This document shows, in pieces, positions 1-64,000 of a stretch of DNA of 64,000 bases. Position numbers and translations under genes: made by a program. The notes below the pieces were generated by a model. That model was given only the letters and a program-made list of their open reading frames with translations, was not told the DNA's origin and did no database searches. This DNA comes from Rhodanobacteraceae bacterium. GTDB lineage: Bacteria > Pseudomonadota > Gammaproteobacteria > Xanthomonadales > SZUA-5. The stretch is taken from NCBI GenBank assembly GCA_016713135.1, contig JADJPR010000015.1:29080-93079 (forward strand). Direction: 5' to 3'. Numbering within the stretch: the first letter of the stretch is position 1; each line of letters starts with the position of its first letter.

Positions 1-125
1 GCGGGCCTGGCGGCGGTGCGCGGCGTCGGCGCGGTGCCAGCCTGGTCCGCCCGGCGCGCTGTTCCCGGTACTCGCCTTTGCGGTCGCCGGGGTGCTCGGG
101 GCGCGGGCCGGCGCGCCGGTGGCCA

Positions 126-580
126 TCCGCCTGTGGGGGGCTGGCGCGGCGCCGGGCGTGTGCGCTGCCGGGCGGTGCGGTCGTGGCTGGTGCGGGCCGC
201 GGCGCGCGGGGGGGTGTCCGGCGCGCCGCGCGTGCCGGTCCGCGGCCGGTGGCGGGGCGTCCGGCGCGCGGCGGGGGCGCGCGCCGCGCTGCGCGTCGCC
301 CGCGGCGGGGGCCTCCGGCGGCGGTGGCGCGGCGCGCGCGCCGGGGCCGGCGCGCTCGGCCGGCCGCCGTGCTGGCGCGCGGCGGGCGGCGCCTGGTCTG
401 GTCGTGCCTTGCTGCGCGGGGCGCCGCGGTCCGCTGCCGGCCCGCGCCGGCCGGGGGCGGCGCGCCGCGGTGCGCGGGCTGCTGCGCGGGCGGGGGCGTG
501 CCGGCGGGGCGTGGTCCGCCGCCTGTGCCGCGGGCCGGTCGCTGGCTTCGTGCGCGCCTGGTCGTGCCGGCGCGCTGGCC
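126..580. other. Adenine-free, extremely GC-rich, G-skewed tract
   Basis: Hand count of 131-580: G 234, C 165, T 51, A 0. Only three A occur in 1-580 (positions 39, 70, 125). No stop codon in any of the six frames from 1 to about 637. Confidence 0.9.
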
Positions 581-679
581 AGGCGCCGGTGCGCAAGGGC
601 GTCCGTGGGGGCGCGCGCGGCACGCAGGCCAGGCAAATCATCGAACTGGTCGACGCCCTGCCGGCGCGCGCGCGGCGTC

Positions 680-1471
680 TCAGCAAGGTGCGTGGATCAG
701 CCGGATGATGTAGACGCCCGCACCGGTCGGATCGTCGAGGCGCGCAATGCGGCCAACGCCGGGCGCATCGAAGGCCGGGACGCAGGTCTTGCCGCCGAGT
801 TCGGCCGCGCGGCGCAGGCAGGCATCCACGTCCGCCACCGGGATGTACAGCGACCAGTGCGGCGGAATCTCGCCCCATTCCGGGGTCATCTGCAGGATGC
901 CGCCGTAGCGGGTGCCGCCGACGACGTACTCCTGGTACTCGACTCCGGGCGCGGGCTGCTTCGATGCCGGGAATTCCCAGCCGAGCAGTCCGCCGTAGAA
1001 TGCCTTCGCGCCTGCGCTGTCGCGGGTGGCCAGTTCCACCCAGCCGACCGCATGGTGCTCGAACATCGTGAAGTCCCCGGAATCGGCCGAGGCCGGCTGC
1101 CACAAGCAGAACACCGCGCCGGCCGGATCGGCCAATACGGCGCCACGCCCATGGCCAGGCACGTCGAAGGGGCCGAACACCGACTGGCCGCCGAGCTCGC
1201 GGGCGCGCGCCAGGCTCGCGTCGACATCGGCGACCGCGAAATAGACCTGCCAGGCCGAAGGGCGGCCCTCGCTGCCGGGCAGCATGCCGCACAGCGCGCC
1301 GATGGTGCCGCTGGCATTGCGCAGGAAGGTGTAGTTGCCCATCTCGCCCATGTCGTTGTGCACATGGTTCCAGCCGAACAAGGCCTGGTGGAAGGCGAGC
1401 GAGGCATCCGCATTGCGGCTGGTCAGTTCGAACCAGCAGGGCGCCCCGGTGGGCGGGCAATGGAGTGGCAT
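680..1471 (-). CDS. VOC/glyoxalase-family protein with two tandem glyoxalase-like domains
   Basis: ORF 680..1507. Two repeats of the pattern WFEL..D...A..FY..LFGW ... V.DP.GA.F typical of the vicinal-oxygen-chelate fold. ATG at 1471 (MPLHCPP) preferred over GTG at 1507. Confidence 0.75.
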   Translation of the reverse strand: MPLHCPPTGAPCWFELTSRNADASLAFHQALFGWNHVHNDMGEMGNYTFLRNASGTIGALCGMLPGSEGRPSAWQVYFAVADVDASLARARELGGQSVFGPFDVPGHGRGAVLADPAGAVFCLWQPASADSGDFTMFEHHAVGWVELATRDSAGAKAFYGGLLGWEFPASKQPAPGVEYQEYVVGGTRYGGILQMTPEWGEIPPHWSLYIPVADVDACLRRAAELGGKTCVPAFDAPGVGRIARLDDPTGAGVYIIRLIHAPC

Positions 1472-1609
1472 GGGCGAGTCCCGTCTTGTGGGGACATCAG
1501 GGTGCACCGGCGGCGCATCGCTGGCAAGTGCGCAGGGGCCCTGAAATCACTGGAGCGCCGGCTCCGCCAGGCGACCAGTGGCTCGCGCCCGGGCACCTTC
1601 CGGGGGGCG

Positions 1610-2926
1610 CTACCCCACCGGCGGCAGCGCCTGGACCACGCGGTTGCGGCCGGCGCGCTTGGCCGCGTACAGCGCCGCATCGGCACGCGCGAAGAGTTCG
1701 CTCGGACTTTCGCCTGGCCGGTGCTGGGCGATGCCGGCCGAAAAGGTCGAGGCCACCGGCTCGCCGGCGACGCCGACTTCGATGCCGGCATAGCGTCGGC
1801 GCCAGGCCTCGATCTGACGTGCACCGTCGGCGGACTGGGATGCAGTCATGACCACCGCGAACTCCTCCCCGCCATAGCGGAAGGCGAGGTCCTGGGCGCG
1901 GTTGTCGGCCAGCAGCACGCGCCCCAGTTCGGCGAGGAAGCGGTCGCCGACCGCATGCCCATGGCGGTCGTTCAACTGCTTGAAGTGGTCGATGTCGATC
2001 ATCGCCAGGCATGCCGGAATGCCGGCCTGCGCCGCGCGGGTCAGCTCGCGCTGCAGGATCTCGTCGAAATAGCGCCGGTTGTACAGCCCGGTCAGCGGGC
2101 AGCGAATCGCCTGCTCGCGCAACTGCCCGTGCAGCCGCTCGATCTCGGCGATGCGCTGGGCCAGCTCGTCGCGCGCCTCGCGCAACTCCTGTGCGGCGCG
2201 CACGCGCTCGGTCACGTCCTGCTTGATCGCGATGTAATGGCTGACGCGGCCGCGCTCATCCTTGACCGGCGCGATGGTCTGTTCCTCGAAATACTCGCTG
2301 CCATCCTTGCGCCGGTTGACGATGTCGCCATGCCAGACCTCGCCGGCGCGCAGGGCGGACCACAGCCGCGTGTAGAAGTCCGCATCGTGGCGACCGGACT
2401 TGAGCAGGCTCGGGCGGGCGCCGATCAGTTCTTCGGGGGTGTAGCCGGTCATGCGGCATACCGCCGGATTGACTCGAACGATCAGGCCCTCCGCATCGGT
2501 GACCAGCACCCCGCTGGCCGCGGCATCGATCGCCACCGACAGCAGGCGCACCTTCTGCTGCGCCGCGCGGCTGGCGCTGACCTCGCGCATCGCCACCAGC
2601 ACCTGGCGCTGGTCGCCCAACTGCAGGGGCCTGAGCGCGATGTCGACCGGCACCTCGCTCCCGCTGCGGTGCACTGCCGTCAGTTCCATGCCGCTGGCCA
2701 TCGGCCGGTGCGAAGGGTTGGCCATGTAGCCCTCGCGCAGCCGCGAGTGATCGGTCACGCGCAGCGGCACCAGGCACTCCATCAGGCGGCCCTGCAGATC
2801 CTCCGCGCGCCAGCCGAGCAGGGTGTCGCACATGCGGTTGGCGTAGCGGATCACGCCGCCGGCATCGACGAGCACCACGGCATCCGGAAACAACTCCAGC
2901 CAGCCGGTGTCGGTGAGATCGGTCAT
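1610..2926 (-). CDS. PAS-PAS-GGDEF diguanylate cyclase
   Basis: ORF 1610..2962. Two PAS-like segments, then a GGDEF domain with RYGGEEF and an RxxD I-site (RAQD) five residues upstream. Start is ATG 2926 (MTDLTD) or ATG 2962. Confidence 0.85.
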   Translation of the reverse strand: MTDLTDTGWLELFPDAVVLVDAGGVIRYANRMCDTLLGWRAEDLQGRLMECLVPLRVTDHSRLREGYMANPSHRPMASGMELTAVHRSGSEVPVDIALRPLQLGDQRQVLVAMREVSASRAAQQKVRLLSVAIDAAASGVLVTDAEGLIVRVNPAVCRMTGYTPEELIGARPSLLKSGRHDADFYTRLWSALRAGEVWHGDIVNRRKDGSEYFEEQTIAPVKDERGRVSHYIAIKQDVTERVRAAQELREARDELAQRIAEIERLHGQLREQAIRCPLTGLYNRRYFDEILQRELTRAAQAGIPACLAMIDIDHFKQLNDRHGHAVGDRFLAELGRVLLADNRAQDLAFRYGGEEFAVVMTASQSADGARQIEAWRRRYAGIEVGVAGEPVASTFSAGIAQHRPGESPSELFARADAALYAAKRAGRNRVVQALPPVG

Positions 2927-3036
2927 CGCGGCGCCCCCTGCGCATTGCAACGCCCAAGCCATCAGTCTGACGATTGCCCGATGCGTCTGCCTTGACCCGG
3001 CTTAAACTTGCGCGCTTTTCACTCCGGAGCCCCGCC

Positions 3037-4209
3037 ATGCGCCACCCCGCCCAGATCCGCATCCCGGCCACCTACATGCGCGGCGGCACCAGCAAGGGCG
3101 TGTTCTTCCGCCTGGCGGACCTACCGGTGGCGGCGCAGCGGCCGGGGCCGGCGCGCGATGCACTGCTGATGCGCGTGATCGGCAGCCCGGACCCGTATGC
3201 CAAGCACACCGACGGCATGGGTGGCGCCACCAGCAGCACCAGCAAGTGCGTGATCATCGGGCCGGCATCCGTGCCGGATCATGATGTCGATTACCTTTAC
3301 GGCCAGGTGGCGATCGAACAGGCCTTCGTCGATTGGTCCGGCAACTGCGGCAATCTGTCGAGCGCGGTCGGGCCGTTCGCGATCGCCAACGGATTCATCG
3401 ATCCTGCCCGGGTGCCGCGCGACGGCATCTGCACCGTGCGCATCTGGCAGGCCAACATCGGCAAAACCATCGTTGCGCATGTGCCGGTGAGCGCTGGCCA
3501 GGTGCAGGAAACCGGCGACTTCGAGCTCGACGGCGTGACCTTCCCGGCGGCCGAGATCGTGCTCGAGTTCCTCGACCCGGCCGAAGATGATGGCGAAGGC
3601 GGCTCGATGTTCCCGACCGGCAAGCTGGTCGACGATCTGGACGTCCCGGGAGTGGGCACCCTGAAGGCGACCATGATCAACGCCGGCATCCCGACTGTCT
3701 TCGTCAATGCCGCCGACATCGGCCTGGCCGGAACCGAGCTGCAGCCCGAGATCAACGGCGACTCCGCACGCCTGGCCATGTTCGAAGCGATCCGCGCCCA
3801 CGGTGCTCTGCGCATGGGCCTGATCAAGGACCTCGGCGAGGCCGCCACCCGCCAGCACACGCCGAAGATCGCCTTCGTCGCGCCGCCGCAGCCTTACTTG
3901 GCATCGAGCGGCAAGCGCATCGAGGAGGCCGAGGTGCTGGTGCGCGCGCTGTCGATGGGCAAGCTGCACCACGCGATGATGGCCACCTGCGCCGTCGCCA
4001 TCGCCACCGCCGCCTCGGTGCCCGGCACCCTGGTCAACCACGCCGCCGGCGGCGGCCCGCGCGAGTCCGTGCGCTTTGGCCATCCCTCCGGCACCCTCAG
4101 GGTCGGCGCGAAAGCCGAGTTCAAGGAGGGTCAGTGGAGCGTCACCAAGGCGATCATGAGCCGCAGCGCGCGGGTGCTGATGGAGGGGTGGGTGCGCGTG
4201 CCCTTGTAG
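3037..4209 (+). CDS. PrpF/GalD-family isomerase (2-methylaconitate isomerase-like)
   Basis: MRHPAQIRIPATYMRGGTSKGVFF... is the characteristic PrpF N-terminus. About 390 aa. No prpBCD or acnD neighbours, so substrate is unknown. Confidence 0.8.
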   Translation: MRHPAQIRIPATYMRGGTSKGVFFRLADLPVAAQRPGPARDALLMRVIGSPDPYAKHTDGMGGATSSTSKCVIIGPASVPDHDVDYLYGQVAIEQAFVDWSGNCGNLSSAVGPFAIANGFIDPARVPRDGICTVRIWQANIGKTIVAHVPVSAGQVQETGDFELDGVTFPAAEIVLEFLDPAEDDGEGGSMFPTGKLVDDLDVPGVGTLKATMINAGIPTVFVNAADIGLAGTELQPEINGDSARLAMFEAIRAHGALRMGLIKDLGEAATRQHTPKIAFVAPPQPYLASSGKRIEEAEVLVRALSMGKLHHAMMATCAVAIATAASVPGTLVNHAAGGGPRESVRFGHPSGTLRVGAKAEFKEGQWSVTKAIMSRSARVLMEGWVRVPL

Positions 4210-4210
4210 A

Positions 4211-4415
4211 GGGTTGTGGGTTCTGGGTTGTGGGTTGTGGGCGGCAACAGCCCGGTGTGCTGAAGCGCTTGCGGGAGCGGCTTCAGCCACCATTTTTCGC
4301 GCTGAGCCGGGGAAAGATCGCCGACAGAGTCGGCTCCGACGGGCCACGGCGTGCGAGCTTCGCTGCCACAACCCACAACCCACAACCCACAACCCACAAC
4401 CAGAACCCACAACCC
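4211..4415. repeat. Family-A element A1: (GGGTTGT)n arm, REP-doublet core, (ACAACCC)n arm
   Basis: Left arm 4211-4241 gggttgtgggttctgggttgtgggttgtggg. Right arm 4366-4415 ccacaacccacaaccc... is its complement. Core contains gggagcggcttcagcc and gatcgccgacagagtcggctcc. Starts 1 nt after the prpF-like stop. Confidence 0.9.
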
Positions 4416-4475
4416 TCAGACCCCATACCTGTGCCACAGTCCCGCCTTCCACCCACCAACCCGATCGAGCACCCC

Positions 4476-5198
4476 ATGGCCGACCCCATTCGCCTGTCCA
4501 GGCATCTCGCCGCGATGCTGCCGTGCTCGCGCCGGGAGGCGGAGCTTTACATCGCCGGCGGCTGGGTGAGGGTGGATGGGGTGGTCGTCGAGGAACCCCA
4601 GTTCCGCATCACCGATCAGAAGGTGGAACTGGACCTTGGTGCGCAGGCCGAGCCGGCGTTGCCGGCGAGCATGCTCTGGCACAAGCCCGCGGGCGTGGAC
4701 GCCGATGCGCCGGCTGATCCGGCATCGCCGCTGATCCAGCCAGGTTCGCGCGCCGCGGACGATGCCTCGGGGGTTCGGCTGCTGCGCCGCCACTTCACCC
4801 ACCTGGAATCGGTGGTGCCGATCGACGCCGCGGCCAGCGGTCTGGTCGTGCTGACCCAGGACCGCCACCTGGCGCGCAAGCTCAAGGATGACTTCGCGCG
4901 CTTCGAGCAGGAGTACGTCGTCGAGGTCAGCGGCGACATGCCGGCCGATGGCCTGGCGCGGCTGCAGCGCGGCGCGGGCATCCAGCCCTACGGTCCGGCA
5001 GCGATCAAGGCCAGTTGGCAAAGCGAAAAGCGCCTGCGCATCGCCGCCAAGGCGATCCGCCCGGGCCAGGTGCGCCAGATGTGCGAGGCGGTCGGGCTCC
5101 AGGTGGTCGCCATGCGCCGGATTCGCGTCGGGCGGCTGCCGATGGCCAGGCTGGCGGTGGGCGAGTGGCGGTACCTGGCTCCGGACGAGCGGTTGTAG
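4476..5198 (+). CDS. RsuA/RluF-family pseudouridine synthase (S4 domain plus catalytic domain)
   Basis: MADPIRLSRHLAAMLPCSRREAELYIAGGWVRVDG (S4-like). The PIDAAASGLVVLT motif carries the catalytic Asp. The 5' part of ORF 4134..5198 is translated repeat A1. Confidence 0.8.
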   Translation: MADPIRLSRHLAAMLPCSRREAELYIAGGWVRVDGVVVEEPQFRITDQKVELDLGAQAEPALPASMLWHKPAGVDADAPADPASPLIQPGSRAADDASGVRLLRRHFTHLESVVPIDAAASGLVVLTQDRHLARKLKDDFARFEQEYVVEVSGDMPADGLARLQRGAGIQPYGPAAIKASWQSEKRLRIAAKAIRPGQVRQMCEAVGLQVVAMRRIRVGRLPMARLAVGEWRYLAPDERL

Positions 5199-5209
5199 CT
5201 TGGAATCGA

Positions 5210-5362
5210 GTTGTGGGTTGTGGGTTCTGGGTTGTGGGCAGCAAGAGCGCGGGCGGCGGGGGCTAGTCGCCGGCTGCTTCTGCGCACGAATTCACGCAGT
5301 GGCTCCGGACTGGCCGCACCCAGCTTTGGCTGCCCACAACCCAGAACCCACAACCCACAACC
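5210..5362. repeat. Family-A element A2
   Basis: 5210-5238 gttgtgggttgtgggttctgggttgtggg is the perfect 29-nt reverse complement of 5334-5362. Diverged 94-nt core. Confidence 0.9.
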
Positions 5363-5398
5363 ATCAGAATCCCCTGGCGCACAACCGAACGATCACCA

Positions 5399-7282
5399 TC
5401 ACACCACCGCCAGATCCCCCTTGGTCTCCAGCCATTCGCGGCGGTCGCTGGCGCGCTTCTTGGCGAGCAGCATGTCGAGCATGCCGTCGGTGCCGTCGGC
5501 GTCGTCGATGGTCAGCTGCACCAGGCGGCGGGTGTCGGGGTGCATGGTGGATTCGCGTAGCTGCTGCGGATTCATCTCGCCGAGGCCCTTGAAGCGGGTC
5601 ACGTTGACCTGGCCCTTGATCTTCTCGCGCGCGACGCGTTCCAGCAGTTCGGTCTTCTCGCTCTCGTCGAGCGCGTAGAACACCTGTTTGCCCACGTCCA
5701 CGCGGAACAGCGGCGGCATCGCGACGAACACGTGGCCGGCCTGCACCAGGCTGCGGAAGTGGCGCTGGAACAGGGCCGAGAGCAGGGTGGCGATGTGCAG
5801 GCCGTCCGAGTCGGCATCGGCCAGGATGACGATCTTGCCGTAGCGCAGCCCGGACAGATCCGGCTTGCCGGGGTCGAGGCCGATCGCGACCGCCAGGTCG
5901 TGCACTTCCTGCGAGGCCAGCACCGAGGTCGATTCGACTTCCCAGGTGTTCAGGATCTTGCCGCGCAGCGGCAGGATCGCCTGGAACTCGCGCTCGCGCG
6001 CCTGCTTGGCCGAGCCGCCGGCGGAATCGCCCTCGACCAGGAACAGCTCGGTGCGCCCGAGGTCCTGCGAGGCGCAGTCGGCCAGCTTGCCGGGCAGGGC
6101 CGGGCCGCTGGTGACCTTCTTGCGCACCACCTGCTTCTCGGTTTTCAGGCGTGCCTGCGCGCGCTCGATCGCGAGCATCGCGATCTTCTCGCCGAGTTCG
6201 GTGTGCTGGTTCAGCCACAGGCTGAAGGCGTCATGGATCACGCCCTGCACGAAGGGCGCGGCGGTGCGCGAGGACAGGCGCTCCTTGGTCTGCCCGGCGA
6301 ACTGCGGATCCTGCTGCTTGAACGAGAACACGAAACTTAAGCGCTCCCAGATGTCCTCGGGTGCCAGCTTTACTCCGCGCGGCAACAGGTTGCGGAACTC
6401 GCAGAACTCGCGGATTGCGTCGGTCAGCCCGGAGCGCAGGCCGTTGACGTGGGTGCCGCCCTGCGCCGTCGGGATCAGGTTGACGTAGCTTTCCTGGATC
6501 AGCTCGCCCTCGGGCGTCCAGCCGATCGCCCAGTCGGCGGCCTCGGTGGTCTTCTTGATCGCGCCGGTGAAGAGGTCGGCTGGGATCACCTCGCGGTCGG
6601 CCAGTTGCGAGCGCAGGTAGTCCTTGAGCCCGTCCTCGTAGTACCAGCGCTCGGTCTCGTTGGTCGATTCGTCCCACAACGTGACCGTCAGCCCCGGGCA
6701 AAGCACCGCCTTGGCACGCAGCACGTGGCGCAGCCGTGGCATCGACAGCTTGGGCGTGTCGAAATACTTCGCGTCCGGCCAGAAGCGCACCTTGGTGCCG
6801 GTGTTCTTCTTGCCGACGGGACCGACCACGCGCAGCGGCGTGGCCGGGTCGCCGTGCGCAAAGCCGATCGAAAACTCCTGCGCATCGCGCTTGATCGTGA
6901 CCTCGACGCGCTCGCTGAGCGCGTTGACCACCGACACGCCCACGCCGTGCAGGCCGCCCGAGAAGTTGTAGTTCTGGTTCGAGAATTTCCCGCCCGCGTG
7001 CAGCCGGCACATGATCAGCTCGACGCCGGGCACCCCGTGCTCGGGATGGATGTCCACCGGCATGCCGCGGCCGTCATCGATGACCTCGATCGAGCCATCG
7101 TTCCAGACCCGGACCTCGATGTTCTTCGCGTAGCCACTCAGCGCCTCGTCCACCGAGTTGTCCACGACCTCCTGCACCAGGTGATTCGGGCGCGTGGTGT
7201 CGGTGTACATGCCCGGCCGGCGCTTGACCGGCTCCAGGCCTTGCAGGACTTCGATATCGGCAGCGTTGTAGCGGGCGGTCAT
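5399..7282 (-). CDS. parE: DNA topoisomerase IV subunit B
   Basis: GHKL ATPase motifs (VVDNSVDEA, DDGRGMP, GGLHGVG) and Toprim EGDSAGG. About 627 aa without the GyrB insertion. ATG at 7282 (MTARYNAADIEVL); the upstream part of ORF ..7468 is translated repeat A3. Confidence 0.95.
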   Translation of the reverse strand: MTARYNAADIEVLQGLEPVKRRPGMYTDTTRPNHLVQEVVDNSVDEALSGYAKNIEVRVWNDGSIEVIDDGRGMPVDIHPEHGVPGVELIMCRLHAGGKFSNQNYNFSGGLHGVGVSVVNALSERVEVTIKRDAQEFSIGFAHGDPATPLRVVGPVGKKNTGTKVRFWPDAKYFDTPKLSMPRLRHVLRAKAVLCPGLTVTLWDESTNETERWYYEDGLKDYLRSQLADREVIPADLFTGAIKKTTEAADWAIGWTPEGELIQESYVNLIPTAQGGTHVNGLRSGLTDAIREFCEFRNLLPRGVKLAPEDIWERLSFVFSFKQQDPQFAGQTKERLSSRTAAPFVQGVIHDAFSLWLNQHTELGEKIAMLAIERAQARLKTEKQVVRKKVTSGPALPGKLADCASQDLGRTELFLVEGDSAGGSAKQAREREFQAILPLRGKILNTWEVESTSVLASQEVHDLAVAIGLDPGKPDLSGLRYGKIVILADADSDGLHIATLLSALFQRHFRSLVQAGHVFVAMPPLFRVDVGKQVFYALDESEKTELLERVAREKIKGQVNVTRFKGLGEMNPQQLRESTMHPDTRRLVQLTIDDADGTDGMLDMLLAKKRASDRREWLETKGDLAVV

Positions 7283-7347
7283 CGGGTGTGCGGCGGGTTG
7301 CGTTGGGCCGGCATGCTGCAGCGTGCGGGGCGGGGAAGCAACCGGCT

Positions 7348-7525
7348 GGTTGTGGGTTGTGGGTTGTGGGCCGCGAGCTCGCACACCGCAGCCATGTGGG
7401 AGCCGACTCTGTCCGCGATCTCTTCCTGGCGGCCGCCGACAAGAGATCGCGGCTGAAGCCGCTCCCACCGGCTATCGGCACCCAGGCTCTTGCCGCCCAC
7501 AACCCACAACCCAGAACCCAGAACC
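7348..7525. repeat. Family-A element A3 (core inverted relative to A1)
   Basis: Left arm 7348-7370 ggttgtgggttgtgggttgtggg. Right arm 7496-7525 cccacaacccacaacccagaacccagaacc. The reverse complement of the core aligns with the A1 core (gtgggagcggcttcagccgcgatc ... gacagagtcggctcccac). Confidence 0.9.
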
Positions 7526-7559
7526 AAAGAAAAGGCCCCGGAGTCTCCCCCGGGGCCTT
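7524..7559 (-). terminator. Rho-independent terminator of the 1021-aa gene
   Basis: Perfect 10-bp stem aaggccccgg/ccggggcctt (7532-7541, 7550-7559) with an 8-nt loop. Followed on the minus strand by TTTTCTTTGG. Confidence 0.8.
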
Positions 7560-7593
7560 CAGTTACCGCAGTGTGGCTAGATGGCTAGCCGCA

Positions 7594-10500
7594 TCAACCA
7601 TCCGTGCGCAGGCTGACGGTGTCGACCCGGAAGGTCGTCGCCAGCGAGCTGTCGGTGGAGCCGACGAAGCGGATGCGCACGTTCTTGCCCTTGTGCGCCA
7701 CGACGTTGTAGCTGCGCTGCACGTAGGTGGACGCGTTGGTGGTCTTGTTGACGTTCGACAGGGTCACCAGGGTCTGCAGCACCGCGTTCGTGCTCGCATC
7801 GACCAGCTGCACGGTCAGCTTGTCATAAGCCGTCGTGGTGGTGGTCTCGCTGGTCACGATCGAGGTGTAGAAGCTCAGCGTGGCCTGGGTCGCGCCGGCC
7901 GGGATCAGCGTGGGCTGGCTCTGCACCGTCTGCGAGCTGGTGGTCGCATTGACGCCGAGGTAGGCATAGCTGCCACCGGTGTTGGCATTGGTCTGGCCGG
8001 CCAGCAGGGTGTTGAACGAGGTGCCGGTCGAGGCCGAGCGGGCCCAGGAACCATCCGGCGCCGAGTTGGTGCTGGTGGTGATCGTGTCGAAGTTACCGTT
8101 GGCCAGCTTCTCGGTGACCGTGCCGCCGCCACCGCCGCCGGTGGTCCAGGAGGCCGTCACGTTGAAGGTCAGGGTGCCGGTGGCGTAGCCGTAGACGCGG
8201 ACGTAGTAGGTGCCGACGGTCGGCGTGGCGAAGGTGCAGGTCTCATTGCCCGAGCCAGTGTACGGACGGCAGTCGTATACCGTCAGCGTGGCCTGGGCGC
8301 CGGCCTTCACATACAGGTCGACGTCGCCCGACGCACCGCTGGTGGCGATGGTCAGGTTGGACGCACCGGACGGGATCGCCACGGTGTAGTCCTTCCAGCT
8401 GCTGTTGGCACTGGTGGAGTTGGTGGAACCCGCGGAAGCCACGCCGTTGCTCAGCGCGGTGGCGCCGCCGGTGGTCGCCGTGCCAGTGAAGTTCTGGCCG
8501 GTGCTGTTGGCGCTGGAGATCGTCACCGAACGGTTGGCCGGGCTGAAGGTGTAACCCGACAGCGACGGGGTGACGGTGTAGCTGCCATTGGCCAGGCCGG
8601 AGATGGTGTAGGCGCCGGTGCTGCTGGTGGTCGCGCTGGCCGAGCCGGTGCTGACGGTGACGCCCGAGATGCCGGTGCCGCCGCTGGTGGTCACGGAGCC
8701 GGAGATGCTGTAGGTCGTGGTCGTCGCGGTGCCGGTGAAGTTCTGGCCGGTGACGTTGCTGCTGCCGATGGTCACGGCGCGGTTGACCGGGCTGAAGGTG
8801 TAGCCCGAACGGGTCGGCGTGATCGTGTAGCTGCCGGAGGCCAGGTTGGCCAGGGTGTAGTTGCCGCTCGAATCGGTGGTGGTGGAGACCGAGCCGGTGC
8901 TCACGGTGACGCTGCCGATGCCGACGCCGGTGCTGGTGGTGACCTGGCCGGAGATCGAGTAGGTGGTCACGGTGCCGCCGCAGTTGCTGAACTTGAAGTC
9001 GCGGGCGCGGGTGGACCAGCTGCCACTCGGGCGGTACATGCCGATGGTCCAGAAGGTGCAGTCGTCCACCGGATCGACCACCGTCTGGTGGTAGTCGCCC
9101 CAGCGGCCGGAGGTCTCGGCGGCGGCGCCGGCGGCGATCACGTTCTCACCCTGGGTCATCACGCCCAGCGCGTCGGTGACCAGGCGGCCGGTGTACTGCA
9201 GCGAGGCATAGGTGGTCGGCGTGGTGGTGCGGCTGACGTTGTAGCTCATGCCGATGTTGCCCATCTTGTCGGTCGCCGCGGCGCCGAGCAGGTGATGGGT
9301 GCTGCTGTCGCCCGGGCTGAAGGTGCCTTCCTGGTGCAGCGTCCAGTTGCCGCCGCCGGTGCGGCGCAGTTCGAACCAGCGCACGCCGGAGTCGACCACG
9401 GTGCCGCTGCGCGCGGTGTTCTGGTTGGTCGCGAAGGTGCCCACGATGGTCTCGTAGGAGCCCATGTTGCGGTAGTTCATCAGGTTCAGGATGACTTCGC
9501 GGATCGGGTCGAGGCGCGAGGTCGAACCCGGCTGCGGCACGGTGTCGAACGAGGAGTAGTCGCGGAACCAGCTGTTGAACTCGGTGATCTGGATGCGCGG
9601 CAGGGTGGTGATGCTGCTGCTCGACGGCGTGGTCCAGTTGAAGTTGAGCTGGTATAGGTCGATGAAGTCGGCGGTGGTGTTGGCGCCGGTGCCCGCATGG
9701 GCTTCGTCATCGTTGTGGCGGGCCAGGATCGCACCCGAGCCGGCCGGCGGGGCCGTGGTGCCCATGAACGAGGCCGGGGTCAGCGCCTGGAAGCCATAGC
9801 CCGAGAGCTTGGCGACACTGGTGAAGCGCTGCGCGGCGCGCGCGGTGGCGCCATTCAGCATGTTTGCGCGGTCGAAGGCATAGACCTTGGCGCCGCTGCC
9901 AGATTCGTTGGCGGTGCAGACGTAAGCGTCGCCCCACACACCGCAATGCGGGTAGTCGGGCAGCGCCGGGGTGGCGAAGCCGTAGAACCACCAGCCGCCG
10001 GAGACCGGGTCGGAGGTCTTCGACACGTAGGTGCACAGGCGGTTGGCGCTGGAGGTGCCGCCCATTTCGAGCATGAACCAGCGGTTCGCGAGGCGATCGA
10101 ACAGGATGATCGGATCCGACACCGAGGTGGCACAGGGATCGCCGGCCGGGGCCAGCGACTTGAAGGTGGTCGGGCCGGACACCAGTGTGCCGGACTTGTT
10201 GTACACCTTGAAGGTGGTGCCGGACGAGCTGTTGATGCCGTACAGGATGTGGTTCGTGCCGACTTCGATCACCGGGTCGCCAGGGCTGACGCCGGTATTG
10301 CCGTTGTCGATGTTGATGCGAGCCGGGCCGCGGAACGACACGTCGCCGGCGCTGCGCGAGCTGCTGTCGAACAGCGCCTGCAACTCGCCCAGGCGGTCGG
10401 GGGCGGTAGTCCAGTCGGCCGGCGCATGCGGCGCGCGGGCGTCCAGCGGGTGATACACGCGGCGCTGGGCTTCGCGAATGGGCTGGCCGGGTTGCCACAT

Positions 10501-10659
10501 CGCGGCCGTCGGCAGGTTGCGCAGATCGACGTCGATGCCAACGGGCGTCACCGGTTCCCCAACCGACACGCCGTTGCCGTTGCTGAGCCCCTGGGCGACC
10601 GCGCCGGTGCCGACCGCAGTCAGCGCCAGTGCTGCCACCAAAGCTAGATGCTTCTTCAT
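7594..10659 (-). CDS. Large secreted multidomain protein (unknown N-terminal domain, 3 CarboxypepD_reg/Ig-like repeats, PPC domain, C-terminal beta-sandwich)
   Basis: Signal peptide MKKHLALVAALALTAVGTGAVAQG. Three ~85-aa repeats (YSISG.VTTS.G.GI.GVTVSTGS...SGYTFSP.NR.VTI.S.N.TGQNFTGTA). DVDLYVKAG...YYVRVYGY resembles a pre-peptidase C-terminal domain. Confidence 0.75.
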   Translation of the reverse strand: MKKHLALVAALALTAVGTGAVAQGLSNGNGVSVGEPVTPVGIDVDLRNLPTAAMWQPGQPIREAQRRVYHPLDARAPHAPADWTTAPDRLGELQALFDSSSRSAGDVSFRGPARINIDNGNTGVSPGDPVIEVGTNHILYGINSSSGTTFKVYNKSGTLVSGPTTFKSLAPAGDPCATSVSDPIILFDRLANRWFMLEMGGTSSANRLCTYVSKTSDPVSGGWWFYGFATPALPDYPHCGVWGDAYVCTANESGSGAKVYAFDRANMLNGATARAAQRFTSVAKLSGYGFQALTPASFMGTTAPPAGSGAILARHNDDEAHAGTGANTTADFIDLYQLNFNWTTPSSSSITTLPRIQITEFNSWFRDYSSFDTVPQPGSTSRLDPIREVILNLMNYRNMGSYETIVGTFATNQNTARSGTVVDSGVRWFELRRTGGGNWTLHQEGTFSPGDSSTHHLLGAAATDKMGNIGMSYNVSRTTTPTTYASLQYTGRLVTDALGVMTQGENVIAAGAAAETSGRWGDYHQTVVDPVDDCTFWTIGMYRPSGSWSTRARDFKFSNCGGTVTTYSISGQVTTSTGVGIGSVTVSTGSVSTTTDSSGNYTLANLASGSYTITPTRSGYTFSPVNRAVTIGSSNVTGQNFTGTATTTTYSISGSVTTSGGTGISGVTVSTGSASATTSSTGAYTISGLANGSYTVTPSLSGYTFSPANRSVTISSANSTGQNFTGTATTGGATALSNGVASAGSTNSTSANSSWKDYTVAIPSGASNLTIATSGASGDVDLYVKAGAQATLTVYDCRPYTGSGNETCTFATPTVGTYYVRVYGYATGTLTFNVTASWTTGGGGGGTVTEKLANGNFDTITTSTNSAPDGSWARSASTGTSFNTLLAGQTNANTGGSYAYLGVNATTSSQTVQSQPTLIPAGATQATLSFYTSIVTSETTTTTAYDKLTVQLVDASTNAVLQTLVTLSNVNKTTNASTYVQRSYNVVAHKGKNVRIRFVGSTDSSLATTFRVDTVSLRTDG

Positions 10660-10781
10660 GGATATCGTTCCTGAATGAGTAAGAACTGGATCAAGTGCTG
10701 CTCTCGATGGTCACTTGTCGCAGTCATGGTCCCTGGGAGCGTCTCATCGAGTTCCCCGCCTCGCTGTCCCAACTCCGGCCG

Positions 10782-11618
10782 TCACGCGGGCCGGAACTCC
10801 AACCGTCGCAGCAGGCGAATCTCCCCTCGCTTGCTGACGACCTCGATGTCCGATTCCGGCTTGCCGATCTCGGCAGTGGCCGACTTGTTCGGTTCCTGTC
10901 CCGGTTGCGGGACGATCTCGACACTGAATTCGGTGGCAAACACGCCGGAGCTGGCCATCGCCAGTCGCGCATTCAAGCCATCGACGATGCCGAGCAGGAT
11001 GTTGCCGGTGCTGGTGGCGATGCGCTGGCGGCTGCCCATCGGTGCCGGATCCAGTTGGCCCTCGACCATGCCGGCGCCGGTCTCGACATCGACCAGGCCA
11101 GCAATGCCACGGAAATTGATGCTGCCCTCGGCGCTGCGCGCCTTGAGGTTGCCCTGCAGACCACGGACGTCGATCAGTCCACGTTCAGTCACGATTTCGA
11201 GGTCATGTCCCTGCGGTACGTAGGCGGTGATTTCGACGCGCTGGCCGGGCGCCAACACCACGCCTTCCGGCAGGCGCGCGACCAGGGAGTAGGCAGCGCC
11301 GCTGCTCCCGGTCACGCCGATCTTGTGCAGCGCGGCGCCGTTCTGCGCAACGGTGCGCCACTCGAGCTTGTGCTCGTAGCCGCCGAAGCGGACGCGGACA
11401 TCGCCGTAGGGATTGTCGATCCGGATCGGCTGCTTCGTGGGCAGGTCTTGCAGGTTGGTGGTGCGCTCGATGTCGCCTTCGGTCAGCACCGGTGCGGCGG
11501 CATCGGCCGGGGCATCGGCCACCGGCGCGACCGGCTGCTGTGCGCAGCCCGCCAGTGCCAGCAACAATCCCCCCAGGATCCCCTTGCGCACGCCCCGAAC
11601 TCCCCAGCATGTCTGCAT
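10782..11618 (-). CDS. Lipoprotein, DUF4097-like putative beta-helical adhesin
   Basis: ATG 11618 gives MQTCWGVRGVRKGILGGLLLALAGC (lipobox). Repetitive short beta-strand pattern. Family assignment is tentative. Confidence 0.6.
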   Translation of the reverse strand: MQTCWGVRGVRKGILGGLLLALAGCAQQPVAPVADAPADAAAPVLTEGDIERTTNLQDLPTKQPIRIDNPYGDVRVRFGGYEHKLEWRTVAQNGAALHKIGVTGSSGAAYSLVARLPEGVVLAPGQRVEITAYVPQGHDLEIVTERGLIDVRGLQGNLKARSAEGSINFRGIAGLVDVETGAGMVEGQLDPAPMGSRQRIATSTGNILLGIVDGLNARLAMASSGVFATEFSVEIVPQPGQEPNKSATAEIGKPESDIEVVSKRGEIRLLRRLEFRPA

Positions 11619-11907
11619 GTCGCTCGTCTCGCCGTGGTCCGGGTGACGCCCGATCATCGGCGAGGCAAACGAAGCCCGTCTGACTCGTGAAATGAAAGTC
11701 CGGCGATCGCTCCCCAGCCCGCATTGCTCCCCAGCAATGCTGGCGTCGACCGCCGATGAACTCCCCCTGAAGCGGATCCTGCCTCCCCCCGGAGGTGGAC
11801 CGGCGCGCACTGTATTCAGGCTTGATTCAAGTGTCAATGGGTGGCGTAAAGCGACGTGATGCGTCACTCGTGATGTTGCAATGCGTGACAGGGGTGTGAA
11901 GGGTGGG

Positions 11908-12058
11908 GCCACGAGGTCAAGAGGGCACGAGGGCACGAGGGCACGCCAGGACCTCATCCCAGGCCCGGCCTCGTCTCACCGCGATAGCGGTTGAAAAACA
12001 AGCACAATCAGTTACTTGCAAAGGTCCAGACGAGAGCGAGCCTTTTCGTGCCCTCGCG
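11908..12058. repeat. Family-D element D1: (GAGGGCAC)n arm, conserved ~100-nt core, CGTGCCCTCGCG arm
   Basis: gagggcacgagggcacgagggcacg at 11921-11945. The core is ~75% identical to the D2 core, including agcacaatcagttacttgcaa. The right arm ends at 12058 and directly abuts the yceH stop codon (12059-12061). Confidence 0.9.
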
Positions 12059-12727
12059 TCAGACCTCAGCCCCGAGGTCCCGCAGCGCCGCGGTCAGTCG
12101 CGCTACCTGGGCTTCCAGCGCGCTGACGCGGTCGCCCAATGCGCTGCCGCCGGAATGGCCTTCGCTGTCGTCGCCGCGGCGCATCTCGGCGGCGGCGCGC
12201 TCGGCGTGCTCACTGCCGCACAGCAAGTGCATGTAGCGCTCGACGCTTTGCCCCGGCTGCAACGGCAGTCGAGTTGCGAGGGCCGGCTGGCGGCGGGTCA
12301 GGCGGTCCAGGGTGTCCTTGACCTGTTCGATGTCGCTGAACTTCGCCAGGCGTTCGGCCCGGGTCATCAGTTCGCTCGGTGTCTGCGGCCCGCGCAGCAG
12401 CAACAGGCAGAGGATTGCGCGCTGCGGTGGCGTCAGGGTGTAGATCTCCTCGAAGCGGTGCTCGTAGCGCAGGGCGCGCGGCGAGTGCTGGACCCGCACC
12501 AGTTTCTTGTCTTCCAGTGTGCGCAGCGCATGCCCGACGGCGCCAAGTTCCAGTTCCATCACCGGCTCGCGCGCGGTCTTCTGGTTGGCCGCGACCATCG
12601 CCGCGTTGGCGGTCAACGGGTATTGGTCCGGCGTGGTCAGCGCCTTTTCGACCAGGCACCCGAGCACGCGTGCCTCGATGTCGGAGAGTTGCGGAATCGT
12701 CGGGGCGGTGGGTGCGGAGTCGGTCAT
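12059..12727 (-). CDS. yceH: YceH/DUF480 family protein
   Basis: LSDIEARVLGCLVEKALTTPDQYPLTANA...NQKT.REPVM and the ERYMHL motif align along the full length with E. coli YceH. ATG at 12727. Confidence 0.9.
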   Translation of the reverse strand: MTDSAPTAPTIPQLSDIEARVLGCLVEKALTTPDQYPLTANAAMVAANQKTAREPVMELELGAVGHALRTLEDKKLVRVQHSPRALRYEHRFEEIYTLTPPQRAILCLLLLRGPQTPSELMTRAERLAKFSDIEQVKDTLDRLTRRQPALATRLPLQPGQSVERYMHLLCGSEHAERAAAEMRRGDDSEGHSGGSALGDRVSALEAQVARLTAALRDLGAEV

Positions 12728-12875
12728 GGTGGAGTTCCGGTGGTGGATGCCACCGAGAGTAGCGAATGCGCTGCGGTGCGGCGAGACGTTGCAGCACAAG
12801 CCGACCCGCTGACCTGCCAGCGGAGCGTCCGGGAGGGCTAGACTGGCGCCCCCGAACCGCCGCCGAGCGCCCCCC

Positions 12876-14390
12876 ATGGCCACCATCCGCCAGGAAGACT
12901 TCATCCAGTCGATCGCCGACGCGTTGCAGTACATCAGCTACTACCACCCGGTCGACTACATCCAGAACCTCGCACGCGCCTATGAGCGCGAGGAGTCGCC
13001 CGCGGCCAAGGACGCGATCGCCCAGATCCTGATCAATTCGCGCATGTGCGCCGAAGGCCATCGTCCGATCTGCCAGGACACCGGCATCGTCACCGTGTTC
13101 CTGAAGGTGGGCATGAATGTGCGCTGGGACGCCATACTGTCGCTGGACGACATGGTCAACGAGGGCGTGCGACGCGCCTACAACCATCCGGACAACAAGC
13201 TGCGTGCCTCGGTGCTGGCCGATCCGGCCGGCAAGCGGACCAACACCAAGGACAACACCCCGGCGGTGGTCAACATCAGCATCGTGCCGGGCGACGAGGT
13301 GGACGTGATCGTGGCCGCCAAGGGCGGCGGCTCGGAGGCCAAGAGCAAGTTCGCCATGCTCAATCCGTCCGACTCGGTGGTCGACTGGGTGCTGAAGACG
13401 GTGCCAACGATGGGCGCCGGCTGGTGCCCGCCGGGCATGCTCGGCATCGGCATCGGCGGCACCGCCGAGAAGGCGATGCTGCTGGCCAAGGAAGCGCTGA
13501 TGGAACCGATCGACATCCAGGAGCTGATCGCGCGCGGGCCCGCCAACCGCGCCGAGGAACTGCGCCTGGAGCTGTACGAGAAGGTCAACGCGCTCGGCAT
13601 CGGTGCGCAGGGCCTCGGCGGCCTGACCACCGTGCTCGACATCAAGATCAAGGATTTTCCCACCCACGCCGCCAACCTGCCGGTGGCGATGATTCCCAAC
13701 TGCGCCGCTACCCGGCACGCGCATTTCACGCTGGATGGCTCAGGCCCGGCCACCCTGGATCCGCCATCGCTGGACGACTGGCCGCAACTCACCTACGACG
13801 CGAGCAAGGGCAAGCGCGTGAACCTGGACACCGTGACCCGCGAGGAAGCGGCGAGCTGGCAGCCGGGCGACGTCATCCTGCTCAGCGGCAAGCTGCTGAC
13901 CGGGCGCGACGCCGCGCACAAGCGGATGGTCGACATGATCAATCGCGGCGAGCCGCTGCCGGTCGATTTCACCGGGCGCTTCATCTACTACGTCGGTCCG
14001 GTCGACCCAGTGCGCGATGAGGTCGTCGGCCCGGCCGGCCCGACCACCGCCACGCGCATGGACAAGTTCACCCGCACCATGCTGGAGCAGACCGGATTGC
14101 TCGGGATGGTGGGCAAGGCCGAGCGCGGCCCGGCGGCGATCGACGCCATCCGCGACAACAAGGCGGTCTACCTGATGGCCGTCGGTGGCGCCGCCTACCT
14201 TGTGTCGAAGGCGATCCGCGCCGCCCGGGTGGTCGCCTTCGCCGACCTCGGCATGGAGGCGATCTACGAGTTCGAGGTGCAGGACATGCCGGTCACCGTG
14301 GCCGTCGACAGCCGCGGCAGCAGCGTGCACCAGACCGGCCCGAAGGAGTGGCAGGCAAAGATCGGGAAGATTCCGGTGGTGGTGGCTTGA
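12876..14390 (+). CDS. fumA: Class I (Fe-S) fumarate hydratase
   Basis: 504 aa. Fumerase N-domain (ICQDTGIVTVFLKVG) and Fumerase_C domain (GRFIYYVGP...AAYL). Divergent from yceH. Confidence 0.92.
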   Translation: MATIRQEDFIQSIADALQYISYYHPVDYIQNLARAYEREESPAAKDAIAQILINSRMCAEGHRPICQDTGIVTVFLKVGMNVRWDAILSLDDMVNEGVRRAYNHPDNKLRASVLADPAGKRTNTKDNTPAVVNISIVPGDEVDVIVAAKGGGSEAKSKFAMLNPSDSVVDWVLKTVPTMGAGWCPPGMLGIGIGGTAEKAMLLAKEALMEPIDIQELIARGPANRAEELRLELYEKVNALGIGAQGLGGLTTVLDIKIKDFPTHAANLPVAMIPNCAATRHAHFTLDGSGPATLDPPSLDDWPQLTYDASKGKRVNLDTVTREEAASWQPGDVILLSGKLLTGRDAAHKRMVDMINRGEPLPVDFTGRFIYYVGPVDPVRDEVVGPAGPTTATRMDKFTRTMLEQTGLLGMVGKAERGPAAIDAIRDNKAVYLMAVGGAAYLVSKAIRAARVVAFADLGMEAIYEFEVQDMPVTVAVDSRGSSVHQTGPKEWQAKIGKIPVVVA

Positions 14391-14429
14391 GGCTGGGACC
14401 TGGCCCTGACTCTGTGAGTGGTTGGAGAA

Positions 14430-14707
14430 GCGGGGCAGGGGGCAAGGGGGCAGGGGACCTGTTTTGCGGCTTTGCGGATGCAATGAGGTGAGACGCGGCA
14501 CTGGGCCTTGAGTCCAGAGCGGCTACGCGGCCAGGTCACTGCGGCAAGCCATTCCCCTTGCCACGTGACCCTTGACCCGCCTTTCATCCCCGCGCAGACC
14601 CGGTTCAGACATGTCCCGCTAGCGTCCGCGGGGCCTGGAATCCAAACCGCGGCGCGGCCAGGCCAGCGCGGCAAGCCTTTTCCCCTGCCCCCTGACCCTT
14701 GCCCCGC
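14430..14707. repeat. Family-B element B1: (GGGGCA)n arm, core, C-rich arm, with duplicated right half
   Basis: Left arm 14430-14457 gcggggcagggggcaagggggcagggga. Complementary arms at 14553-14580 and 14681-14707. The 56-nt segments 14526-14581 and 14653-14708 are direct repeats. Confidence 0.88.
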
Positions 14708-14728
14708 CGTTTCCCTCAGGTCTCATTC

Positions 14729-17700
14729 GTGCCCAGTCGCTCCTTCAAATTCCTGACGATCGTTCTCGCCCTCATCGCGACGCTGGTGTCGACGGCGCGG
14801 GCGGAGGGGCCGCTGGACGCCGAGGCGCAGGCCTTCCTGAAGGCGCACGGTCCGGTGCGGCTGGCGCCGGATCCGGATTTTGCGCCGGTGGATTTCGTCG
14901 ATGGTGCCGGGCGCCACCGTGGATTGTCGGCCGAGTTGCTTGATCTGCTGGCGCGGCGCAGCGGGATGCAGCTCAAGCGGGTATTGCAGCCCAGTTTCAC
15001 CGATGCGCTCGCGGCCCTGCAGGCGGGTGAGGTGGATGTCGTCAGCGGCGTGTTCCAGAGCCCCGCGCGCGCCGGGCGCTTCCTGTTCAGCAGCCCCTAC
15101 CTGAAGCTGCCGGCGGCGCTGATCGCACGCCGCGATGGCCCTGCGATCGCCAGCCTGGCCGATCTCAAGGGACGCCGGATCGCGGTGGTGCAGGGCGTGG
15201 TCTGGCAGGAATTGCTGACCGCCGCAGGCTATCTGGATGAGCAGCGGCCGGCGGCGGACATCGCCGCGGCGCTGGCGCTGGTGGCGGAAGGCGAGGCGGA
15301 TGCCTATCTCGGCGACCTGCTGAGCGCGGATCCGGTGCTGCGGCGCCAGCGCCTCGGGGGCGCACTGCTGGTCACCGGCGAGAGCGGTCTGGAGGCCGGC
15401 GTCGCCTTCGCCATCCGGCCGGAACTGCCGCAGCTGCAGCGGGTGTTCGATCAGGCGCTGGCGAGCGTCACGGTGGAAGAGGAATCTGCCCTGCGCACGC
15501 GCTGGCAAGGTGCCGACGCGCCGACCGAGGATGACGACGCGATCGAAGTGCCGCCGAGCGGCGCGCGCACACTGCGACAGCTGCTCGCGGAAATCGATGC
15601 GGCCAACAACCTCCCCGACGCCGAGCGCGAGGCGCAGCGCCAGGCGGTCACCGCGGCCCAGGCCTTCGAGGCGCAGGCGGACCAGAACCTGCTGCGCATC
15701 GAACAAATGCGCCGCGAGGCAGAGCAGGCCGCGGCGGATGTCGAACGCCTGCAGGTGCTGGCCCCGGCGGCGGCCGCCGAGGACTTGCTGCGCTGGCGTG
15801 GCAGCCTGCCGCAGCGCGCCAGCAGCGCCGAGCTCGAGCAGTTGCTGCTGACCGAACAGACCGCGCGCGGCAGCCTGCAGGAGACGGTCGAGCGCCTGGC
15901 CCAGCGCGCACAGGAACTGCAGCTACGACCGGCGTCCCTGCGCAAGGAACTGGAGGAACTGCGCACCCAGCTCGATGCCCTGGCGATCCCGCCGCCCTTG
16001 CCGGAACTGGCGGCGCGCATTGCACACGCTGCGGCGCTGTCGCAGTCGCGCGCCTTGGGTGCCGCGATGGCCGCCGCGATGGCCGAGCAGGGGCACCTGG
16101 AAACCCTGGCCAAGGCAACCGATCTGCGCCGGCGCGAGCGCCAGCGGGCGCTGGCCTTGCGTGCCGAACGGGTCAGCGTGCTGGAGCAACTGATCGCCGA
16201 GCGCGCCGACCAGGAACTGGTGCAGGAGCTGGCGCTGTGGCGCGCCGCGGCCGAGCAGCACGCCAGCGAAGTGCCGCCGATCCGCGATCTCGCCGCCGAG
16301 AACCTGGCGAGCGGCGAATCGCTCGCGCGCCTGTTGCGCCGGCTGGCCGATCTGCGCGCGCAAGCCCAGCGCATCGAGCGCCAGCAGGGCGAGGTCGGCC
16401 GCGCACTGTCGAATGCGCGCGAGCGGATTGCCATTGGTGGCGTGACCGAGTCGGTCGGCATGTTGCTGCTGGCGGAACGGCGGCGCCTGCCGAACCTGTC
16501 GTCGCTCCGCGCGCAGCTCACCGCCTTGCAGAGGGAGTACGCGGAGCTGCAACTGGCCCAGGTCAGTCTCGGCGAGGAGCGCGACCGGCTGGCAGATCTG
16601 CCTTTGGCGTTGGCCCGCCTGAGAGACAGCGATGTCGACGGGGGCGCCGAACTCTCGCCCGAGCAGCGCGCCACGCTGACCGAACTGCTGCTGGCGCGCA
16701 CCGAGTTGCTGCCGCGCGTCTTGCAGGCGCAGCAGAAAGCCGCGGAAGTGCTGCAGGACTCCGAGACCCGTCTGGCGCAGTTGCTTGACCAGAGCCAGGC
16801 GCTGGCGCGGTTGATGGAGCAGAACCTGCTGTGGATTCCAAGCCACCGGCCGGTCGATGCGCTGTGGTCGCAGCGCGTCGGCGAGGGCTGGCGCGATCTG
16901 CTGGGCAGCGCGCGCTGGTCGCAGGCCTGGCAGCGCCTCAGTGGGCGTCTGCCGCACAAGCCGCTCTGGATCCTCGGGCTGCTGCTGCCGGTGGCGCTGC
17001 TGCTGGCGCGTGGCGTCATGTTGCGGCGACTCTCGGAGCTGTCCCGTCGCCTGCGCGAGGTGCGCGAGGATCGCTTCCGCTACACCCTGCAGGCACTCGG
17101 GCTGAGCGCGCTGCTGGCGGCGCCGATGACCCTGTTCTGGTGGCTGCTGGGGCACATGCTGCAGTCGGTGGGGATTGCCGGCCAGTTCACCGAGAGCCTG
17201 GGCGGTGCGATGTTCGCCACCGCGCCGCACCTGTATCTCTACGCCTTCCTGTCGGTGCTCTGCCGCGAGGAAGGTGTGGCGCACATCCACCTGCGCTGGC
17301 TGCGCGCAAGGCGCGAGGCGATCATGCGCCTGCGCTGGTTCTGGTACCTGCTGGTGCTGCCGCTGTTGTTCTTCGTCGAGCTCTCGTTGTTGCGCGACAT
17401 CGATGCGGTGAACAGCAGCGTCCTGCGCTCCTCACTGGTGCTGCTGCTCGCGGTGCTGGCGGCACTGTGCGGCTGGCTGCTGGCTCCGGGGCGGCTGTTC
17501 GCCAGCCGCGTCGCCGGCCCTGATCCGCGCCCCTTGCTGCGCCGGGTGCTGCGCGTGGGCGTGGTCGTCGGAATGCTCGTCATGGCGCTGCAGCCGCTGG
17601 CCGGCTACGTCTACACCTCGGCGACCCTGCTCGGGGTCTTCCTCGACACCCTGCAGGTGTTGCTCGCAGTGACCCTCGCGCATGGCCTGGTGCTGCGCTG

Positions 17701-18784
17701 GCTGGTGATCGGCGAGCGTCGCATCGCGCTGGCGCAACAGGCCCGGACAACCGAGCCCGAGCACTCCGATGCCGGCATGGACGTGCCGAAGATCGGACTC
17801 GACACGGTCAACCTGCGCAGCATCAGCGACCAGTCGCGCAGCCTGCTCAGGGCCACCACCATCGTGCTGCTCGGCAGCGGCCTGCTGTGGTCGCTGGCGG
17901 ACGTCGCGCCCGCCTTCACGCTGCTCGACCAGGTGGTGCTGTGGCAGGCCAGCGAGCAGGTCGAAGGCGCCAACGTGGTGCGCGCCACCAGCCTCGGCGA
18001 TGTGCTGCTGGCGCTGCTGGCGCTGGTGCTCGGGGTGGTCGCCGCCCGCAACGTGCCTGGATTGCTGGAGATCGTCCTGTTGCGGCGATTCACCGAGGAT
18101 GCGTCGGTGCGCTACGCCGCCGTCGCGGTGACACGCTATCTGATCAGCTTCCTGGTCATCGTCGCCGTGTTCGGGCTGCTCGGCGTGCGCTGGGGACATC
18201 TGCAGTGGCTCGCCGCGGCCTTCTCGGTGGGCCTGGGTTTTGGCCTGCAGGAGATCTTCGGCAACTTCGTGTCCGGCCTGATCCTGCTGTTCGAACGCCC
18301 GTTCCGCGTCGGCGACATCGTCACCATCGGCGAGTTGTCGGGCACCGTGCGCCGGGTCAACACGCGTGCGACCACGATCGTCGACTTCGACGGCAAGGAC
18401 ATCGTGATCCCGAACAAGACCTTCATCACCGAGCGCTTCGTCAACTGGACCCTGAGCGACACGGTCACGCGCATCGTGCTGCGCATCGGCGTGGCCTACG
18501 ACAGCAATCCCGACGAGGTGCGCGTCACCTTGCTGGAGCTGGCGCACGCGCACCCGGCGGTGCTCCACGAGCCTCCGCCGGTGGCCCTGCTGATGTCTTT
18601 GGGCGCCAGTACGCTGGACTTCGAGCTACGTTGCTTCGTCGACCAGATCGGCGACCGCCTGCGCACCACCGACGATCTGCACACGCGCATCATCGCGCGC
18701 TTCCGCGAGCGCGGCATCCGCCTGGCCTATCCGCAGATGGACGTGCACCTGCACCCTGCGGCAGGCGCGGCAGGGTGCGGATAG
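14729..18784 (+). CDS. MscK/KefA-type mechanosensitive channel with N-terminal periplasmic solute-binding (SBP_bac_3-like) domain
   Basis: GTG 14729 gives a signal-like MPSRSFKFLTIVLALIATLVSTARA (the ORF opens at TTG 14699). Residues ~35-260 look like a family-3 SBP. Then a long Ala/Leu/Gln/Arg coiled-coil region, multiple TM helices, and an MscS core GFGLQEIFGNFVSGLILLFERPFRVGDIV. Confidence 0.85.
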   Translation: MPSRSFKFLTIVLALIATLVSTARAEGPLDAEAQAFLKAHGPVRLAPDPDFAPVDFVDGAGRHRGLSAELLDLLARRSGMQLKRVLQPSFTDALAALQAGEVDVVSGVFQSPARAGRFLFSSPYLKLPAALIARRDGPAIASLADLKGRRIAVVQGVVWQELLTAAGYLDEQRPAADIAAALALVAEGEADAYLGDLLSADPVLRRQRLGGALLVTGESGLEAGVAFAIRPELPQLQRVFDQALASVTVEEESALRTRWQGADAPTEDDDAIEVPPSGARTLRQLLAEIDAANNLPDAEREAQRQAVTAAQAFEAQADQNLLRIEQMRREAEQAAADVERLQVLAPAAAAEDLLRWRGSLPQRASSAELEQLLLTEQTARGSLQETVERLAQRAQELQLRPASLRKELEELRTQLDALAIPPPLPELAARIAHAAALSQSRALGAAMAAAMAEQGHLETLAKATDLRRRERQRALALRAERVSVLEQLIAERADQELVQELALWRAAAEQHASEVPPIRDLAAENLASGESLARLLRRLADLRAQAQRIERQQGEVGRALSNARERIAIGGVTESVGMLLLAERRRLPNLSSLRAQLTALQREYAELQLAQVSLGEERDRLADLPLALARLRDSDVDGGAELSPEQRATLTELLLARTELLPRVLQAQQKAAEVLQDSETRLAQLLDQSQALARLMEQNLLWIPSHRPVDALWSQRVGEGWRDLLGSARWSQAWQRLSGRLPHKPLWILGLLLPVALLLARGVMLRRLSELSRRLREVREDRFRYTLQALGLSALLAAPMTLFWWLLGHMLQSVGIAGQFTESLGGAMFATAPHLYLYAFLSVLCREEGVAHIHLRWLRARREAIMRLRWFWYLLVLPLLFFVELSLLRDIDAVNSSVLRSSLVLLLAVLAALCGWLLAPGRLFASRVAGPDPRPLLRRVLRVGVVVGMLVMALQPLAGYVYTSATLLGVFLDTLQVLLAVTLAHGLVLRWLVIGERRIALAQQARTTEPEHSDAGMDVPKIGLDTVNLRSISDQSRSLLRATTIVLLGSGLLWSLADVAPAFTLLDQVVLWQASEQVEGANVVRATSLGDVLLALLALVLGVVAARNVPGLLEIVLLRRFTEDASVRYAAVAVTRYLISFLVIVAVFGLLGVRWGHLQWLAAAFSVGLGFGLQEIFGNFVSGLILLFERPFRVGDIVTIGELSGTVRRVNTRATTIVDFDGKDIVIPNKTFITERFVNWTLSDTVTRIVLRIGVAYDSNPDEVRVTLLELAHAHPAVLHEPPPVALLMSLGASTLDFELRCFVDQIGDRLRTTDDLHTRIIARFRERGIRLAYPQMDVHLHPAAGAAGCG

Positions 18785-18798
18785 ACGTCAGGCCCAAC

Positions 18799-19212
18799 TC
18801 AGGCGACCGCCAGTTCGACCTCGATGTTGCCGCGGGTGGCCTTGGAGTAGGGGCACACCTGGTGCGCCGCCTGCATCAGCGCCATCGCCTGTTCGGCCGC
18901 AAGCTGCGGCATGTGGCCGGTGAGCTTGACCGCCAAGCCGTAGCCGGTGGCGTCCTTGCCGATGGTCACCTCGGCGCTGATCGTCACCGGCCCGGTGACG
19001 ATCTTCTGCATGCCGGCGACCAGCTTGAGCGCGCCGCCGAAGCAAGCCGAGTAGCCGCAGGCGAACAACTGCTCCGGGTTGGTGCCATGCCCACCCGGAC
19101 CACCCAGGCCCTTGGGCACCACCAGGGCGAAATCGAGGATGCCGTCATCGCTGGCGACCTTGCCGTCGCGTCCTGCGGTGGCACTGGCTTTTGCGGTGTA
19201 GAGGGGTTGCAT
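18799..19212 (-). CDS. ohr: Organic hydroperoxide resistance protein (OsmC/Ohr family)
   Basis: 137 aa. Conserved PEQLFA.GY.AC and HQVCPYS motifs carry the two catalytic Cys. Confidence 0.92.
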   Translation of the reverse strand: MQPLYTAKASATAGRDGKVASDDGILDFALVVPKGLGGPGGHGTNPEQLFACGYSACFGGALKLVAGMQKIVTGPVTISAEVTIGKDATGYGLAVKLTGHMPQLAAEQAMALMQAAHQVCPYSKATRGNIEVELAVA

Positions 19213-19261
19213 GGGGTGCTCCGGTGGTGGGTGAGAACGGGAAGCAGTCTAATTCAGGAGC

Positions 19262-19411
19262 CAAAAGTGAAAAGTGAAACGTAAAACGTCAATTCGCCCC
19301 GCGCCCATTGACGTTTTCCGTTTCACGTTTGACCTTGCTTGCGGAGGAACAACTTCTGGCATCAGATCCGGCCCAGGCCCATTGACGTTTCACGTTTGAC
19401 TCTGCTTGCGG
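19262..19411. repeat. Family-F element F1: (GTGAAAA/C)n hairpin with duplicated right half
   Basis: gtgaaacgtaaaacgtcaat (19274-19293) pairs with attgacgttttccgtttcac (19307-19326), one mismatch, 13-nt loop. gcccattgacg...tttcacgtttgac.ctgcttgcgg occurs twice (19303-19344, 19377-19411). Confidence 0.85.
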
Positions 19412-19418
19412 CGGTACA

Positions 19419-21560
19419 TCACTCGGCGTCGGGCCCGACCCACATCAAATCCACCTCCACCTTGTCGGTTTGCGCGATCACCGCGGGCGGGCCGTCGCGG
19501 CTGACGTCAATGGCGCGGCTGAGGGCGCCGGGGTGCGGCCAAGCCGTGCTGCCATGTGTCCCATCCGTCAGCGCATGGCGGTCGATGGTGGTGCCGGGGT
19601 TGTCGGCGGCGACGTAGAACACCGCGCCCTCGGCGACAGCCCAGTTCCGCCGGTCTCCCGGCGCCAGTTCGATCGGCAACGGCGAGCACTCCTGGCCGTG
19701 GCAGCGATGCAGGCGCGCATCGCCGACCTCGACCAGGAACAGGCCCTGCGGGTCCACCTGGTAGTGCTCGACGGAATCGTGCATGCGCTCGGGTGGCGCT
19801 TTGCCGTCCAGACGGAAACGCCACAGCGTGGCCAGGCGCTCGTCGCCGACACGGCACCAGGCATGCATGCCATCGGGGTCGAACTGTGCATCGTGCGCGC
19901 CCGCAGGCGCGTGCATGAGCGCTTGTGGCGCGTCGGCGCCGATGACGAACCGCCACAGATCGACGCCGGCCGGCGCATAGCGCGTCAGCAGCAGTTCGCG
20001 GCCATCCGGCGACCACGCCGGCTGCGCCCAGCGCATGGTCGGATCGAGCGGCAGCCGCGATTCGTTGCGGCTGGCCAGGTCCAGCAGGTAGATCGACTCG
20101 GCGCCATCGCGATTGGATTGGTAGACCAGTCGTTGGCCATCCGGTGCGAGGCGCGGGTAGGCATCGTAGCGGCTGGACGCGGTCAGGCGTTCGGGCACGG
20201 CGCCGGGCGCGAACCACCAGAGGTTGGCATCGTAGCCGGCCTGCTCGTAGACCAGCGTGCCATCGGCGGCGACATCCGGATAGCGTGCGCCGCGCGCGCC
20301 GAGTAATTCGGACTTGCCGCTGACCGGATCGATGGCGACCAGTGCGCGGAAGCCCAGGCCGTCGGTGGCGGCGAGGATCCGGCCATCGGTGAGAAAATCG
20401 GCGCCATACAGCATGCTCGCCGGGAAATCGATGCGCCGGTCGTTCCCGGCAGCCTCATGCAGGCGCAGCGAACGGTCGCCTTCGACGCCGCGCGTGTAGA
20501 CGATCCGGCCGGCGCCGTCGATGCGCGGATGGGTGTCGTTGCCATGGCCCTGCGGCGGCGCAGTCAGCGATTCGCGTCGACCGTCGGCCAGGCGCAGGCG
20601 CGCAAGGCCAGCGCCATGCCCCGGCACTTCCGGCGGCGCGGTGTAGGCCACCTCGTCGCCTGCCCAGTCGGGGCAGCTCAGCACGCCGGGCGCACAGTCG
20701 GCGACGCGCACCGGCGCGCCACCCAGCACTGGCGCGCGCAACAGTTCGCAGGCACCTGCGCGGTGACGGGTCCACAGCACCTCGCGGTCGTCCGGGCTGA
20801 ACACCGGGCAGAGGTCGTTCGCGCTTCCGTCGGTCAGCGTGCGGGCGATGCGCCCATCGCGCGAGCGCAGGCGGATGCTCGCGGTCTCGCTGTCGGGTGC
20901 GACCTCGCTGTAGACCACCAGATCGCCTGCATGCGCCAGCCGCGGGGCCAGTTCCCAGCCGGGATCGCTGGTCAGCGGCTGGGCGTTGAGCAGCCGCGCG
21001 CGCCAGTCCTCGGCCGCATCAATTGGCGCTTGCGGGCGCAGCAACCAGGCCAGCGCCAGCGCCGCGAGCCCGAAGGCCGCCAGTCCCGGTGCCAGGTGCG
21101 GCGGGCGGCGGACAGGCACTCCCGCCGACGGTGCAGCCGGTGGCGCAACCACGATGGGCGTGTCATCAGCCTCCGGGACTGCAGTCTCTGCGACCGGCGC
21201 AGACGCCTCCAGCCAGTTCACCGCCGCCAGCAGCCGATAGCCGACCTTCGGAATCGTTTCCAGGTAGCGCGGCGCGCGCGCATCGTCGCCGAGCGCCTGG
21301 CGCAGATCGGCGATGGTGCGCGAGAGCACCTCGTCGTTGACCATCCGACGCGACCAGGCCGATGCCAGCAGGGTCTCGCGGCTGACCGTGCGCCCGCCCG
21401 CGAGTGCCAGCAGGCGCAACAGCTGGATCAGGCGCGGCTGCACCCGCTGGCGTTCCTCGCCACGCTGGAATTCATTGAGTTCGGGCACGACCCGCCACTC
21501 GCCGACTTCAAAGGGTCTCAGGCGATCCGCGTCTGCTTCGTTTGGGTCGTGCGAAATCAA
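19419..21560 (-). CDS. CadC/OmpR-type winged-helix regulator fused through one TM segment to a TolB-like (PD40) beta-propeller
   Basis: N-terminus PRLIQLLRLLALAGGRTVSRETLLASAW...ETIPKVGYRL (Trans_reg_C). TM segment LAAFGLAALALAWLL. Repeated P.FSPDG/P.WSPDG-type propeller blades. Start inferred at TTG 21560; the rest of the 1239-aa ORF is antisense shadow of the NHL gene. Confidence 0.75.
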   Translation of the reverse strand: MISHDPNEADADRLRPFEVGEWRVVPELNEFQRGEERQRVQPRLIQLLRLLALAGGRTVSRETLLASAWSRRMVNDEVLSRTIADLRQALGDDARAPRYLETIPKVGYRLLAAVNWLEASAPVAETAVPEADDTPIVVAPPAAPSAGVPVRRPPHLAPGLAAFGLAALALAWLLRPQAPIDAAEDWRARLLNAQPLTSDPGWELAPRLAHAGDLVVYSEVAPDSETASIRLRSRDGRIARTLTDGSANDLCPVFSPDDREVLWTRHRAGACELLRAPVLGGAPVRVADCAPGVLSCPDWAGDEVAYTAPPEVPGHGAGLARLRLADGRRESLTAPPQGHGNDTHPRIDGAGRIVYTRGVEGDRSLRLHEAAGNDRRIDFPASMLYGADFLTDGRILAATDGLGFRALVAIDPVSGKSELLGARGARYPDVAADGTLVYEQAGYDANLWWFAPGAVPERLTASSRYDAYPRLAPDGQRLVYQSNRDGAESIYLLDLASRNESRLPLDPTMRWAQPAWSPDGRELLLTRYAPAGVDLWRFVIGADAPQALMHAPAGAHDAQFDPDGMHAWCRVGDERLATLWRFRLDGKAPPERMHDSVEHYQVDPQGLFLVEVGDARLHRCHGQECSPLPIELAPGDRRNWAVAEGAVFYVAADNPGTTIDRHALTDGTHGSTAWPHPGALSRAIDVSRDGPPAVIAQTDKVEVDLMWVGPDAE

Positions 21561-21671
21561 TGATTTGTGCGAGTTCAGTGAAAACGGAGAAGTTCCGGAG
21601 GACAAGTTCAGGCGGGCCCGCGGGCCGCCGGGAAGGATGGTGCCACCCCAACTGGCAACGAGGAACCCTGC

Positions 21672-22976
21672 ATGAAGATCGTCGGCATCATCGCCCTCAG
21701 TCTGGCCGCCGGCAGCGCGCTGGCGCAACCGGCCGCCTGTCCGCGGCTGCTGGTCAGCGGGTATTTCAGCAACAATGTGCACATATTCGACGCCTGCACC
21801 GGCGCTTTCGAGCGCCTGCTCGACAGCACCGGCCGGATTGCTGGCGCGCAGGCCACGGGCGTTGGCCCCGACGGCAAGCTCTATGTGGTCAGCGAAGGCA
21901 GCGGCCAGATCCTGCGCTACGACGCCCAGACCCTGGCCTTCGAGGCCGTGGCGGTGACCTTGCCGGGCACCTTCGGCGGCACCGGCATGGTCTTCAACGG
22001 CAACGAGATCTGGGTGGCCGGTTACAACTACGACGGCGTGCGGCGCTTCTCGCTCACCGGCGAATCGCTCGGCGATGTGGTCGCGCCGCGTGCCGGCGGC
22101 CTGAACGGCGCGGACAACGGCATGACCATCGGACCCGATGGCCGGCTGTACGTGCCGGGCTACGACAGCGACAGTGTGGTCCGGCGCGACTCCGTCAGCG
22201 GCCAGACCAGCACCTTCATCGCGGCCGGTGCCGGCGGCCTGAACGAGACCCGCGGCATCCTGTTCGAGCCCGATGGCCAGACCCTGCTGGTGACCAGCGA
22301 GGGCAACGGTCGCGTGATCCGCTACACGGCGAACGGCGCGGCGATCGGCAGCGTGATCACCGGGCTCAACCGGCCCACCGGCATCGCCTACCATCCGGAT
22401 GGCAGCCTGCTGGTCGCTGATGCCGAAGCCGTGCGCAAGTACGATCCGCAGAGCTATGCGCTGCGCGGGACGCTCGCGACCGTGGCCGCCGGGCAAGTCG
22501 ACGGCACCACGTACATCAGCTTCCTGCCGCGCGTCGGCATCGACCAGGCGCAAGTCGGCAGCCAGTATTGGGTCAGCGGCAGCGGGCCGATCACTGGCCG
22601 GACCATCGTGATCGACCAGGTCATCAGCACCGTCGGGCCGGCCTTCGGCGCCAACTATGACCCGGCGGAACTCGTCATCGAGCGCTGGGGTTCGTTGCGC
22701 GTGCAGTTCACCAGTTGCACCCGGGCGAACTTCAGCTGGGACTCCACCGGCGCCGACTCCGCTGGCTTCGGCAGCGGCAGCTACCCCATGCAGCGCATCG
22801 TCGAGAACGAGCTGACCCAGCGTTGCCAGCAGCAGGGCTTCGACAACGCCAACGACATGCAATGGATCCTCGGCAGCTGGTACGGCGGCGACGCACGCAA
22901 CGGCGAGGGCATCCTGATCGACAAGACCCTGGACGGACGCGCCTTCGTGGCGTGGTTCACGTATCGGCCACGCTGA
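21672..22976 (+). CDS. Secreted NHL/SMP-30-like beta-propeller protein with extra C-terminal domain
   Basis: Signal peptide MKIVGIIALSLAAGSALAQP. Repeated G...GPDG.LYV / P.GI...PDG.LLV blades. Good GC3 codon pattern. Confidence 0.75.
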   Translation: MKIVGIIALSLAAGSALAQPAACPRLLVSGYFSNNVHIFDACTGAFERLLDSTGRIAGAQATGVGPDGKLYVVSEGSGQILRYDAQTLAFEAVAVTLPGTFGGTGMVFNGNEIWVAGYNYDGVRRFSLTGESLGDVVAPRAGGLNGADNGMTIGPDGRLYVPGYDSDSVVRRDSVSGQTSTFIAAGAGGLNETRGILFEPDGQTLLVTSEGNGRVIRYTANGAAIGSVITGLNRPTGIAYHPDGSLLVADAEAVRKYDPQSYALRGTLATVAAGQVDGTTYISFLPRVGIDQAQVGSQYWVSGSGPITGRTIVIDQVISTVGPAFGANYDPAELVIERWGSLRVQFTSCTRANFSWDSTGADSAGFGSGSYPMQRIVENELTQRCQQQGFDNANDMQWILGSWYGGDARNGEGILIDKTLDGRAFVAWFTYRPR

Positions 22977-23079
22977 TCGGCCGAAGCTGAATGGAAAATC
23001 GTGCGCCGCCGCCGCAACCGGCTGCGGTTCAGGCGCCGCGGTGCAGGTTTGAGCCCTGGCCAACTGCAGGAGCACTGCG

Positions 23080-23508
23080 ATGCGAACCCGGATTGTCCTG
23101 TTGATGCTTGCCCTGCTGACGCTGGCGGCATGCGCCACGCCGCCACGCTACTACAACGACGGCTACCGCAGCGCCTGCAACAACTGCGGCACCGTCGAAC
23201 GCATCGAGCGCGTTTACGGCGAGCGCGAAACCACCGGTGGCGGCGCGGTGCTCGGCGCGATCATCGGCGGCGCCCTCGGCAACCAGGTCGGCAAGGGCGA
23301 TGGCCGCAAGGCCGCGACCGTGGCCGGCGCGGTGATTGGCGGTGCCATTGGCAATGCGGTCGAGAAAGACCAGCGCTCTCGCCCGCGCTTCGAGATCTTC
23401 GTGCAAATGGACGACGGCCGCCGCCTGGTGGTCGAGCAACCCAGCCTGGACGGACTGCGCGAGGGCGATTACGTGCAGATCGTGGGCAACCGGGCGCAGC
23501 TGTTCTGA
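23080..23508 (+). CDS. SlyB-like outer-membrane lipoprotein (glycine-zipper 2TM)
   Basis: Lipobox LLTLAAC. Glycine zippers GAVLGAIIGGALGNQVG and AGAVIGGAIGNAV. Confidence 0.85.
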   Translation: MRTRIVLLMLALLTLAACATPPRYYNDGYRSACNNCGTVERIERVYGERETTGGGAVLGAIIGGALGNQVGKGDGRKAATVAGAVIGGAIGNAVEKDQRSRPRFEIFVQMDDGRRLVVEQPSLDGLREGDYVQIVGNRAQLF

Positions 23509-23522
23509 GCCGGGCGCCTGGG

Positions 23523-24380
23523 TCAGGCGGTGCTCACGGGGCGGGCTGGATCCCGGATCCATCCGCTCCACGAATCCGGATACAGGCGGGAGCCGCGCAG
23601 GCCGGCGACTTCCATCGCCAGCAGGTTGTGGCAGGCGGTGACGCCGGAGCCGCACATGTGCACCACCTGGGTGGCGGGGCGGCCGTCGAGCAAGGCCGCG
23701 AATTCCGCGCGCAGCTGGGCCGGGGTCTTGAACTTCCCGTCGGCCGCGAGGTTGTCGCTGAAGGGGCGGTTGACCGCGCCCGGGACATGGCCGGCGACCG
23801 GGTCGATAGGCTCCACTTCGCCGCGGAAGCGCGCCGCGCCGCGTGCGTCGATGAGCGCGATGCTGCGATCGGCAAGTCCCGCGCTGACGGCGTCCGCGCT
23901 CAGCCAGGCACTGGCCGGCAGCGCAAGTCGCAGCGGCAGCCGCGTCGGCGGATAGCTCGGCGGCGTGCCGGTTTCGAGCGGCAATCCGTCGGCTTTCCAG
24001 GCCGCGAACCCGCCATTCAGGACCTTCACCTGGGCGAAGCCGAGCACGCGCAGCAGCCACCACAGGCGCGCCGCGTAGGCGCCGTGGTCCTGGTCGTAGG
24101 CGACGATGTGGGTATCACGGGTCAGGTCCAACCGCGCGAACGAGGCCGCCAGCGCGCGCATCCCGGGCAAGGGGTGGCGGCCGTGGGTGTCCATCTGCGA
24201 CAGGTCCGAGAGATCGCGGTTGAGGTCCGCGTAGCGCGCGTGCGGGATGCGTCCGGCCGCGTAGGCGCGCGATCCGGCATCGGGATCGGCGAGGTCGAAG
24301 CGGCAATCGACAAGGCGCAACTGGCGGTCTTCCAGCCGCGCGACAAGCTCAGCGGTCGAGATCAGCGGGGTCGAAGCCAT
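23523..24380 (-). CDS. sseA: 3-mercaptopyruvate/thiosulfate sulfurtransferase (tandem rhodanese)
   Basis: 285 aa with two rhodanese domains. Active-site loop CGSGVTAC. GRIPHA motif. Confidence 0.85.
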   Translation of the reverse strand: MASTPLISTAELVARLEDRQLRLVDCRFDLADPDAGSRAYAAGRIPHARYADLNRDLSDLSQMDTHGRHPLPGMRALAASFARLDLTRDTHIVAYDQDHGAYAARLWWLLRVLGFAQVKVLNGGFAAWKADGLPLETGTPPSYPPTRLPLRLALPASAWLSADAVSAGLADRSIALIDARGAARFRGEVEPIDPVAGHVPGAVNRPFSDNLAADGKFKTPAQLRAEFAALLDGRPATQVVHMCGSGVTACHNLLAMEVAGLRGSRLYPDSWSGWIRDPARPVSTA

Positions 24381-25008
24381 GGCGGTCGAGGCGCTCCAGC
24401 AGGTTCACCAGCATGCCTGCGGTGGCGCCCCAGATGTAGCGCTCGCCGTAGGGGAATGCATAGTAACCGCGCAGGCGACCGCGGAAATGGCGCTCTTCGC
24501 GCTTGAGATTGCGGCGGTCGAGCAGGAAACGCAGCGGAACCTCGAACACTTCGTCGACTTCGCGCGCGTCCGGTCGCGTCTCGCAGCCGGGATCGACAAT
24601 GCCGACGACCGGGGTGACCGCGAATGCGCTGATCGTGCCGTAGACATCCAGGAGTCCGATCGGCCGGACCGCGGAAGGGGGGATCCCGAGTTCCTCATGC
24701 GTCTCGCGCAGCGCACCGGCGACTGCGTCGGCGTCGCCAGCCTCGATGCGTCCGCCGGGAAAGCTGATCTGGCCGCCGTGAGTGGGCAGGTCCGGGGTGC
24801 GTCGGGTCAGCAGCACCTGCCAGCCGGCGTCGCGCGGAATCAGACCGACCAGCACCGCGGCGGGGCGTAGCGGCTGGCCCGGCGGAAGCAGGCCGTCGAG
24901 TTCGTCGAGGTTGCATGGGGCGGCGCTGGCGCAGCTGACAGGGCGCAGCGCGCCGGCCAGATGATCGATCCAGCCCGGCCGCAGCAGCGTGGGCGCCTCA
25001 TCCCACAT
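24349..25008 (-). CDS. NUDIX hydrolase, CoA pyrophosphatase type
   Basis: Nudix box GGQISFPGGRIEAGDADAVAGALRETHEELGI. The 3' end overlaps the sseA start by 32 nt. Confidence 0.8.
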   Translation of the reverse strand: MWDEAPTLLRPGWIDHLAGALRPVSCASAAPCNLDELDGLLPPGQPLRPAAVLVGLIPRDAGWQVLLTRRTPDLPTHGGQISFPGGRIEAGDADAVAGALRETHEELGIPPSAVRPIGLLDVYGTISAFAVTPVVGIVDPGCETRPDAREVDEVFEVPLRFLLDRRNLKREERHFRGRLRGYYAFPYGERYIWGATAGMLVNLLERLDRHGFDPADLDR

Positions 25009-25207
25009 TCGGGCCCATTCCGCGCTGCGGCAGCACCTCGTCCATGATGCGCAGTCGTTCTGCGTCGCTCATCCGGCTCCACGCGCCGATCTCGTCGCCC
25101 GTGCGCAAACAACCCATGCACAAACCGTCGTCGCCGAGGGTGCAGATGCCAATGCACGGGGTGAGCGCGGGCGGCGGAGCCGGGCGCCAGTTCACATTCC
25201 AGTCCAT
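24998..25207 (-). CDS. DUF1289 (YdhL-like) small Cys-rich protein
   Basis: PCIGICTLGDDGLCMGCLRTGDEIGAW is the DUF1289 signature. ATG 25207 preferred. Overlaps the NUDIX gene start by 11 nt. Confidence 0.75.
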   Translation of the reverse strand: MDWNVNWRPAPPPALTPCIGICTLGDDGLCMGCLRTGDEIGAWSRMSDAERLRIMDEVLPQRGMGPNVG

Positions 25208-25323
25208 GCGCGCAAGTGTATCGCTTGCCACGCCGGAAGCGCGCGTGAAAGCATCCGCGCCATGCAAAAGCCATTCCCGCATTCAACCGCCGCTCAGGGC
25301 GGCAACTACCAGGTCCCGGGCGC

Positions 25324-25743
25324 GTGCTAGCCGTCGCCGGCAAGATCCTGCGCGACTACGGCAAGGTGCTGGGTGAGATCGAACCCGGTTGCGCCGCGTT
25401 GCCGCGCTCCTTCCTGCCGCACCCGCGCGGTGCGATCCAGGAGGCCACGTTGCGCGTGCTGGCCACGCTGAGCCCGGGCGACGACGCGCTGCGCGATGCG
25501 TTGATCCGGGGATTCGTGTTCCTCGCCCAGTTCGTCGACGACGACGACGCCATGCGCGTGGCCGAGGGCCAGGCGCAGATGGACGCGCTGGCGCTCGATG
25601 CCGGCGCCGAACCGCAATCGCCGCAGGCGCTGGAAGCGCTGCGGGTGGTCAACCAGATCAAGGTGGAGATGGAGCAGGCGCTGTTGCAGGCCTGCCAGGC
25701 GGCGCGGATTCCGCTGTCGCGGGCGCCATCGTTGTTGCGGTGA
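25324..25743 (+). CDS. Hypothetical protein
   Basis: 139-aa ORF with a GTG start and consistent GC3-rich codon usage through the whole frame. No recognised motif. Confidence 0.55.
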   Translation: MLAVAGKILRDYGKVLGEIEPGCAALPRSFLPHPRGAIQEATLRVLATLSPGDDALRDALIRGFVFLAQFVDDDDAMRVAEGQAQMDALALDAGAEPQSPQALEALRVVNQIKVEMEQALLQACQAARIPLSRAPSLLR

Positions 25744-25744
25744 A

Positions 25745-25822
25745 GGGGGTAGGCCGGTGTATCGCGCGGCGATTCACCGGCGTGAGCGCCGGGGAGGCGC
25801 GCTGCGCCACCCCGGCCTACGC
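25745..25822. repeat. REP pair of the GTAGGCCGG type (BIME-like)
   Basis: ggggtaggccggtgtatcgcgcggcgattcaccggc and, inverted, gcgcgctgcgccaccccggcctacgc. Two REP-like units in head-to-head orientation between convergent genes. Confidence 0.75.
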
Positions 25823-25852
25823 GCGGCTTGGCCGCGCGGACCACTCACCGCT

Positions 25853-26563
25853 TTACTTCACTTCGATCAGCTTGATATCGAAGATCAGCGCCTGGTTCGG
25901 GCCGATCGGGCGCGGACCGCGATCGCCGTAGGCCATTTCTGGCGGCAGGAAGATCTGCCAGTGGTCGCCGACGCGCATCAGCGGCAGCACTTCCTGCCAG
26001 CCCTTCAGCACCTGGTCGACCTGGAACTTGGCCGGCACGCCGCGCGCGAAGGAGCTGTCGAACTCGAAACCGGTGATCAGCGAGCCGCGGTAGTGCACGG
26101 TCACTTCACTGGTCGCGGTCGGGCGGCTTCCGTTGCCTTCCTCGATCACGCGGTACTGGATGCCCGAGGGCAGCGCGACGATGCCCTTCTTGGCGCGGTT
26201 CTCGGCCATGAACTTGTCGCTCGCGGCCTTGTTGTCGGCGGCGAGCTTGTTGAACTTCGCTTCGGCCTCGCTGCGCAGCTTGTTTTCCAGCAGTTCCATC
26301 TGCTGGCCGAGTTGTTCGCGCGGATAGGCGACTTCCTTGCCGGCGAAGCCATCGCGCAGCGCGCGGATCACGCCTTCGACATCGATGTCGACGCCGCGTT
26401 CCTTGAGATCGGCGCCGAACTGGTAGCCGACCGCATAGCTCATCTTGGTCTTGTCCATCGCGACCGCCGGGGCGGCCGGCGCGGCGCTAGGGGCGGGGGT
26501 CTGCGCAACAGCGGACAGCGACAACACAGCAGCGGCAACCGCCGCCAACCCAGTGAATTTCAT
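25853..26563 (-). CDS. FkpA/Mip-type FKBP peptidyl-prolyl isomerase, periplasmic
   Basis: Signal peptide MKFTGLAAVAAAVLSLSAVAQ. N-terminal dimerisation helix region. C-terminal FKBP domain VTVHYRGSLITGFEFDSS...GWQEVLPLMRVGDHWQIFLPPEMAYG. Confidence 0.9.
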   Translation of the reverse strand: MKFTGLAAVAAAVLSLSAVAQTPAPSAAPAAPAVAMDKTKMSYAVGYQFGADLKERGVDIDVEGVIRALRDGFAGKEVAYPREQLGQQMELLENKLRSEAEAKFNKLAADNKAASDKFMAENRAKKGIVALPSGIQYRVIEEGNGSRPTATSEVTVHYRGSLITGFEFDSSFARGVPAKFQVDQVLKGWQEVLPLMRVGDHWQIFLPPEMAYGDRGPRPIGPNQALIFDIKLIEVK

Positions 26564-26843
26564 CTAAACCTCCAAATGGAGCGGGATTTGCGACTGCACG
26601 GGGCTCACGGGCCGCCGAGTCTGTCGCGCTTTGAGGGGCGCGCGGATTCTAAGGGAAGCTTCCGGCCAGCGTCACCCGGATCGTTGCGCGCGGGCGATGT
26701 CGTTCAGGTCCGCCTCGCAGGCTTGCTCGCCCGGGTGACCGGATGGCGAGTTCTGCACAATCGTGGCGAGGCTCGCCACCGGGGGTTCGTGGCGGGTACG
26801 GATCGTCGGCAGTGACATCAATCAAATCAATTACTTAGACCGT

Positions 26844-26859
26844 TGGCACGGGACTTGGA
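26844..26859 (+). promoter_or_regulatory. Sigma-54 (-24/-12) promoter of pspA
   Basis: TGGCAC-gggac-TTGGA at 26844-26859, about 49 nt upstream of the pspA ATG. Same form as the E. coli pspA promoter (TGGCAC-N5-TTGTA). Confidence 0.7.
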
Positions 26860-26907
26860 ATGGGTCAATCACCCGCAAGGGGCATGAATCCACGAGGAGA
26901 TAGCAAC

Positions 26908-27577
26908 ATGGGTGTCTTTTCCCGCCTGTCCGACATCATCAACGCGAACCTCAATTCGCTGCTCGACAAGGCCGAGGATCCCGAAAAGATCGTCCGCCTG
27001 ATGATCCAGGAAATGGAAGATACGTTGGTCGAAGTGCGCACGGCGGCGGCCAAGGTGATTGCCGAACGCAAGGAGCGCGAGCGCCAGCTCGGCGTGCTCG
27101 ACCAGGAACAGCGCGACTGGGAACACAAGGCGGAACTCGCCTTGCGCAAGGATCGCGAGGACCTGGCGAAGGCCGCGCTCTCGCACCGCGCTGCACTGGC
27201 CGACCAGGCCAAGGCGGTCGCTGGCGACCTCGAGCGTGCTCGGCGACAACCTGGCCAAGCTCAATGACGACATCGCCAAGCTCCAGGCCAAGCTGCAGGA
27301 CGCCAAGGCACGCCAGCGCACCATCGTGATCCGCGCGCAGAACGCGCAGACCTCGCTGAAGGCGCGCACGCAGATCCACTCGGCCAAGATCGACGACATG
27401 CTGAACCGCTTCGACTATGCCGAACGGCGCATTGACGCGGTCGAGGCGCAGGCGGAGGCTCTGGATCTGGGCCGCGCGAAGACCCTGAACCAGGCCTTTG
27501 CGGACCTGGAGTCGGAGGAGCGCATCAAGGCCGAGCTGGAAGCGCTGAAAGCCCGTGTCAACCAGCCTAAGGGGTAA
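26908..27577 (+). pseudogene. pspA: Phage shock protein A, reading frame broken by a 1-nt insertion near 27235
   Basis: MGVFSRLSDIINANLNSLLDKAEDPEKIVRLMIQEMEDTLVEVR is collinear with E. coli PspA. Frame 1 stops at 27267, while the homologous C-terminal half (VLGDNLAKLNDDIAKLQAKLQDAKARQRT...) continues in frame 2 to 27577. Removing one nt gives 669 nt, that is 222 aa, the length of E. coli PspA. Confidence 0.85.
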
Positions 27578-27582
27578 GCACG

Positions 27583-27813
27583 ATGTGGGCGGCACTTGAG
27601 GTACCGCTGATCGTCTTCATGGTGGTGGTGCTGCCGGTGTGGCTGGTGCTGCACTATCGCAGCAAGCGGCCAGCGGCGCCGCCGACGACGGCGGTCAACA
27701 CGGACGGCGACATCGCGGAGCTGTGGCAGACCGCGCGTCGCATGGAAGAGCGCATCCGGACGCTGGAACGCATCCTGGATGCCGACACCCCCAACTGGCG
27801 AGGTCGCACATGA
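27583..27813 (+). CDS. pspB: Phage shock protein B
   Basis: 76 aa with an N-terminal TM helix, then RRMEERIRTLERILDADTPNWR (compare E. coli KRMRERIQALESILDAEHPNWR). Confidence 0.9.
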   Translation: MWAALEVPLIVFMVVVLPVWLVLHYRSKRPAAPPTTAVNTDGDIAELWQTARRMEERIRTLERILDADTPNWRGRT

Positions 27814-28277
27814 GCCGCAGTCATCGATTCGGGTATCAGTACGCCGGCGGTTGCCACTGGAATGGAGCAGCATCGATGAACGACCGATTCAGTCCCGGCC
27901 CGCGCCTGTACCGGGATGTGGACCACCGCTGGATCGCCGGTGTGTTGGCGGGTGCGGCGACGCACTTCGGCTGGAACCTGACCGCGCTGCGCATGGTCAC
28001 GATGATCGCCTGCCTGACGCCGATCGTGCCGGTGGTGATGGTGGGGTACATCCTGTGTGCGCTGTTCCTGCCGCCACGCACGGCATTCGATGGGGCGGTC
28101 CCGCCGCCGCCGCCGGGTGCCGCCAGCGACTGGCAGCCGGCGCCCCCGGCGCATGTGACCGCCAGCGAACTGCGCTACCGCATCCGTGAGATGGAAGACC
28201 GGCTGCGTGCGATGGAGGCCTATGTCACCAGCAGCAAGTACGAAATCGACCGCGAACTGAAGCGCGGTCCGCTCTGA
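27810..28277 (+). CDS. pspC: Phage shock protein C
   Basis: LYRDVDHRWIAGVLAGAATHFG (PspC domain), a TM helix, and a C-terminal RIREMEDRLRAMEAYVTS leucine-zipper region. ATGA overlap with pspB; ATG 27876 is an alternative start. Confidence 0.85.
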   Translation: MSRSHRFGYQYAGGCHWNGAASMNDRFSPGPRLYRDVDHRWIAGVLAGAATHFGWNLTALRMVTMIACLTPIVPVVMVGYILCALFLPPRTAFDGAVPPPPPGAASDWQPAPPAHVTASELRYRIREMEDRLRAMEAYVTSSKYEIDRELKRGPL

Positions 28278-28337
28278 GCATCGGCGGCTGCCGTGAAACG
28301 CCCTGGCGCGAATCCCGGTTCCGGTGTCGCAATGACG

Positions 28338-28362
28338 AAGGCCCGCGTTCGCGGGCCTTTGG
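28338..28362. terminator. Bidirectional hairpin terminator between pspC and the convergent lipoprotein gene
   Basis: aaggcccgc-gttc-gcgggcctt followed by ttgg on the + strand. Embedded in a longer imperfect palindrome, 28329-28369. Confidence 0.65.
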
Positions 28363-28374
28363 TCATTGCTGCGA

Positions 28375-29103
28375 TCAGCGCCGCGGGAATTCCTGAGACC
28401 AGTCAGGCACCTGCACCTTGGGCAATTGCACGGGTTCATCGTGTCTGGTGAAGCTGACGCGCAACTGTTCGCCGCTCTGCAATCTTGCCTCCAGTTTGAT
28501 CAGTCGTGAGTTCTCCTCGTCGATGCATACGCCGAGCAGGCTGAAGCGCGTCATCAGTTGCGGCCGCAGGCTCAGGTTCACGGTGCGCGGCTGGCAGGTG
28601 CCTCCGGGGACGATTTCCGGCGCGGCCTTGTCGGCGCTCAACACGTCCTCGGCCTGCGGCAACATGGCCAGTGTATCGGCCAGCAGTGCCAGCGAACTCT
28701 GGACCAGCGGGCTCTGGTCGTACCCCGCGGCCGACTCCCGGAACCAGCGCCCGTTTTGCAGCACCCAGTTGCCGTCATGGTCGGCACTCGGCTTGGGCAG
28801 TGTCCGCACGCCGAAGGAAAAGCCCTGGCCGGCCCCCGTGCCTGTCGCGTACTCGCTGCCGCCGTCGGCGAGGGTCATCTCGCTTTCGAAGGCGTAACTA
28901 CCGCCACTGGTGAGCGTCCGGACCGCGCGCTCATAGGGTGTGCTGATTTTCGCCGGCGGCGGGGGCGCGCGCCGGGATCCAGCGTCGGCAGCGGGCGTTG
29001 CCGCCTCGGGCTCTGGCTGCGCGACCTCGGGTTCATCACTGCATGCCGCGAGGGCGGTGCACAGGGCCAGGGGCAACATCAAACGCGGTACGGTCATTGA
29101 CAT
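28375..29103 (-). CDS. Hypothetical lipoprotein
   Basis: ATG 29103 gives MSMTVPRLMLPLALCTALAACSDE (lipobox), then a Pro/Ala-rich linker. No recognised family. Confidence 0.65.
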   Translation of the reverse strand: MSMTVPRLMLPLALCTALAACSDEPEVAQPEPEAATPAADAGSRRAPPPPAKISTPYERAVRTLTSGGSYAFESEMTLADGGSEYATGTGAGQGFSFGVRTLPKPSADHDGNWVLQNGRWFRESAAGYDQSPLVQSSLALLADTLAMLPQAEDVLSADKAAPEIVPGGTCQPRTVNLSLRPQLMTRFSLLGVCIDEENSRLIKLEARLQSGEQLRVSFTRHDEPVQLPKVQVPDWSQEFPRR

Positions 29104-29172
29104 GCGTGATTGCTCGGACTTCGGGATATGGCGCCTCAGACCGCAAAAGCGCGCCGGTGTTCCCGATGGCAT

Positions 29173-30048
29173 TCACAGATCGACCGCGCCGCGTATCAGC
29201 GCGCAGCAGCGCCCGCCGATGTGCACCCGCCCGGCAGCGTGACGAACGTGCACTTCGCCCGCGCGACCCACGGCATGGCCTTGACTCGCCGAGTAGCGCC
29301 CACCGAACGCGGCCAGGCGATTCTGCGCGGCCAGCCAGTCGCCCACTGCGGCCTGGGCGCTCCCGGTGACTGGATCCTCGGGCACGCCGGTGGCGGGCGC
29401 GAAGGCGCGCAGTTCCAGCGGCACCGGCAGGTTCGGTTCGAAGGAGAACACCGCCAGGCCCTCGACCTTGAGCGAGCGGCTCAGCGTGGCGATCAGTTCG
29501 AGGTCCGGGACGATCGCGCGTACCTGCGCGCGACTGGCCAGTTCCAGCAGCACCCAGCGGGCACCCAGGTCCGACAGCACCGGGCGCTCGCCGACGCCCG
29601 CGCCGACGCCGCCGATGGCACGCGGCAGCGCCTCGATGATTTCCGGTGGCAGCGCACTGCGCCGTGGCAGCGGCGCCTGCACCGAGACCACCCGCTGGTT
29701 GCCCTCGCCATCGACATGCACGTCGAGCAGACCCGCGCCGCACTGCTGCACCAGTTGGCCGTGGGCGTCCGGCTTGACCAGTCCGGCGTCGAGCAATGCC
29801 CAAGCCGTGCCGACACTCGGATGGCCGGCGAACGGCAGTTCCGCCATCGGCGTGTAGATGCGCACCTGGTAACTCGCGCCTGGCGCATCCGGCCGCAGCA
29901 CGAAAGTCGTCTCCGACAAATTGGTCCAGCGCGCGAAGCGCTGCATCGCCGCCGGATCCATGCCGTTGGCATCCAGCACCACCGCGAGCGGATTGCCGTA
30001 CATCGGCACCGCGGTGAACACATCGACCTGGACAAAGGGACGCAGCAT
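29173..30048 (-). CDS. PhzF-family isomerase/epimerase-like protein
   Basis: MLRPFVQVDVFTAVPMYGNPLAVVLDANG...TNLSETTFV...FAGHPSVGTA is the PhzF family signature. About 291 aa. Confidence 0.85.
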   Translation of the reverse strand: MLRPFVQVDVFTAVPMYGNPLAVVLDANGMDPAAMQRFARWTNLSETTFVLRPDAPGASYQVRIYTPMAELPFAGHPSVGTAWALLDAGLVKPDAHGQLVQQCGAGLLDVHVDGEGNQRVVSVQAPLPRRSALPPEIIEALPRAIGGVGAGVGERPVLSDLGARWVLLELASRAQVRAIVPDLELIATLSRSLKVEGLAVFSFEPNLPVPLELRAFAPATGVPEDPVTGSAQAAVGDWLAAQNRLAAFGGRYSASQGHAVGRAGEVHVRHAAGRVHIGGRCCALIRGAVDL

Positions 30049-30110
30049 GGTAGCGGCTCCGGACACGGCCGTTCAGGCTCGCGCGTTGAGGCGTCAGGCG
30101 CAAGTGCTGG

Positions 30111-30325
30111 GGTGGAGCAGGTGAAGCGGGGGAGGTGAAGCGGGGGGCGGGGGGAGGTGGAGCGGGGCGGGGGTGCTGTTGTGGGGAAATGGCGGGGCGG
30201 TTTCGTGGGTCGCCCTCGACGCGCCTGGGGTCATCCACGGAGACCGGTGCCTTTCCCCTTGCCCCTCGCCCCGCTTCATCTCTCCCCGCCCTTGCATTTT
30301 CCGCACCCCGCTTCATCTCCCCCGC
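30111..30325. repeat. Element C1: (GGTGAAGCGGGGGA)n arm, core, (TCCCCCGCTTCATC)-type arm
   Basis: Left arm 30111-30173 ggtggagcaggtgaagcgggggaggtgaagcgggggg.... Right arm 30255-30325 contains ccccgcttcatctc twice. Lies between the divergent phzF-like and lysC/lysA genes. Confidence 0.85.
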
Positions 30326-30452
30326 TTTTGGGCCTCATGCTGCACCGCCACACAAGCATGGTCGAAGTTTCATATCGAACGCCACTGAGAAGCCATTTCC
30401 GATCTCGCAAGCTCTTGCTGCAGTGCGCTAAGGTTGGCGTCCCTTGACGGGC

Positions 30453-33059
30453 ATGAACGAGGTCGCGGCGGTCACCATGCGCTGGATAGTCCTGAAGTTC
30501 GGCGGCACAAGTGTGTCGCGGCGGCATCGCTGGGAGAACATCGGCCGCCTGATGCGCGAGCGCCAGCAGCTTGGCGTGGGCGTGGTCACCGTGGTCTCGG
30601 CACTGTCGGGGGTCACCGACGCGCTCAAGGCACTGATCGCGCTGCACGGCGATCCGGCCGCCATGGCCGCGGCGGGCGAGGCGCTGATCGAGCGCCACCT
30701 GGCCTTCGCGCGGGATCTCGACGTCGCACCCGAAGTGCTCAACCATCGCGTCGCGGAGCTGCGCCGGCTGGTCGGCGATGTGCGTGCCGCGGCTGGCGGA
30801 CACGCCTGGCAGGCCGAAGTGCAGGCGCAGGGCGAGTTGTGGTCGAGCACTTTGGGCGCGCACTTCCTCGCGGGCCTTGGGATGGCGGTCAAATGGCTGG
30901 ATGCGCGCGATTACCTCACCAGCCGCGAGCAGGCGCTCGCCACCGAGTGGTCGCGCTACCAGAGCGCGATCTGCGAGCCGCGCCCGAGCCCGGCGGTGCG
31001 GCAGGACCTGGCCGCGCGCGGACAGATGTTCATCACCCAGGGCTTCATCGCGCGCCAGCCGGGCGGCGACACCGTGCTGCTCGGGCGCGGCGGCTCGGAC
31101 ACGTCCGCCAGCTACTTCGGTGCGCTGCTCGGCGCCGAGCGGGTGGAAATCTGGACCGATGTGCCGGGCATGTTCAGCGCCAACCCCAAGCAAGTACCGG
31201 ATGCACGCCTGTTGCGCCGGCTGGACTACGACGAGGCACAGGAAATCGCCACCACCGGCGCCAAGGTGCTGCATCCGCGCGCCATCGGCCCGGTGCGCGA
31301 GGTCAAGGTGCCACTGTGGATCAAGGACACCGAACGGCCCGAGTTGCCGGGCACCGAGATCGTCGCCGAGGCCGCCGGTGGCGCGCCCAGCATCAAGGCG
31401 ATCTCGCTGCGCAACGGCATCACCCTGGTGTCGATGGAATCGATCGGCATGTGGCAGCAGGTGGGCTTCCTCGCCGATGTGTTCGCCTGCTTCAAACAGC
31501 ACGGCCTGTCGGTGGACCTGATCGGCTCGGCTGAAACCAATGTCACGGTGTCGCTGGACCCGAGTGACAACCTGCTCGACGCCGGCACCCTGGACGCGCT
31601 GTGCCGCGACCTGGCGCGCGTCTGCCGCGTGCGCGTGATCGCGCCCTGCGCGGCGGTGACCCTGGTTGGCCGCGGCATGCGCGGGATGATGCACCGGCTG
31701 TCGGAGATCCTCGCCGAGATCGGCGCGCGCCGGGTGCACCTGGTGTCGCAGTCGTCCAACAACCTGAATCTTACCTTCGTCATCGATGCCGCCGACGCCG
31801 ACGGCGTGGTCCCCGCGCTGCACGCGCACCTGGTGCGCGAGGGCCTGACCGGCGCCGACGGTGACCCGGTGTTCGGCCCCTCCTGGCGTGCGCTGGAGCG
31901 CGTGCCGGAGCCGCCGCCGGTGCGCTGGTGGGAAAGCGCGCGGGCGGCGCTTCTGGCGCGCGCGCAGGCGCTGCCGACGCCGTGTTATGTCTACGCCGGC
32001 AGCATGCTGCGCGCCCGCGCAGCCGACCTGCTCGGACTCAAGTCGGTCGATCGCCGCTACTACGCGCTCAAGGCCAATCCACATCGGGAGATCCTGCGCA
32101 CACTCGCTGGACTCGGCTTCGGCATGGAGTGCGTGTCGCTCGGCGAACTGGACCATGTGCAGGCCACGCTGCCGGACCTGCCGCCGGAGCGCGTGCTGTT
32201 CACGCCGAATTTCGCGCCACGCGCCGAATACGCCGCAGCGCTGGCGCGCGGCGTGCGCGTGACGGTCGACAACCTGTCGCTGCTGGAGCGCTGGCCGGAG
32301 CTGTTTGTGGGGCGCGAGATCCTGCTGCGCTTCGACCTCGGCCGCGGTCTCGGCCACCACGACAAGGTCAAGACCGGCGGCGAGAAGAGCAAGTTCGGCA
32401 TTGCCGTGGCCGAGGTTGCCGCCGCCGCGCGCCTGGCGGCCGCCTGCGATGCGCAGGTGATCGGGCTGCATGCGCACCTCGGCAGCGGGATCTTCGACAT
32501 CGCGCACTGGAAGACGGTCTACGCCGACCTCGCCGGACTCGCGGATCGCTTCCCGGCAGTGCAGGCGCTCGACATCGGTGGCGGCCTGGGCGTGCCGCAC
32601 GAGCCGGGCGAACAGCCGCTCGCGCTGGCGGAACTGGATGCCGCGCTGGCTGGGGTCAAGTCGCTTTACCCGCGCTTCGAACTGTGGATCGAGCCCGGCC
32701 GCTACCTCGTCGCCGAGGCCGGCGTGGTGCTGACCCGCGTGACTCAGACCAAGCGCAAGAGTGGGGTGCAGTTCGTCGGTGTCGACGCCGGCATGCACAC
32801 CCTGCTGCGCCCGGCGCTGTACGACGCCTGGCACGAGATCGTCGACCTGAGCCGTCACGGCCAGCCAACTGGTGGCCGCTGGCAGGTCGTCGGCCCGATC
32901 TGCGAATCCGGCGACATCCTCGGCCGCGACCGCGCTCTGCCGGAGCCGCAGGAGGGCGATTTGATGCTGATCGCCAACGCCGGCGCCTACGGTGCGTCGA
33001 TGGCATCGCGCTATAACCTGCGCGAGGCGGTGCGCGAGGAGTGGGTGGATGAGTTGTGA
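30453..33059 (+). CDS. Bifunctional aspartate kinase / diaminopimelate decarboxylase (LysC-LysA fusion)
   Basis: N-terminus MRWIVLKFGGTSV (aspartokinase). The C-terminal half has YYALKANPH...GMECVSLGE and GAYGASMASRYN, typical of PLP Orn/DAP/Arg decarboxylases. This fusion is characteristic of Xanthomonas-type genomes. Start is ATG 30453 or 30477. Confidence 0.9.
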   Translation: MNEVAAVTMRWIVLKFGGTSVSRRHRWENIGRLMRERQQLGVGVVTVVSALSGVTDALKALIALHGDPAAMAAAGEALIERHLAFARDLDVAPEVLNHRVAELRRLVGDVRAAAGGHAWQAEVQAQGELWSSTLGAHFLAGLGMAVKWLDARDYLTSREQALATEWSRYQSAICEPRPSPAVRQDLAARGQMFITQGFIARQPGGDTVLLGRGGSDTSASYFGALLGAERVEIWTDVPGMFSANPKQVPDARLLRRLDYDEAQEIATTGAKVLHPRAIGPVREVKVPLWIKDTERPELPGTEIVAEAAGGAPSIKAISLRNGITLVSMESIGMWQQVGFLADVFACFKQHGLSVDLIGSAETNVTVSLDPSDNLLDAGTLDALCRDLARVCRVRVIAPCAAVTLVGRGMRGMMHRLSEILAEIGARRVHLVSQSSNNLNLTFVIDAADADGVVPALHAHLVREGLTGADGDPVFGPSWRALERVPEPPPVRWWESARAALLARAQALPTPCYVYAGSMLRARAADLLGLKSVDRRYYALKANPHREILRTLAGLGFGMECVSLGELDHVQATLPDLPPERVLFTPNFAPRAEYAAALARGVRVTVDNLSLLERWPELFVGREILLRFDLGRGLGHHDKVKTGGEKSKFGIAVAEVAAAARLAAACDAQVIGLHAHLGSGIFDIAHWKTVYADLAGLADRFPAVQALDIGGGLGVPHEPGEQPLALAELDAALAGVKSLYPRFELWIEPGRYLVAEAGVVLTRVTQTKRKSGVQFVGVDAGMHTLLRPALYDAWHEIVDLSRHGQPTGGRWQVVGPICESGDILGRDRALPEPQEGDLMLIANAGAYGASMASRYNLREAVREEWVDEL

Positions 33060-33069
33060 GAAGCCAGGA

Positions 33070-33206
33070 GCGGGGCAGGGGGCAGGGGGCAAGGGGAATT
33101 GCCAAGGCTTCGGACATGCCCCGGATTCATGGCCGAGCGCCTCCATTCGCCCCAGTGGGGTTCGAGCCTTGAGGCAGCGGCCCCTGCCCCTTGCCCCTTG
33201 CCCCGC
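33070..33206. repeat. Family-B element B2
   Basis: Left arm gcggggcagggggcagggggcaagggga (33070-33097). Right arm cccctgccccttgccccttgccccgc (33181-33206). Fills the lysC/lysA to PP-loop intergenic gap. Confidence 0.9.
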
Positions 33207-33224
33207 CTTTCCGAGCCTCACGAC

Positions 33225-34565
33225 ATGACCCAACCCCGCCCCACCGCCACGACCTTCCGCCTGACCGACTGCCGTTACGCCGACGGAGAGGTGTTGCTCG
33301 GCTATGCCTTCGACGATGGCGCCACGATGTTCGAGCGCATCCGCTTCCCTGGCGCGCCGGCGGCGGTGCCGGCGGGGCGCGAGGCGGCGTTCGCCCGGGC
33401 GCTGGCACTGCTGCACGGGATCGCGGGCGTCAGCTACTACAAGGCACTGGTCCCGGAGCGTATCGAAGTGGCCGGTGAGGCTTTCGATCCGGCGCTGGCG
33501 ACGCTGCTGGACGAGGTCTGGCTGCATGGCCTTGGCGAGTTCGCGCATCACAACGGCCTGGACTTGCGCGGGCGGATCCGCTTCCCGCATGGCGCGGAAC
33601 CAGCACCCGCGGCAGCTGCGCTTGGCCTGCCGCGGCGCGCGCTGGTGCCGATCGGTGGCGGCAAGGATTCGCTGGTCAGCATCGAGACGCTCAAGCGCGC
33701 GGGCGATCCGGTCGCGGTGGTGTGGATCGGCCGCAGCGAACTGATCCGCGCCTGCGCCCAGGCCACCGGGCAGCCGCTGCTGAACATCGAGCGCGAGATC
33801 GCGCCGGAACTGTTCGAACTCAATCGCCGTGGCGCCTGGAACGGCCACATCCCGGTCACCGCGATCAACTCGGCGATCCTGACCCTGGCGGCGCTGCTCT
33901 ACGGCTACGACGAGATCGTGTTTTCCAACGAGGCTTCGGCGAGCGTCGGCAACCTCGTCAGCAACGAACTCGACATCAACCACCAGTGGAGCAAGGGCCT
34001 GCGCTTCGAGACCCTGTTCGCCGGCTACCTGCGCGACGCGGTAGCTGCCGACCTGCGCTACTACTCGCTGCTGCGGCCGTTCTCCGAACTGGCGGTGACC
34101 GAGCGTTTCGCCCGGTTGACCCGCTATCACGGGCTGTTTTCCAGCTGCAACCGCAATTTCCGCATCCTCGGCGACAAGCCCTCCTCGCGCTGGTGCGGCG
34201 AGTGTCCGAAATGCCGTTTCGTGTTCCTCGCGCTGGCGCCGTTCATGAGCAAGCCCGCGCTGCTGACGATCTTCGGCCGCAACCTGCTGGACGAGCCGGA
34301 GCAAGTGGCGGGTTTCGATGCGCTGCTCGAATTCGGCGCGGTCAAACCCTTCGAATGCGTGGGCGAGGGCCGCGAATCCCGCGCCGCGCTGCTCGCGCTG
34401 AGCCAGCGCGCCGACTGGCGCGAGGACGCTCTGGTGCGGCGCTTCGTCGACGAGGTGCTGCCGGCGATCGATCCCTCCGGGCTCGAGCTGCCGCCACTGC
34501 TGCGGCCTTCCGGAGAGCACCACGTTCCGGCGAGGCTGTGGGCGGCGCTGGGCCTGGAATCCTGA
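33225..34565 (+). CDS. PP-loop (GGGKDS) ATP-pyrophosphatase-superfamily protein of unknown specificity; possible MurL-like enzyme
   Basis: ATG 33225 (MTQPRPTATTF). ALVPIGGGKDSLVS resembles the SGGKDS PP-loop. CGECPKC motif near the C-terminus. 446 aa. Confidence 0.6.
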   Translation: MTQPRPTATTFRLTDCRYADGEVLLGYAFDDGATMFERIRFPGAPAAVPAGREAAFARALALLHGIAGVSYYKALVPERIEVAGEAFDPALATLLDEVWLHGLGEFAHHNGLDLRGRIRFPHGAEPAPAAAALGLPRRALVPIGGGKDSLVSIETLKRAGDPVAVVWIGRSELIRACAQATGQPLLNIEREIAPELFELNRRGAWNGHIPVTAINSAILTLAALLYGYDEIVFSNEASASVGNLVSNELDINHQWSKGLRFETLFAGYLRDAVAADLRYYSLLRPFSELAVTERFARLTRYHGLFSSCNRNFRILGDKPSSRWCGECPKCRFVFLALAPFMSKPALLTIFGRNLLDEPEQVAGFDALLEFGAVKPFECVGEGRESRAALLALSQRADWREDALVRRFVDEVLPAIDPSGLELPPLLRPSGEHHVPARLWAALGLES

Positions 34566-34568
34566 GCC

Positions 34569-34796
34569 GGTTGTCGGTAGGCGGTTGTGTCGGCAGCAGC
34601 CGATGTGCCCTGAGCCCGTGGGAGCGGCTTCAGCCGCGATCTTTTCCCGGCGGCTGCTGGAGAAGATCGCCGACAGAGTCGGCTCCCACAGGTGTGTCGG
34701 TGTTCGAGCCTTGCTGCCCAGAACCCAGAACCCACAACCCACAACCCACAACCCACAACCCACAACCCACAACCCACAACCCACAACCCACAACCC
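34569..34796. repeat. Family-A element A4 with asymmetric arm expansion
   Basis: Degenerate left arm ggttgtcggtaggcggttgtgtcgg. REP doublet 34618-34689 (gtgggagcggcttcagccgcgatc ... gatcgccgacagagtcggctcccac). Right arm 34717-34796 is about 11 heptamers of CCCA(C/G)AA. Confidence 0.9.
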
Positions 34797-34876
34797 GGCT
34801 AGATCCTGCCCGCCATCCAATCCACCACCTCGGGCTGCCGGGCATACTTGGCCACTGAACCTCCCGGAACCCGCGC

Positions 34877-36235
34877 GTGACCGCAGCCCTCGACCAACCT
34901 CGCCGCCTTGGCCTGTGGAGCGCCTGTGCCATCGTCGTGGCGAACATGGTGGGTACGGGGGTGTTCTCGACCCTGAGCTACCAGGTGCATGCGCTGCCGG
35001 ATGAGCGCGCGATCCTGCTGTTGTGGGTGCTCGGCGGGATTTCGGCGCTGGCAGGCGCCTTGTGCTGTGCGGAGCTGGGTGCGGCGCGACCACGCTCTGG
35101 AGGCGAGTACGCGCTGCTGACGCAGCTGTTCCATCCGGCGGCGGGCTTCATCGCCGGCTGGATCTCGGTGGTCGCCGGATTTGCCGGGCCAATCGCCGCC
35201 GCCGCGCTCGCCTTTGCGGCCTATTTCGGCAAGTTATGGCCGGCTGCGGCGGCGGTGCCGATGTGGATCGCGATTGGCCTGGTGACCTTGATCAGCGCGC
35301 TGCACTTGCTGCGGGTGGAGATTGGCGCGCGCTTCCAGGTGATCACCACGCTGCTCAAGATCGTGGTGATGCTGGCGATCGTCGCCGCCGCGCTGCTGTT
35401 CGCGCCAGCACGCGAGCCGGCCACCGCCGATCTCGGTTCGGTGATCGCCAACCCGGCGTTTGCGGTCTCGCTGGTCTATGTGACCTACGCCTACCTCGGC
35501 TGGAACGCTGCGCTGTACGTGGCCGGCGAGGTGCGCGATCCGCAGCGCAGCCTGCCGCTGGCGCTGATCGCCAGCACCGCGCTGGTGACGCTGCTGTATG
35601 TCGCGGTCAACTGGGCCTTCCTCCGCCTGGTGCCTTTCGACGAGCTGGTGCGGGTCAATCCGGGTGCGATGACCGTGGACAACGAACTGGCGGTGGGTTT
35701 CCTCGCCGGGCGCGCACTGTTCGGCGAGCAGGGCGGGATGATCGTCGGCGGCGCGATTGCGTTCACCCTGATCTCCACGGTCAGCGCGATGGTGCTGGCC
35801 GGCCCGCGCGTGCTCGCGGCGATGGCCGAGGACTGGCGCCCATTCGCGCTGTTCGGCCGGCGCCACTCTGGCGGCTCGCCGCGCGCGGCGATCGCTTTCC
35901 AGTGGCTGCTGATCGTGCTCCTGCTGGCCACCGCGAGCTTCGAATTCGTGATCAACTTCATCGGCGTGTCGCTGACCCTGTTCAACATGGCAGTGATCGT
36001 CGGCTTCCTGCGCGACCGCGTGCGCCGACCGGACCTGCCGCGCCCCTTTCGCGCGCCCTTCGGCTGGACCTCAGGCCTGCTTTTCCTTGCCATCAACGGG
36101 TGGATGATCGTGTTCCTGTGCTTCAACGAACCCAAGGCTGTGCTGCTTTCCCTGGCATCCATCGCGGTCGCATTCGCGGCCTATTGGCCGTTGCGCCGGC
36201 ATGCGCCAACGCAAGCGGCCAAGGTGCCCGCATGA
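34877..36235 (+). CDS. APC-superfamily amino-acid permease
   Basis: 452 aa, about 12 TM helices. N-terminal VANMVGTGVF and AEL.......GGEY motifs. GTG start. Confidence 0.85.
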   Translation: MTAALDQPRRLGLWSACAIVVANMVGTGVFSTLSYQVHALPDERAILLLWVLGGISALAGALCCAELGAARPRSGGEYALLTQLFHPAAGFIAGWISVVAGFAGPIAAAALAFAAYFGKLWPAAAAVPMWIAIGLVTLISALHLLRVEIGARFQVITTLLKIVVMLAIVAAALLFAPAREPATADLGSVIANPAFAVSLVYVTYAYLGWNAALYVAGEVRDPQRSLPLALIASTALVTLLYVAVNWAFLRLVPFDELVRVNPGAMTVDNELAVGFLAGRALFGEQGGMIVGGAIAFTLISTVSAMVLAGPRVLAAMAEDWRPFALFGRRHSGGSPRAAIAFQWLLIVLLLATASFEFVINFIGVSLTLFNMAVIVGFLRDRVRRPDLPRPFRAPFGWTSGLLFLAINGWMIVFLCFNEPKAVLLSLASIAVAFAAYWPLRRHAPTQAAKVPA

Positions 36236-37398
36236 GGGCTGTCCGCGGTTTGTTTGGAGTCCTGCTCGCGCTGGCATCCGGCGCGACCCTGGCCATGGAT
36301 GTCTGCCCCGGCGCCGACCCGCGCGCCAGCTGGAACCAGGGCACGCTGAACGACACCGCGCGCATCCTCGCCGGGCTGCGTGCGCCACTCGAGTCCGATC
36401 TGGCGGAGGTGGTCGATCCGCGCGCGCTGGAGCGCCATCGCGACACCCTGGGCGCCAGTTGGGCGCAACTGCGCCAGCGTCAGCTCGAACCTGCTGCACG
36501 CTTCGCGCGCGAGGCGCTGGGACCCGTCGGCAGTGCGCCGCGACGCGTCTACTACCCCTTCAGCGGACCGGATGCACTGTACCTGCTGACCATGTTTCCG
36601 GACGCGCGCGCCTCCGTGCTGACTGGCCTGGAACCGGTTGGCAGCGTGCCCGATTTCAAGGGCCTGGATGCGCGGCAGATCGAGGCCGGGCTCGCGGAGG
36701 TGCGCAAGTCGCTGTACGCGATCCTCTCCTTCAGCTTCTTCCGCACCAACGATCTGACTGTCGACCTGCGCAAGAGCCGCTTCTCGGGGGTCACGCCGAT
36801 CCTGTTCGTGTTTCTCGCGGAAGCGGGCTACGCGGTATTCGACGTGCGCTATGTGCTGCTGCCGCCGGGCGGCGCGCTGTGCCAGGCGGATGCGGCGCAG
36901 ATCGGCAAGCCACCGGCGGGCCATCTGCCCGGGGTGGAGATCGAGTATTTCCACCCGGACGACGCCGATTTCCGCAAGCTGGTGTACTTCGCCGCGGACC
37001 TCGGCGACGGTGGCCTGAAGCGCACGCCGCAGTACATCGATTTCGTGACCGCCTTCGATGCCGACGCCACCTACCTCAAGAGCGCGTCCTACCTGATGTA
37101 CCGGCCATGGTTCTCGCAGGTGCGCAAGCTGATCCTCGATCACAGCGAGATCGTGCTGCAGGACGACTCGGGCATCCCGCACGCCTGGTTCCGCCCGGCG
37201 CTGTGGCAGGCCACGCTGTACGGCCGCTACGGCTCGCCGATCGCATTATTCAGCAACTGGACCCAGCCGGGGCTGCGCCAGGCGTACGCGGAGGGCGATC
37301 CGCAGCCGCTCGATTTCGGCATCGGCTACCGTCACCGGCGCAACGACAGCAACCTGCAGCTGTACCGCAAACGGCCCGAGGAACATGCGTCGCCGTGA
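36232..37398 (+). CDS. Secreted protein of unknown function
   Basis: ATGA overlap with the permease stop. Signal peptide MRAVRGLFGVLLALASGATLA. Conserved-looking blocks YYPFSGPD and YLKSASYLMY. No family recognised. Confidence 0.7.
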   Translation: MRAVRGLFGVLLALASGATLAMDVCPGADPRASWNQGTLNDTARILAGLRAPLESDLAEVVDPRALERHRDTLGASWAQLRQRQLEPAARFAREALGPVGSAPRRVYYPFSGPDALYLLTMFPDARASVLTGLEPVGSVPDFKGLDARQIEAGLAEVRKSLYAILSFSFFRTNDLTVDLRKSRFSGVTPILFVFLAEAGYAVFDVRYVLLPPGGALCQADAAQIGKPPAGHLPGVEIEYFHPDDADFRKLVYFAADLGDGGLKRTPQYIDFVTAFDADATYLKSASYLMYRPWFSQVRKLILDHSEIVLQDDSGIPHAWFRPALWQATLYGRYGSPIALFSNWTQPGLRQAYAEGDPQPLDFGIGYRHRRNDSNLQLYRKRPEEHASP

Positions 37399-38575
37399 GT
37401 GCCTTGCGGCGCTGCTCGCCGGCGCCGGATGGCCCTTCGGCCTGCGCGCCACGGAGTCGCTGGGCGCGTTGATCGGCGCCGCCGGCCCGGTTGCGCGACG
37501 GGTGCTAGCGGCGCGCGCGGCATACCAGCCACAAGTGCTGCTGACGCACTGCGTGCGCGACGGAAGCGCTTGGCGCGCGCAGGAGAGCGAGGCCTTCGGA
37601 CTGCGGTCGCGGCAATGGTTCGCGGCCGCCAGTTGGGTCAAGCTGCCGCTGGCCGGAGTGCTGCTGGAGGAACTGGATCGCCGCGGACTGGACATTGCGG
37701 CCGGCGCGCTGCGCCTGGAGGTCGATGGTGCGACTGCCTGCGCGCCGCTGCCCGCAGCGCAGGCAGGCGGATGGCGCCTCGATGCGCTGATGCAATCCAT
37801 GCTGGTGGTCAGCGACAACCTCGCCTACAACGCGCTGTACGAGCTGCTCGGCAGCGACGCGATCCACGCGCGACTGCGCGAACTTGGTTTTCCCGGGATC
37901 CGGATGGCGACGCGCCTGGGCTGCCCGCAGCCGCGCAGTCCGGGCAAGCTCGCCGCGCGCCTGCGTGACGCACGGGGCGCCGTGGTGTGGGAATCGCCGG
38001 CGCAGCTGCAGGAAACCTTCCAGCGCTTTCCGCATGGCAAGGCCCGCGCGGGGCGCGCCTGGGCTGAGGGCGGCCGCGTGATTCCTGGCGCGCACGATTT
38101 CAGCGACTCGAACTTCATCCCGCTGGCCGATGTGCACCACATGACGCTGGAGTTCGGCGGTCAGGTCGGCCTGTTGTTCGAACTCACCGCACCCACGCGT
38201 CGCTGGCTGGCCGACACACTTTCGCTGGTGCCGCGGCAAGCGGGCGGTCTGGGCGTGGAGCAGCGTGCGCTGCCCGACGATCATTCGAAGTGGCTGCTGC
38301 CGCTGGATGCCGCCGGCCATTTTCCAGCGCATCTGCGCATCCACAGCAAGAACGCGCAGTCCTACGGCTGGATTGGCGACAGCGCCTTCATCGTCGACGA
38401 ACAGGCTGGGCGCGCCTGTGCCCTCACGGCGCTGGTGTTCGTCGACCGCGATGGCGTGCTCAACGACGGCGCTTATGACTACGCTGGGACCGGCCGCCCG
38501 TTCCTGCGCGAAGTCGGCAGCGCGCTGTGGAAGGACGTCCGGGTGACGTTGAACGCTCCGACCGGGGCCGGTTAA
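37385..38575 (+). CDS. Class A beta-lactamase-like serine hydrolase, exported
   Basis: 14-nt overlap with the preceding gene. MRRRECLAALLAG is a possible Tat/Sec signal. S-x-x-K (ASWVK) and S-D-N (VVSDNLAYN) motifs. Confidence 0.7.
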   Translation: MRRRECLAALLAGAGWPFGLRATESLGALIGAAGPVARRVLAARAAYQPQVLLTHCVRDGSAWRAQESEAFGLRSRQWFAAASWVKLPLAGVLLEELDRRGLDIAAGALRLEVDGATACAPLPAAQAGGWRLDALMQSMLVVSDNLAYNALYELLGSDAIHARLRELGFPGIRMATRLGCPQPRSPGKLAARLRDARGAVVWESPAQLQETFQRFPHGKARAGRAWAEGGRVIPGAHDFSDSNFIPLADVHHMTLEFGGQVGLLFELTAPTRRWLADTLSLVPRQAGGLGVEQRALPDDHSKWLLPLDAAGHFPAHLRIHSKNAQSYGWIGDSAFIVDEQAGRACALTALVFVDRDGVLNDGAYDYAGTGRPFLREVGSALWKDVRVTLNAPTGAG

Positions 38576-38576
38576 A

Positions 38577-38710
38577 CGCGGAGACGCGGAGGGCGCGGAG
38601 AAAAGGCCGCGGAAAGCGTCTGGGAGTGGGCTCCAGGGAAATTCCGAAACGCTAGTGTGGTGTTCCGTAATTACCTTGAATTATTTCCGCGCCTTTTGCG
38701 CCGATGCGGC
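38577..38710. repeat. Element H1: (GCGGAGAC/GCGGAGGG)n arm with partner arm about 70 nt downstream
   Basis: acgcggagacgcggagggcgcggagaaaaggccgcggaaagcg (38576-38618). aaaaggccgcggaaa pairs with tttccgcgcctttt (38684-38697). Starts 1 nt after the hydrolase stop. Confidence 0.7.
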
Positions 38711-38890
38711 GTTGCTCGTCGTCGCCATAGCCCTGCTATGACCTCCGGTTCCGGCCCGCAACCAGTTGCGGGCGTTCAAGCCGGCGCGCGGCATGCCGCG
38801 CAAGCCGCCGGCTTTCACCCTCCTCTCGCCTTGCCTCGCCGCAAAATTCATCGGAAATTTCTTCAACTAAATTACGGAACACCACACTAG
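38652..38890. mobile_element. MITE-like element, 239 bp, perfect 21-bp terminal inverted repeats
   Basis: ctagtgtggtgttccgtaatt (38652-38672) is the exact reverse complement of aattacggaacaccacactag (38870-38890). Both ends carry CTAG. The interior has no ORF and is locally AT-richer. Confidence 0.55.
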
Positions 38891-38916
38891 GTGCCCTCTC
38901 GTGCAGGGGGCTGTCT

Positions 38917-39067
38917 GTGGGAGCGGCTTCAGCCGCGATCTTTTCCCTGCGGCGGCTGGAAAGGTCGCCGACAGAGTCGGCTCCCACAGGCTGGCGGTGT
39001 GCAGGCTCTGCTGCCCACAACCCACAACCCACAACCCACAACCCGCCCACAAACCCACAACCCGCCC
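38917..39067. repeat. Family-A element A5 (REP doublet plus right arm only)
   Basis: gtgggagcggcttcagccgcgatc...gtcgccgacagagtcggctcccac, then cccacaacccacaacccacaacccacaacccgcccacaaacccacaaccc (39014-39067). The left heptamer arm is missing next to the MITE-like element. Confidence 0.88.
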
Positions 39068-39158
39068 CGTGCATGTCCGCCCGCCACAGCGTTTCCCGTT
39101 CCCTGAAAGACCGGCCGCACCTGCGGCTGTCTGCGGCCAACCCGAACGGAGAAAGACC

Positions 39159-39572
39159 ATGTGGATCGTCGGATTGCTGATGCTGGTGGCGCTGGGCGTG
39201 CTCGGCGTGGCGTCGTGGTTGAAGTCGAAGAAGCCCGAGGCTGCGGGGCCGCTGGCACAGCTGGAGGGTGTTTCAGGTTGGGTGGGCCTGGTGGGCCTGG
39301 TCTGGGGCGTGTTCGGGCTGATCCAGTGGATCGGCGCGATGGGCGCGATCAGCGTGGCGCCGGTGATGATGCTGGTCGCGCTGGCCTCGGCGCTCGCGAT
39401 CATCGCGCTGTCGCTGATCCTGGCGATGCCGACGGTCAAGATCCTCGCCGGCAGCAATGGCTTCACCGTCGCACTGGAGCAGACCGCTGGCAAGCTCGGC
39501 CCGTTCAAGATGGTGCTCGGCTTCGTCTGCCTCGGGCTTGCGGCGTGGTCGCTGGTGATGCGGGTGGTGTGA
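39159..39572 (+). CDS. Small integral membrane protein (4 predicted TM helices), unknown function
   Basis: RBS ggaga 8 nt upstream of ATG 39159. MWIVGLLMLVALGVLGVASWL... The upstream part of ORF 38901.. is translated repeat A5. Confidence 0.65.
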   Translation: MWIVGLLMLVALGVLGVASWLKSKKPEAAGPLAQLEGVSGWVGLVGLVWGVFGLIQWIGAMGAISVAPVMMLVALASALAIIALSLILAMPTVKILAGSNGFTVALEQTAGKLGPFKMVLGFVCLGLAAWSLVMRVV

Positions 39573-39574
39573 TA

Positions 39575-39613
39575 GTGGTGAAAAGTGAAGAGTGAAAAGT
39601 GAAAAGTGAAACG
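39575..39613. repeat. Family-F half element F2: (GTGAAAA)n arm
   Basis: gtggtgaaaagtgaagagtgaaaagtgaaaagtgaaacg begins 2 nt after the stop codon. No complementary arm follows; instead it runs into a terminator hairpin. Confidence 0.8.
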
Positions 39614-39643
39614 AAAAGGGCGGCGCGATGCGCCGCCCTTTTC
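39614..39643. terminator. Bidirectional rho-independent terminator (membrane protein gene / fadA)
   Basis: aaaagggcggcgc-gat-gcgccgcccttttc: GC stem flanked by an A-run and a T-run, so it can act on both strands. Confidence 0.8.
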
Positions 39644-39665
39644 GGGTTGCAGCGATGTGCCTTGT

Positions 39666-40862
39666 TCAGACGCGCTCGATGATCCCGGCGAAGCCCATGC
39701 CGGTGCCGATGCACATGGTCACCATGCCGTACTTCTGCCCGGTGCGGCGCAGGCCGTGCACGACTGTTGCGGTGCGGATCGCGCCGGTGGCGCCCAGCGG
39801 GTGGCCGAGGGCGATGGCGCCGCCGAGCGGGTTGACCTTCGACGGATCCAGGCCCGAGTCGCGCATCACCGCCAGCGCCTGCGCGGCGAAGGCCTCGTTC
39901 AGCTCGATCCAGTCGATGTCGCCGATGGCAATTCCGGTCTGGCGGCAGACCTTCGGAATCGCTTCCTTGGGACCGATGCCCATGACTTCCGGGCGCACGC
40001 CGGCGACCGAGTAGCCGACCCAGCGGGCCAGCGGGGTCAGGCCGAATTCCTTAATCGCGCGCTCGCTCGCGAGCAGCACCGCGCCGGCGCCGTCGCTCAT
40101 CTGCGAGGAGTTGCCGGCGGTAACGCTGCCGCCTTGCTTGAACACCGCGCGCAGCTTGCCGAGCGCTTCGGCGGTGGTGTCCTTGCGCGGGCCTTCGTCA
40201 TTGCTGACCAGGCGGGTGTCGTCCTTGCGGCCGCGTGTGGCCAGGTCCGGGTAGTGGTCGTCCAACTGAAAGGGCAGGATCTCGGCCTTGAAGTGGCCGG
40301 CCTCGATCGCCGCGATCGCCTTCTGGTGCGAGGCGTAGGCGAACTGGTCCTGGTCCTCGCGCGAGACCTTCCACTCATCGGCGACGTTCTCGGCGGTGAT
40401 GCCCATGCCGTAGGCGATGGCGATGTTCTCGTCCTTGAAGAAGGCCGGGTTGAAGGCCGGGCGCACGCCCATCATCGGCACCATCGACATGCTCTCGGTG
40501 CCGCCGGCGAGCATCAGGTCGGACTCGCCGAGGCGGATGCGATCGGCCGCGAGCGCGACCGCCTGCGAGCCGGACGAGCAGAAGCGGTTGATGGTCATCG
40601 CCGACACGCTGTTCGGCAATCCGGCCATCAGCACGCCGATACGCGCCACGTTCATGCCCTGTTCGCCCTCCGGCATCGCGCAGCCGATGATGGCGTCGTC
40701 GATGCGCTTGGGGTCCACCCCGGGCGCCGCCGCGACCGCGCCGCGCAGCACGTGCGCGAGCAGGTCATCGGGGCGGGTGTTGCGGAACATTCCCTTCGGT
40801 GCCTTGCCCACCGGCGAACGCACGGCGGACACGATGTAGGCGTCTTGGATCTGGCGGGGCAT
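39666..40862 (-). CDS. fadA: Acetyl-CoA C-acyltransferase (3-ketoacyl-CoA thiolase)
   Basis: MPRQIQDAYIVSAVRSPVGKA.... Active-site NRFCSSG. C-terminal GLDPSKVNPLGGAIALGHPLGATG and CIGTGMG. Confidence 0.93.
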   Translation of the reverse strand: MPRQIQDAYIVSAVRSPVGKAPKGMFRNTRPDDLLAHVLRGAVAAAPGVDPKRIDDAIIGCAMPEGEQGMNVARIGVLMAGLPNSVSAMTINRFCSSGSQAVALAADRIRLGESDLMLAGGTESMSMVPMMGVRPAFNPAFFKDENIAIAYGMGITAENVADEWKVSREDQDQFAYASHQKAIAAIEAGHFKAEILPFQLDDHYPDLATRGRKDDTRLVSNDEGPRKDTTAEALGKLRAVFKQGGSVTAGNSSQMSDGAGAVLLASERAIKEFGLTPLARWVGYSVAGVRPEVMGIGPKEAIPKVCRQTGIAIGDIDWIELNEAFAAQALAVMRDSGLDPSKVNPLGGAIALGHPLGATGAIRTATVVHGLRRTGQKYGMVTMCIGTGMGFAGIIERV

Positions 40863-40969
40863 TTCTTGCGTCTCCGTTTGGAGGGCGAGGTGCGTCGGCG
40901 CACCTCGCCTTGTTGGTTGGTTTGTCGCGGAGCGGCTGGAAAACGGCCGCTCGCTGCGCTCGCTCAAAC

Positions 40970-41069
40970 GGAAAATGGAAAAGGGTAGAAGCAGAAGCGA
41001 AAAGCAGAAAACTCGCGCCGGGCAGCTTTCCCTTTTTCCATTTTCCCTTTCCCCTTTTCCTGCCTTTCC
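40970..41069. repeat. Element G1: purine-rich (GGAAAA-type) arm and pyrimidine-rich arm between the fadB-like gene and fadA
   Basis: ggaaaatggaaaaggg (40970-40985) pairs with ccctttttccattttcc (41031-41047). The pyrimidine tract continues to the fadB-like stop codon (41069-41071). Confidence 0.75.
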
Positions 41070-43445
41070 TAGTTCCTCAGCGGCTTCCCGTTCTGCATCG
41101 TGTACGCGATGCGGGCCTGGGTCTTGGGCATCTGCGCCAGGGCGACGAAATGCTTGCGCTCGAGGGTGAGCAGCCATTCCTCGTCGACTTCCGAACCTCG
41201 CTCGACCTCGCCGCCGCACAGCACGTTGGCGATGCGGGTGGCGACTTCGACGTCGTGCTCGGAGACGAATCCACCGGCCTGCATGTTGGTCAGCAGAGCG
41301 CGGATGGTTGCGATGCCGACGTCGCCGGCGACCCGAATGGCGCGCGGCGGCAATGGCGGGCGGTAGCCGGATTCGGCCATCGCGCGCGCCTCGTTCTTCG
41401 CCACGTACAGCAGCTCGTCCTTGTTGGCGATGATCAGATCGCCCGCACGCGCCAGCTTGAGTTCCCTTGGCTTCGTGCGCGCTGGTCGCGACCTTGGCCA
41501 TCGCGATGGTCTCGAACACGGTCTGGATCTGGCCGAAGACGTCGCCGCCGATCGCCGCATTGGCACAGCGCAGTGCGAATTCCTTGAGGCCGCCGCCGGC
41601 GGGGAGCAGGCCGACACCGGCCTCGACCAGGCCAACGTAGCTCTCCAGCGCGAACACGGTCTTGGCCGAATGCATCTGGAACTCGCAGCCGCCGCCGAAG
41701 GCCATGCCGCGCACCGCCGAGACCACCGGCACCAGCGAGTACTTGATGCGCTGGCTGGCGGCCTGGAAGCTGGCGACGATCTGCTCGAACTCATCCCACT
41801 TGCCGGCAGCCACCACCGGCAGCGCGTCCTTCAAGTCGGCGCCGGCCGAGAAGGGCTCTCGGGTCTGCCAGATCACCAGCGCCTTCCAGTTGCGCTCGGC
41901 TTCGTCGACGGCGCGGTTGACGCCCTCGAGGACGCTGGCGCCGATGGTGTTCATCTTGCTCTTGAACGACAGGATCGCGATGTCGTCGCCCTGGTGCCAC
42001 AGGCGCACGCCGTCGGTCTCGAAGATCGTGGTGCCCTGGTCGAAAGCTTCGGTGTAGATCGCGTCCGGGAAGTACTGGCGCTGGTACACCGGCAGCGAGG
42101 AGCGCGGGCGCAGTCCGTTGATCGACGGCGCAAACGAACCTTCCGCGGCGTGCACGCCGGCATCGCCGCGTGCCAGCACCCAGGCCGGAAGCGGCGCGTC
42201 CGACATGGTCTTGCCGTCGGCGATTTCCTCGGCGATCCACTGCGCCACCTGCGTCCAGCCCGCCTGCTGCCAGATCTCGAACGGGCCCTGGTCCCAGCCG
42301 TAGCCCCAGCGGATGGCGAAGTCCACGTCGCGCGCATTGTCGGCGATGTGTTCCAGCTGATAGGCGCAGTAGTGAAACAGGTCGCGGAAGCAGGACCACA
42401 TGAACTGCGCCTGCGGATCGCTGGACCCGCGCAGCGCGGCGAGGCGCGCGCCCCAGCCCTTCTGGCGCAGCGCGCCTTCGGCATCGGCGCTGGCCTCGGC
42501 ATTCGACGGCTTGTAGCTGCAGCTGGCGACGTCGAGGACCTCGATGACCTTGCCGTTCTTGCGGAAGAAGCCGGCCCCGGTCTTCTGCCCAAGCGCGCCC
42601 TGGGAGATCAGGCCCTTGAGCCACTCCGGCGCCTTGAAGTACTTGTGCCAGGGATCGTTCGGCAGGGTGTCGTCCATGGTCTTGATGACGTGCGCCATGG
42701 TGTCCAGGCCGACCACGTCGCTGGTGCGGTAGGTGGCGCTCTTCGGACGGCCGATCAGCGGCCCCGTCAGCGCATCGACCTCGTCGAAACCGAGGCCGAA
42801 AGCCTGCGTGTGGTGCATCGTCGCGGCGATCGAGAACACGCCGATGCGGTTGCCGATGAAGTTCGGCGTGTCCTTGGCGCGCACCACGCGCTTGCCCAGC
42901 GTGGTGGTGACGTAGGACTCGAGCTTGTCCATCGTGGCCGGGTCGGTGCTCGCGGTCGGGATCAGCTCGACCAGGAACATGTAGCGCGGCGGGTTGAAGA
43001 AATGAATGCCGCAGAAGCGCGGACGCAGTGCCTCGGGCAGCGCTTCGGAGAGCGCGGTGATCGACAGGCCGGAGGTGTTGCTGGCGAGGATCGCGCGCTC
43101 GCTGATGTAGGGCGCGATCTTCTCGTACAGCGAGCGCTTGATGTCCATGCGCTCGGCGACTGCCTCGATGATCAGATCGCAGCCGCGAAGCAGTTCGAGG
43201 TGGTCGTCGTAGTTGGCACCGACGATCTCGGCGGGCACACCCTTGGTCGCCACCGGCGACGGGCTGAGCTTGCCCAGGTTGGCGATCGCCTTGTCGACCA
43301 GGCCGTTGCGCGGACCTTCCTTGGCGGGAAGCTCGAACAGGACGGCGGGGACGCCGGAATTGACCAGGTGAGCGGCGATCTGCGCGCCCATCACGCCGGC
43401 GCCGAGGACGGCGGCCTTGCGGACGAGAAGCTTGTTCTCAGGCAT
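41069..43445 (-). pseudogene. Fused 3-hydroxyacyl-CoA dehydrogenase / enoyl-CoA hydratase (about 791 aa, FadB-like), frame broken by a 1-nt insertion at 41464-41466
   Basis: N-terminus MPENKLLVRKAAVLGAGVMGAQIA (NAD-binding) through ...MAKVATSAHEAK in one frame. The homologous continuation ELKLARAGDLIIANKDELLYVAK...QNGKPLRN is in ORF 41069..41794. The junction is aag-g-gaa (CCC run on the + strand). 2377 nt minus 1 gives 792 codons. Confidence 0.85.
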
Positions 43446-43786
43446 GTGCACCTCGAAAGCTTGGAGACAGCGGGGAGGGAATCCGACGATACGCCGTTGC
43501 CGCCCGGTCGGCAGGGCGAGGGCGCCATCGGCATCGACGTCGCCGGCGACTATACGCCCGCGTATGGAGGGCAACAATGCAGGAGGCGGGTGAATCGCTG
43601 CTGACATTGGAGCCAATGCTCGAACTTGCTGCATTGCCGCAGAAACCGTCGATTCGTTAGACTTTGCCACACAATCGCCGCTCAAGTCCGCGATTCTGCG
43701 GGCCTTCCGTGCTAGTCTCCCGCCGTTTTCAGGCCGGGACGGGCGGCGTGCCCTCCCAACCATTCCTTTGACATGGAGTCGTCAAC

Positions 43787-44212
43787 ATGGCGCTCGAGCG
43801 CACTCTTTCCATCATCAAGCCCGATGCGGTCGCCAAGAACGTGATCGGCGAGATCTATTCCCGCTTCGAAAAGGCCGGTCTCAAGATCGTCGCCGCGCGC
43901 ATGCAGCAGCTGTCGCAGCGCGATGCCGAAGGTTTCTACGCGGTGCACCGCGAGCGCGGCTTCTTCAATGACCTGGTCAAGTTCATGGTCTCCGGTCCGG
44001 TGATGATCAGCGTGCTCGAAGGCGAGGGCGCGATCCTCAAGCACCGTGAGCTGATGGGCGCCACCGATCCGAAGAAGGCTGCGCCGGGCACCATCCGTGC
44101 CGACTTCGCCGAGTCGATCGACGCCAACGCCGTGCACGGTTCGGACGCGCCGGAAACCGCCGCGGTCGAGATCGCCTACTTCTTCCGCAGCAGCGAGCTC
44201 TGCCCGCGCTGA
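43787..44212 (+). CDS. ndk: Nucleoside diphosphate kinase
   Basis: [15 protein letters not shown]...NAVHGSD, 141 aa. Confidence 0.97.
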
Positions 44213-44232
44213 GCACAGGACACGCCAGCCCC

Positions 44233-45345
44233 GTGGAGAACCAGACGCCACGCGTCAACCTGATGAACCTCGATCGCGAGGGGCTCGAGCATTTCTTCGA
44301 GTCCATCGGCGAGAAGCGCTACCGCGCGCATCAGTTGCTGAAGTGGATCTATCACCACGGGGTGACTGCGTTCGCCGACATGACCGATGTCGGCAAGAAG
44401 CTGCGCGACAAGCTGGAGGCGGCCGCCGAGATCCGGCCGCCGAAGGTGCTGTTCCAGAAGGTCAGCAGCGACGGCACCACCAAGTGGCTGATCGAACTCG
44501 ACGGCGGCAACGCGGTCGAGACGGTCTACATCCCGGAGCCCACCCGCGGCACCCTGTGCGTGTCCTCGCAGGTGGGCTGCTCGCTGAACTGCACCTTCTG
44601 CAGCACCGCCACCCAGGGCTTCAACCGCAACCTCTCCACCGCCGAGATCATCGGCCAGGTGTGGATCGCGGCGCGTGCGCTGGGTCACGACGCCAAGGAC
44701 AACCGGCGCCTGACCAATGTCGTGATGATGGGCATGGGCGAGCCGCTGCTGAATTTCGACAACGTCGTGCCGGCGATGAACCTGATGCGCGACGACCTCG
44801 GCTTCGGCCTCGCCAACAAGCGGGTCACGCTGAGCACCGCCGGCCTGGTGCCGGGAATCGACAAGCTCTCCGAGGTCTGCGACGTCAGCCTCGCGGTCAG
44901 CCTGCACGCGCCCACCGATGCCCTGCGCGAGCAACTCGTGCCGCTCAACAAGAAGTACCCGATCGCCGAGCTGATGGCCGCCTGCCAGCGCTACCTCAAG
45001 ACCCGCCCGCGCGCCTCGGTGACCTTCGAATACACCCTGATGAAGGGCATCAACGACGCCCCCGAGCATGCGCGCGCGCTGGTCAAGCTGCTGCGCCGGA
45101 TGCCGAGCAAGCTCAACCTGATTCCCTTCAACCCCTTCCCGGGCACGCGCTACGAGCGCTCGGACGACGACGCGATCCGCCGCTTCCAGACCATCGTCAT
45201 GGACGCCGGCCTGATCGCCACCGTGCGCCGCACCCGCGGCGACGACATCGATGCAGCCTGCGGGCAGCTGGTCGGCAATGTGCTTGACCGCACGCGCCGA
45301 AGCAGCCTGCACAAGACCGCGGTGGCCGCCGAGGTGCGCGCATGA
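44233..45345 (+). CDS. rlmN: 23S rRNA/tRNA m2A methyltransferase, radical SAM
   Basis: [21 protein letters not shown] (CxxxCxxC). MGMGEPL. C-terminal [12 protein letters not shown]. Confidence 0.93.
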
Positions 45346-46115
45346 GGAACTTCCGCTTCGGACTGGCTTCCGCCGCAATTGCAATCGCCTTGCTTGCTGG
45401 CTGCGCCACTGGTGGGGGTGGGCCGTTCATCGGGGGCGCCAGCTCGGAGAAGGCGCGCCAGAGCGCAGAGCTGCAGGTTCAGTTGGCGCAGGAGTACCTC
45501 AAGCGCGGCAAGCTGGAAGTGGCGCGCGACAAACTCAAGCGGGCGCTGGAACTGGACCCTTATTCAGCGCAGGCGCACACCGTCTCGGGCTATCTCAACG
45601 AGACCATTGGTGAGCGAGTGCAGGCCGAACTGCATTACAAGCGTGCCGTCGAAATCAAACCCAAGGACGGCGACATGGCGAACAACTACGCCGGTTTCCT
45701 CTGCCGCCAGGGGCGCTACGATGAGTCCGACGCGATGTTCCTGCGTGCCATTGCCGACCCGTTCTACAAGACACCCGAGGTGGCGCTGTCCAATGCCGGC
45801 ATCTGCGCCAAAGACGGAGGGCGCCTGGAACAGGCTGAGGCGTACCTGCGCGATGCGCTGGCGCGCAAGCCGGACTATGCCGGAGCACTGCTGCCGATGG
45901 CATCGGTGCTGTACGCGCGCCAGGATTTCCTGAAGGCGCGTGCCTTCATCCAACGCTATGAAGCAGGCCATCAGACCAGTCCAGAGGTGCTCTTCCTCGG
46001 CTGGCAGATCGAACAGGCGCTGGGCGACAAGCGCAGCGCCGATGACTATCGACGACGACTGATCGAAGGGTATCCGCGTTCACGCGAGGCCCTTTCGCTG
46101 GAGCAGCAGCCGTGA
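45342..46115 (+). CDS. pilW: Type IV pilus biogenesis/stability TPR lipoprotein PilW (PilF)
   Basis: Lipobox ALLAGC followed by TPR repeats. Conserved position after rlmN. Confidence 0.8.
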
Positions 46116-46129
46116 GGCAGGAGCAGGAA

Positions 46130-47053
46130 ATGAATGCACCGACGGCGCATTCCGAGACCGCGCTGGATCTGGCGGAACTGGGGCAACGCCTGCAGCAGGG
46201 GCGGATTGCCGCCGGCTGGTCGCTGGACGATGTTGCGATGAAGCTGCATCTGCCGCTCGCCACGGTGAGTGACCTGGAGGCCGGTCGCAGTGAGCGTATC
46301 GGCACGCCGGTGTACCTGAAGGGTTTTCTGCGCAGCTACCTGAAGTTGCTTGCGCTCCCCGACGAGTGGGCCGACCTTGCATTGCGGGCGGCGCGCGCGG
46401 AGCACGCGCCACCGATCATGCCGGCCGCCGGAGCGGTCGCGCGCCGGGTGCCCTGGATCGAGCGCTACAAGTGGGCAGCCAGTTATGTGGTCGGGACTGC
46501 GCTGGCGCTGACCGCGGTGCACTGGCTGGTCAGCAACACACCACAACTCGGATTCCCGGATTCGCCGCGCCCGGCCAGCGTGGCGGTGCAGGTGCCCCCG
46601 CCGGCGTCCGAACTGACGGTCGCCGAGCCGCTGCCGCCGCCCTCGGCGGCCCTCACGGAGCCGGTTGCCGCGCCGCCGGCCGATGAGGTGCCGGTGATGG
46701 CCTCGCTGAATCCCTTTCGCGTGCCGGGCGCCGATGCGCCAGCAGCCGAGCCCCACTCACTGCTGACGCTGAGCTTCGAGCAAAAGAGCTGGGTGGACGT
46801 GCGCGACCAGAATGGCGAGAAGCTGGCCTTCCAGACCGTCGCCGCGGGCGAGAAGCGTACATTCAGCGTCGGCGCGCCATTCTCGGTGCTGATCGGCAAC
46901 GCGCGTGGCGTGCGCGCTGAAGTGCAGGGCAGCGCGTTGGACCTGGAACCCTATGTCCGTGGCAATGTCGCCAAGTTTGCGGTGGGCGCGGATGGCAGGC
47001 TCTCGGCACCGGTCGGGGCAGAACGGGCCAGCGCTGGCCGCGACGACGGCTGA
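46130..47053 (+). CDS. rodZ: Cytoskeleton protein RodZ (HTH plus TM plus DUF4115)
   Basis: HTH LGQRLQQGRIAAGWSLDDVAMKLHL. C-terminal SWVDVRDQNGEKL...G....SVG.P..VLIGNA (DUF4115). RBS ggagcagga precedes ATG 46130 (the ORF opens at GTG 46112). Confidence 0.85.
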   Translation: MNAPTAHSETALDLAELGQRLQQGRIAAGWSLDDVAMKLHLPLATVSDLEAGRSERIGTPVYLKGFLRSYLKLLALPDEWADLALRAARAEHAPPIMPAAGAVARRVPWIERYKWAASYVVGTALALTAVHWLVSNTPQLGFPDSPRPASVAVQVPPPASELTVAEPLPPPSAALTEPVAAPPADEVPVMASLNPFRVPGADAPAAEPHSLLTLSFEQKSWVDVRDQNGEKLAFQTVAAGEKRTFSVGAPFSVLIGNARGVRAEVQGSALDLEPYVRGNVAKFAVGADGRLSAPVGAERASAGRDDG

Positions 47054-47166
47054 GCGCGAAAGTTCTGCGCGGTGCCCGGCTCCGCCCGTCTTCGACGCCG
47101 GAGCGGGTTTCACGAAATCGAATGCAATCAAGCAACCCAACAACCCGGATGGGCAGGATCTGAGCA

Positions 47167-47913
47167 ATGGCTGACGACATCATCGATGCGCATGAGCAAA
47201 GCGAACGTGCGCGCCAGTGGCTGCAAAAGAACGGCAGCTCCATCGTCATCGGCATTCTGCTGGGTCTTGCGGTACTGCTCGGTTGGCAGCGCTGGCAGCA
47301 GTCCGGCGTGAACCACCGCGCCGAGGCGCTGGTGAAGTTCGACGACCTGCAGGCCGCGGTGGACAAGGACGACAAGGAGCTCGCCAGCAAGCTGGTAGAG
47401 GACCTGCGCAAGAACTACGCGGATACCACTCACGCCGCGCTCGGCGCGCTCGAACTGGCGGAGATGCAGCTCAAGGGCGGACAGGTGCCCGAGGCCGAGT
47501 CCTCGCTGCGTTTCGTCGTCGACAATGCGCAGACCGACTCGCTGCGTGCGATCGCCTCCCTGCGCCTGGCGCGCGTGCTTCTGGCGCGCGGTGAAGCCCA
47601 GTCGGCACTGGATGCGCTCAAGCCGATCGCGGTGGAACATTATGTTGCTGAGCGCAATGAGGTCCGCGGCGACGCATTGCTGGCATTGGGAAAGAACAAT
47701 GACGCGCTGAAGGCTTACAACGACGCGCTCGCGGCGATGGACGTGGCGGCCCAGGCGCGCCGCACGCTGGAAGCCAAGCGCGACGACCTGGCCGCAGGTG
47801 GTGCGCCGGCGACCGCCGCAGCCCCCGCGGCAGCTGTCGCCCCCGCAGCCCCGGCTGCGATCGAACCTGCCGCCGCGCCTGCAGCTGCGGCCGAAGCGCC
47901 GGAGCAAGGCTGA
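47167..47913 (+). CDS. YfgM-like membrane-anchored TPR protein
   Basis: N-terminal TM helix IVIGILLGLAVLLGW, then a helical TPR-like region and an Ala/Pro tail. Sits directly upstream of bamB, as yfgM does in E. coli. Confidence 0.75.
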   Translation: MADDIIDAHEQSERARQWLQKNGSSIVIGILLGLAVLLGWQRWQQSGVNHRAEALVKFDDLQAAVDKDDKELASKLVEDLRKNYADTTHAALGALELAEMQLKGGQVPEAESSLRFVVDNAQTDSLRAIASLRLARVLLARGEAQSALDALKPIAVEHYVAERNEVRGDALLALGKNNDALKAYNDALAAMDVAAQARRTLEAKRDDLAAGGAPATAAAPAAAVAPAAPAAIEPAAAPAAAAEAPEQG

Positions 47914-49067
47914 TGCGGATGCGCACCGGATTCTGGGCGGCCTTGCTGGCCGCGGGACTGCTCGCTGGCTGCGCCGGCGACAGCGCGAAAAAGGAAAACA
48001 TCGAGCCGCCGACCGAACTGGTCGATTTCGCTCCCACGGTGTCGGTCCAGCGGTTGTGGTCGACCTCCGTCGACGGCGGCGCAGGCGTCAGCGGCGCCAG
48101 CCTGGCCCCTGCAGTGGCAGGCGGCCGCGTCTACGTCGCCGGGATCGAGGGCGAACTGGCAGCACTGGATGCAGGCAGTGGCAAGCGCTTGTGGGGCATC
48201 GACGGCGCGCCGTTCAGCGGCGGCCCCGGCGCCAGCGACCGGCTGGTCGTGGTCGGCACCATCGATGGCGAAGTCATTGCGCTCGATGCGGAAGCCGGTT
48301 CCGAGGTTTGGCGCCAGCGCGTGTCGTCCGAAGTGATCACGCCGCCGGTGGTGGATGGCGACATGGTCGTGGTGACCACCAACGACGGCCGCACACGTGC
48401 CATGAAGGCCAGCGACGGCAGCCAGATGTGGGCGGTGGACCGCGGTGTGCCGATGCTCAGCCTGCGCGGCAACGCGGCGCCGATCGTGGCCGGCGGTTTC
48501 GTGGTCGTCGGCGGCGCCAACGGCACGGTCAGCGCGGTGTCGGCCAGCGAAGGTCGCCCGCTGTGGGAGCAGCGCATCGGCGTCGGCGAGGGCCGCACCG
48601 ACCTGGAACGCATGATCGACGTCGATGGCCGGATGGCGGTGCTCAACGGCGATCTGTTCGTCGCCGGTTACGAGTCTGGCGCGCAGGCGCTGACCCTCGA
48701 TGGCGGCCGCACACTGTGGCAGCGCGAGATGTCCTCGGTGGCCGGCCTTGCCGTCGGCAACGATGCCGTTTTCGTCGCCGCGACCGATGGCGCGGTGTGG
48801 TCGCTCGACCGCCGCAGCGGCGGCGCACTGTGGAAGACCGAGAAGCTGCTGCACCGCATGCTCTCGGCGCCGGTTCTGATGGGCGACTATGTCGTCATCG
48901 GCGATCTCGAAGGCTATCTGCACTGGCTGAACCGCAGCGACGGCGAGTTCGCCGCGCGCACCCAGTTGGGCGACTCCGGCTTTGGTGATGGCCTGGTGGT
49001 GGTCGACGGCGTGCTCTACGCGCAGAACCGCGATGGGTCGGTGGGCGCGTTCCGGCTGGGCCAATAA
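47913..49067 (+). CDS. bamB: Outer membrane protein assembly factor BamB
   Basis: Lipobox LLAGC. Eight PQQ-like beta-propeller repeats (G.V.ALDA..G...W). Start shares one base (47913) with the yfgM-like stop. Confidence 0.9.
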   Translation: MRMRTGFWAALLAAGLLAGCAGDSAKKENIEPPTELVDFAPTVSVQRLWSTSVDGGAGVSGASLAPAVAGGRVYVAGIEGELAALDAGSGKRLWGIDGAPFSGGPGASDRLVVVGTIDGEVIALDAEAGSEVWRQRVSSEVITPPVVDGDMVVVTTNDGRTRAMKASDGSQMWAVDRGVPMLSLRGNAAPIVAGGFVVVGGANGTVSAVSASEGRPLWEQRIGVGEGRTDLERMIDVDGRMAVLNGDLFVAGYESGAQALTLDGGRTLWQREMSSVAGLAVGNDAVFVAATDGAVWSLDRRSGGALWKTEKLLHRMLSAPVLMGDYVVIGDLEGYLHWLNRSDGEFAARTQLGDSGFGDGLVVVDGVLYAQNRDGSVGAFRLGQ

Positions 49068-49112
49068 GAACCGCTGGGTGAGTTGACGCAAGGCTGATTC
49101 GATCAGTCAAAT

Positions 49113-49206
49113 GCGGGGCAGGGGGCAGGGGGCAGGAGACCGGGCTTCGCCGCATGGTTGAACCGTGCTGCGAGTTTCGTCCCTTGCCCCCTGACCCCTT
49201 CCCCGC
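49113..49206. repeat. Family-B element B3 (short core)
   Basis: Left arm gcggggcagggggcagggggcagga (49113-49137). Right arm tcccttgccccctgaccccttccccgc (49180-49206). Confidence 0.88.
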
Positions 49207-49242
49207 TTTCTCAGGCCGTCCCGCTTACCCTTTAGGTGATCC

Positions 49243-50631
49243 ATGTTGCCCGTCGTTGCACTGGTCGGCCGCCCGAATGTCGGCAAGTCCACCCTCTACA
49301 ACTCGCTGACCAAGAGCCGCGACGCTATCGTCTCGGACATGCCGGGCGTCACGCGCGACCGCCTGTTCGGCATCTGCCGCCGCGGCGAGCGGCCATTCAT
49401 GGTGGTCGATACCGCCGGCCTGACCGAGAACGAGGACGTCCTCGCGAAGGGCATGGCGGCGCAGTCCTGGCAGGCCATCGAAGAGTCCGACCTGGTCTGC
49501 CTGGTGGTCGACGCGCGCGATGGCATCAACCCGGATGACCTGGAGATTGCCCAGCGCATCCGTACCACTGGCCGGCCGATGCTGCTGGTGGTGAACAAGA
49601 TCGACGGCGTCAACGAAGACAATGTGCGCGCGGAATTCTCGCGCCTGGGGATTGCCGGCACGCTGCTGATCTCGGCGGCCCACAACCAGGGCATCGCCGA
49701 TTTCGTCGAGGAAGTGTTGACGCGCCTGCCGGCGGATTCGGTCGAGCCAGAGGCCGACGATGGTGTCATCCGCATCGCGATCATCGGCCGCCCGAATGTG
49801 GGCAAGTCGACCCTGGTCAACCGCCTGCTCGGCGAAGAACGGGTGCTGGCGATGGACCTGCCCGGCACCACCCGCGATGCGGTGCGTGTGCCGCTGGAGC
49901 GCGATGGGCGCAAGTACCGGCTGATCGACACCGCCGGCATCCGGCGCAAGGCGCGGGTGGGCGAGGGCGTCGAGAAGTTCAGCGTGATCAAGGCGCTGCA
50001 GGCGGCGGTCGAGGCGCATGTGGTGATTCTGATGCTGGATGCGCAGCAGGGCTTCGCCGATCAGGACGCACACCTGCTCGGCGAGATCGTCGAGGCTGGC
50101 CGCGGCCTGGTGCTGGCGATGAACAAGTGGGATGGCCTCTCCGTGCGCGAGCGCACCCAGGTGAATTCGCGCCTGGACTGGGGCTTGTCCTTCGTCAATT
50201 TCGCCAAGCGTCTGCCGATCTCCGCGCTGCACGGCTCCGGCCTCGGCGAACTGATGAAGGCAGTCAACCAGGCGCACAAGGCGGCGACCCGCGAGTTCTC
50301 CGCAAACGAACTGACCAAGGCGATCAACGAGGCCTTCGAGAAGCACCAGCCGCCGATGGTGCGCGGCCGCGTGGCGAAGATGCGCTACGCCCACCAGGGC
50401 GGCCGCAATCCGCCGCGCGTGATCATCCACGGCTCACGCCTGAAGGATTTGCCGGACGCCTACAAGCGCTACCTGGAAAACTCCCTGCGCGACAAGTTCC
50501 GCCTCACCGGCACCCCGCTCGCACTGGAATTCCGTGAAGGCGCCAACCCCTACGCCGACAAGAAGAACGTCCTCACCCCACGCCAGGTCGAGAAGCGCAA
50601 GCGGCTGATGCGGCATGTGAAGAAGGGGTAG
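49243..50631 (+). CDS. der: Ribosome-associated GTPase Der (EngA)
   Basis: Two G domains, each with GRPNVGKST, plus a KH-like C-terminus. Confidence 0.96.
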   Translation: MLPVVALVGRPNVGKSTLYNSLTKSRDAIVSDMPGVTRDRLFGICRRGERPFMVVDTAGLTENEDVLAKGMAAQSWQAIEESDLVCLVVDARDGINPDDLEIAQRIRTTGRPMLLVVNKIDGVNEDNVRAEFSRLGIAGTLLISAAHNQGIADFVEEVLTRLPADSVEPEADDGVIRIAIIGRPNVGKSTLVNRLLGEERVLAMDLPGTTRDAVRVPLERDGRKYRLIDTAGIRRKARVGEGVEKFSVIKALQAAVEAHVVILMLDAQQGFADQDAHLLGEIVEAGRGLVLAMNKWDGLSVRERTQVNSRLDWGLSFVNFAKRLPISALHGSGLGELMKAVNQAHKAATREFSANELTKAINEAFEKHQPPMVRGRVAKMRYAHQGGRNPPRVIIHGSRLKDLPDAYKRYLENSLRDKFRLTGTPLALEFREGANPYADKKNVLTPRQVEKRKRLMRHVKKG

Positions 50632-50825
50632 GGCGTCAGGAGGGCACGAGGGCACGCCAAGACCTTATCCCAGATCCAGCCTCGCACACTGCGGGAGTGG
50701 TTGGAAAGTCAGCACAATCAGTTACTTGCAATGGTTCCCGAGATCGCGAGCCTTTTCGGCCCTCGCGCCCTCGCGCCCTCGCGCCCTCGCGCCCTCGCGC
50801 CCTCGCGCCCTCGCGCCCTCGCGCC
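50631..50825. repeat. Family-D element D2: 2 GAGGGCAC units, conserved core, 8 CCCTCGCG units
   Basis: ggagggcacgagggcacg (50639-50656). Core 50657-50757 is homologous to D1. (ccctcgcg)x8 spans 50760-50825 and abuts the stop (50826-50828) of the convergent BNR gene. The left end touches the der stop. Confidence 0.92.
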
Positions 50826-53800
50826 TTACCCCGGCGGCACCACCACCAAATCCCGCTGCTGTGCATCCTGGACGCGCAGGCGCAGGTCCTTGGCGCCGGT
50901 GGGGCCATAGGTGGGCTGGGACAGGACCCGCACGCTGGTGCTGTGCGGGGTGGCGAGGCAAAAGGCGGCGAAACCCGACACACCCCCGAATGGATGCGGG
51001 GCGTGATAGCCACCGACGACGGCGCCGCCCTGGAAGCCACCGCCAGGCCGGTCGACGAAGCTGGTACTCAAGGCAAAGTAGAACTGGCCCTCCGGGTCGC
51101 CACCAGCGCTGCCGCTGGTTGGAGCGACGGTGACCTCGTAAAAACCCGGCGGCAGGTCGATGCTGGTGCTGTAGGCGGCCTGCAGCGAGATCGTCGCAGT
51201 CGTGTCGAGCATGCTGACGATGGTGGTGGCATCTGGTCGCCGCGAAATTCGCACGCGCACCGGGAGGCTGGCGCTGCTGCTGGTCGCCGGACTGCCGCCC
51301 AGATTCAGATTGAGACGTTGGTTCTCGTTGGCGGCGTTGGCAATGGTGAATCCGGCGAATCCCACCTGGCCAGCATCGATGAGACCGCCGAAGTTCAAGC
51401 CACCCGCGAGTACCCGGGTGCCTGGCGCGTCGAGCACGAGTTCCACCCCGAACGCACCGGGCCTCAACCCGGCGCCGGGGCCATCGTCCACCACGGCGGA
51501 GAAGAATCCGGCCGGGCAACTGGCATTCGGCGGATTCGGCGTCGGCAAGGCGTAGCGGTCGAGGCGCGGCTCGTCGGTCGGGCCGGTGACCACCACTGCA
51601 CCGGCGACCGCGAAGTCCCAGATGCCGCGGCCATAGGTGGCAAAGCGTGCCACGCCGAGCGCGTCGATGTAGTCGACATCGGTGTAGTGCTGGTTCGGCG
51701 CACCGGCGCTGACCAGGTCCACCCACTGCTGCGCCGCCGCATCGTAGTAGAAGGCACCCAGCCGCGCGGAGGCGAACAGGTGGCGGCCGTCCTGCGAGAT
51801 CGCGAGGCGCGTGATGAGCGTGCTCGGCAGTCCGTTCGCCATCGGTGCGAAAGTCACGCCGCCATCGTTCGACACGAATACCGCGGGGTTGCTGTAGCCC
51901 GCGCCGGCCACGTAGATGCGGCCCGGGCGGCTGGGGTCGAGCAGGATGTCGGTTCCGCGAAAGGTGGTGACGTTGGGGCCGACGGGCGTGACTGTGGAGT
52001 AGGGCGCGCCTGCCTCGGAGGTCCAGAACCGTCCGGCGGTGTCGAGCACGTGGCGGATCGCCGGATTGGCGCCGTATGCGACCGCGCCGATCGCGGTCGG
52101 GAAGGACTGTGGGTCGGCGACGTGGGTGATGCTGCCGTTGGCCAGGGTCAGTTCGACCACCTGGTGATGGCTGCCCTCGCCGAAGCGGCCGCCGGCGAGC
52201 AGCGCGCGGTTTGGCTGTCCCGGCATCGCCGCCAGCGCAGGAATGAACTCGAAGCCTGCGAGGCCGTTGTCGCTGAAATCCCAGCGCGGCAGTGCGCCGC
52301 GGCCCGGCGTGGTGGTGGCGGTGTCGACCATCGCAAAGCCGGGATAGACCATCCACACGGTGTTGCCGCCATCGGTCGAAGTCAGCGAGCCGTAATCGCC
52401 GCTGATGGTCTGCTCCATCGGCAACACGCCACTGGTGGGCGGGTCGAAGGCGCGCTGGTAGCCCTGGTCCTGAGCCCCGGCCATCAGCGTGTGCGGCGCA
52501 CTGCGACGGGTGTAGCTGGCGTAGTACTGGCCGACGTTGAGCCCGGACGTCAGGCTCTGGTTGACCACGCTCAGGGCGTAGTCGTCCGAGCGGTAGGTGC
52601 CGCCGTCGGTCGAGATCCAGGTGGTTTCCATTCCCGCCGCATCGCGGATGATGTCGATGTCCATGATGTCGGCGTGCAGTCGGTCGGCCGGGCGCGGGTA
52701 GTAGTCCGGCCAGTTGCTGACCTGCTGGAAGCTCAGGCCACCATCGGCCGAGCGGAACAGGTTGACGCCACCGACCAGCAGCAGGTTCGGGTCGCGCGTC
52801 GAGGACTCGGCGGAGTCGGTCGCGAACAGCCTGGTCGCCGCGCTGCCGCGGAACTCGAAGCTGGCGCCACCGTCGAGCGAGCGCCACACCTGGGTGTCGT
52901 TCTCGGCGTTGCGGCTGTGCAGCACGTAGAGGAAGGTCTGGCCGCCGGCCGTCACGCCGCCGGTCATGGTCAGCACGTCGGCCTCGGCCACCGTTGCCAG
53001 GGGCAGCGTGGAGACCGGCTGCAGCGCGTGCGAGCCCGCGACGATGCGCTGCAACTGGTTGCCCGTGAGCAGGTAGACCTCGCTCGAATCGTGGCGCGGA
53101 GAGAACAACTCGCTGTGGTTGCGCGCGCCGACATGACCCAGGTCGCGGAAGAAGCCGCCGGCATCGGTGGAGTACCACAGCCGCGCACGCCAGTTGCGCG
53201 CGGTGAAGTCGTACTCGACGCGCAGCAGGTAGACGTCTGCACTCGTCGGCTCGCGGGTTTCCAGGTCGCGGATGTACCAGACATTGGTGGCCGACAGGCC
53301 GCTGGCCTGCTCGTAGCTGCTGCCCCAGTTGTCGCTGGTGAAAAAGCCGAGCACATCGCCGGCCGACGGGACCAGCAGGCGGTCGCTGCCGTTGCGGACC
53401 ACCCGGTCGATCTGGCGCGCCTGCGGGAAGGTGGCGCTGTCATTGGGTGAAACGAAGCCCTGCGCGCCGCCCAGCCAGACATTGCCGCCATGCGCCATCA
53501 CCACCCCGCGCTGGCCGGCGACATCGCGGATATAGCCGACGGTGCGCCCCGACTGGTTGCTGCTGCCGCGCTCGCGCCAGACGCCGCTGATTGCTGGCGA
53601 TTCGAAGCGCTTGAGCGACTGCGGATCTGCGCCGGCGCCCAGCTTCTGGCTGCGTTCCATCTGGTGCCGGCGCATGCGTTCGCCGCGGTAGACCGCATCC
53701 AGCGCACGTGGATCCACCCCCGGCGCGGCGACCAGCATGCTGTCCATCCAACGCTGGCGCCATTCGCCGAAACCCTCGCCCTGTTCCCCGGGTTCGCGAT

Positions 53801-53906
53801 CGAGCGGCGCGGGCAAGTCGCTGGCTGCCTGCTGCGGCGTGCGCAGGGTCAGCCCCAGGGCGACTGCCAGGCCGAGCAGGAGAGCAGCAATTCGGGTGCG
53901 TCGCAT
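50826..53906 (-). CDS. Large secreted BNR/Asp-box beta-propeller protein (Sortilin/xyloglucanase-like) with C-terminal extension
   Basis: Signal peptide MRRTRIAALLLGLAVALGL. Asp-box motifs SLDGGASF, SADGGLSF, STDGGTY, STDGGNTVW, SNDGGVTF. 1026 aa. Confidence 0.8.
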   Translation of the reverse strand: MRRTRIAALLLGLAVALGLTLRTPQQAASDLPAPLDREPGEQGEGFGEWRQRWMDSMLVAAPGVDPRALDAVYRGERMRRHQMERSQKLGAGADPQSLKRFESPAISGVWRERGSSNQSGRTVGYIRDVAGQRGVVMAHGGNVWLGGAQGFVSPNDSATFPQARQIDRVVRNGSDRLLVPSAGDVLGFFTSDNWGSSYEQASGLSATNVWYIRDLETREPTSADVYLLRVEYDFTARNWRARLWYSTDAGGFFRDLGHVGARNHSELFSPRHDSSEVYLLTGNQLQRIVAGSHALQPVSTLPLATVAEADVLTMTGGVTAGGQTFLYVLHSRNAENDTQVWRSLDGGASFEFRGSAATRLFATDSAESSTRDPNLLLVGGVNLFRSADGGLSFQQVSNWPDYYPRPADRLHADIMDIDIIRDAAGMETTWISTDGGTYRSDDYALSVVNQSLTSGLNVGQYYASYTRRSAPHTLMAGAQDQGYQRAFDPPTSGVLPMEQTISGDYGSLTSTDGGNTVWMVYPGFAMVDTATTTPGRGALPRWDFSDNGLAGFEFIPALAAMPGQPNRALLAGGRFGEGSHHQVVELTLANGSITHVADPQSFPTAIGAVAYGANPAIRHVLDTAGRFWTSEAGAPYSTVTPVGPNVTTFRGTDILLDPSRPGRIYVAGAGYSNPAVFVSNDGGVTFAPMANGLPSTLITRLAISQDGRHLFASARLGAFYYDAAAQQWVDLVSAGAPNQHYTDVDYIDALGVARFATYGRGIWDFAVAGAVVVTGPTDEPRLDRYALPTPNPPNASCPAGFFSAVVDDGPGAGLRPGAFGVELVLDAPGTRVLAGGLNFGGLIDAGQVGFAGFTIANAANENQRLNLNLGGSPATSSSASLPVRVRISRRPDATTIVSMLDTTATISLQAAYSTSIDLPPGFYEVTVAPTSGSAGGDPEGQFYFALSTSFVDRPGGGFQGGAVVGGYHAPHPFGGVSGFAAFCLATPHSTSVRVLSQPTYGPTGAKDLRLRVQDAQQRDLVVVPPG

Positions 53907-54021
53907 GGACCTGTGTCCAGTCGGCTACAACTGCGGAGGCGCGAGCATATCCCGTTGGATCTCCCCACCCTACGCGTTCGCATGACGCGAAATGTCGAAA
54001 TCCGTCCGGACAGCAACTCTT

Positions 54022-54163
54022 GTCCGCAAAGGACGCAAAGGACGCGAAGGAAGCAAGTGCGAGATCAAGCAGAACGGCGAGTTGGTGCCGTGATGGCATT
54101 CCGGGGCTCATGCCCGACGCCAGGCAGTTGATTTTCTTTGCGTCCTTTGCGTCCTTTGCGGAC
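54022..54163. repeat. Element E1: (GCAAAGGAC)n arm, core, (GTCCTTTGC)n arm
   Basis: gtccgcaaaggacgcaaaggacgcgaaggaagcaa (54022-54056) against ttgattttctttgcgtcctttgcgtcctttgcggac (54128-54163). The outer 23 nt are perfectly complementary. Lies in a divergent promoter region. Confidence 0.9.
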
Positions 54164-54256
54164 GAGAAATGATCTTTCCCTGGCCCCGAAGCCGGCACCC
54201 GGGAGTCGCGGCAGCCGGCACCCACCCGCGACCACGGTTTCTGGCATCGTTGGCCC

Positions 54257-55513
54257 ATGGACGTCGAACAACTGCTTGCATCGCGCGGGGTGCCGATGCG
54301 CATCGGCATCGCCGATGCGCGGGTCGCGATCGCCGCGGGACTGATGAACGCATCGCCCGCGATCGAGCGCGTGGCGCTCGACAGCGCGCGCGGGCGCAGG
54401 CTGGCGGAGGACCTGCGCATCGCGCATGCGCTGCCGCCCTTCGCCAATTCGGCGATGGATGGCTATGCGCTGCGCCACGCAGACCTTGCGTCGGGCCAAC
54501 CCCTGGCCTGCATTGGCGCCAGCCGCGCCGGCGCGCGCTACGCCGGTCAGGTGGGTGCGGGGCAGTGCGTGCGGATCTCCACCGGCGCGGAAATGCCGCC
54601 GGGCGCGGACACCGTGGTGACCCAGGAGAACACCAGCCGCGAGGGCGATCAGGTGTGCGTGCTCCAGCCGCCGGCCGCGGGCGCCCATGTGCGCGCCGCG
54701 GGCGAAGAATGTGCGGCCGACAGCCTGCTGCTGACGCGCGGCAGCCCTCTGGATGCGCGCGCGCTGTCGCTGGCCGCCAGCGCCGGGCGCGCGGAGCTCC
54801 GGGTGCTGGCGCGCCCGCGCGTGGCCATCCTGACCGGCGGCGATGAACTGGCACTGCCGGGCCAGCCGCTGGCGCCTGGCCAGATTTATGACAGCAATGC
54901 CGCGCTGCTGCACGCGCTGGTCGAGGAGGCCGGAGGGCATGCGCTGCCAGCGACCCAGGCCGCGCCAGACGATCCGCAGCGCCTGCTGCACGCCCTTCGG
55001 CGCGCCGCCGCAGCGGCAGACCTGATCCTGACCACTGGTGGCGCCTCGGTCGGCGATCACGACCACCTGCCGCAACTGCTCGCCGAGCACGGCAGCGTGC
55101 ATTTCTGGAAGGTGCGCATGAAGCCCGGCATGCCGGCGCTGTTCGGCGAGATCGGCGGCAAGCCGGTGCTGGCGCTGCCGGGCAATCCGGTCAGCGTCTA
55201 CATGACCTTCCGCGTGCTCGGCGTCCCGGCATTGCAGGCTCTGCAGGGCCATCCGCCGGTGCTGCCGCTGCGCGCACGCGCACGGTTGGAAGCGCCCTTG
55301 CGCAAATCGCATCCGCGCGCCGAGTTCCTGCGCGCGGTGCAGCGGGTGGATGCGGATGGCACCTTGTGCGTACGCGTGTTCACGCAGCAGGAATCGCACC
55401 GTCTGGTCAGTCTGGCGCAGGCCAACGCGCTGGTCTTCCTGGGCGAAGGCGCGGTGGACCTGCCGGCGGGTGCGCTGGTCGAGGTCGAGCCGCTGGAGAC
55501 CATCGGCGCGTGA
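54257..55513 (+). CDS. moeA: Molybdopterin molybdenumtransferase
   Basis: PPFANSAMDGYA, and TTGGASVGDHD in the MoCF_biosynth domain. 418 aa. Confidence 0.92.
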   Translation: MDVEQLLASRGVPMRIGIADARVAIAAGLMNASPAIERVALDSARGRRLAEDLRIAHALPPFANSAMDGYALRHADLASGQPLACIGASRAGARYAGQVGAGQCVRISTGAEMPPGADTVVTQENTSREGDQVCVLQPPAAGAHVRAAGEECAADSLLLTRGSPLDARALSLAASAGRAELRVLARPRVAILTGGDELALPGQPLAPGQIYDSNAALLHALVEEAGGHALPATQAAPDDPQRLLHALRRAAAAADLILTTGGASVGDHDHLPQLLAEHGSVHFWKVRMKPGMPALFGEIGGKPVLALPGNPVSVYMTFRVLGVPALQALQGHPPVLPLRARARLEAPLRKSHPRAEFLRAVQRVDADGTLCVRVFTQQESHRLVSLAQANALVFLGEGAVDLPAGALVEVEPLETIGA

Positions 55514-56640
55514 GCACGATCCGCCGCATCGATGTGCACACCGCGCTCGCGCGCCAGCGCGCCGGCGCGCTGGTGGTGGATGTGCGCGAAATCGGCGAAT
55601 GGGCCGCGGGGAGCGTCCCCGATGCGCTGCTGCTGCCGAAGAGCCGCTTTCAGTCCTCGCTGTCTGAATTGCCGCCGGAGCGTCGCGGTGACCTGCTGCT
55701 GCTGTGCGCCGCCGGCGCGCGCGCGACCGCCTGCGCCGAGATGCTGGCGCGCGCGGGCATCGCCTCGGCGACGGTGATCGACGGCGGCTTCCGTGCCTGG
55801 CAGGCGGCCGGCCTGCCGGTGTACCTGCCGCAGGACCCGGATGCCGACTTGCTGCGTCGCTACGCCCGCCAGATCGTGTTGCCCGAAGTCGGCGCGGCTG
55901 GCCAGAAGGCGCTCGCCGCGGCGCAGGTGCTGCTGGTGGGTGCCGGTGGGTTGGGTTCGCCGGTGGCGCTGTACCTTGCCGCGGCCGGTGTCGGCACGCT
56001 GCGGCTGGTGGACGATGACCGCGTCGACGAGAGCAACCTCCAGCGCCAGGTGCTGCACACCACGGCGCGCGTCGGCCAGCCCAAGGTCAATTCCGCCCGT
56101 GAGACCCTGACCGCGTTGAACCCGGCGCTGAAGGTCGATGCCATCGAAGCGCGCGTGCACTCGGAGAATGTCGATGCGCTGGTCGCGGGTTGCGCCCTGA
56201 TCGTCGACGGCTCGGACAACCTGGCGACGCGCTACTTGCTCAGCGACGCCTCGGTCAAGCATGGCCTGCCGCTGGTGTATGCCGCAGTCGAGCGCTTCAG
56301 CGGCCAGGTGGGCGTGTTCCACCCCGCCTCCGCGCGCGGCACCGCGCCGTGCTATCGCTGCCTGTTCCCCGAACCCCCGCCGCCCGAGCAGGCACCCAAC
56401 TGCGCCGAGGTCGGTGTGCTCGGCGTGCTTCCCGGCCTGCTCGGCCTGCTGCAGGCCAACGAGGCCCTGAAGCTGCTGCTCGGCATCGGCGAACCACTGA
56501 TTGGCCGCCTGCTGCTGGTCGATGCGCTCGGCGCGCGCTTCCGCGAACTCAAGCTCCCCGCCGACCCCGACTGCGCTGTTTGCGCCCCCGGACGCGCATT
56601 CCCGGGTTATGTGGATTACGCGGCGTTCTGCGCGGGGTGA
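55510..56640 (+). CDS. moeB: ThiF/MoeB-type adenylyltransferase with N-terminal rhodanese domain
   Basis: GTG 55510 overlaps the moeA stop (GTGA). Rhodanese loop CAAGAR at residues ~60-65. Then RYARQI.L.EVG..GQ..L....VLLVGAGGLGSP and two CxxC pairs (CYRC, CAVC). Confidence 0.85.
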   Translation: MSTIRRIDVHTALARQRAGALVVDVREIGEWAAGSVPDALLLPKSRFQSSLSELPPERRGDLLLLCAAGARATACAEMLARAGIASATVIDGGFRAWQAAGLPVYLPQDPDADLLRRYARQIVLPEVGAAGQKALAAAQVLLVGAGGLGSPVALYLAAAGVGTLRLVDDDRVDESNLQRQVLHTTARVGQPKVNSARETLTALNPALKVDAIEARVHSENVDALVAGCALIVDGSDNLATRYLLSDASVKHGLPLVYAAVERFSGQVGVFHPASARGTAPCYRCLFPEPPPPEQAPNCAEVGVLGVLPGLLGLLQANEALKLLLGIGEPLIGRLLLVDALGARFRELKLPADPDCAVCAPGRAFPGYVDYAAFCAG

Positions 56641-56695
56641 ACTGGAAGCGCCGGCATTCTTGCTGGCTGCGCGAGCCTGCCGAAACCGGTGCTGG

Positions 56696-56968
56696 CTACG
56701 CCTTCGGATGCAGCTTCATCGCCAACTCATAGCGCGCCAGCTGCTCCGGGGTGACGGTGGCCTGGTGGCGCGCCTTCCAGTCCTCGTAGGGCATGCCGTA
56801 GACCCGCTGCCGCGCGGCGTCCTTGTTCACTGGCGCGCCGACATCGGCGGCTGCCTGCTGGTACCAGTCGGCCAGGCAGTTGCGGCAGAAGCCGGCCAAG
56901 ATCATCAAATCGATGTTCTGCGCGTCGGTGCGTTGCTGCAGGTGCCTCGATGGCATCGCTGGTGGCAT
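56696..56968 (-). CDS. DUF1244 family protein
   Basis: TDAQNIDLMILAGFCRNCLADWY...YGMPYEDWKARHQ is the DUF1244 signature. The N-terminus and start are uncertain. Confidence 0.75.
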   Translation of the reverse strand: MPPAMPSRHLQQRTDAQNIDLMILAGFCRNCLADWYQQAAADVGAPVNKDAARQRVYGMPYEDWKARHQATVTPEQLARYELAMKLHPKA

Positions 56969-57162
56969 CGCGCGCGCCCTGCGCTTCGGGTTCGTTGCAG
57001 GCCATGGTTCGGCAACCTTCGATGACTGATGGGTGCAAGCCTAGCCGATGACCCCCGAACTGGCAGCCTCCGGCTTCTGCGACCCGAGTCCCGAGTTCAG
57101 GTACTCCGTGCATAATTCCGCGCTCACTCTTCTGGGCCGCGCTCCGGTGCGGGCAAACATCC

Positions 57163-58029
57163 ATGACGGCCAGGTTGCTGGACGGCAAGCGCATTGCCGA
57201 TGAGTTGATCGAGAACATCCGGCTTCGCGTGCGGGCACGGGTGCGTGCGGGCGAGGGCGCGCCGGGTCTCGCGGTGGTGCTGGTCGGCGACAATCCGGCC
57301 TCGCATGTCTACGTGCGCAACAAGCGGCGAGCCTGCGAGCGCGCCGGCTTCGTCACCCGCGACCACGACCTTCCGGCCAGCACCAGCGAGTCGGAACTGC
57401 TGGCGCTGATCGATGAGCTGAACGCGGCCGACGACATCCACGGCATCCTGGTGCAGTTGCCGTTGCCGCCGCAGATCGATGCGCGCACGGTGATCCAGCG
57501 GATCTCGCCGCGCAAGGATGTCGACGGTTTCCACCCGGAGAATGTGGGCCGCCTGGCGCAGCGGGAGCCGGGACTGCGCCCGTGCACGCCGAAGGGTGTC
57601 ATGACGCTGCTCTCGCACACCGACAAGCCGGTACGCGGGCGCGATGCGCTGGTGGTCGGCGTTTCCAACCATGTCGGCCGCCCAATGGTGCTGGAACTGC
57701 TGCTGGCAGGTGCCACGGTCACCGCGGCGCATCGGTTCACCCAGGACTTGCGCTTCCATGTCGAACGCGCCGATTTGCTCGTCGTCGCGGTCGGCCGCCC
57801 CGGGCTGGTACCGGGTGCCTGGGTCAAGCCCGGTGCGGTGGTCATCGATGTCGGCATCAACCGGCTGGCGGACGGCAAGCTGGTCGGCGACATCGAGTTC
57901 GCGCCCGCGGCCGAGCGTGCCGCCTGGATCACGCCGGTGCCGGGTGGCGTGGGTCCGATGACGGTCGCCACCCTGCTGCAGAACACCCTCGAAGCCTGCG
58001 AAACCGCCGTGCCCAACGGCCTGGCGTAG
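57163..58029 (+). CDS. folD: Bifunctional methylene-THF dehydrogenase / methenyl-THF cyclohydrolase
   Basis: [14 protein letters not shown]...[19 protein letters not shown]...GILVQLPLP...PGGVGPMT. Confidence 0.96.
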
Positions 58030-58063
58030 ACTGCGCGCCGATCGACCGCACGGTTTTTCCCCA

Positions 58064-58927
58064 ATGCCCATTTCCTTTCCGCGCCGCGTCCTGCTGTTGC
58101 TGCTTCCGTTGGCGCTCGGCGCCTGCGCCTCGCTGGTCGATCGCGCCTCCGCCAATCTCGGGCGCCAGCTGTCGGCGGGCATCCTCGACCATGACGATCC
58201 GGCCACGGTGGCCGCGGGCCTGCCGGCCTACCTGCTGTTGCTGGACGGCCTGAACCACGATGGCGAGCCGAATCCGGCGCGCCTGTGCCTGGCGGCGGAC
58301 CTCTACGGCGCCTACGCCGGGTCCTTTGTCGACGAGCCTGAGCGCGCCAAGCGCCTGGCGCGGCGCGCCTTCGACTACGCCGCGCGCGCCGCCTGCGCCA
58401 CCGATGCCGGCTGGTGCGGCATCGAGAGGCGCAAGTTCGAAGAGGTCGAGGCCGCGGTGGCGCAGGCAGACGCTGGCCACTCGGATGCGTTGTTCTGCCT
58501 GGGCAGCGCCTGGGCTGGTGACATCCAGGCGCATGCGGACGACTGGAACGCGATCGCTGCCATCCCGAAGGCGCGCCGCGTGATCGAGCGCGCGGTGGAA
58601 CTGGTGCCTGACGGACGCGACGGTCAGGGTCAGTTGTATCTCGGTGTGATGAACTCGCTGCTGCCGCCGGCGTATGGCGGCAAACCGGAACTGGCGCAGC
58701 AGTACTTCGAGCAGGCGCTCGAGCGCTCGGGCGGCCGCAACCAGATGGTGCGCGTATTGTATGCGCGCCATTACGCGCGGCTGGTGTTCGACCAGGCACT
58801 GCACGATCGCCTGGTCGCCGAGGCGCTGGCGGCCGATCCGAAGGTGCCCGGGCTGACATTGATGAACACGCTGGCGCAACGTCAGGCGCTGGTGCTGCAA
58901 ACCACCTCGAAGGACTATTTCGAATGA
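58064..58927 (+). CDS. TatT-family TPR lipoprotein (TRAP transporter accessory component)
   Basis: Lipobox PLALGAC. Helical TPR-like protein matching the TRAP transporter TatT component family by eye. ATGA-coupled to the following DctP-type gene. Confidence 0.7.
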   Translation: MPISFPRRVLLLLLPLALGACASLVDRASANLGRQLSAGILDHDDPATVAAGLPAYLLLLDGLNHDGEPNPARLCLAADLYGAYAGSFVDEPERAKRLARRAFDYAARAACATDAGWCGIERRKFEEVEAAVAQADAGHSDALFCLGSAWAGDIQAHADDWNAIAAIPKARRVIERAVELVPDGRDGQGQLYLGVMNSLLPPAYGGKPELAQQYFEQALERSGGRNQMVRVLYARHYARLVFDQALHDRLVAEALAADPKVPGLTLMNTLAQRQALVLQTTSKDYFE

Positions 58928-59916
58928 TCAGGATGTACGCGCTGGCATTGTGCGCCGCGCTTGGTTGGGGCGGCATCGCGGATGCGGCGTCGCTCAAGAT
59001 CGCCACGCTGGCGCCGGAAGGCAGTTCCTGGATGCGCGAGATGCGCGCCGCCGGCGAGGCGGTGAAGACCGCCACCGCGGGCCGGGTGGAGCTCAAGTTC
59101 TTCCCTGGCGGCGTGATGGGCAACAGCGACACCGTGCTGCGCAAGATCAAGCTCGGCCAGCTCAATGGCGGCGCCTTCGCCGCAAGCGAACTGACCGCGG
59201 TCTACCCGGACGTTGCGGTGTTTGGCTTGCCTTTCATCTTCGAAAACGTGGAGGCTGTGCGCAAGGCGCGCACTGCGCTGGACCCGGTGATCAAGGCCGG
59301 GTTCGAGCAGAACGGCATGGTCGCGGCGGGCATCACGGGCGGCGGTTTCATCTACCTGATGAGCACCAAGTCGATCGCCACCCAGGCCGAGATCCGCGCC
59401 ACCAAGGTGTGGGTGCCGGAGGGCGACACCATCGGCCGCATCGCCTTCGAAGAGGCCGGCATCACCCCGGTGTCGCTGGCGCTGGGTGATGTCTACACCA
59501 GTCTGCAGACCGGTCTGGTCGAGACCGTCGGCAACACCACCACGGGCGCAGTGGCCTTCCAGTGGGCGACCAAGCTCAAGTACATGGTCGACCTGCCGGT
59601 GTCCTACACCGTGGGTATCCTGACCTTCGACAAGAAGGCGCTCGACAAGCTCTCCGCGGAGGACCGCGCGGCGGTCATCGCCAGCGTCGAGGCGGCCTTC
59701 GCGCGGCTGGAGACGCTGAATGCGGCGGATGACCTGGCCACCCGCGAGACCTTGAAGAATGAGGGCATCGCGATTGTCCCGCCGCAGCCGGAAGCGGCGC
59801 AGGCCTGGCGCGATGTCGGCAGCCGCACGATGGCGCGGATGCAGGACGAGGGCCAATTGTCGGCGGCCATCCTGGATGCGCTGAAGCAGGCGGGCGTGGC
59901 GGGCGGCAGCCGCTGA
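58924..59916 (+). CDS. TRAP transporter substrate-binding protein (DctP/TatP type)
   Basis: Signal peptide, then LKIATLAPEGSSW...ELKFFPGGVMGN...LGQLNGG, typical of DctP-family SBPs. Confidence 0.85.
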   Translation: MIRMYALALCAALGWGGIADAASLKIATLAPEGSSWMREMRAAGEAVKTATAGRVELKFFPGGVMGNSDTVLRKIKLGQLNGGAFAASELTAVYPDVAVFGLPFIFENVEAVRKARTALDPVIKAGFEQNGMVAAGITGGGFIYLMSTKSIATQAEIRATKVWVPEGDTIGRIAFEEAGITPVSLALGDVYTSLQTGLVETVGNTTTGAVAFQWATKLKYMVDLPVSYTVGILTFDKKALDKLSAEDRAAVIASVEAAFARLETLNAADDLATRETLKNEGIAIVPPQPEAAQAWRDVGSRTMARMQDEGQLSAAILDALKQAGVAGGSR

Positions 59917-60401
59917 TGAGTTACCTTGGCGTCCTGGCGCGGATCGTCGCGCGAATCGAGGACGCCCTGCTGGCTGCGCTCGGCCTTGGCCTGCTGGCCG
60001 CAGCGGCGGCGCAACTGGGTTTCCGCCTTTACGGCAGCGGCCCGGTGTGGCTGGATCCGCTGATGCGGCTGGCCACGCTGTGGCTGGCGCTGATCGGCGC
60101 GCTGGTGGCCACCCGCGAGGGTCGCCAGTTGCATATCGACGTGCTCGCCAGCCGGTTGAAGGGCTGGCTCGGGCACACCGCGCGGATCGTCGTCGCACTG
60201 TTCACGGCGAGCATCTGCGCCCTGCTGGCGCAAGCCAGCTGGACCCTGATGCAACTGGAACGCGAGGGCGGCAGCGAGATCTTCACCGGCGTGCCGGTGT
60301 GGATGGCGCTCGCGGTGCTGCCCATCGTGTTCGGATTGATGACCCTGCATGCGCTGGCGCACGTCGTGCGTGCGCCGCAGCCGCCCGGGCCGGCGTCATG
60401 A
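59916..60401 (+). CDS. TRAP transporter small permease (DctQ)
   Basis: 161 aa, four TM helices, located between the DctP-type and DctM-type genes. Start shares one base (59916) with the upstream stop. Confidence 0.8.
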   Translation: MSYLGVLARIVARIEDALLAALGLGLLAAAAAQLGFRLYGSGPVWLDPLMRLATLWLALIGALVATREGRQLHIDVLASRLKGWLGHTARIVVALFTASICALLAQASWTLMQLEREGGSEIFTGVPVWMALAVLPIVFGLMTLHALAHVVRAPQPPGPAS

Positions 60402-61681
60402 TCGTCCTGATTGCGCTTGGGCTGCTGTTGCTGGCGCTGATGGGGGCGCCGTTCTTTGCGCTGATCGGCGCGGTCGCGCTGCTCGGCTTCCACGACCAGG
60501 GCTATGACCTGGCCATCGTCGCGGTCGAGATCAACCGCCTTGGCGAGATGCCGGTGCTGGTGGCGATCCCGCTCTTCACCCTGGCCGGCTACCTGCTCAG
60601 CGAAAGCCAGGCACCCAGGCGCCTGGTGCGTCTGACCCAGGCGCTGGTCGGCTGGATGCCGGGCGGGCTGGCGATCGTCGCGCTGGTCGCGAGCGCATTG
60701 TTCACGGCGCTGACCGGTGCCTCGGGTGTGACCATCGTGGCACTCGGCGCCGTGCTGTTCCCGGCCCTGCTGCACGGGCGCTACAGCGAGAAATTCGGCC
60801 TCGGTCTGGTCACGGCCTCCGGCAGCCTGGGCCTGCTGTTCCGCCCCTCGCTGCCGTTGATCATTTACGGCGTGGTCGCGCAGCAGCTCAACACCAGCCC
60901 GCCGGTGTCGGTCGAGGACCTGTTCCTGGCCGGCATCATCCCGGGCGTGCTGATGTTGCTGGTGCTCAGTGTCTACGCGATCACCCAGTCGCCGAAAATC
61001 CCACGCGAGGAGCGCCGCTTCGTCCCGGCCGAGGCGCGTGCTGCGCTGTGGGATACGCGCTGGGAACTGCCGCTGCCCTTTCTGGTGCTGGGCGGAATCT
61101 ATTCCGGGCGGATTGCGCCCTCGGAGGCGGCCACCCTGACGGCGGTCTACGTCTTCGTGGTGACGGTCCTGGTCCGTCGCGAAATCCCGTGGAAGCGCCT
61201 GCCGCTGATCGTGCGCGAGGCGATGATGCTGGTCGGCGGCATCCTGCTGATCCTTGGCACCGCCTTCGCGCTGACCAACTACCTGATCGACGCCGAGATC
61301 CCGACCAAGCTGTTCGACTGGGTGCAGACCCACGTCAGCCAGAAGTGGATCTTTCTGCTCGCGCTGAATGCCTTCCTGCTGTTCTTCGGCATGCTGCTCG
61401 AAGGTTACCCGGCCATCGTGGTGCTGACCCCGCTGGTGCTGCCGATCGCCACCGGCTACGGCATGGACCCGGTGCATTTCGGCATCCTGTTCCTCGCCAA
61501 CCTGCAGATCGGCCTGTTCCTCGCGCCACTCGGCATGAATCTGTTCATCGCCAGCTACCGCTTCCGCAAGCCCGTCACCGAGGTGATCCGCGCGAGCTGG
61601 CCCTTCTTCCTGCTGCTGTTCGCCTGCGCGCTGGCGATCACCTATGTGCCGTGGCTGTCGCTGGCGTTGCTGGGGCGGTGA
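60398..61681 (+). CDS. TRAP transporter large permease (DctM)
   Basis: ATGA overlap with the dctQ-type stop. MIVLIALGLLLLALMGAPFFALIG..., 427 aa polytopic. The upstream part of ORF 60047.. is out-of-context read-through. Confidence 0.88.
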   Translation: MIVLIALGLLLLALMGAPFFALIGAVALLGFHDQGYDLAIVAVEINRLGEMPVLVAIPLFTLAGYLLSESQAPRRLVRLTQALVGWMPGGLAIVALVASALFTALTGASGVTIVALGAVLFPALLHGRYSEKFGLGLVTASGSLGLLFRPSLPLIIYGVVAQQLNTSPPVSVEDLFLAGIIPGVLMLLVLSVYAITQSPKIPREERRFVPAEARAALWDTRWELPLPFLVLGGIYSGRIAPSEAATLTAVYVFVVTVLVRREIPWKRLPLIVREAMMLVGGILLILGTAFALTNYLIDAEIPTKLFDWVQTHVSQKWIFLLALNAFLLFFGMLLEGYPAIVVLTPLVLPIATGYGMDPVHFGILFLANLQIGLFLAPLGMNLFIASYRFRKPVTEVIRASWPFFLLLFACALAITYVPWLSLALLGR

Positions 61682-61730
61682 AGCCTCCAGCCGCAACTTT
61701 GAGCTAAGCTGCGGACTCGGAGGTGCCTGG

Positions 61731-61940
61731 ATGAAACTGACATTCGAGGTCGAGCAGGAACTGGACGGCCGCTGGATCGCCGAAGTGCCTGAACTGCCCG
61801 GCGTTCTCGCTTATGGGGTGTCTGGTGCCGAGGCGATGGCCCGGGCGGAAGCACTCGCGCTGCGCGTACTTGCCGAACGCATTGAACATGGCGAGGTCGT
61901 CCCCATGGCGTTGCAGATCGAGCTTCCCACGGCGGCATGA
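61731..61940 (+). CDS. hicB: HicB-family antitoxin (short, UPF0150 domain only)
   Basis: RBS ggagg. MKLTFEVEQELDGRWIAEVPELPGVLAYGVSGAEAMARAEALALRVLAERIE. 69 aa with no DNA-binding extension. Confidence 0.8.
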   Translation: MKLTFEVEQELDGRWIAEVPELPGVLAYGVSGAEAMARAEALALRVLAERIEHGEVVPMALQIELPTAA

Positions 61941-62149
61941 GCACCTGGCCATCAGTGAGAGCGCGCGTGCTGCTTCACGCGCTCCTGCGAAAGGGCTGGG
62001 TGGTCAAACGGCAATCGGGGTCGCACCGGACACTCGCACATCCCGATTGGCCCGACTACACATTTCCGTTCCACGATGGCGACGAAATCGGGCCACGCAT
62101 GCTCGCCCGCGTGGCCAAACACACGGGTCTGGAGCCTTCGGATCTGTAG
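61937..62149 (+). CDS. hicA: HicA-family mRNA interferase toxin
   Basis: ATGA overlap with hicB. LLRKGWVVKRQSGSHRTLAHP is the HicA/YcfA signature. 70 aa. Confidence 0.8.
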   Translation: MSTWPSVRARVLLHALLRKGWVVKRQSGSHRTLAHPDWPDYTFPFHDGDEIGPRMLARVAKHTGLEPSDL

Positions 62150-62177
62150 ACGGACCCGGGCGTTCGCGCGAAGCGCC

Positions 62178-63641
62178 TCACCGCCCCCGCCGCGTGAACA
62201 GCAGGTACACCGCCGCGGCGACGATCAGGCCGACGAACCAGGCGTAGGTATAGATCGACACGAAGACCGCGGGAACGTCGGCGACGAAGCCGGCAGCCTT
62301 GAGGAAGCCCGGCAGGTTGGGCAGCACGCCAATCACCAGCGCGAGGATCGCCACCGGGTTCCAGCCGCTGCGATAGGCATACGCGCCCTTGTGGCGGAAC
62401 AGCGAGGCAATGTCGAGTTCGGTGCGGCGGATGATGAAATAGTCGGCCAGCATGATCCCGGCGATCGGACCCAGCAGCGCCGAATACCCGATCAGCCAGG
62501 TGAAGATGTAGGCGCCGGTCGACTCCAGCAGCTTCCACGGGAAGATCGCGATGCCGATGCCGGCGGTGATGTAGCCGCCGAGCTTGAACGAGATCTTCCC
62601 GGGCGCGAGGTTGGAGAAGCCGTAGGCCGGCGCCACCACATTGGCTGCCAGGTTGGTGGTCAGTGTCGCCAGCAGCAGGGCTGTCAGGGCGACCACCACC
62701 GCGGCGCCGCCCATGCGTCCGGTCAGCGCCACCGGATCCCAGATCGCCTCGCCGTAGATGATCACGGTGGCTGAGGTCACCGCGACGCCGACGAAGGCCA
62801 GCAGCGCCATCGGCAGTGGCAGTCCGATTACCTGGCCGACGATCTGGTCGCGCTGGCTCTTCGCGAAGCGCGTGAAATCGGGGATGTTCAGCGCCAGGGT
62901 GGCCCAGAAGCCCACCATCGCCGTCAGCGAAGGCCAGAAGGTGCCCCAGAACTGGCCCGCCTTGGGCTGGCCATCGGCGAACTGCGACGGGGTCGAGAGC
63001 ATCGGGCCGAAGCCGCCGGCCTTGACGTAGGCCCAGCCGAGCAGCGCCAGGCACATTGCGATCAGCAACGGCGCGGCCCACAGCTCCAGCCAGCGGATCG
63101 ACTCGGTGCCGTACTTGATGAACACCACATGCAGGGCCCAGAAGGCGAGGAAACACACCGTCTGCCCGGCATCGATGCCGAGCAGCGGCAGCTTGCTGCC
63201 GACGATGGCATCGCCCGTGACCACGTTGACGATGGTGTAGATCGCCGCACCGCCCACCCAGGTCTGGATGCCGAACCAGCCGCAAGCGACCAGCCCGCGC
63301 AGCACTGCCGGCAACTTGGCCCCGCGCACGCCGAAGGAGGCGCGCAGCAGTACCGGGAAGGGGATGCCGTGCTTGGCGCCGGCATGGCCGATCAGCAACA
63401 TCGGGATCAGCACGATCACGTTCGCGATCAGGATCGTCCCGACCGCCTCGCGCCAGGACATGCCCTCGCTGACCATGCCGGCCGCCAGCATGTAGGCCGG
63501 CACGCACACCACCATGCCCACCCACAGCGCGGCGATCGCCTTCCAGTCCCAGGTGCGCGCCGCCGGGGCGCTGGGCAACAGGTCCGCGTTCATCAGGTCG
63601 AAGTCGCCAAGGACCTTGGTGGGGGCTGGGGCTCCGCTCAT
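62178..63641 (-). CDS. NCS1-family nucleobase/allantoin/hydantoin:cation symporter
   Basis: DLLPS....RTW.W..IAALW......VP.Y.LA, then GHAGAKHGIPFPVLLRASFG and WFGIQTW motifs. ATG 63641. Confidence 0.88.
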   Translation of the reverse strand: MSGAPAPTKVLGDFDLMNADLLPSAPAARTWDWKAIAALWVGMVVCVPAYMLAAGMVSEGMSWREAVGTILIANVIVLIPMLLIGHAGAKHGIPFPVLLRASFGVRGAKLPAVLRGLVACGWFGIQTWVGGAAIYTIVNVVTGDAIVGSKLPLLGIDAGQTVCFLAFWALHVVFIKYGTESIRWLELWAAPLLIAMCLALLGWAYVKAGGFGPMLSTPSQFADGQPKAGQFWGTFWPSLTAMVGFWATLALNIPDFTRFAKSQRDQIVGQVIGLPLPMALLAFVGVAVTSATVIIYGEAIWDPVALTGRMGGAAVVVALTALLLATLTTNLAANVVAPAYGFSNLAPGKISFKLGGYITAGIGIAIFPWKLLESTGAYIFTWLIGYSALLGPIAGIMLADYFIIRRTELDIASLFRHKGAYAYRSGWNPVAILALVIGVLPNLPGFLKAAGFVADVPAVFVSIYTYAWFVGLIVAAAVYLLFTRRGR

Positions 63642-63684
63642 CAGACTGGCTCCGCGCGCTGTCGTTTCGATCCTGCGGAAAGTA

Positions 63685-63745
63685 CGCAAAGGACCGTGCC
63701 GACGCAAAGGGTCCTGCGCCGTTCAACGCGGAGACGCGGAGAACG
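63685..63745. repeat. Short E-like and H-like tandem units in the NCS1 upstream region
   Basis: gcaaaggaccgtgccgacgcaaagggtcc (E-type unit GCAAAGGAC), then acgcggagacgcggagaacg (H-type unit GCGGAGAC). Confidence 0.6.
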
Positions 63746-63787
63746 TAGTGAAGCAGCGGGACGGCTGCACATGGTCCCTGGATCAGG

Positions 63788-64000
63788 TCAGCCGAGGAAA
63801 GCGATCGCCGCCAGGACCAGACCACCGATGATGGCGGCGGCGACGCCGACCGCGATGGCCGGGCCGCGGTCTCCCATCGACAGTACAGGTGCCTGGCCGG
63901 GCACCTGCGCCCCGGTCTGCAGCATCGCCTGGTACATCGCCTCGTATGACCGGAAGACGCGCGAAGCGCCGACGTAGCCGATCGACGCGAATGCAGGAAT
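63788..64000 (-). CDS. 3' end of a gene continuing beyond the window; product ends in a TM helix, function unknown
   Basis: Minus-strand frame is open from 64000 to a TGA at 63790-63788, with about 80% G/C at third positions. Product ends ...GDRGPAIAVGVAAAIIGGLVLAAIAFLG. Not in the ORF track because no start lies inside the window. Confidence 0.5.
   Translation of the reverse strand: MPAFASIGYVGASRVFRSYEAMYQAMLQTGAQVPGQAPVLSMGDRGPAIAVGVAAAIIGGLVLAAIAFLG

Follow-up and report, generated by a model that had tools for sequence, protein, structure and literature searches.

What kind of sequence fills the gap between der and the gene convergent to it is the question raised by this locus, since the same sequence recurs, in recognizable form, next to yceH almost 39 kb away. 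The window, i.e. the whole stretch of 64,000 nt that we analysed, comes from an uncultured Rhodanobacteraceae/Lysobacterales bacterium. A preliminary description of the two copies, D1 and D2, proposed that they enclose either a protein- or RNA-binding site or an embedded small RNA. As it stands, family D is a fairly ordinary lineage-specific repeat and no new small-RNA gene, while the AT-rich block in the middle of its core is most likely a binding site for the DNA-bending protein IHF. The arguments are as follows.

Structure of the repeat

Family D is a small non-coding intergenic repeat, consisting of a core of about 103 bp that is flanked on either side by runs of an 8-base unit, inverted relative to each other (Table 1). 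Most of the anatomy given in the preliminary description was borne out by our analysis. The two cores (103 and 102 nt) lie in the same orientation, are identical in 80 of 103 alignment columns (78%), and have in common an exact 21-mer on the plus strand and the 3' end GCGAGCCTTTTCG; the 21-mer is indeed AT-rich, its GC content being 0.38 as compared with 0.54–0.56 in the cores and 0.68 in the window. D2 makes up the entire gap between the stop codon of der (50629–50631), the identity of which is supported by a Pfam match of Der, and the stop codon of the convergent ORF (50826–50828), while D1 ends, as had been noted, directly at the stop codon of the DUF480/YceH gene. The label "BNR" that had been attached to the convergent gene of 1026 aa found no backing, as its product has no Pfam match at E<=1e-3. 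The repeat units of the arms and the single A-C mismatch that arises in each unit upon their pairing were also described correctly. This mismatch is derived and strain-specific: sister strains and the metagenome copies considered below have the perfectly complementary unit GTGCCCTC.

Table 1. Parts of the two family D copies in the window (positions are those of the window).
Feature	Position	Strand	Remarks
D2, left junction spacer ggcgtcag	50632–50639	+	from the der stop codon to the left arm
D2, left arm, 2 units of GAGGGCAC	50640–50655	+	G-rich on the plus strand
D2, core, about 102–103 nt, GC 0.54	50656–50758	+	core profile, nhmmer E = 5e-32
D2, 21-mer AGCACAATCAGTTACTTGCAA	50711–50731	+	match to the IHF consensus, AATCAGTTACTTG, inside (50716–50728)
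D2, right arm, 8.4 units, (GCCCTCGC)8.4	50759–50825	+	C-rich on the plus strand, G3-tract array on the minus strand
D1, left arm	11910–11944	+	about 1.5 degenerate units, then three perfect GAGGGCAC units (11921–11944)
D1, core, 103 nt, GC 0.56	11945–12047	+	identical at the sister-strain locus L089
D1, 21-mer AGCACAATCAGTTACTTGCAA	12001–12021	+	match to the IHF consensus inside (12006–12018)
D1, right arm, one GTGCCCTC unit plus GCG	12048–12058	+	adjoins the yceH (DUF480) stop codon (12059–12061)

The distance to the nearest stop codon is 8 nt on the der side of D2, 0 nt on the side of the convergent ORF (the right arm stops one base short of the codon), 0 nt at yceH and about 20 nt in M83, one of two copies found outside the window; the other one, M81, sits 5' of a divergent gene. 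The spacer between der and the left arm is identical across all sister-strain copies of D2. The strand that would be transcribed varies by copy, D1 being located 3' of a minus-strand gene, and D2 and M83 3' of a plus-strand gene. Terminal inverted repeats are present and comprise, in addition to the arms, the inner ends GCCAAGACC... and ...GAGCCTTTTCG. In the copy whose arms match, folding yields a perfect stem of 25 bp (z = -6.7), but the arms of D1 and D2 are very unequal (3–4 units versus 1 and 2 versus 8, respectively), and because of this the stem is often short. On the minus strand, the right arm of D2 contains eight G3 tracts in the form of G3N5 repeats, which gives it a sequence potential for G4.

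Occurrence in other genomes

The distribution of family D is limited to a narrow lineage. Among 185,579 GTDB species-representative genomes, the exact 19-mer has no match at all, and its two true matches belong to a single metagenome assembly, where they lie at unrelated loci of WBZL01 contigs (M81 and M83). This brings the known loci of the family to four, of which the window and WBZL01 have two each. The preliminary description would have taken a restriction of the 21-mer to D1 and D2, among other things, as a sign of a recent local duplication; the 21-mer is not so restricted, since at least two further loci in another assembly have it. The same 103-nt core accompanies the arms at no fewer than four unrelated loci in two assemblies and, since it travels together with them, it is a part of the repeated unit.

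Within the window, the 21-mer does not occur elsewhere even if 3 mismatches are allowed (shuffles also give 0). When the core was searched against 1.7 Mb of related loci with nhmmer and blastn, only orthologous copies of D1 and D2 in sister strains and the two metagenome copies (L081 and L083) were retrieved; at the sister-strain locus L089 the core of D1 is identical, and in one orthologous D2 copy (L111–L114) the last base of the 21-mer is changed from A to G. Plasmids gave no match to the core (blastn). One match of a 17-mer in viral contigs was discarded as a chance occurrence within a phage gene. Neither an autonomous partner of D was found in the material searched, nor a transposase or RAYT gene tied to the family.

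Most of the contigs carrying D end within an arm. The arrays break short-read assemblies, so that MAGs of this group systematically under-report such elements.

The architecture itself belongs to a class that is common in Xanthomonadales/Lysobacterales. At least ten elements of the window are built in this manner, their core lying between a tandem array rich in G and the complementary one rich in C, with units of several families, and array-core-array elements are also present in related MAGs, twice straight after der. In all 12 of the 12 pairs detected in the window and related loci it is the left arm that is G-rich.

Variation between strains

The der gap is occupied by different sequences in different strains. 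D2 is found in the window and in L111–114, while L127 and related contigs have D2 with a deletion of 19 nt; in L128 and L130, which on either side of the gap share about 99% identity with the window, its place is taken by an unrelated 234-nt element (B-type), and in a more distant strain (L116–125) by a remnant of 35 nt. D is absent 3' of der in L001, L002 and L007.

The arms are unstable in the number of units as well as in their sequence. The left arm of D2 has three units in L113 and L127, and its right arm in sister strains is made of GTGCCCTC units, numbering from 3 to at least 9; among strains with the same YceH protein, the arm on the yceH side has one unit in the window as against 5 to at least 10 in the others. 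Where YceH is 95% identical, one strain mixes 8-mer and 7-mer units, the 7-mer variant being GGGGCAC, and an array of GTGCCCTC in one strain may correspond to an array of GCGCCCTC in another. Arms and cores are modular: at L111:331 a different core, of 72 nt, is enclosed in arms and inner ends of the D type.

No direct repeat indicative of target-site duplication was seen at the junctions of D1, D2, M81 or M83. Compared with the unoccupied allele, 35 nt are replaced and there is no clean insertion boundary, and the replacement of D for B takes in the last few codons of the adjacent gene. Given the lack of a clean boundary and the replaced codons, the polymorphism at this single site could be explained by allelic exchange through homologous recombination, and not by transposition.

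The preliminary description held that the core is conserved beyond what a hairpin loop needs. This can be upheld only in a weaker form, since one D2 lineage lacks 19 nt of the 3' end of the core and the A-rich tract is altered; with one orthologous lineage decayed, the whole core is therefore not strongly constrained. Purifying selection on the whole core had been considered on the basis of the first comparison (4 differences in 103 positions versus 16–18% divergence at third positions of der, P about 1e-4). It was dropped for two reasons: der is a recombination mosaic, in which the third-position divergence of L111 and L113 is 3% and then 17%, and L127 has five changes in addition to the 19-nt deletion, its flanks being 97–99% identical.

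The predicted IHF site

Of the possibilities raised initially for the core, a protein-binding site has partial support, in that within the 21-mer AATCAGTTACTTG agrees perfectly with the IHF consensus WATCARNNNNTTR, taken as given in PMC9820253. In the 64 kb there are four perfect matches versus 0.39 expected (shuffles never reached four), and two of the four are inside D; no other element family of the window has a perfect site. The chance of finding such a site in a shuffled core of D composition is 0.2–0.35% (P = 0.002–0.004). Each of the six distinct core versions, the decayed one included, has kept the consensus, although its retention in two of the six, M81 and M83, is uninformative, as these were found through the 19-mer search. 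The D2 orthologues are free of this bias and have accumulated 7–8 mutational events in 103 nt; about one of these was expected in the 13-mer and none was observed, which is not significant. The tract upstream of the 13-mer is not conserved (GAAAAAC, GGAAAG or GGACTG). An A-rich tract in this position contributes to some strong IHF sites, and many matches to the IHF consensus do not bind the protein.

The core at L100 has CACAATCAAC in the opposite orientation; its homology to D is undetectable.

We see an even chance that D is a non-coding and non-autonomous cassette of the BIME-1 or Correia kind with a central predicted IHF site. In such a cassette, the core has a short tandem array, rich in G, on one side and the reverse complement of this array on the other, which would allow either strand to fold into a long arm-arm stem. 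The arms, (GAGGGCAC)n and (GTGCCCTC)n, would be hypermutable by slippage both in copy number and in the sequence of the unit, and at intergenic sites close to stop codons the cassette as a whole would be gained, lost or swapped about as fast as strains diverge. By bending the DNA through roughly 160 degrees in mid-core, IHF would bring the inverted arms together and would favour a hairpin or cruciform or, otherwise, the synapsis of the ends by whatever recombination machinery spreads or exchanges the cassette. Both the binding of IHF and the purpose of the bend are inferred.

If IHF does bind, family D would link the inverted G-rich arrays of Xanthomonadales with the IHF-carrying repeats of enterobacteria and Neisseria. 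The natural set of alleles (D2, decayed D2, B-type and remnant) in near-identical strains from metagenomes of the activated-sludge type could be used to study how cassettes are exchanged and whether they influence the 3' end of an essential gene like der.

Alternative explanations

It is possible, though rather unlikely, that the copies are merely diverging descendants of a recently spread repeat, in which the 21-mer has not yet mutated, the likeness to the IHF consensus is a coincidence and nothing beyond the hairpin has a sequence-specific function. The "invariance" of the 21-mer in D1 and D2, stressed in the preliminary description, is compatible with this, because a run of at least 21 identities in a 103-nt pair at 72–78% identity has a chance P = 0.02–0.09 and is therefore only marginally significant by itself. 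Neutral divergence would also fit the D2 copy of L127, which has lost the shared 3' end and whose other core changes have occurred at about the local neutral rate, as well as the complete turnover of neighbouring cassette families between strains and the absence of covariation. However, it requires a double coincidence: the longest identical run is at the same time the sole perfect IHF consensus in the element cores (P ~0.003 per core). Moreover, this block is the most AT-rich part of the element in DNA with 68% GC, and it persists in the L127 version that is otherwise decaying.

As to RNA, the embedded small RNA suggested initially found no support. Rfam searches of the whole window at gathering thresholds and of both copies at E<=10 gave only noise from eukaryotic families. 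Scans of D1, D2 and their immediate surroundings were negative for sigma-70 promoters and for intrinsic terminators (0 terminator sites in either region), and neither arm is followed by a T-tract. The covariation term computed by RNAalifold for five versions was positive, i.e. penalising, on either strand, with one compensatory pair, and the orientation of the repeat to neighbouring genes is inconstant. The -35-like TTGAAA pointed out in the preliminary description is real in D1 only; the other copies have TTGGAA, TTGGAC or TCGGAA, and a -10 partner is lacking. As this motif is not conserved and the scans were negative, a promoter was rejected. A sigma-54-like GCAC...TTGC was rejected as well, its spacing being off by 5 nt. 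The same applies to a coding frame (…AQSVTC…), which is open in all copies, yet is shifted among orthologues by indels of 1 nt and 19 nt and by 8-nt changes in the arm units, and has no conserved start; the concatenated six-frame translations of four cores were compared with a protein database, and none of the 8000 candidates scored had E<=10.

Still, the repeat might act at the RNA level as a part of the transcripts of der, yceH or the convergent gene, which we consider improbable. The arm-arm stem in a 3' UTR would then be a stabiliser, a processing site, a terminator-like barrier or a REP-like modulator of translation termination, and the 21-mer, exposed in the loop, would bind an RNA chaperone or pair with a target. 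Such a role agrees with the position of the arms next to stop codons in D1, D2 and M83, and with the consensus fold of the plus strand, in which the 21-mer is mostly unpaired; a short GC-rich hairpin replaces D2 in the der gap of sister strains, where structure thus seems to be tolerated or wanted. REP elements no more than about 15 nt away from a stop codon reportedly lower translation in E. coli. The Xanthomonas repeat sequences are for the most part transcribed (PMC4692102). On the other hand, apart from the lack of a promoter, a U-tract terminator and an Rfam family and the positive covariation term on both strands, the strand that would be transcribed differs among copies, and the stem is often short owing to the unequal arms.

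Finally, it is very unlikely that the arms alone are functional, as G-quadruplex-forming G3-tract arrays that act as contingency or transcription-replication modulators, and that the core is a passenger: although Xanthomonas (GGGAATC)n repeats form G4 in vitro, with 4 units preferred (PMC4692102), the D2 right arm has its eight G3 tracts, and arms of hypervariable length pair with different cores, many arms have fewer than 4 units (two in the left arm of D2, one in the right arm of D1), the same 103-nt core recurs at its unrelated loci in both assemblies, and the IHF consensus is left unexplained.

Relation to known repeats

Most likely, then, D is a variant within an already familiar kind of bacterial intergenic repeat and not a small-RNA gene. 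In Xanthomonas, which belongs to the same order as the source of D, GGGAATC arrays are intergenic, are located about 28 nt from the upstream ORF and in 70 of 186 cases form convergent pairs (Rehm 2015, PMC4692102). D and these arrays have in common an intergenic position, at a very short distance from where an adjacent ORF stops, and short G3-containing tandem units in variable number (2 to more than 20 copies); the arrays of D, like many of those in Xanthomonas, are convergent, G-rich first on the plus and then on the minus strand, so that a stem-loop is possible. Unlike them, D has the 8-mer unit GAGGGCAC (7-mer GGGGCAC in sister strains), and units of the GGGNATC type are absent from it. 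A GGGATTG-type unit, absent from D, is present in the relative L026. The arrays are treated as SSRs in PMC4692102, where the sequence between paired arrays is not described, and the repeat sites of Xanthomonas were reported to be positionally stable between species, whereas the D cassette is replaced between near-identical strains.

This replacement allows a broader supposition, which seems to us distinctly doubtful, that families A, B, D and others, all with SSR arms, make up a single, hitherto overlooked class of intergenic modules able to move or to be exchanged. Their tandem-array ends together with the shared inner motif (GCnAAGnGC ... GCnCTTnGC) would then serve as a recombination substrate, by which cassettes would replace one another at the same sites close to stop codons in strains otherwise about 99% identical, and the core of D would recruit IHF as a host factor of this exchange. 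If this is true, the "G4 repeats" of Xanthomonadales would be the ends of a cassette-exchange system and no longer passive SSRs.

Returning to D as a cassette with a central predicted IHF site, the Correia elements of Neisseria (CREE/NEMIS, in the 155-bp form) are likewise non-coding sequences of about 100–155 bp whose ends are inverted and whose centre has an IHF consensus, which in D is a predicted site and in Correia elements binds IHF in vitro (PMC2229807). They are also intergenic, with filled and empty sites in different strains, and mRNAs in the neighbourhood are affected by the hairpin that forms upon their transcription. However, Correia elements have unique 26-bp TIRs, duplicate a TA at the target and number hundreds per genome, as opposed to tandem-array ends, no detected duplication and 2 copies in 64 kb in the case of D, and there is no sequence similarity between them.

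In BIME-1/RIP of E. coli, inverted structure-forming modules surround a short spacer with an IHF site (for the inter-REP IHF site and the definition of REP, see PMC2817692), an arrangement that D would share given its predicted site; these elements, too, are intergenic, often 3' of genes, and are thought to be non-autonomous mobile DNA. They have no sequence similarity to D, and each of their modules is a single REP palindrome with a GT(A/G)G head, for which RAYT transposases are the recognising enzymes, in contrast to the tandem arrays of 7–8-nt units in D. REPINs, the REP doublets mobilised by RAYT, resemble D in being hairpin-forming, intergenic and lineage-specific, but the core of D is devoid of REP units and no RAYT gene could be linked to D in the 64 kb of the window. 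By inspection, GT(A/G)G-headed palindromes are missing from both strands of the D core and arms and are present in family A elements of the window, in which GTGGGAGCGGCTTCAGCCGCGAT and an inverted counterpart form a REPIN-like pair embedded between arms of the same kind.

Anatomy and distribution of family D

The preliminary description had presented D1 (beside yceH) and D2 (after der) as intergenic elements with similar cores and an identical AT-rich 21-mer, and in these points it proved accurate. The cores, of 103 nt in D1 and 102 nt in D2, are 78% identical, and the 21-mer AGCACAATCAGTTACTTGCAA has two exact occurrences in the window, one in each core; allowing up to 3 mismatches revealed no third copy there, and shuffled sequence gave none either. 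The GC content is 0.38 in the 21-mer, 0.54-0.56 in the D cores and 0.68 in the window. At the D1-D2 identity level, the probability of an identity run of at least 21 nt arising by chance is 0.02-0.09, so the invariance of the 21-mer, taken alone, is merely suggestive. D2 wholly occupies the gap between the stops of der and of the convergent ORF, and D1 ends 1 base short of the stop of the DUF480/YceH gene. The der product contains the Pfam domains MMR_HSR1 and KH_dom-like; the convergent ORF, of 1026 aa, has no Pfam match, which leaves the name 'BNR' given to it unconfirmed.

Der and YceH match proteins of an NCBI 'Rhodanobacteraceae bacterium' MAG at a search-reported identity of 100%, and the closest species representatives are Lysobacterales/Rhodanobacteraceae MAGs with Der identity of 77-91%. 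The family D 19-mer had zero matches in 185,579 species-representative genomes and was present in one metagenome assembly, WBZL01, on two GC-rich contigs (L081 and L083). The arms there show perfect complementarity (GAGGGCAC/GTGCCCTC), both contigs terminate within them, and the genes flanking D bear no relation to those of the window. Two other 19-mer matches, surrounded by DNA of 46-47% GC, were discarded as chance. A profile search with the D core revealed nothing further in 1.7 Mb of related loci; the relatives lack D downstream of der, and two of them (L005 and L026) carry other armed elements at exactly the post-der site. Most short-read contigs with D (L086-L099, L111-L115, L081 and L083) break inside an arm array. 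D-type elements systematically fragment metagenome assemblies and are therefore under-counted in MAGs.

Variation in sister strains

At the der site, D2 is present in L111-114, where der third positions are 16-18% diverged; 4 of the 103 core positions differ, the last base of the 21-mer among them, and the right arm unit is GTGCCCTC. D2 is also carried by L127 and related contigs, whose flanks are 97-99% identical, and has there 5 core changes, a 19-nt deletion taking out AGCCTTTTCG, and arms of 3-4 units. An unrelated 234-nt GGGGCAG-type element takes the place of D2 in L128 and L130, whose Der protein is the same and whose sequence on either side is about 99% identical to the window, and the more distant L116-125 hold a 35-nt GC-rich remnant. 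At the yceH site, D1 is identical in L089, which has the same YceH protein as the window, while the number of arm units, 1 in the window, ranges from 5 to at least 10 in other sister strains, whose contigs break there. GAGGGCAC and GGGGCAC units are mixed in a strain with 95% identical YceH, GGGGCAC/GTGCCCC arms enclose a different 85-nt core at 90% identity, and at 87% a 28-nt hairpin lies between degenerate arms. Finally, positions 331-480 of L111 contain D-type arms (GAGGGCAC/GTGCCCTC) and D-type inner ends around a different core of 72 nt, which starts with GCCAAGAG, as the D core does, and differs in its centre; the window counterpart is a (GTGAAAA)n array. We conclude from these comparisons that slippage and re-homogenisation alter the arms, that arms and cores combine in a modular way, and that entire cassettes are swapped within the time that strains take to diverge. 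We consider it rather unlikely that the armed cassettes make up a system for exchange or mobility that works through the array ends.

A less likely alternative is that D is a neutral relic. Relative to der third positions, the core appeared to be under purifying selection (P ~1e-4), but this signal is not robust, since der is a recombination mosaic and the L127 lineage decays. Within der, L111 and L113 differ at 3% and then at 17% of third positions; recombination has made the population a mosaic on a fine scale, and any neutral-rate argument is limited by this. Identity of the window to L111, taken in 200-nt bins, falls from 94-98% to 71-89% over 45200-48200, apart from two isolated bins of 92-93%, and is back at 94% in der.

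Some 70 nt past D1, a strong sigma-70-like promoter (TTGACA-17-TACAGT) precedes a non-coding stretch that is rich in GC and in hairpins. Every sister strain, to a YceH identity as low as 87%, keeps this stretch, whereas the adjoining element is not conserved. The stretch has no Rfam match at E<=1 and may represent a leader or riboswitch-like region, absent from the annotation, of the minus-strand genes downstream.

A putative IHF site in the core

The 21-mer includes AATCAGTTACTTG, which fits the 13-bp IHF consensus WATCARNNNNTTR (as quoted in PMC9820253) perfectly. Four perfect sites occur in the window against 0.39 expected, a count reached by no shuffle, and two of them are those of D1 and D2; in a shuffled D core the consensus arises with P = 0.002-0.004. 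Every other element family in the window lacks a perfect site. The 13-mer is unbroken in all six distinct versions of D, two of which were ascertained via the motif itself, and the remaining orthologue data are too few to show extra constraint on it. The third site, AATCAATTACTTA, is intergenic (region 26815-26860) and directly precedes TTGGCACGGGACTTGG, a sequence similar to a sigma-54 -24/-12 element with TTGG, not TTGC, at -12. The minus strand of the 21-mer also has TAACTGA, a heptamer reported as an abundant intergenic direct repeat of marine Beggiatoaceae (PMC4679880); as it is single-copy here, the match is probably a coincidence.

The best-supported reading of D is a BIME-1/RIP-like or Correia-like cassette with a central putative IHF site. 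Structure-forming inverted ends flank this putative site, and an IHF bend would let them meet, either to form a hairpin or cruciform or to synapse when cassettes are exchanged. Beside the observed anatomy, polymorphism and motif statistics, the binding of IHF at the core and its role are predicted from sequence. An IHF site is known between the REPs of BIME-1 (PMC2817692) and in Correia elements (PMC2229807); D would work alike but has neither the REP units of the former nor the TIR-plus-TSD structure of the latter, and thus belongs to neither. In all but the unit sequence it fits the definition of the Xanthomonadales inverted-SSR class.

A matched-arm copy of D folds into a perfect 25-bp stem (z = -6.7), and window D2, with unequal arms, gains only modestly over shuffles (z = -2.2 to -2.7). 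Another reading, which is rather unlikely, takes D for an RNA hairpin of the 3'-UTR; the covariation term of RNAalifold was penalising, with 1 compensatory pair on either strand. A small RNA embedded in the element, one of the possibilities raised earlier, found no support, as there was no Rfam match and the scanned D regions contained neither a sigma-70 promoter nor an intrinsic terminator; the -35-like TTGAAA noted in D1 is not conserved in other copies. A protein-coding core was rejected, the open frame being disrupted by indels between orthologues. The same kind of arm arrangement is on record for Xanthomonas, whose GGGAATC arrays are intergenic, lie ~28 nt from the upstream ORF, form convergent pairs in 70/186 cases and form G4 in vitro, and cores between the paired arrays are not described (PMC4692102). 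That D consists of G4 arms with a passenger core seems unlikely.

Other armed elements

Tandem Repeats Finder and a custom array-pair scan located the same architecture (G-rich tandem array, core of 85-125 nt, complementary C-rich array) widely in the window, including arm families beyond those tabulated. The G-rich array is the left arm in 12/12 pairs from the window and relatives.

Coordinates of armed elements and associated features (window unless stated)
Feature	Position	Remark
GGGTTGT/CCCACAA arms	4211-4415, 5210-5362, 7348-7525	paired arrays
GGGTTGT/CCCACAA family	34560-34796, 38900-39067	right arms at 34717 and 39014
GGGGCAG/CCCCTGC arms	14432-14705, 33072-33204, 49115-49206	also L083 1795-1995, L128 7949-8182
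CGCAAAGGA/CTTTGCGTC arms	54025-54160	
Right inner ends (examples)	4350-4365, 34700-34716, 14670-14685, 12035-12048, 50745-50758	
21-mer	12001, 50711	+ strand
TAACTGA	12003-12009, 50713-50719	- strand
Third IHF consensus site	26825-26837	
Fourth IHF consensus site	21555-21567	
(GTGAAAA)n array	39578-39611	
Sigma-70-like promoter	11809-11837	- strand
Non-coding stretch	~11450-11808	

GGGTTGT-family arms enclose GTGG-headed REP palindromes (as defined in PMC2817692) in inverted pairs, GTGGGAGCGGCTTCAGCCGCGAT ... GATCGCCGACAGAGTCGGCTCCCACAGG; this family is a REPIN-like doublet nested within tandem-array arms. GTGGG is common to the REP head and the arm unit GTGGGTT. The GGGGCAG-type element at 49115-49206, between the bamB-like gene and der, is only 72% identical to its L111 orthologue; in L116 a CTTTGCGTC-armed element substitutes for it, so cassette turnover occurs upstream of der too.

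The right inner ends of different arm families are alike (gcGAGCcTTt.. / caGGCTCTTGc beside the right arm), and the complement, GCcAAGaGC, lies beside the left arm. The strict motif, a pattern defined post hoc, is enriched (4/11 right ends versus 2.7% background). Such similarity may reflect a shared origin or a shared recognition site.

A 249-nt tandem duplication (8470-8967; 2 copies, 76% identical) lies within a large minus-strand ORF (7594-10659), and a repeated protein domain is therefore implied.
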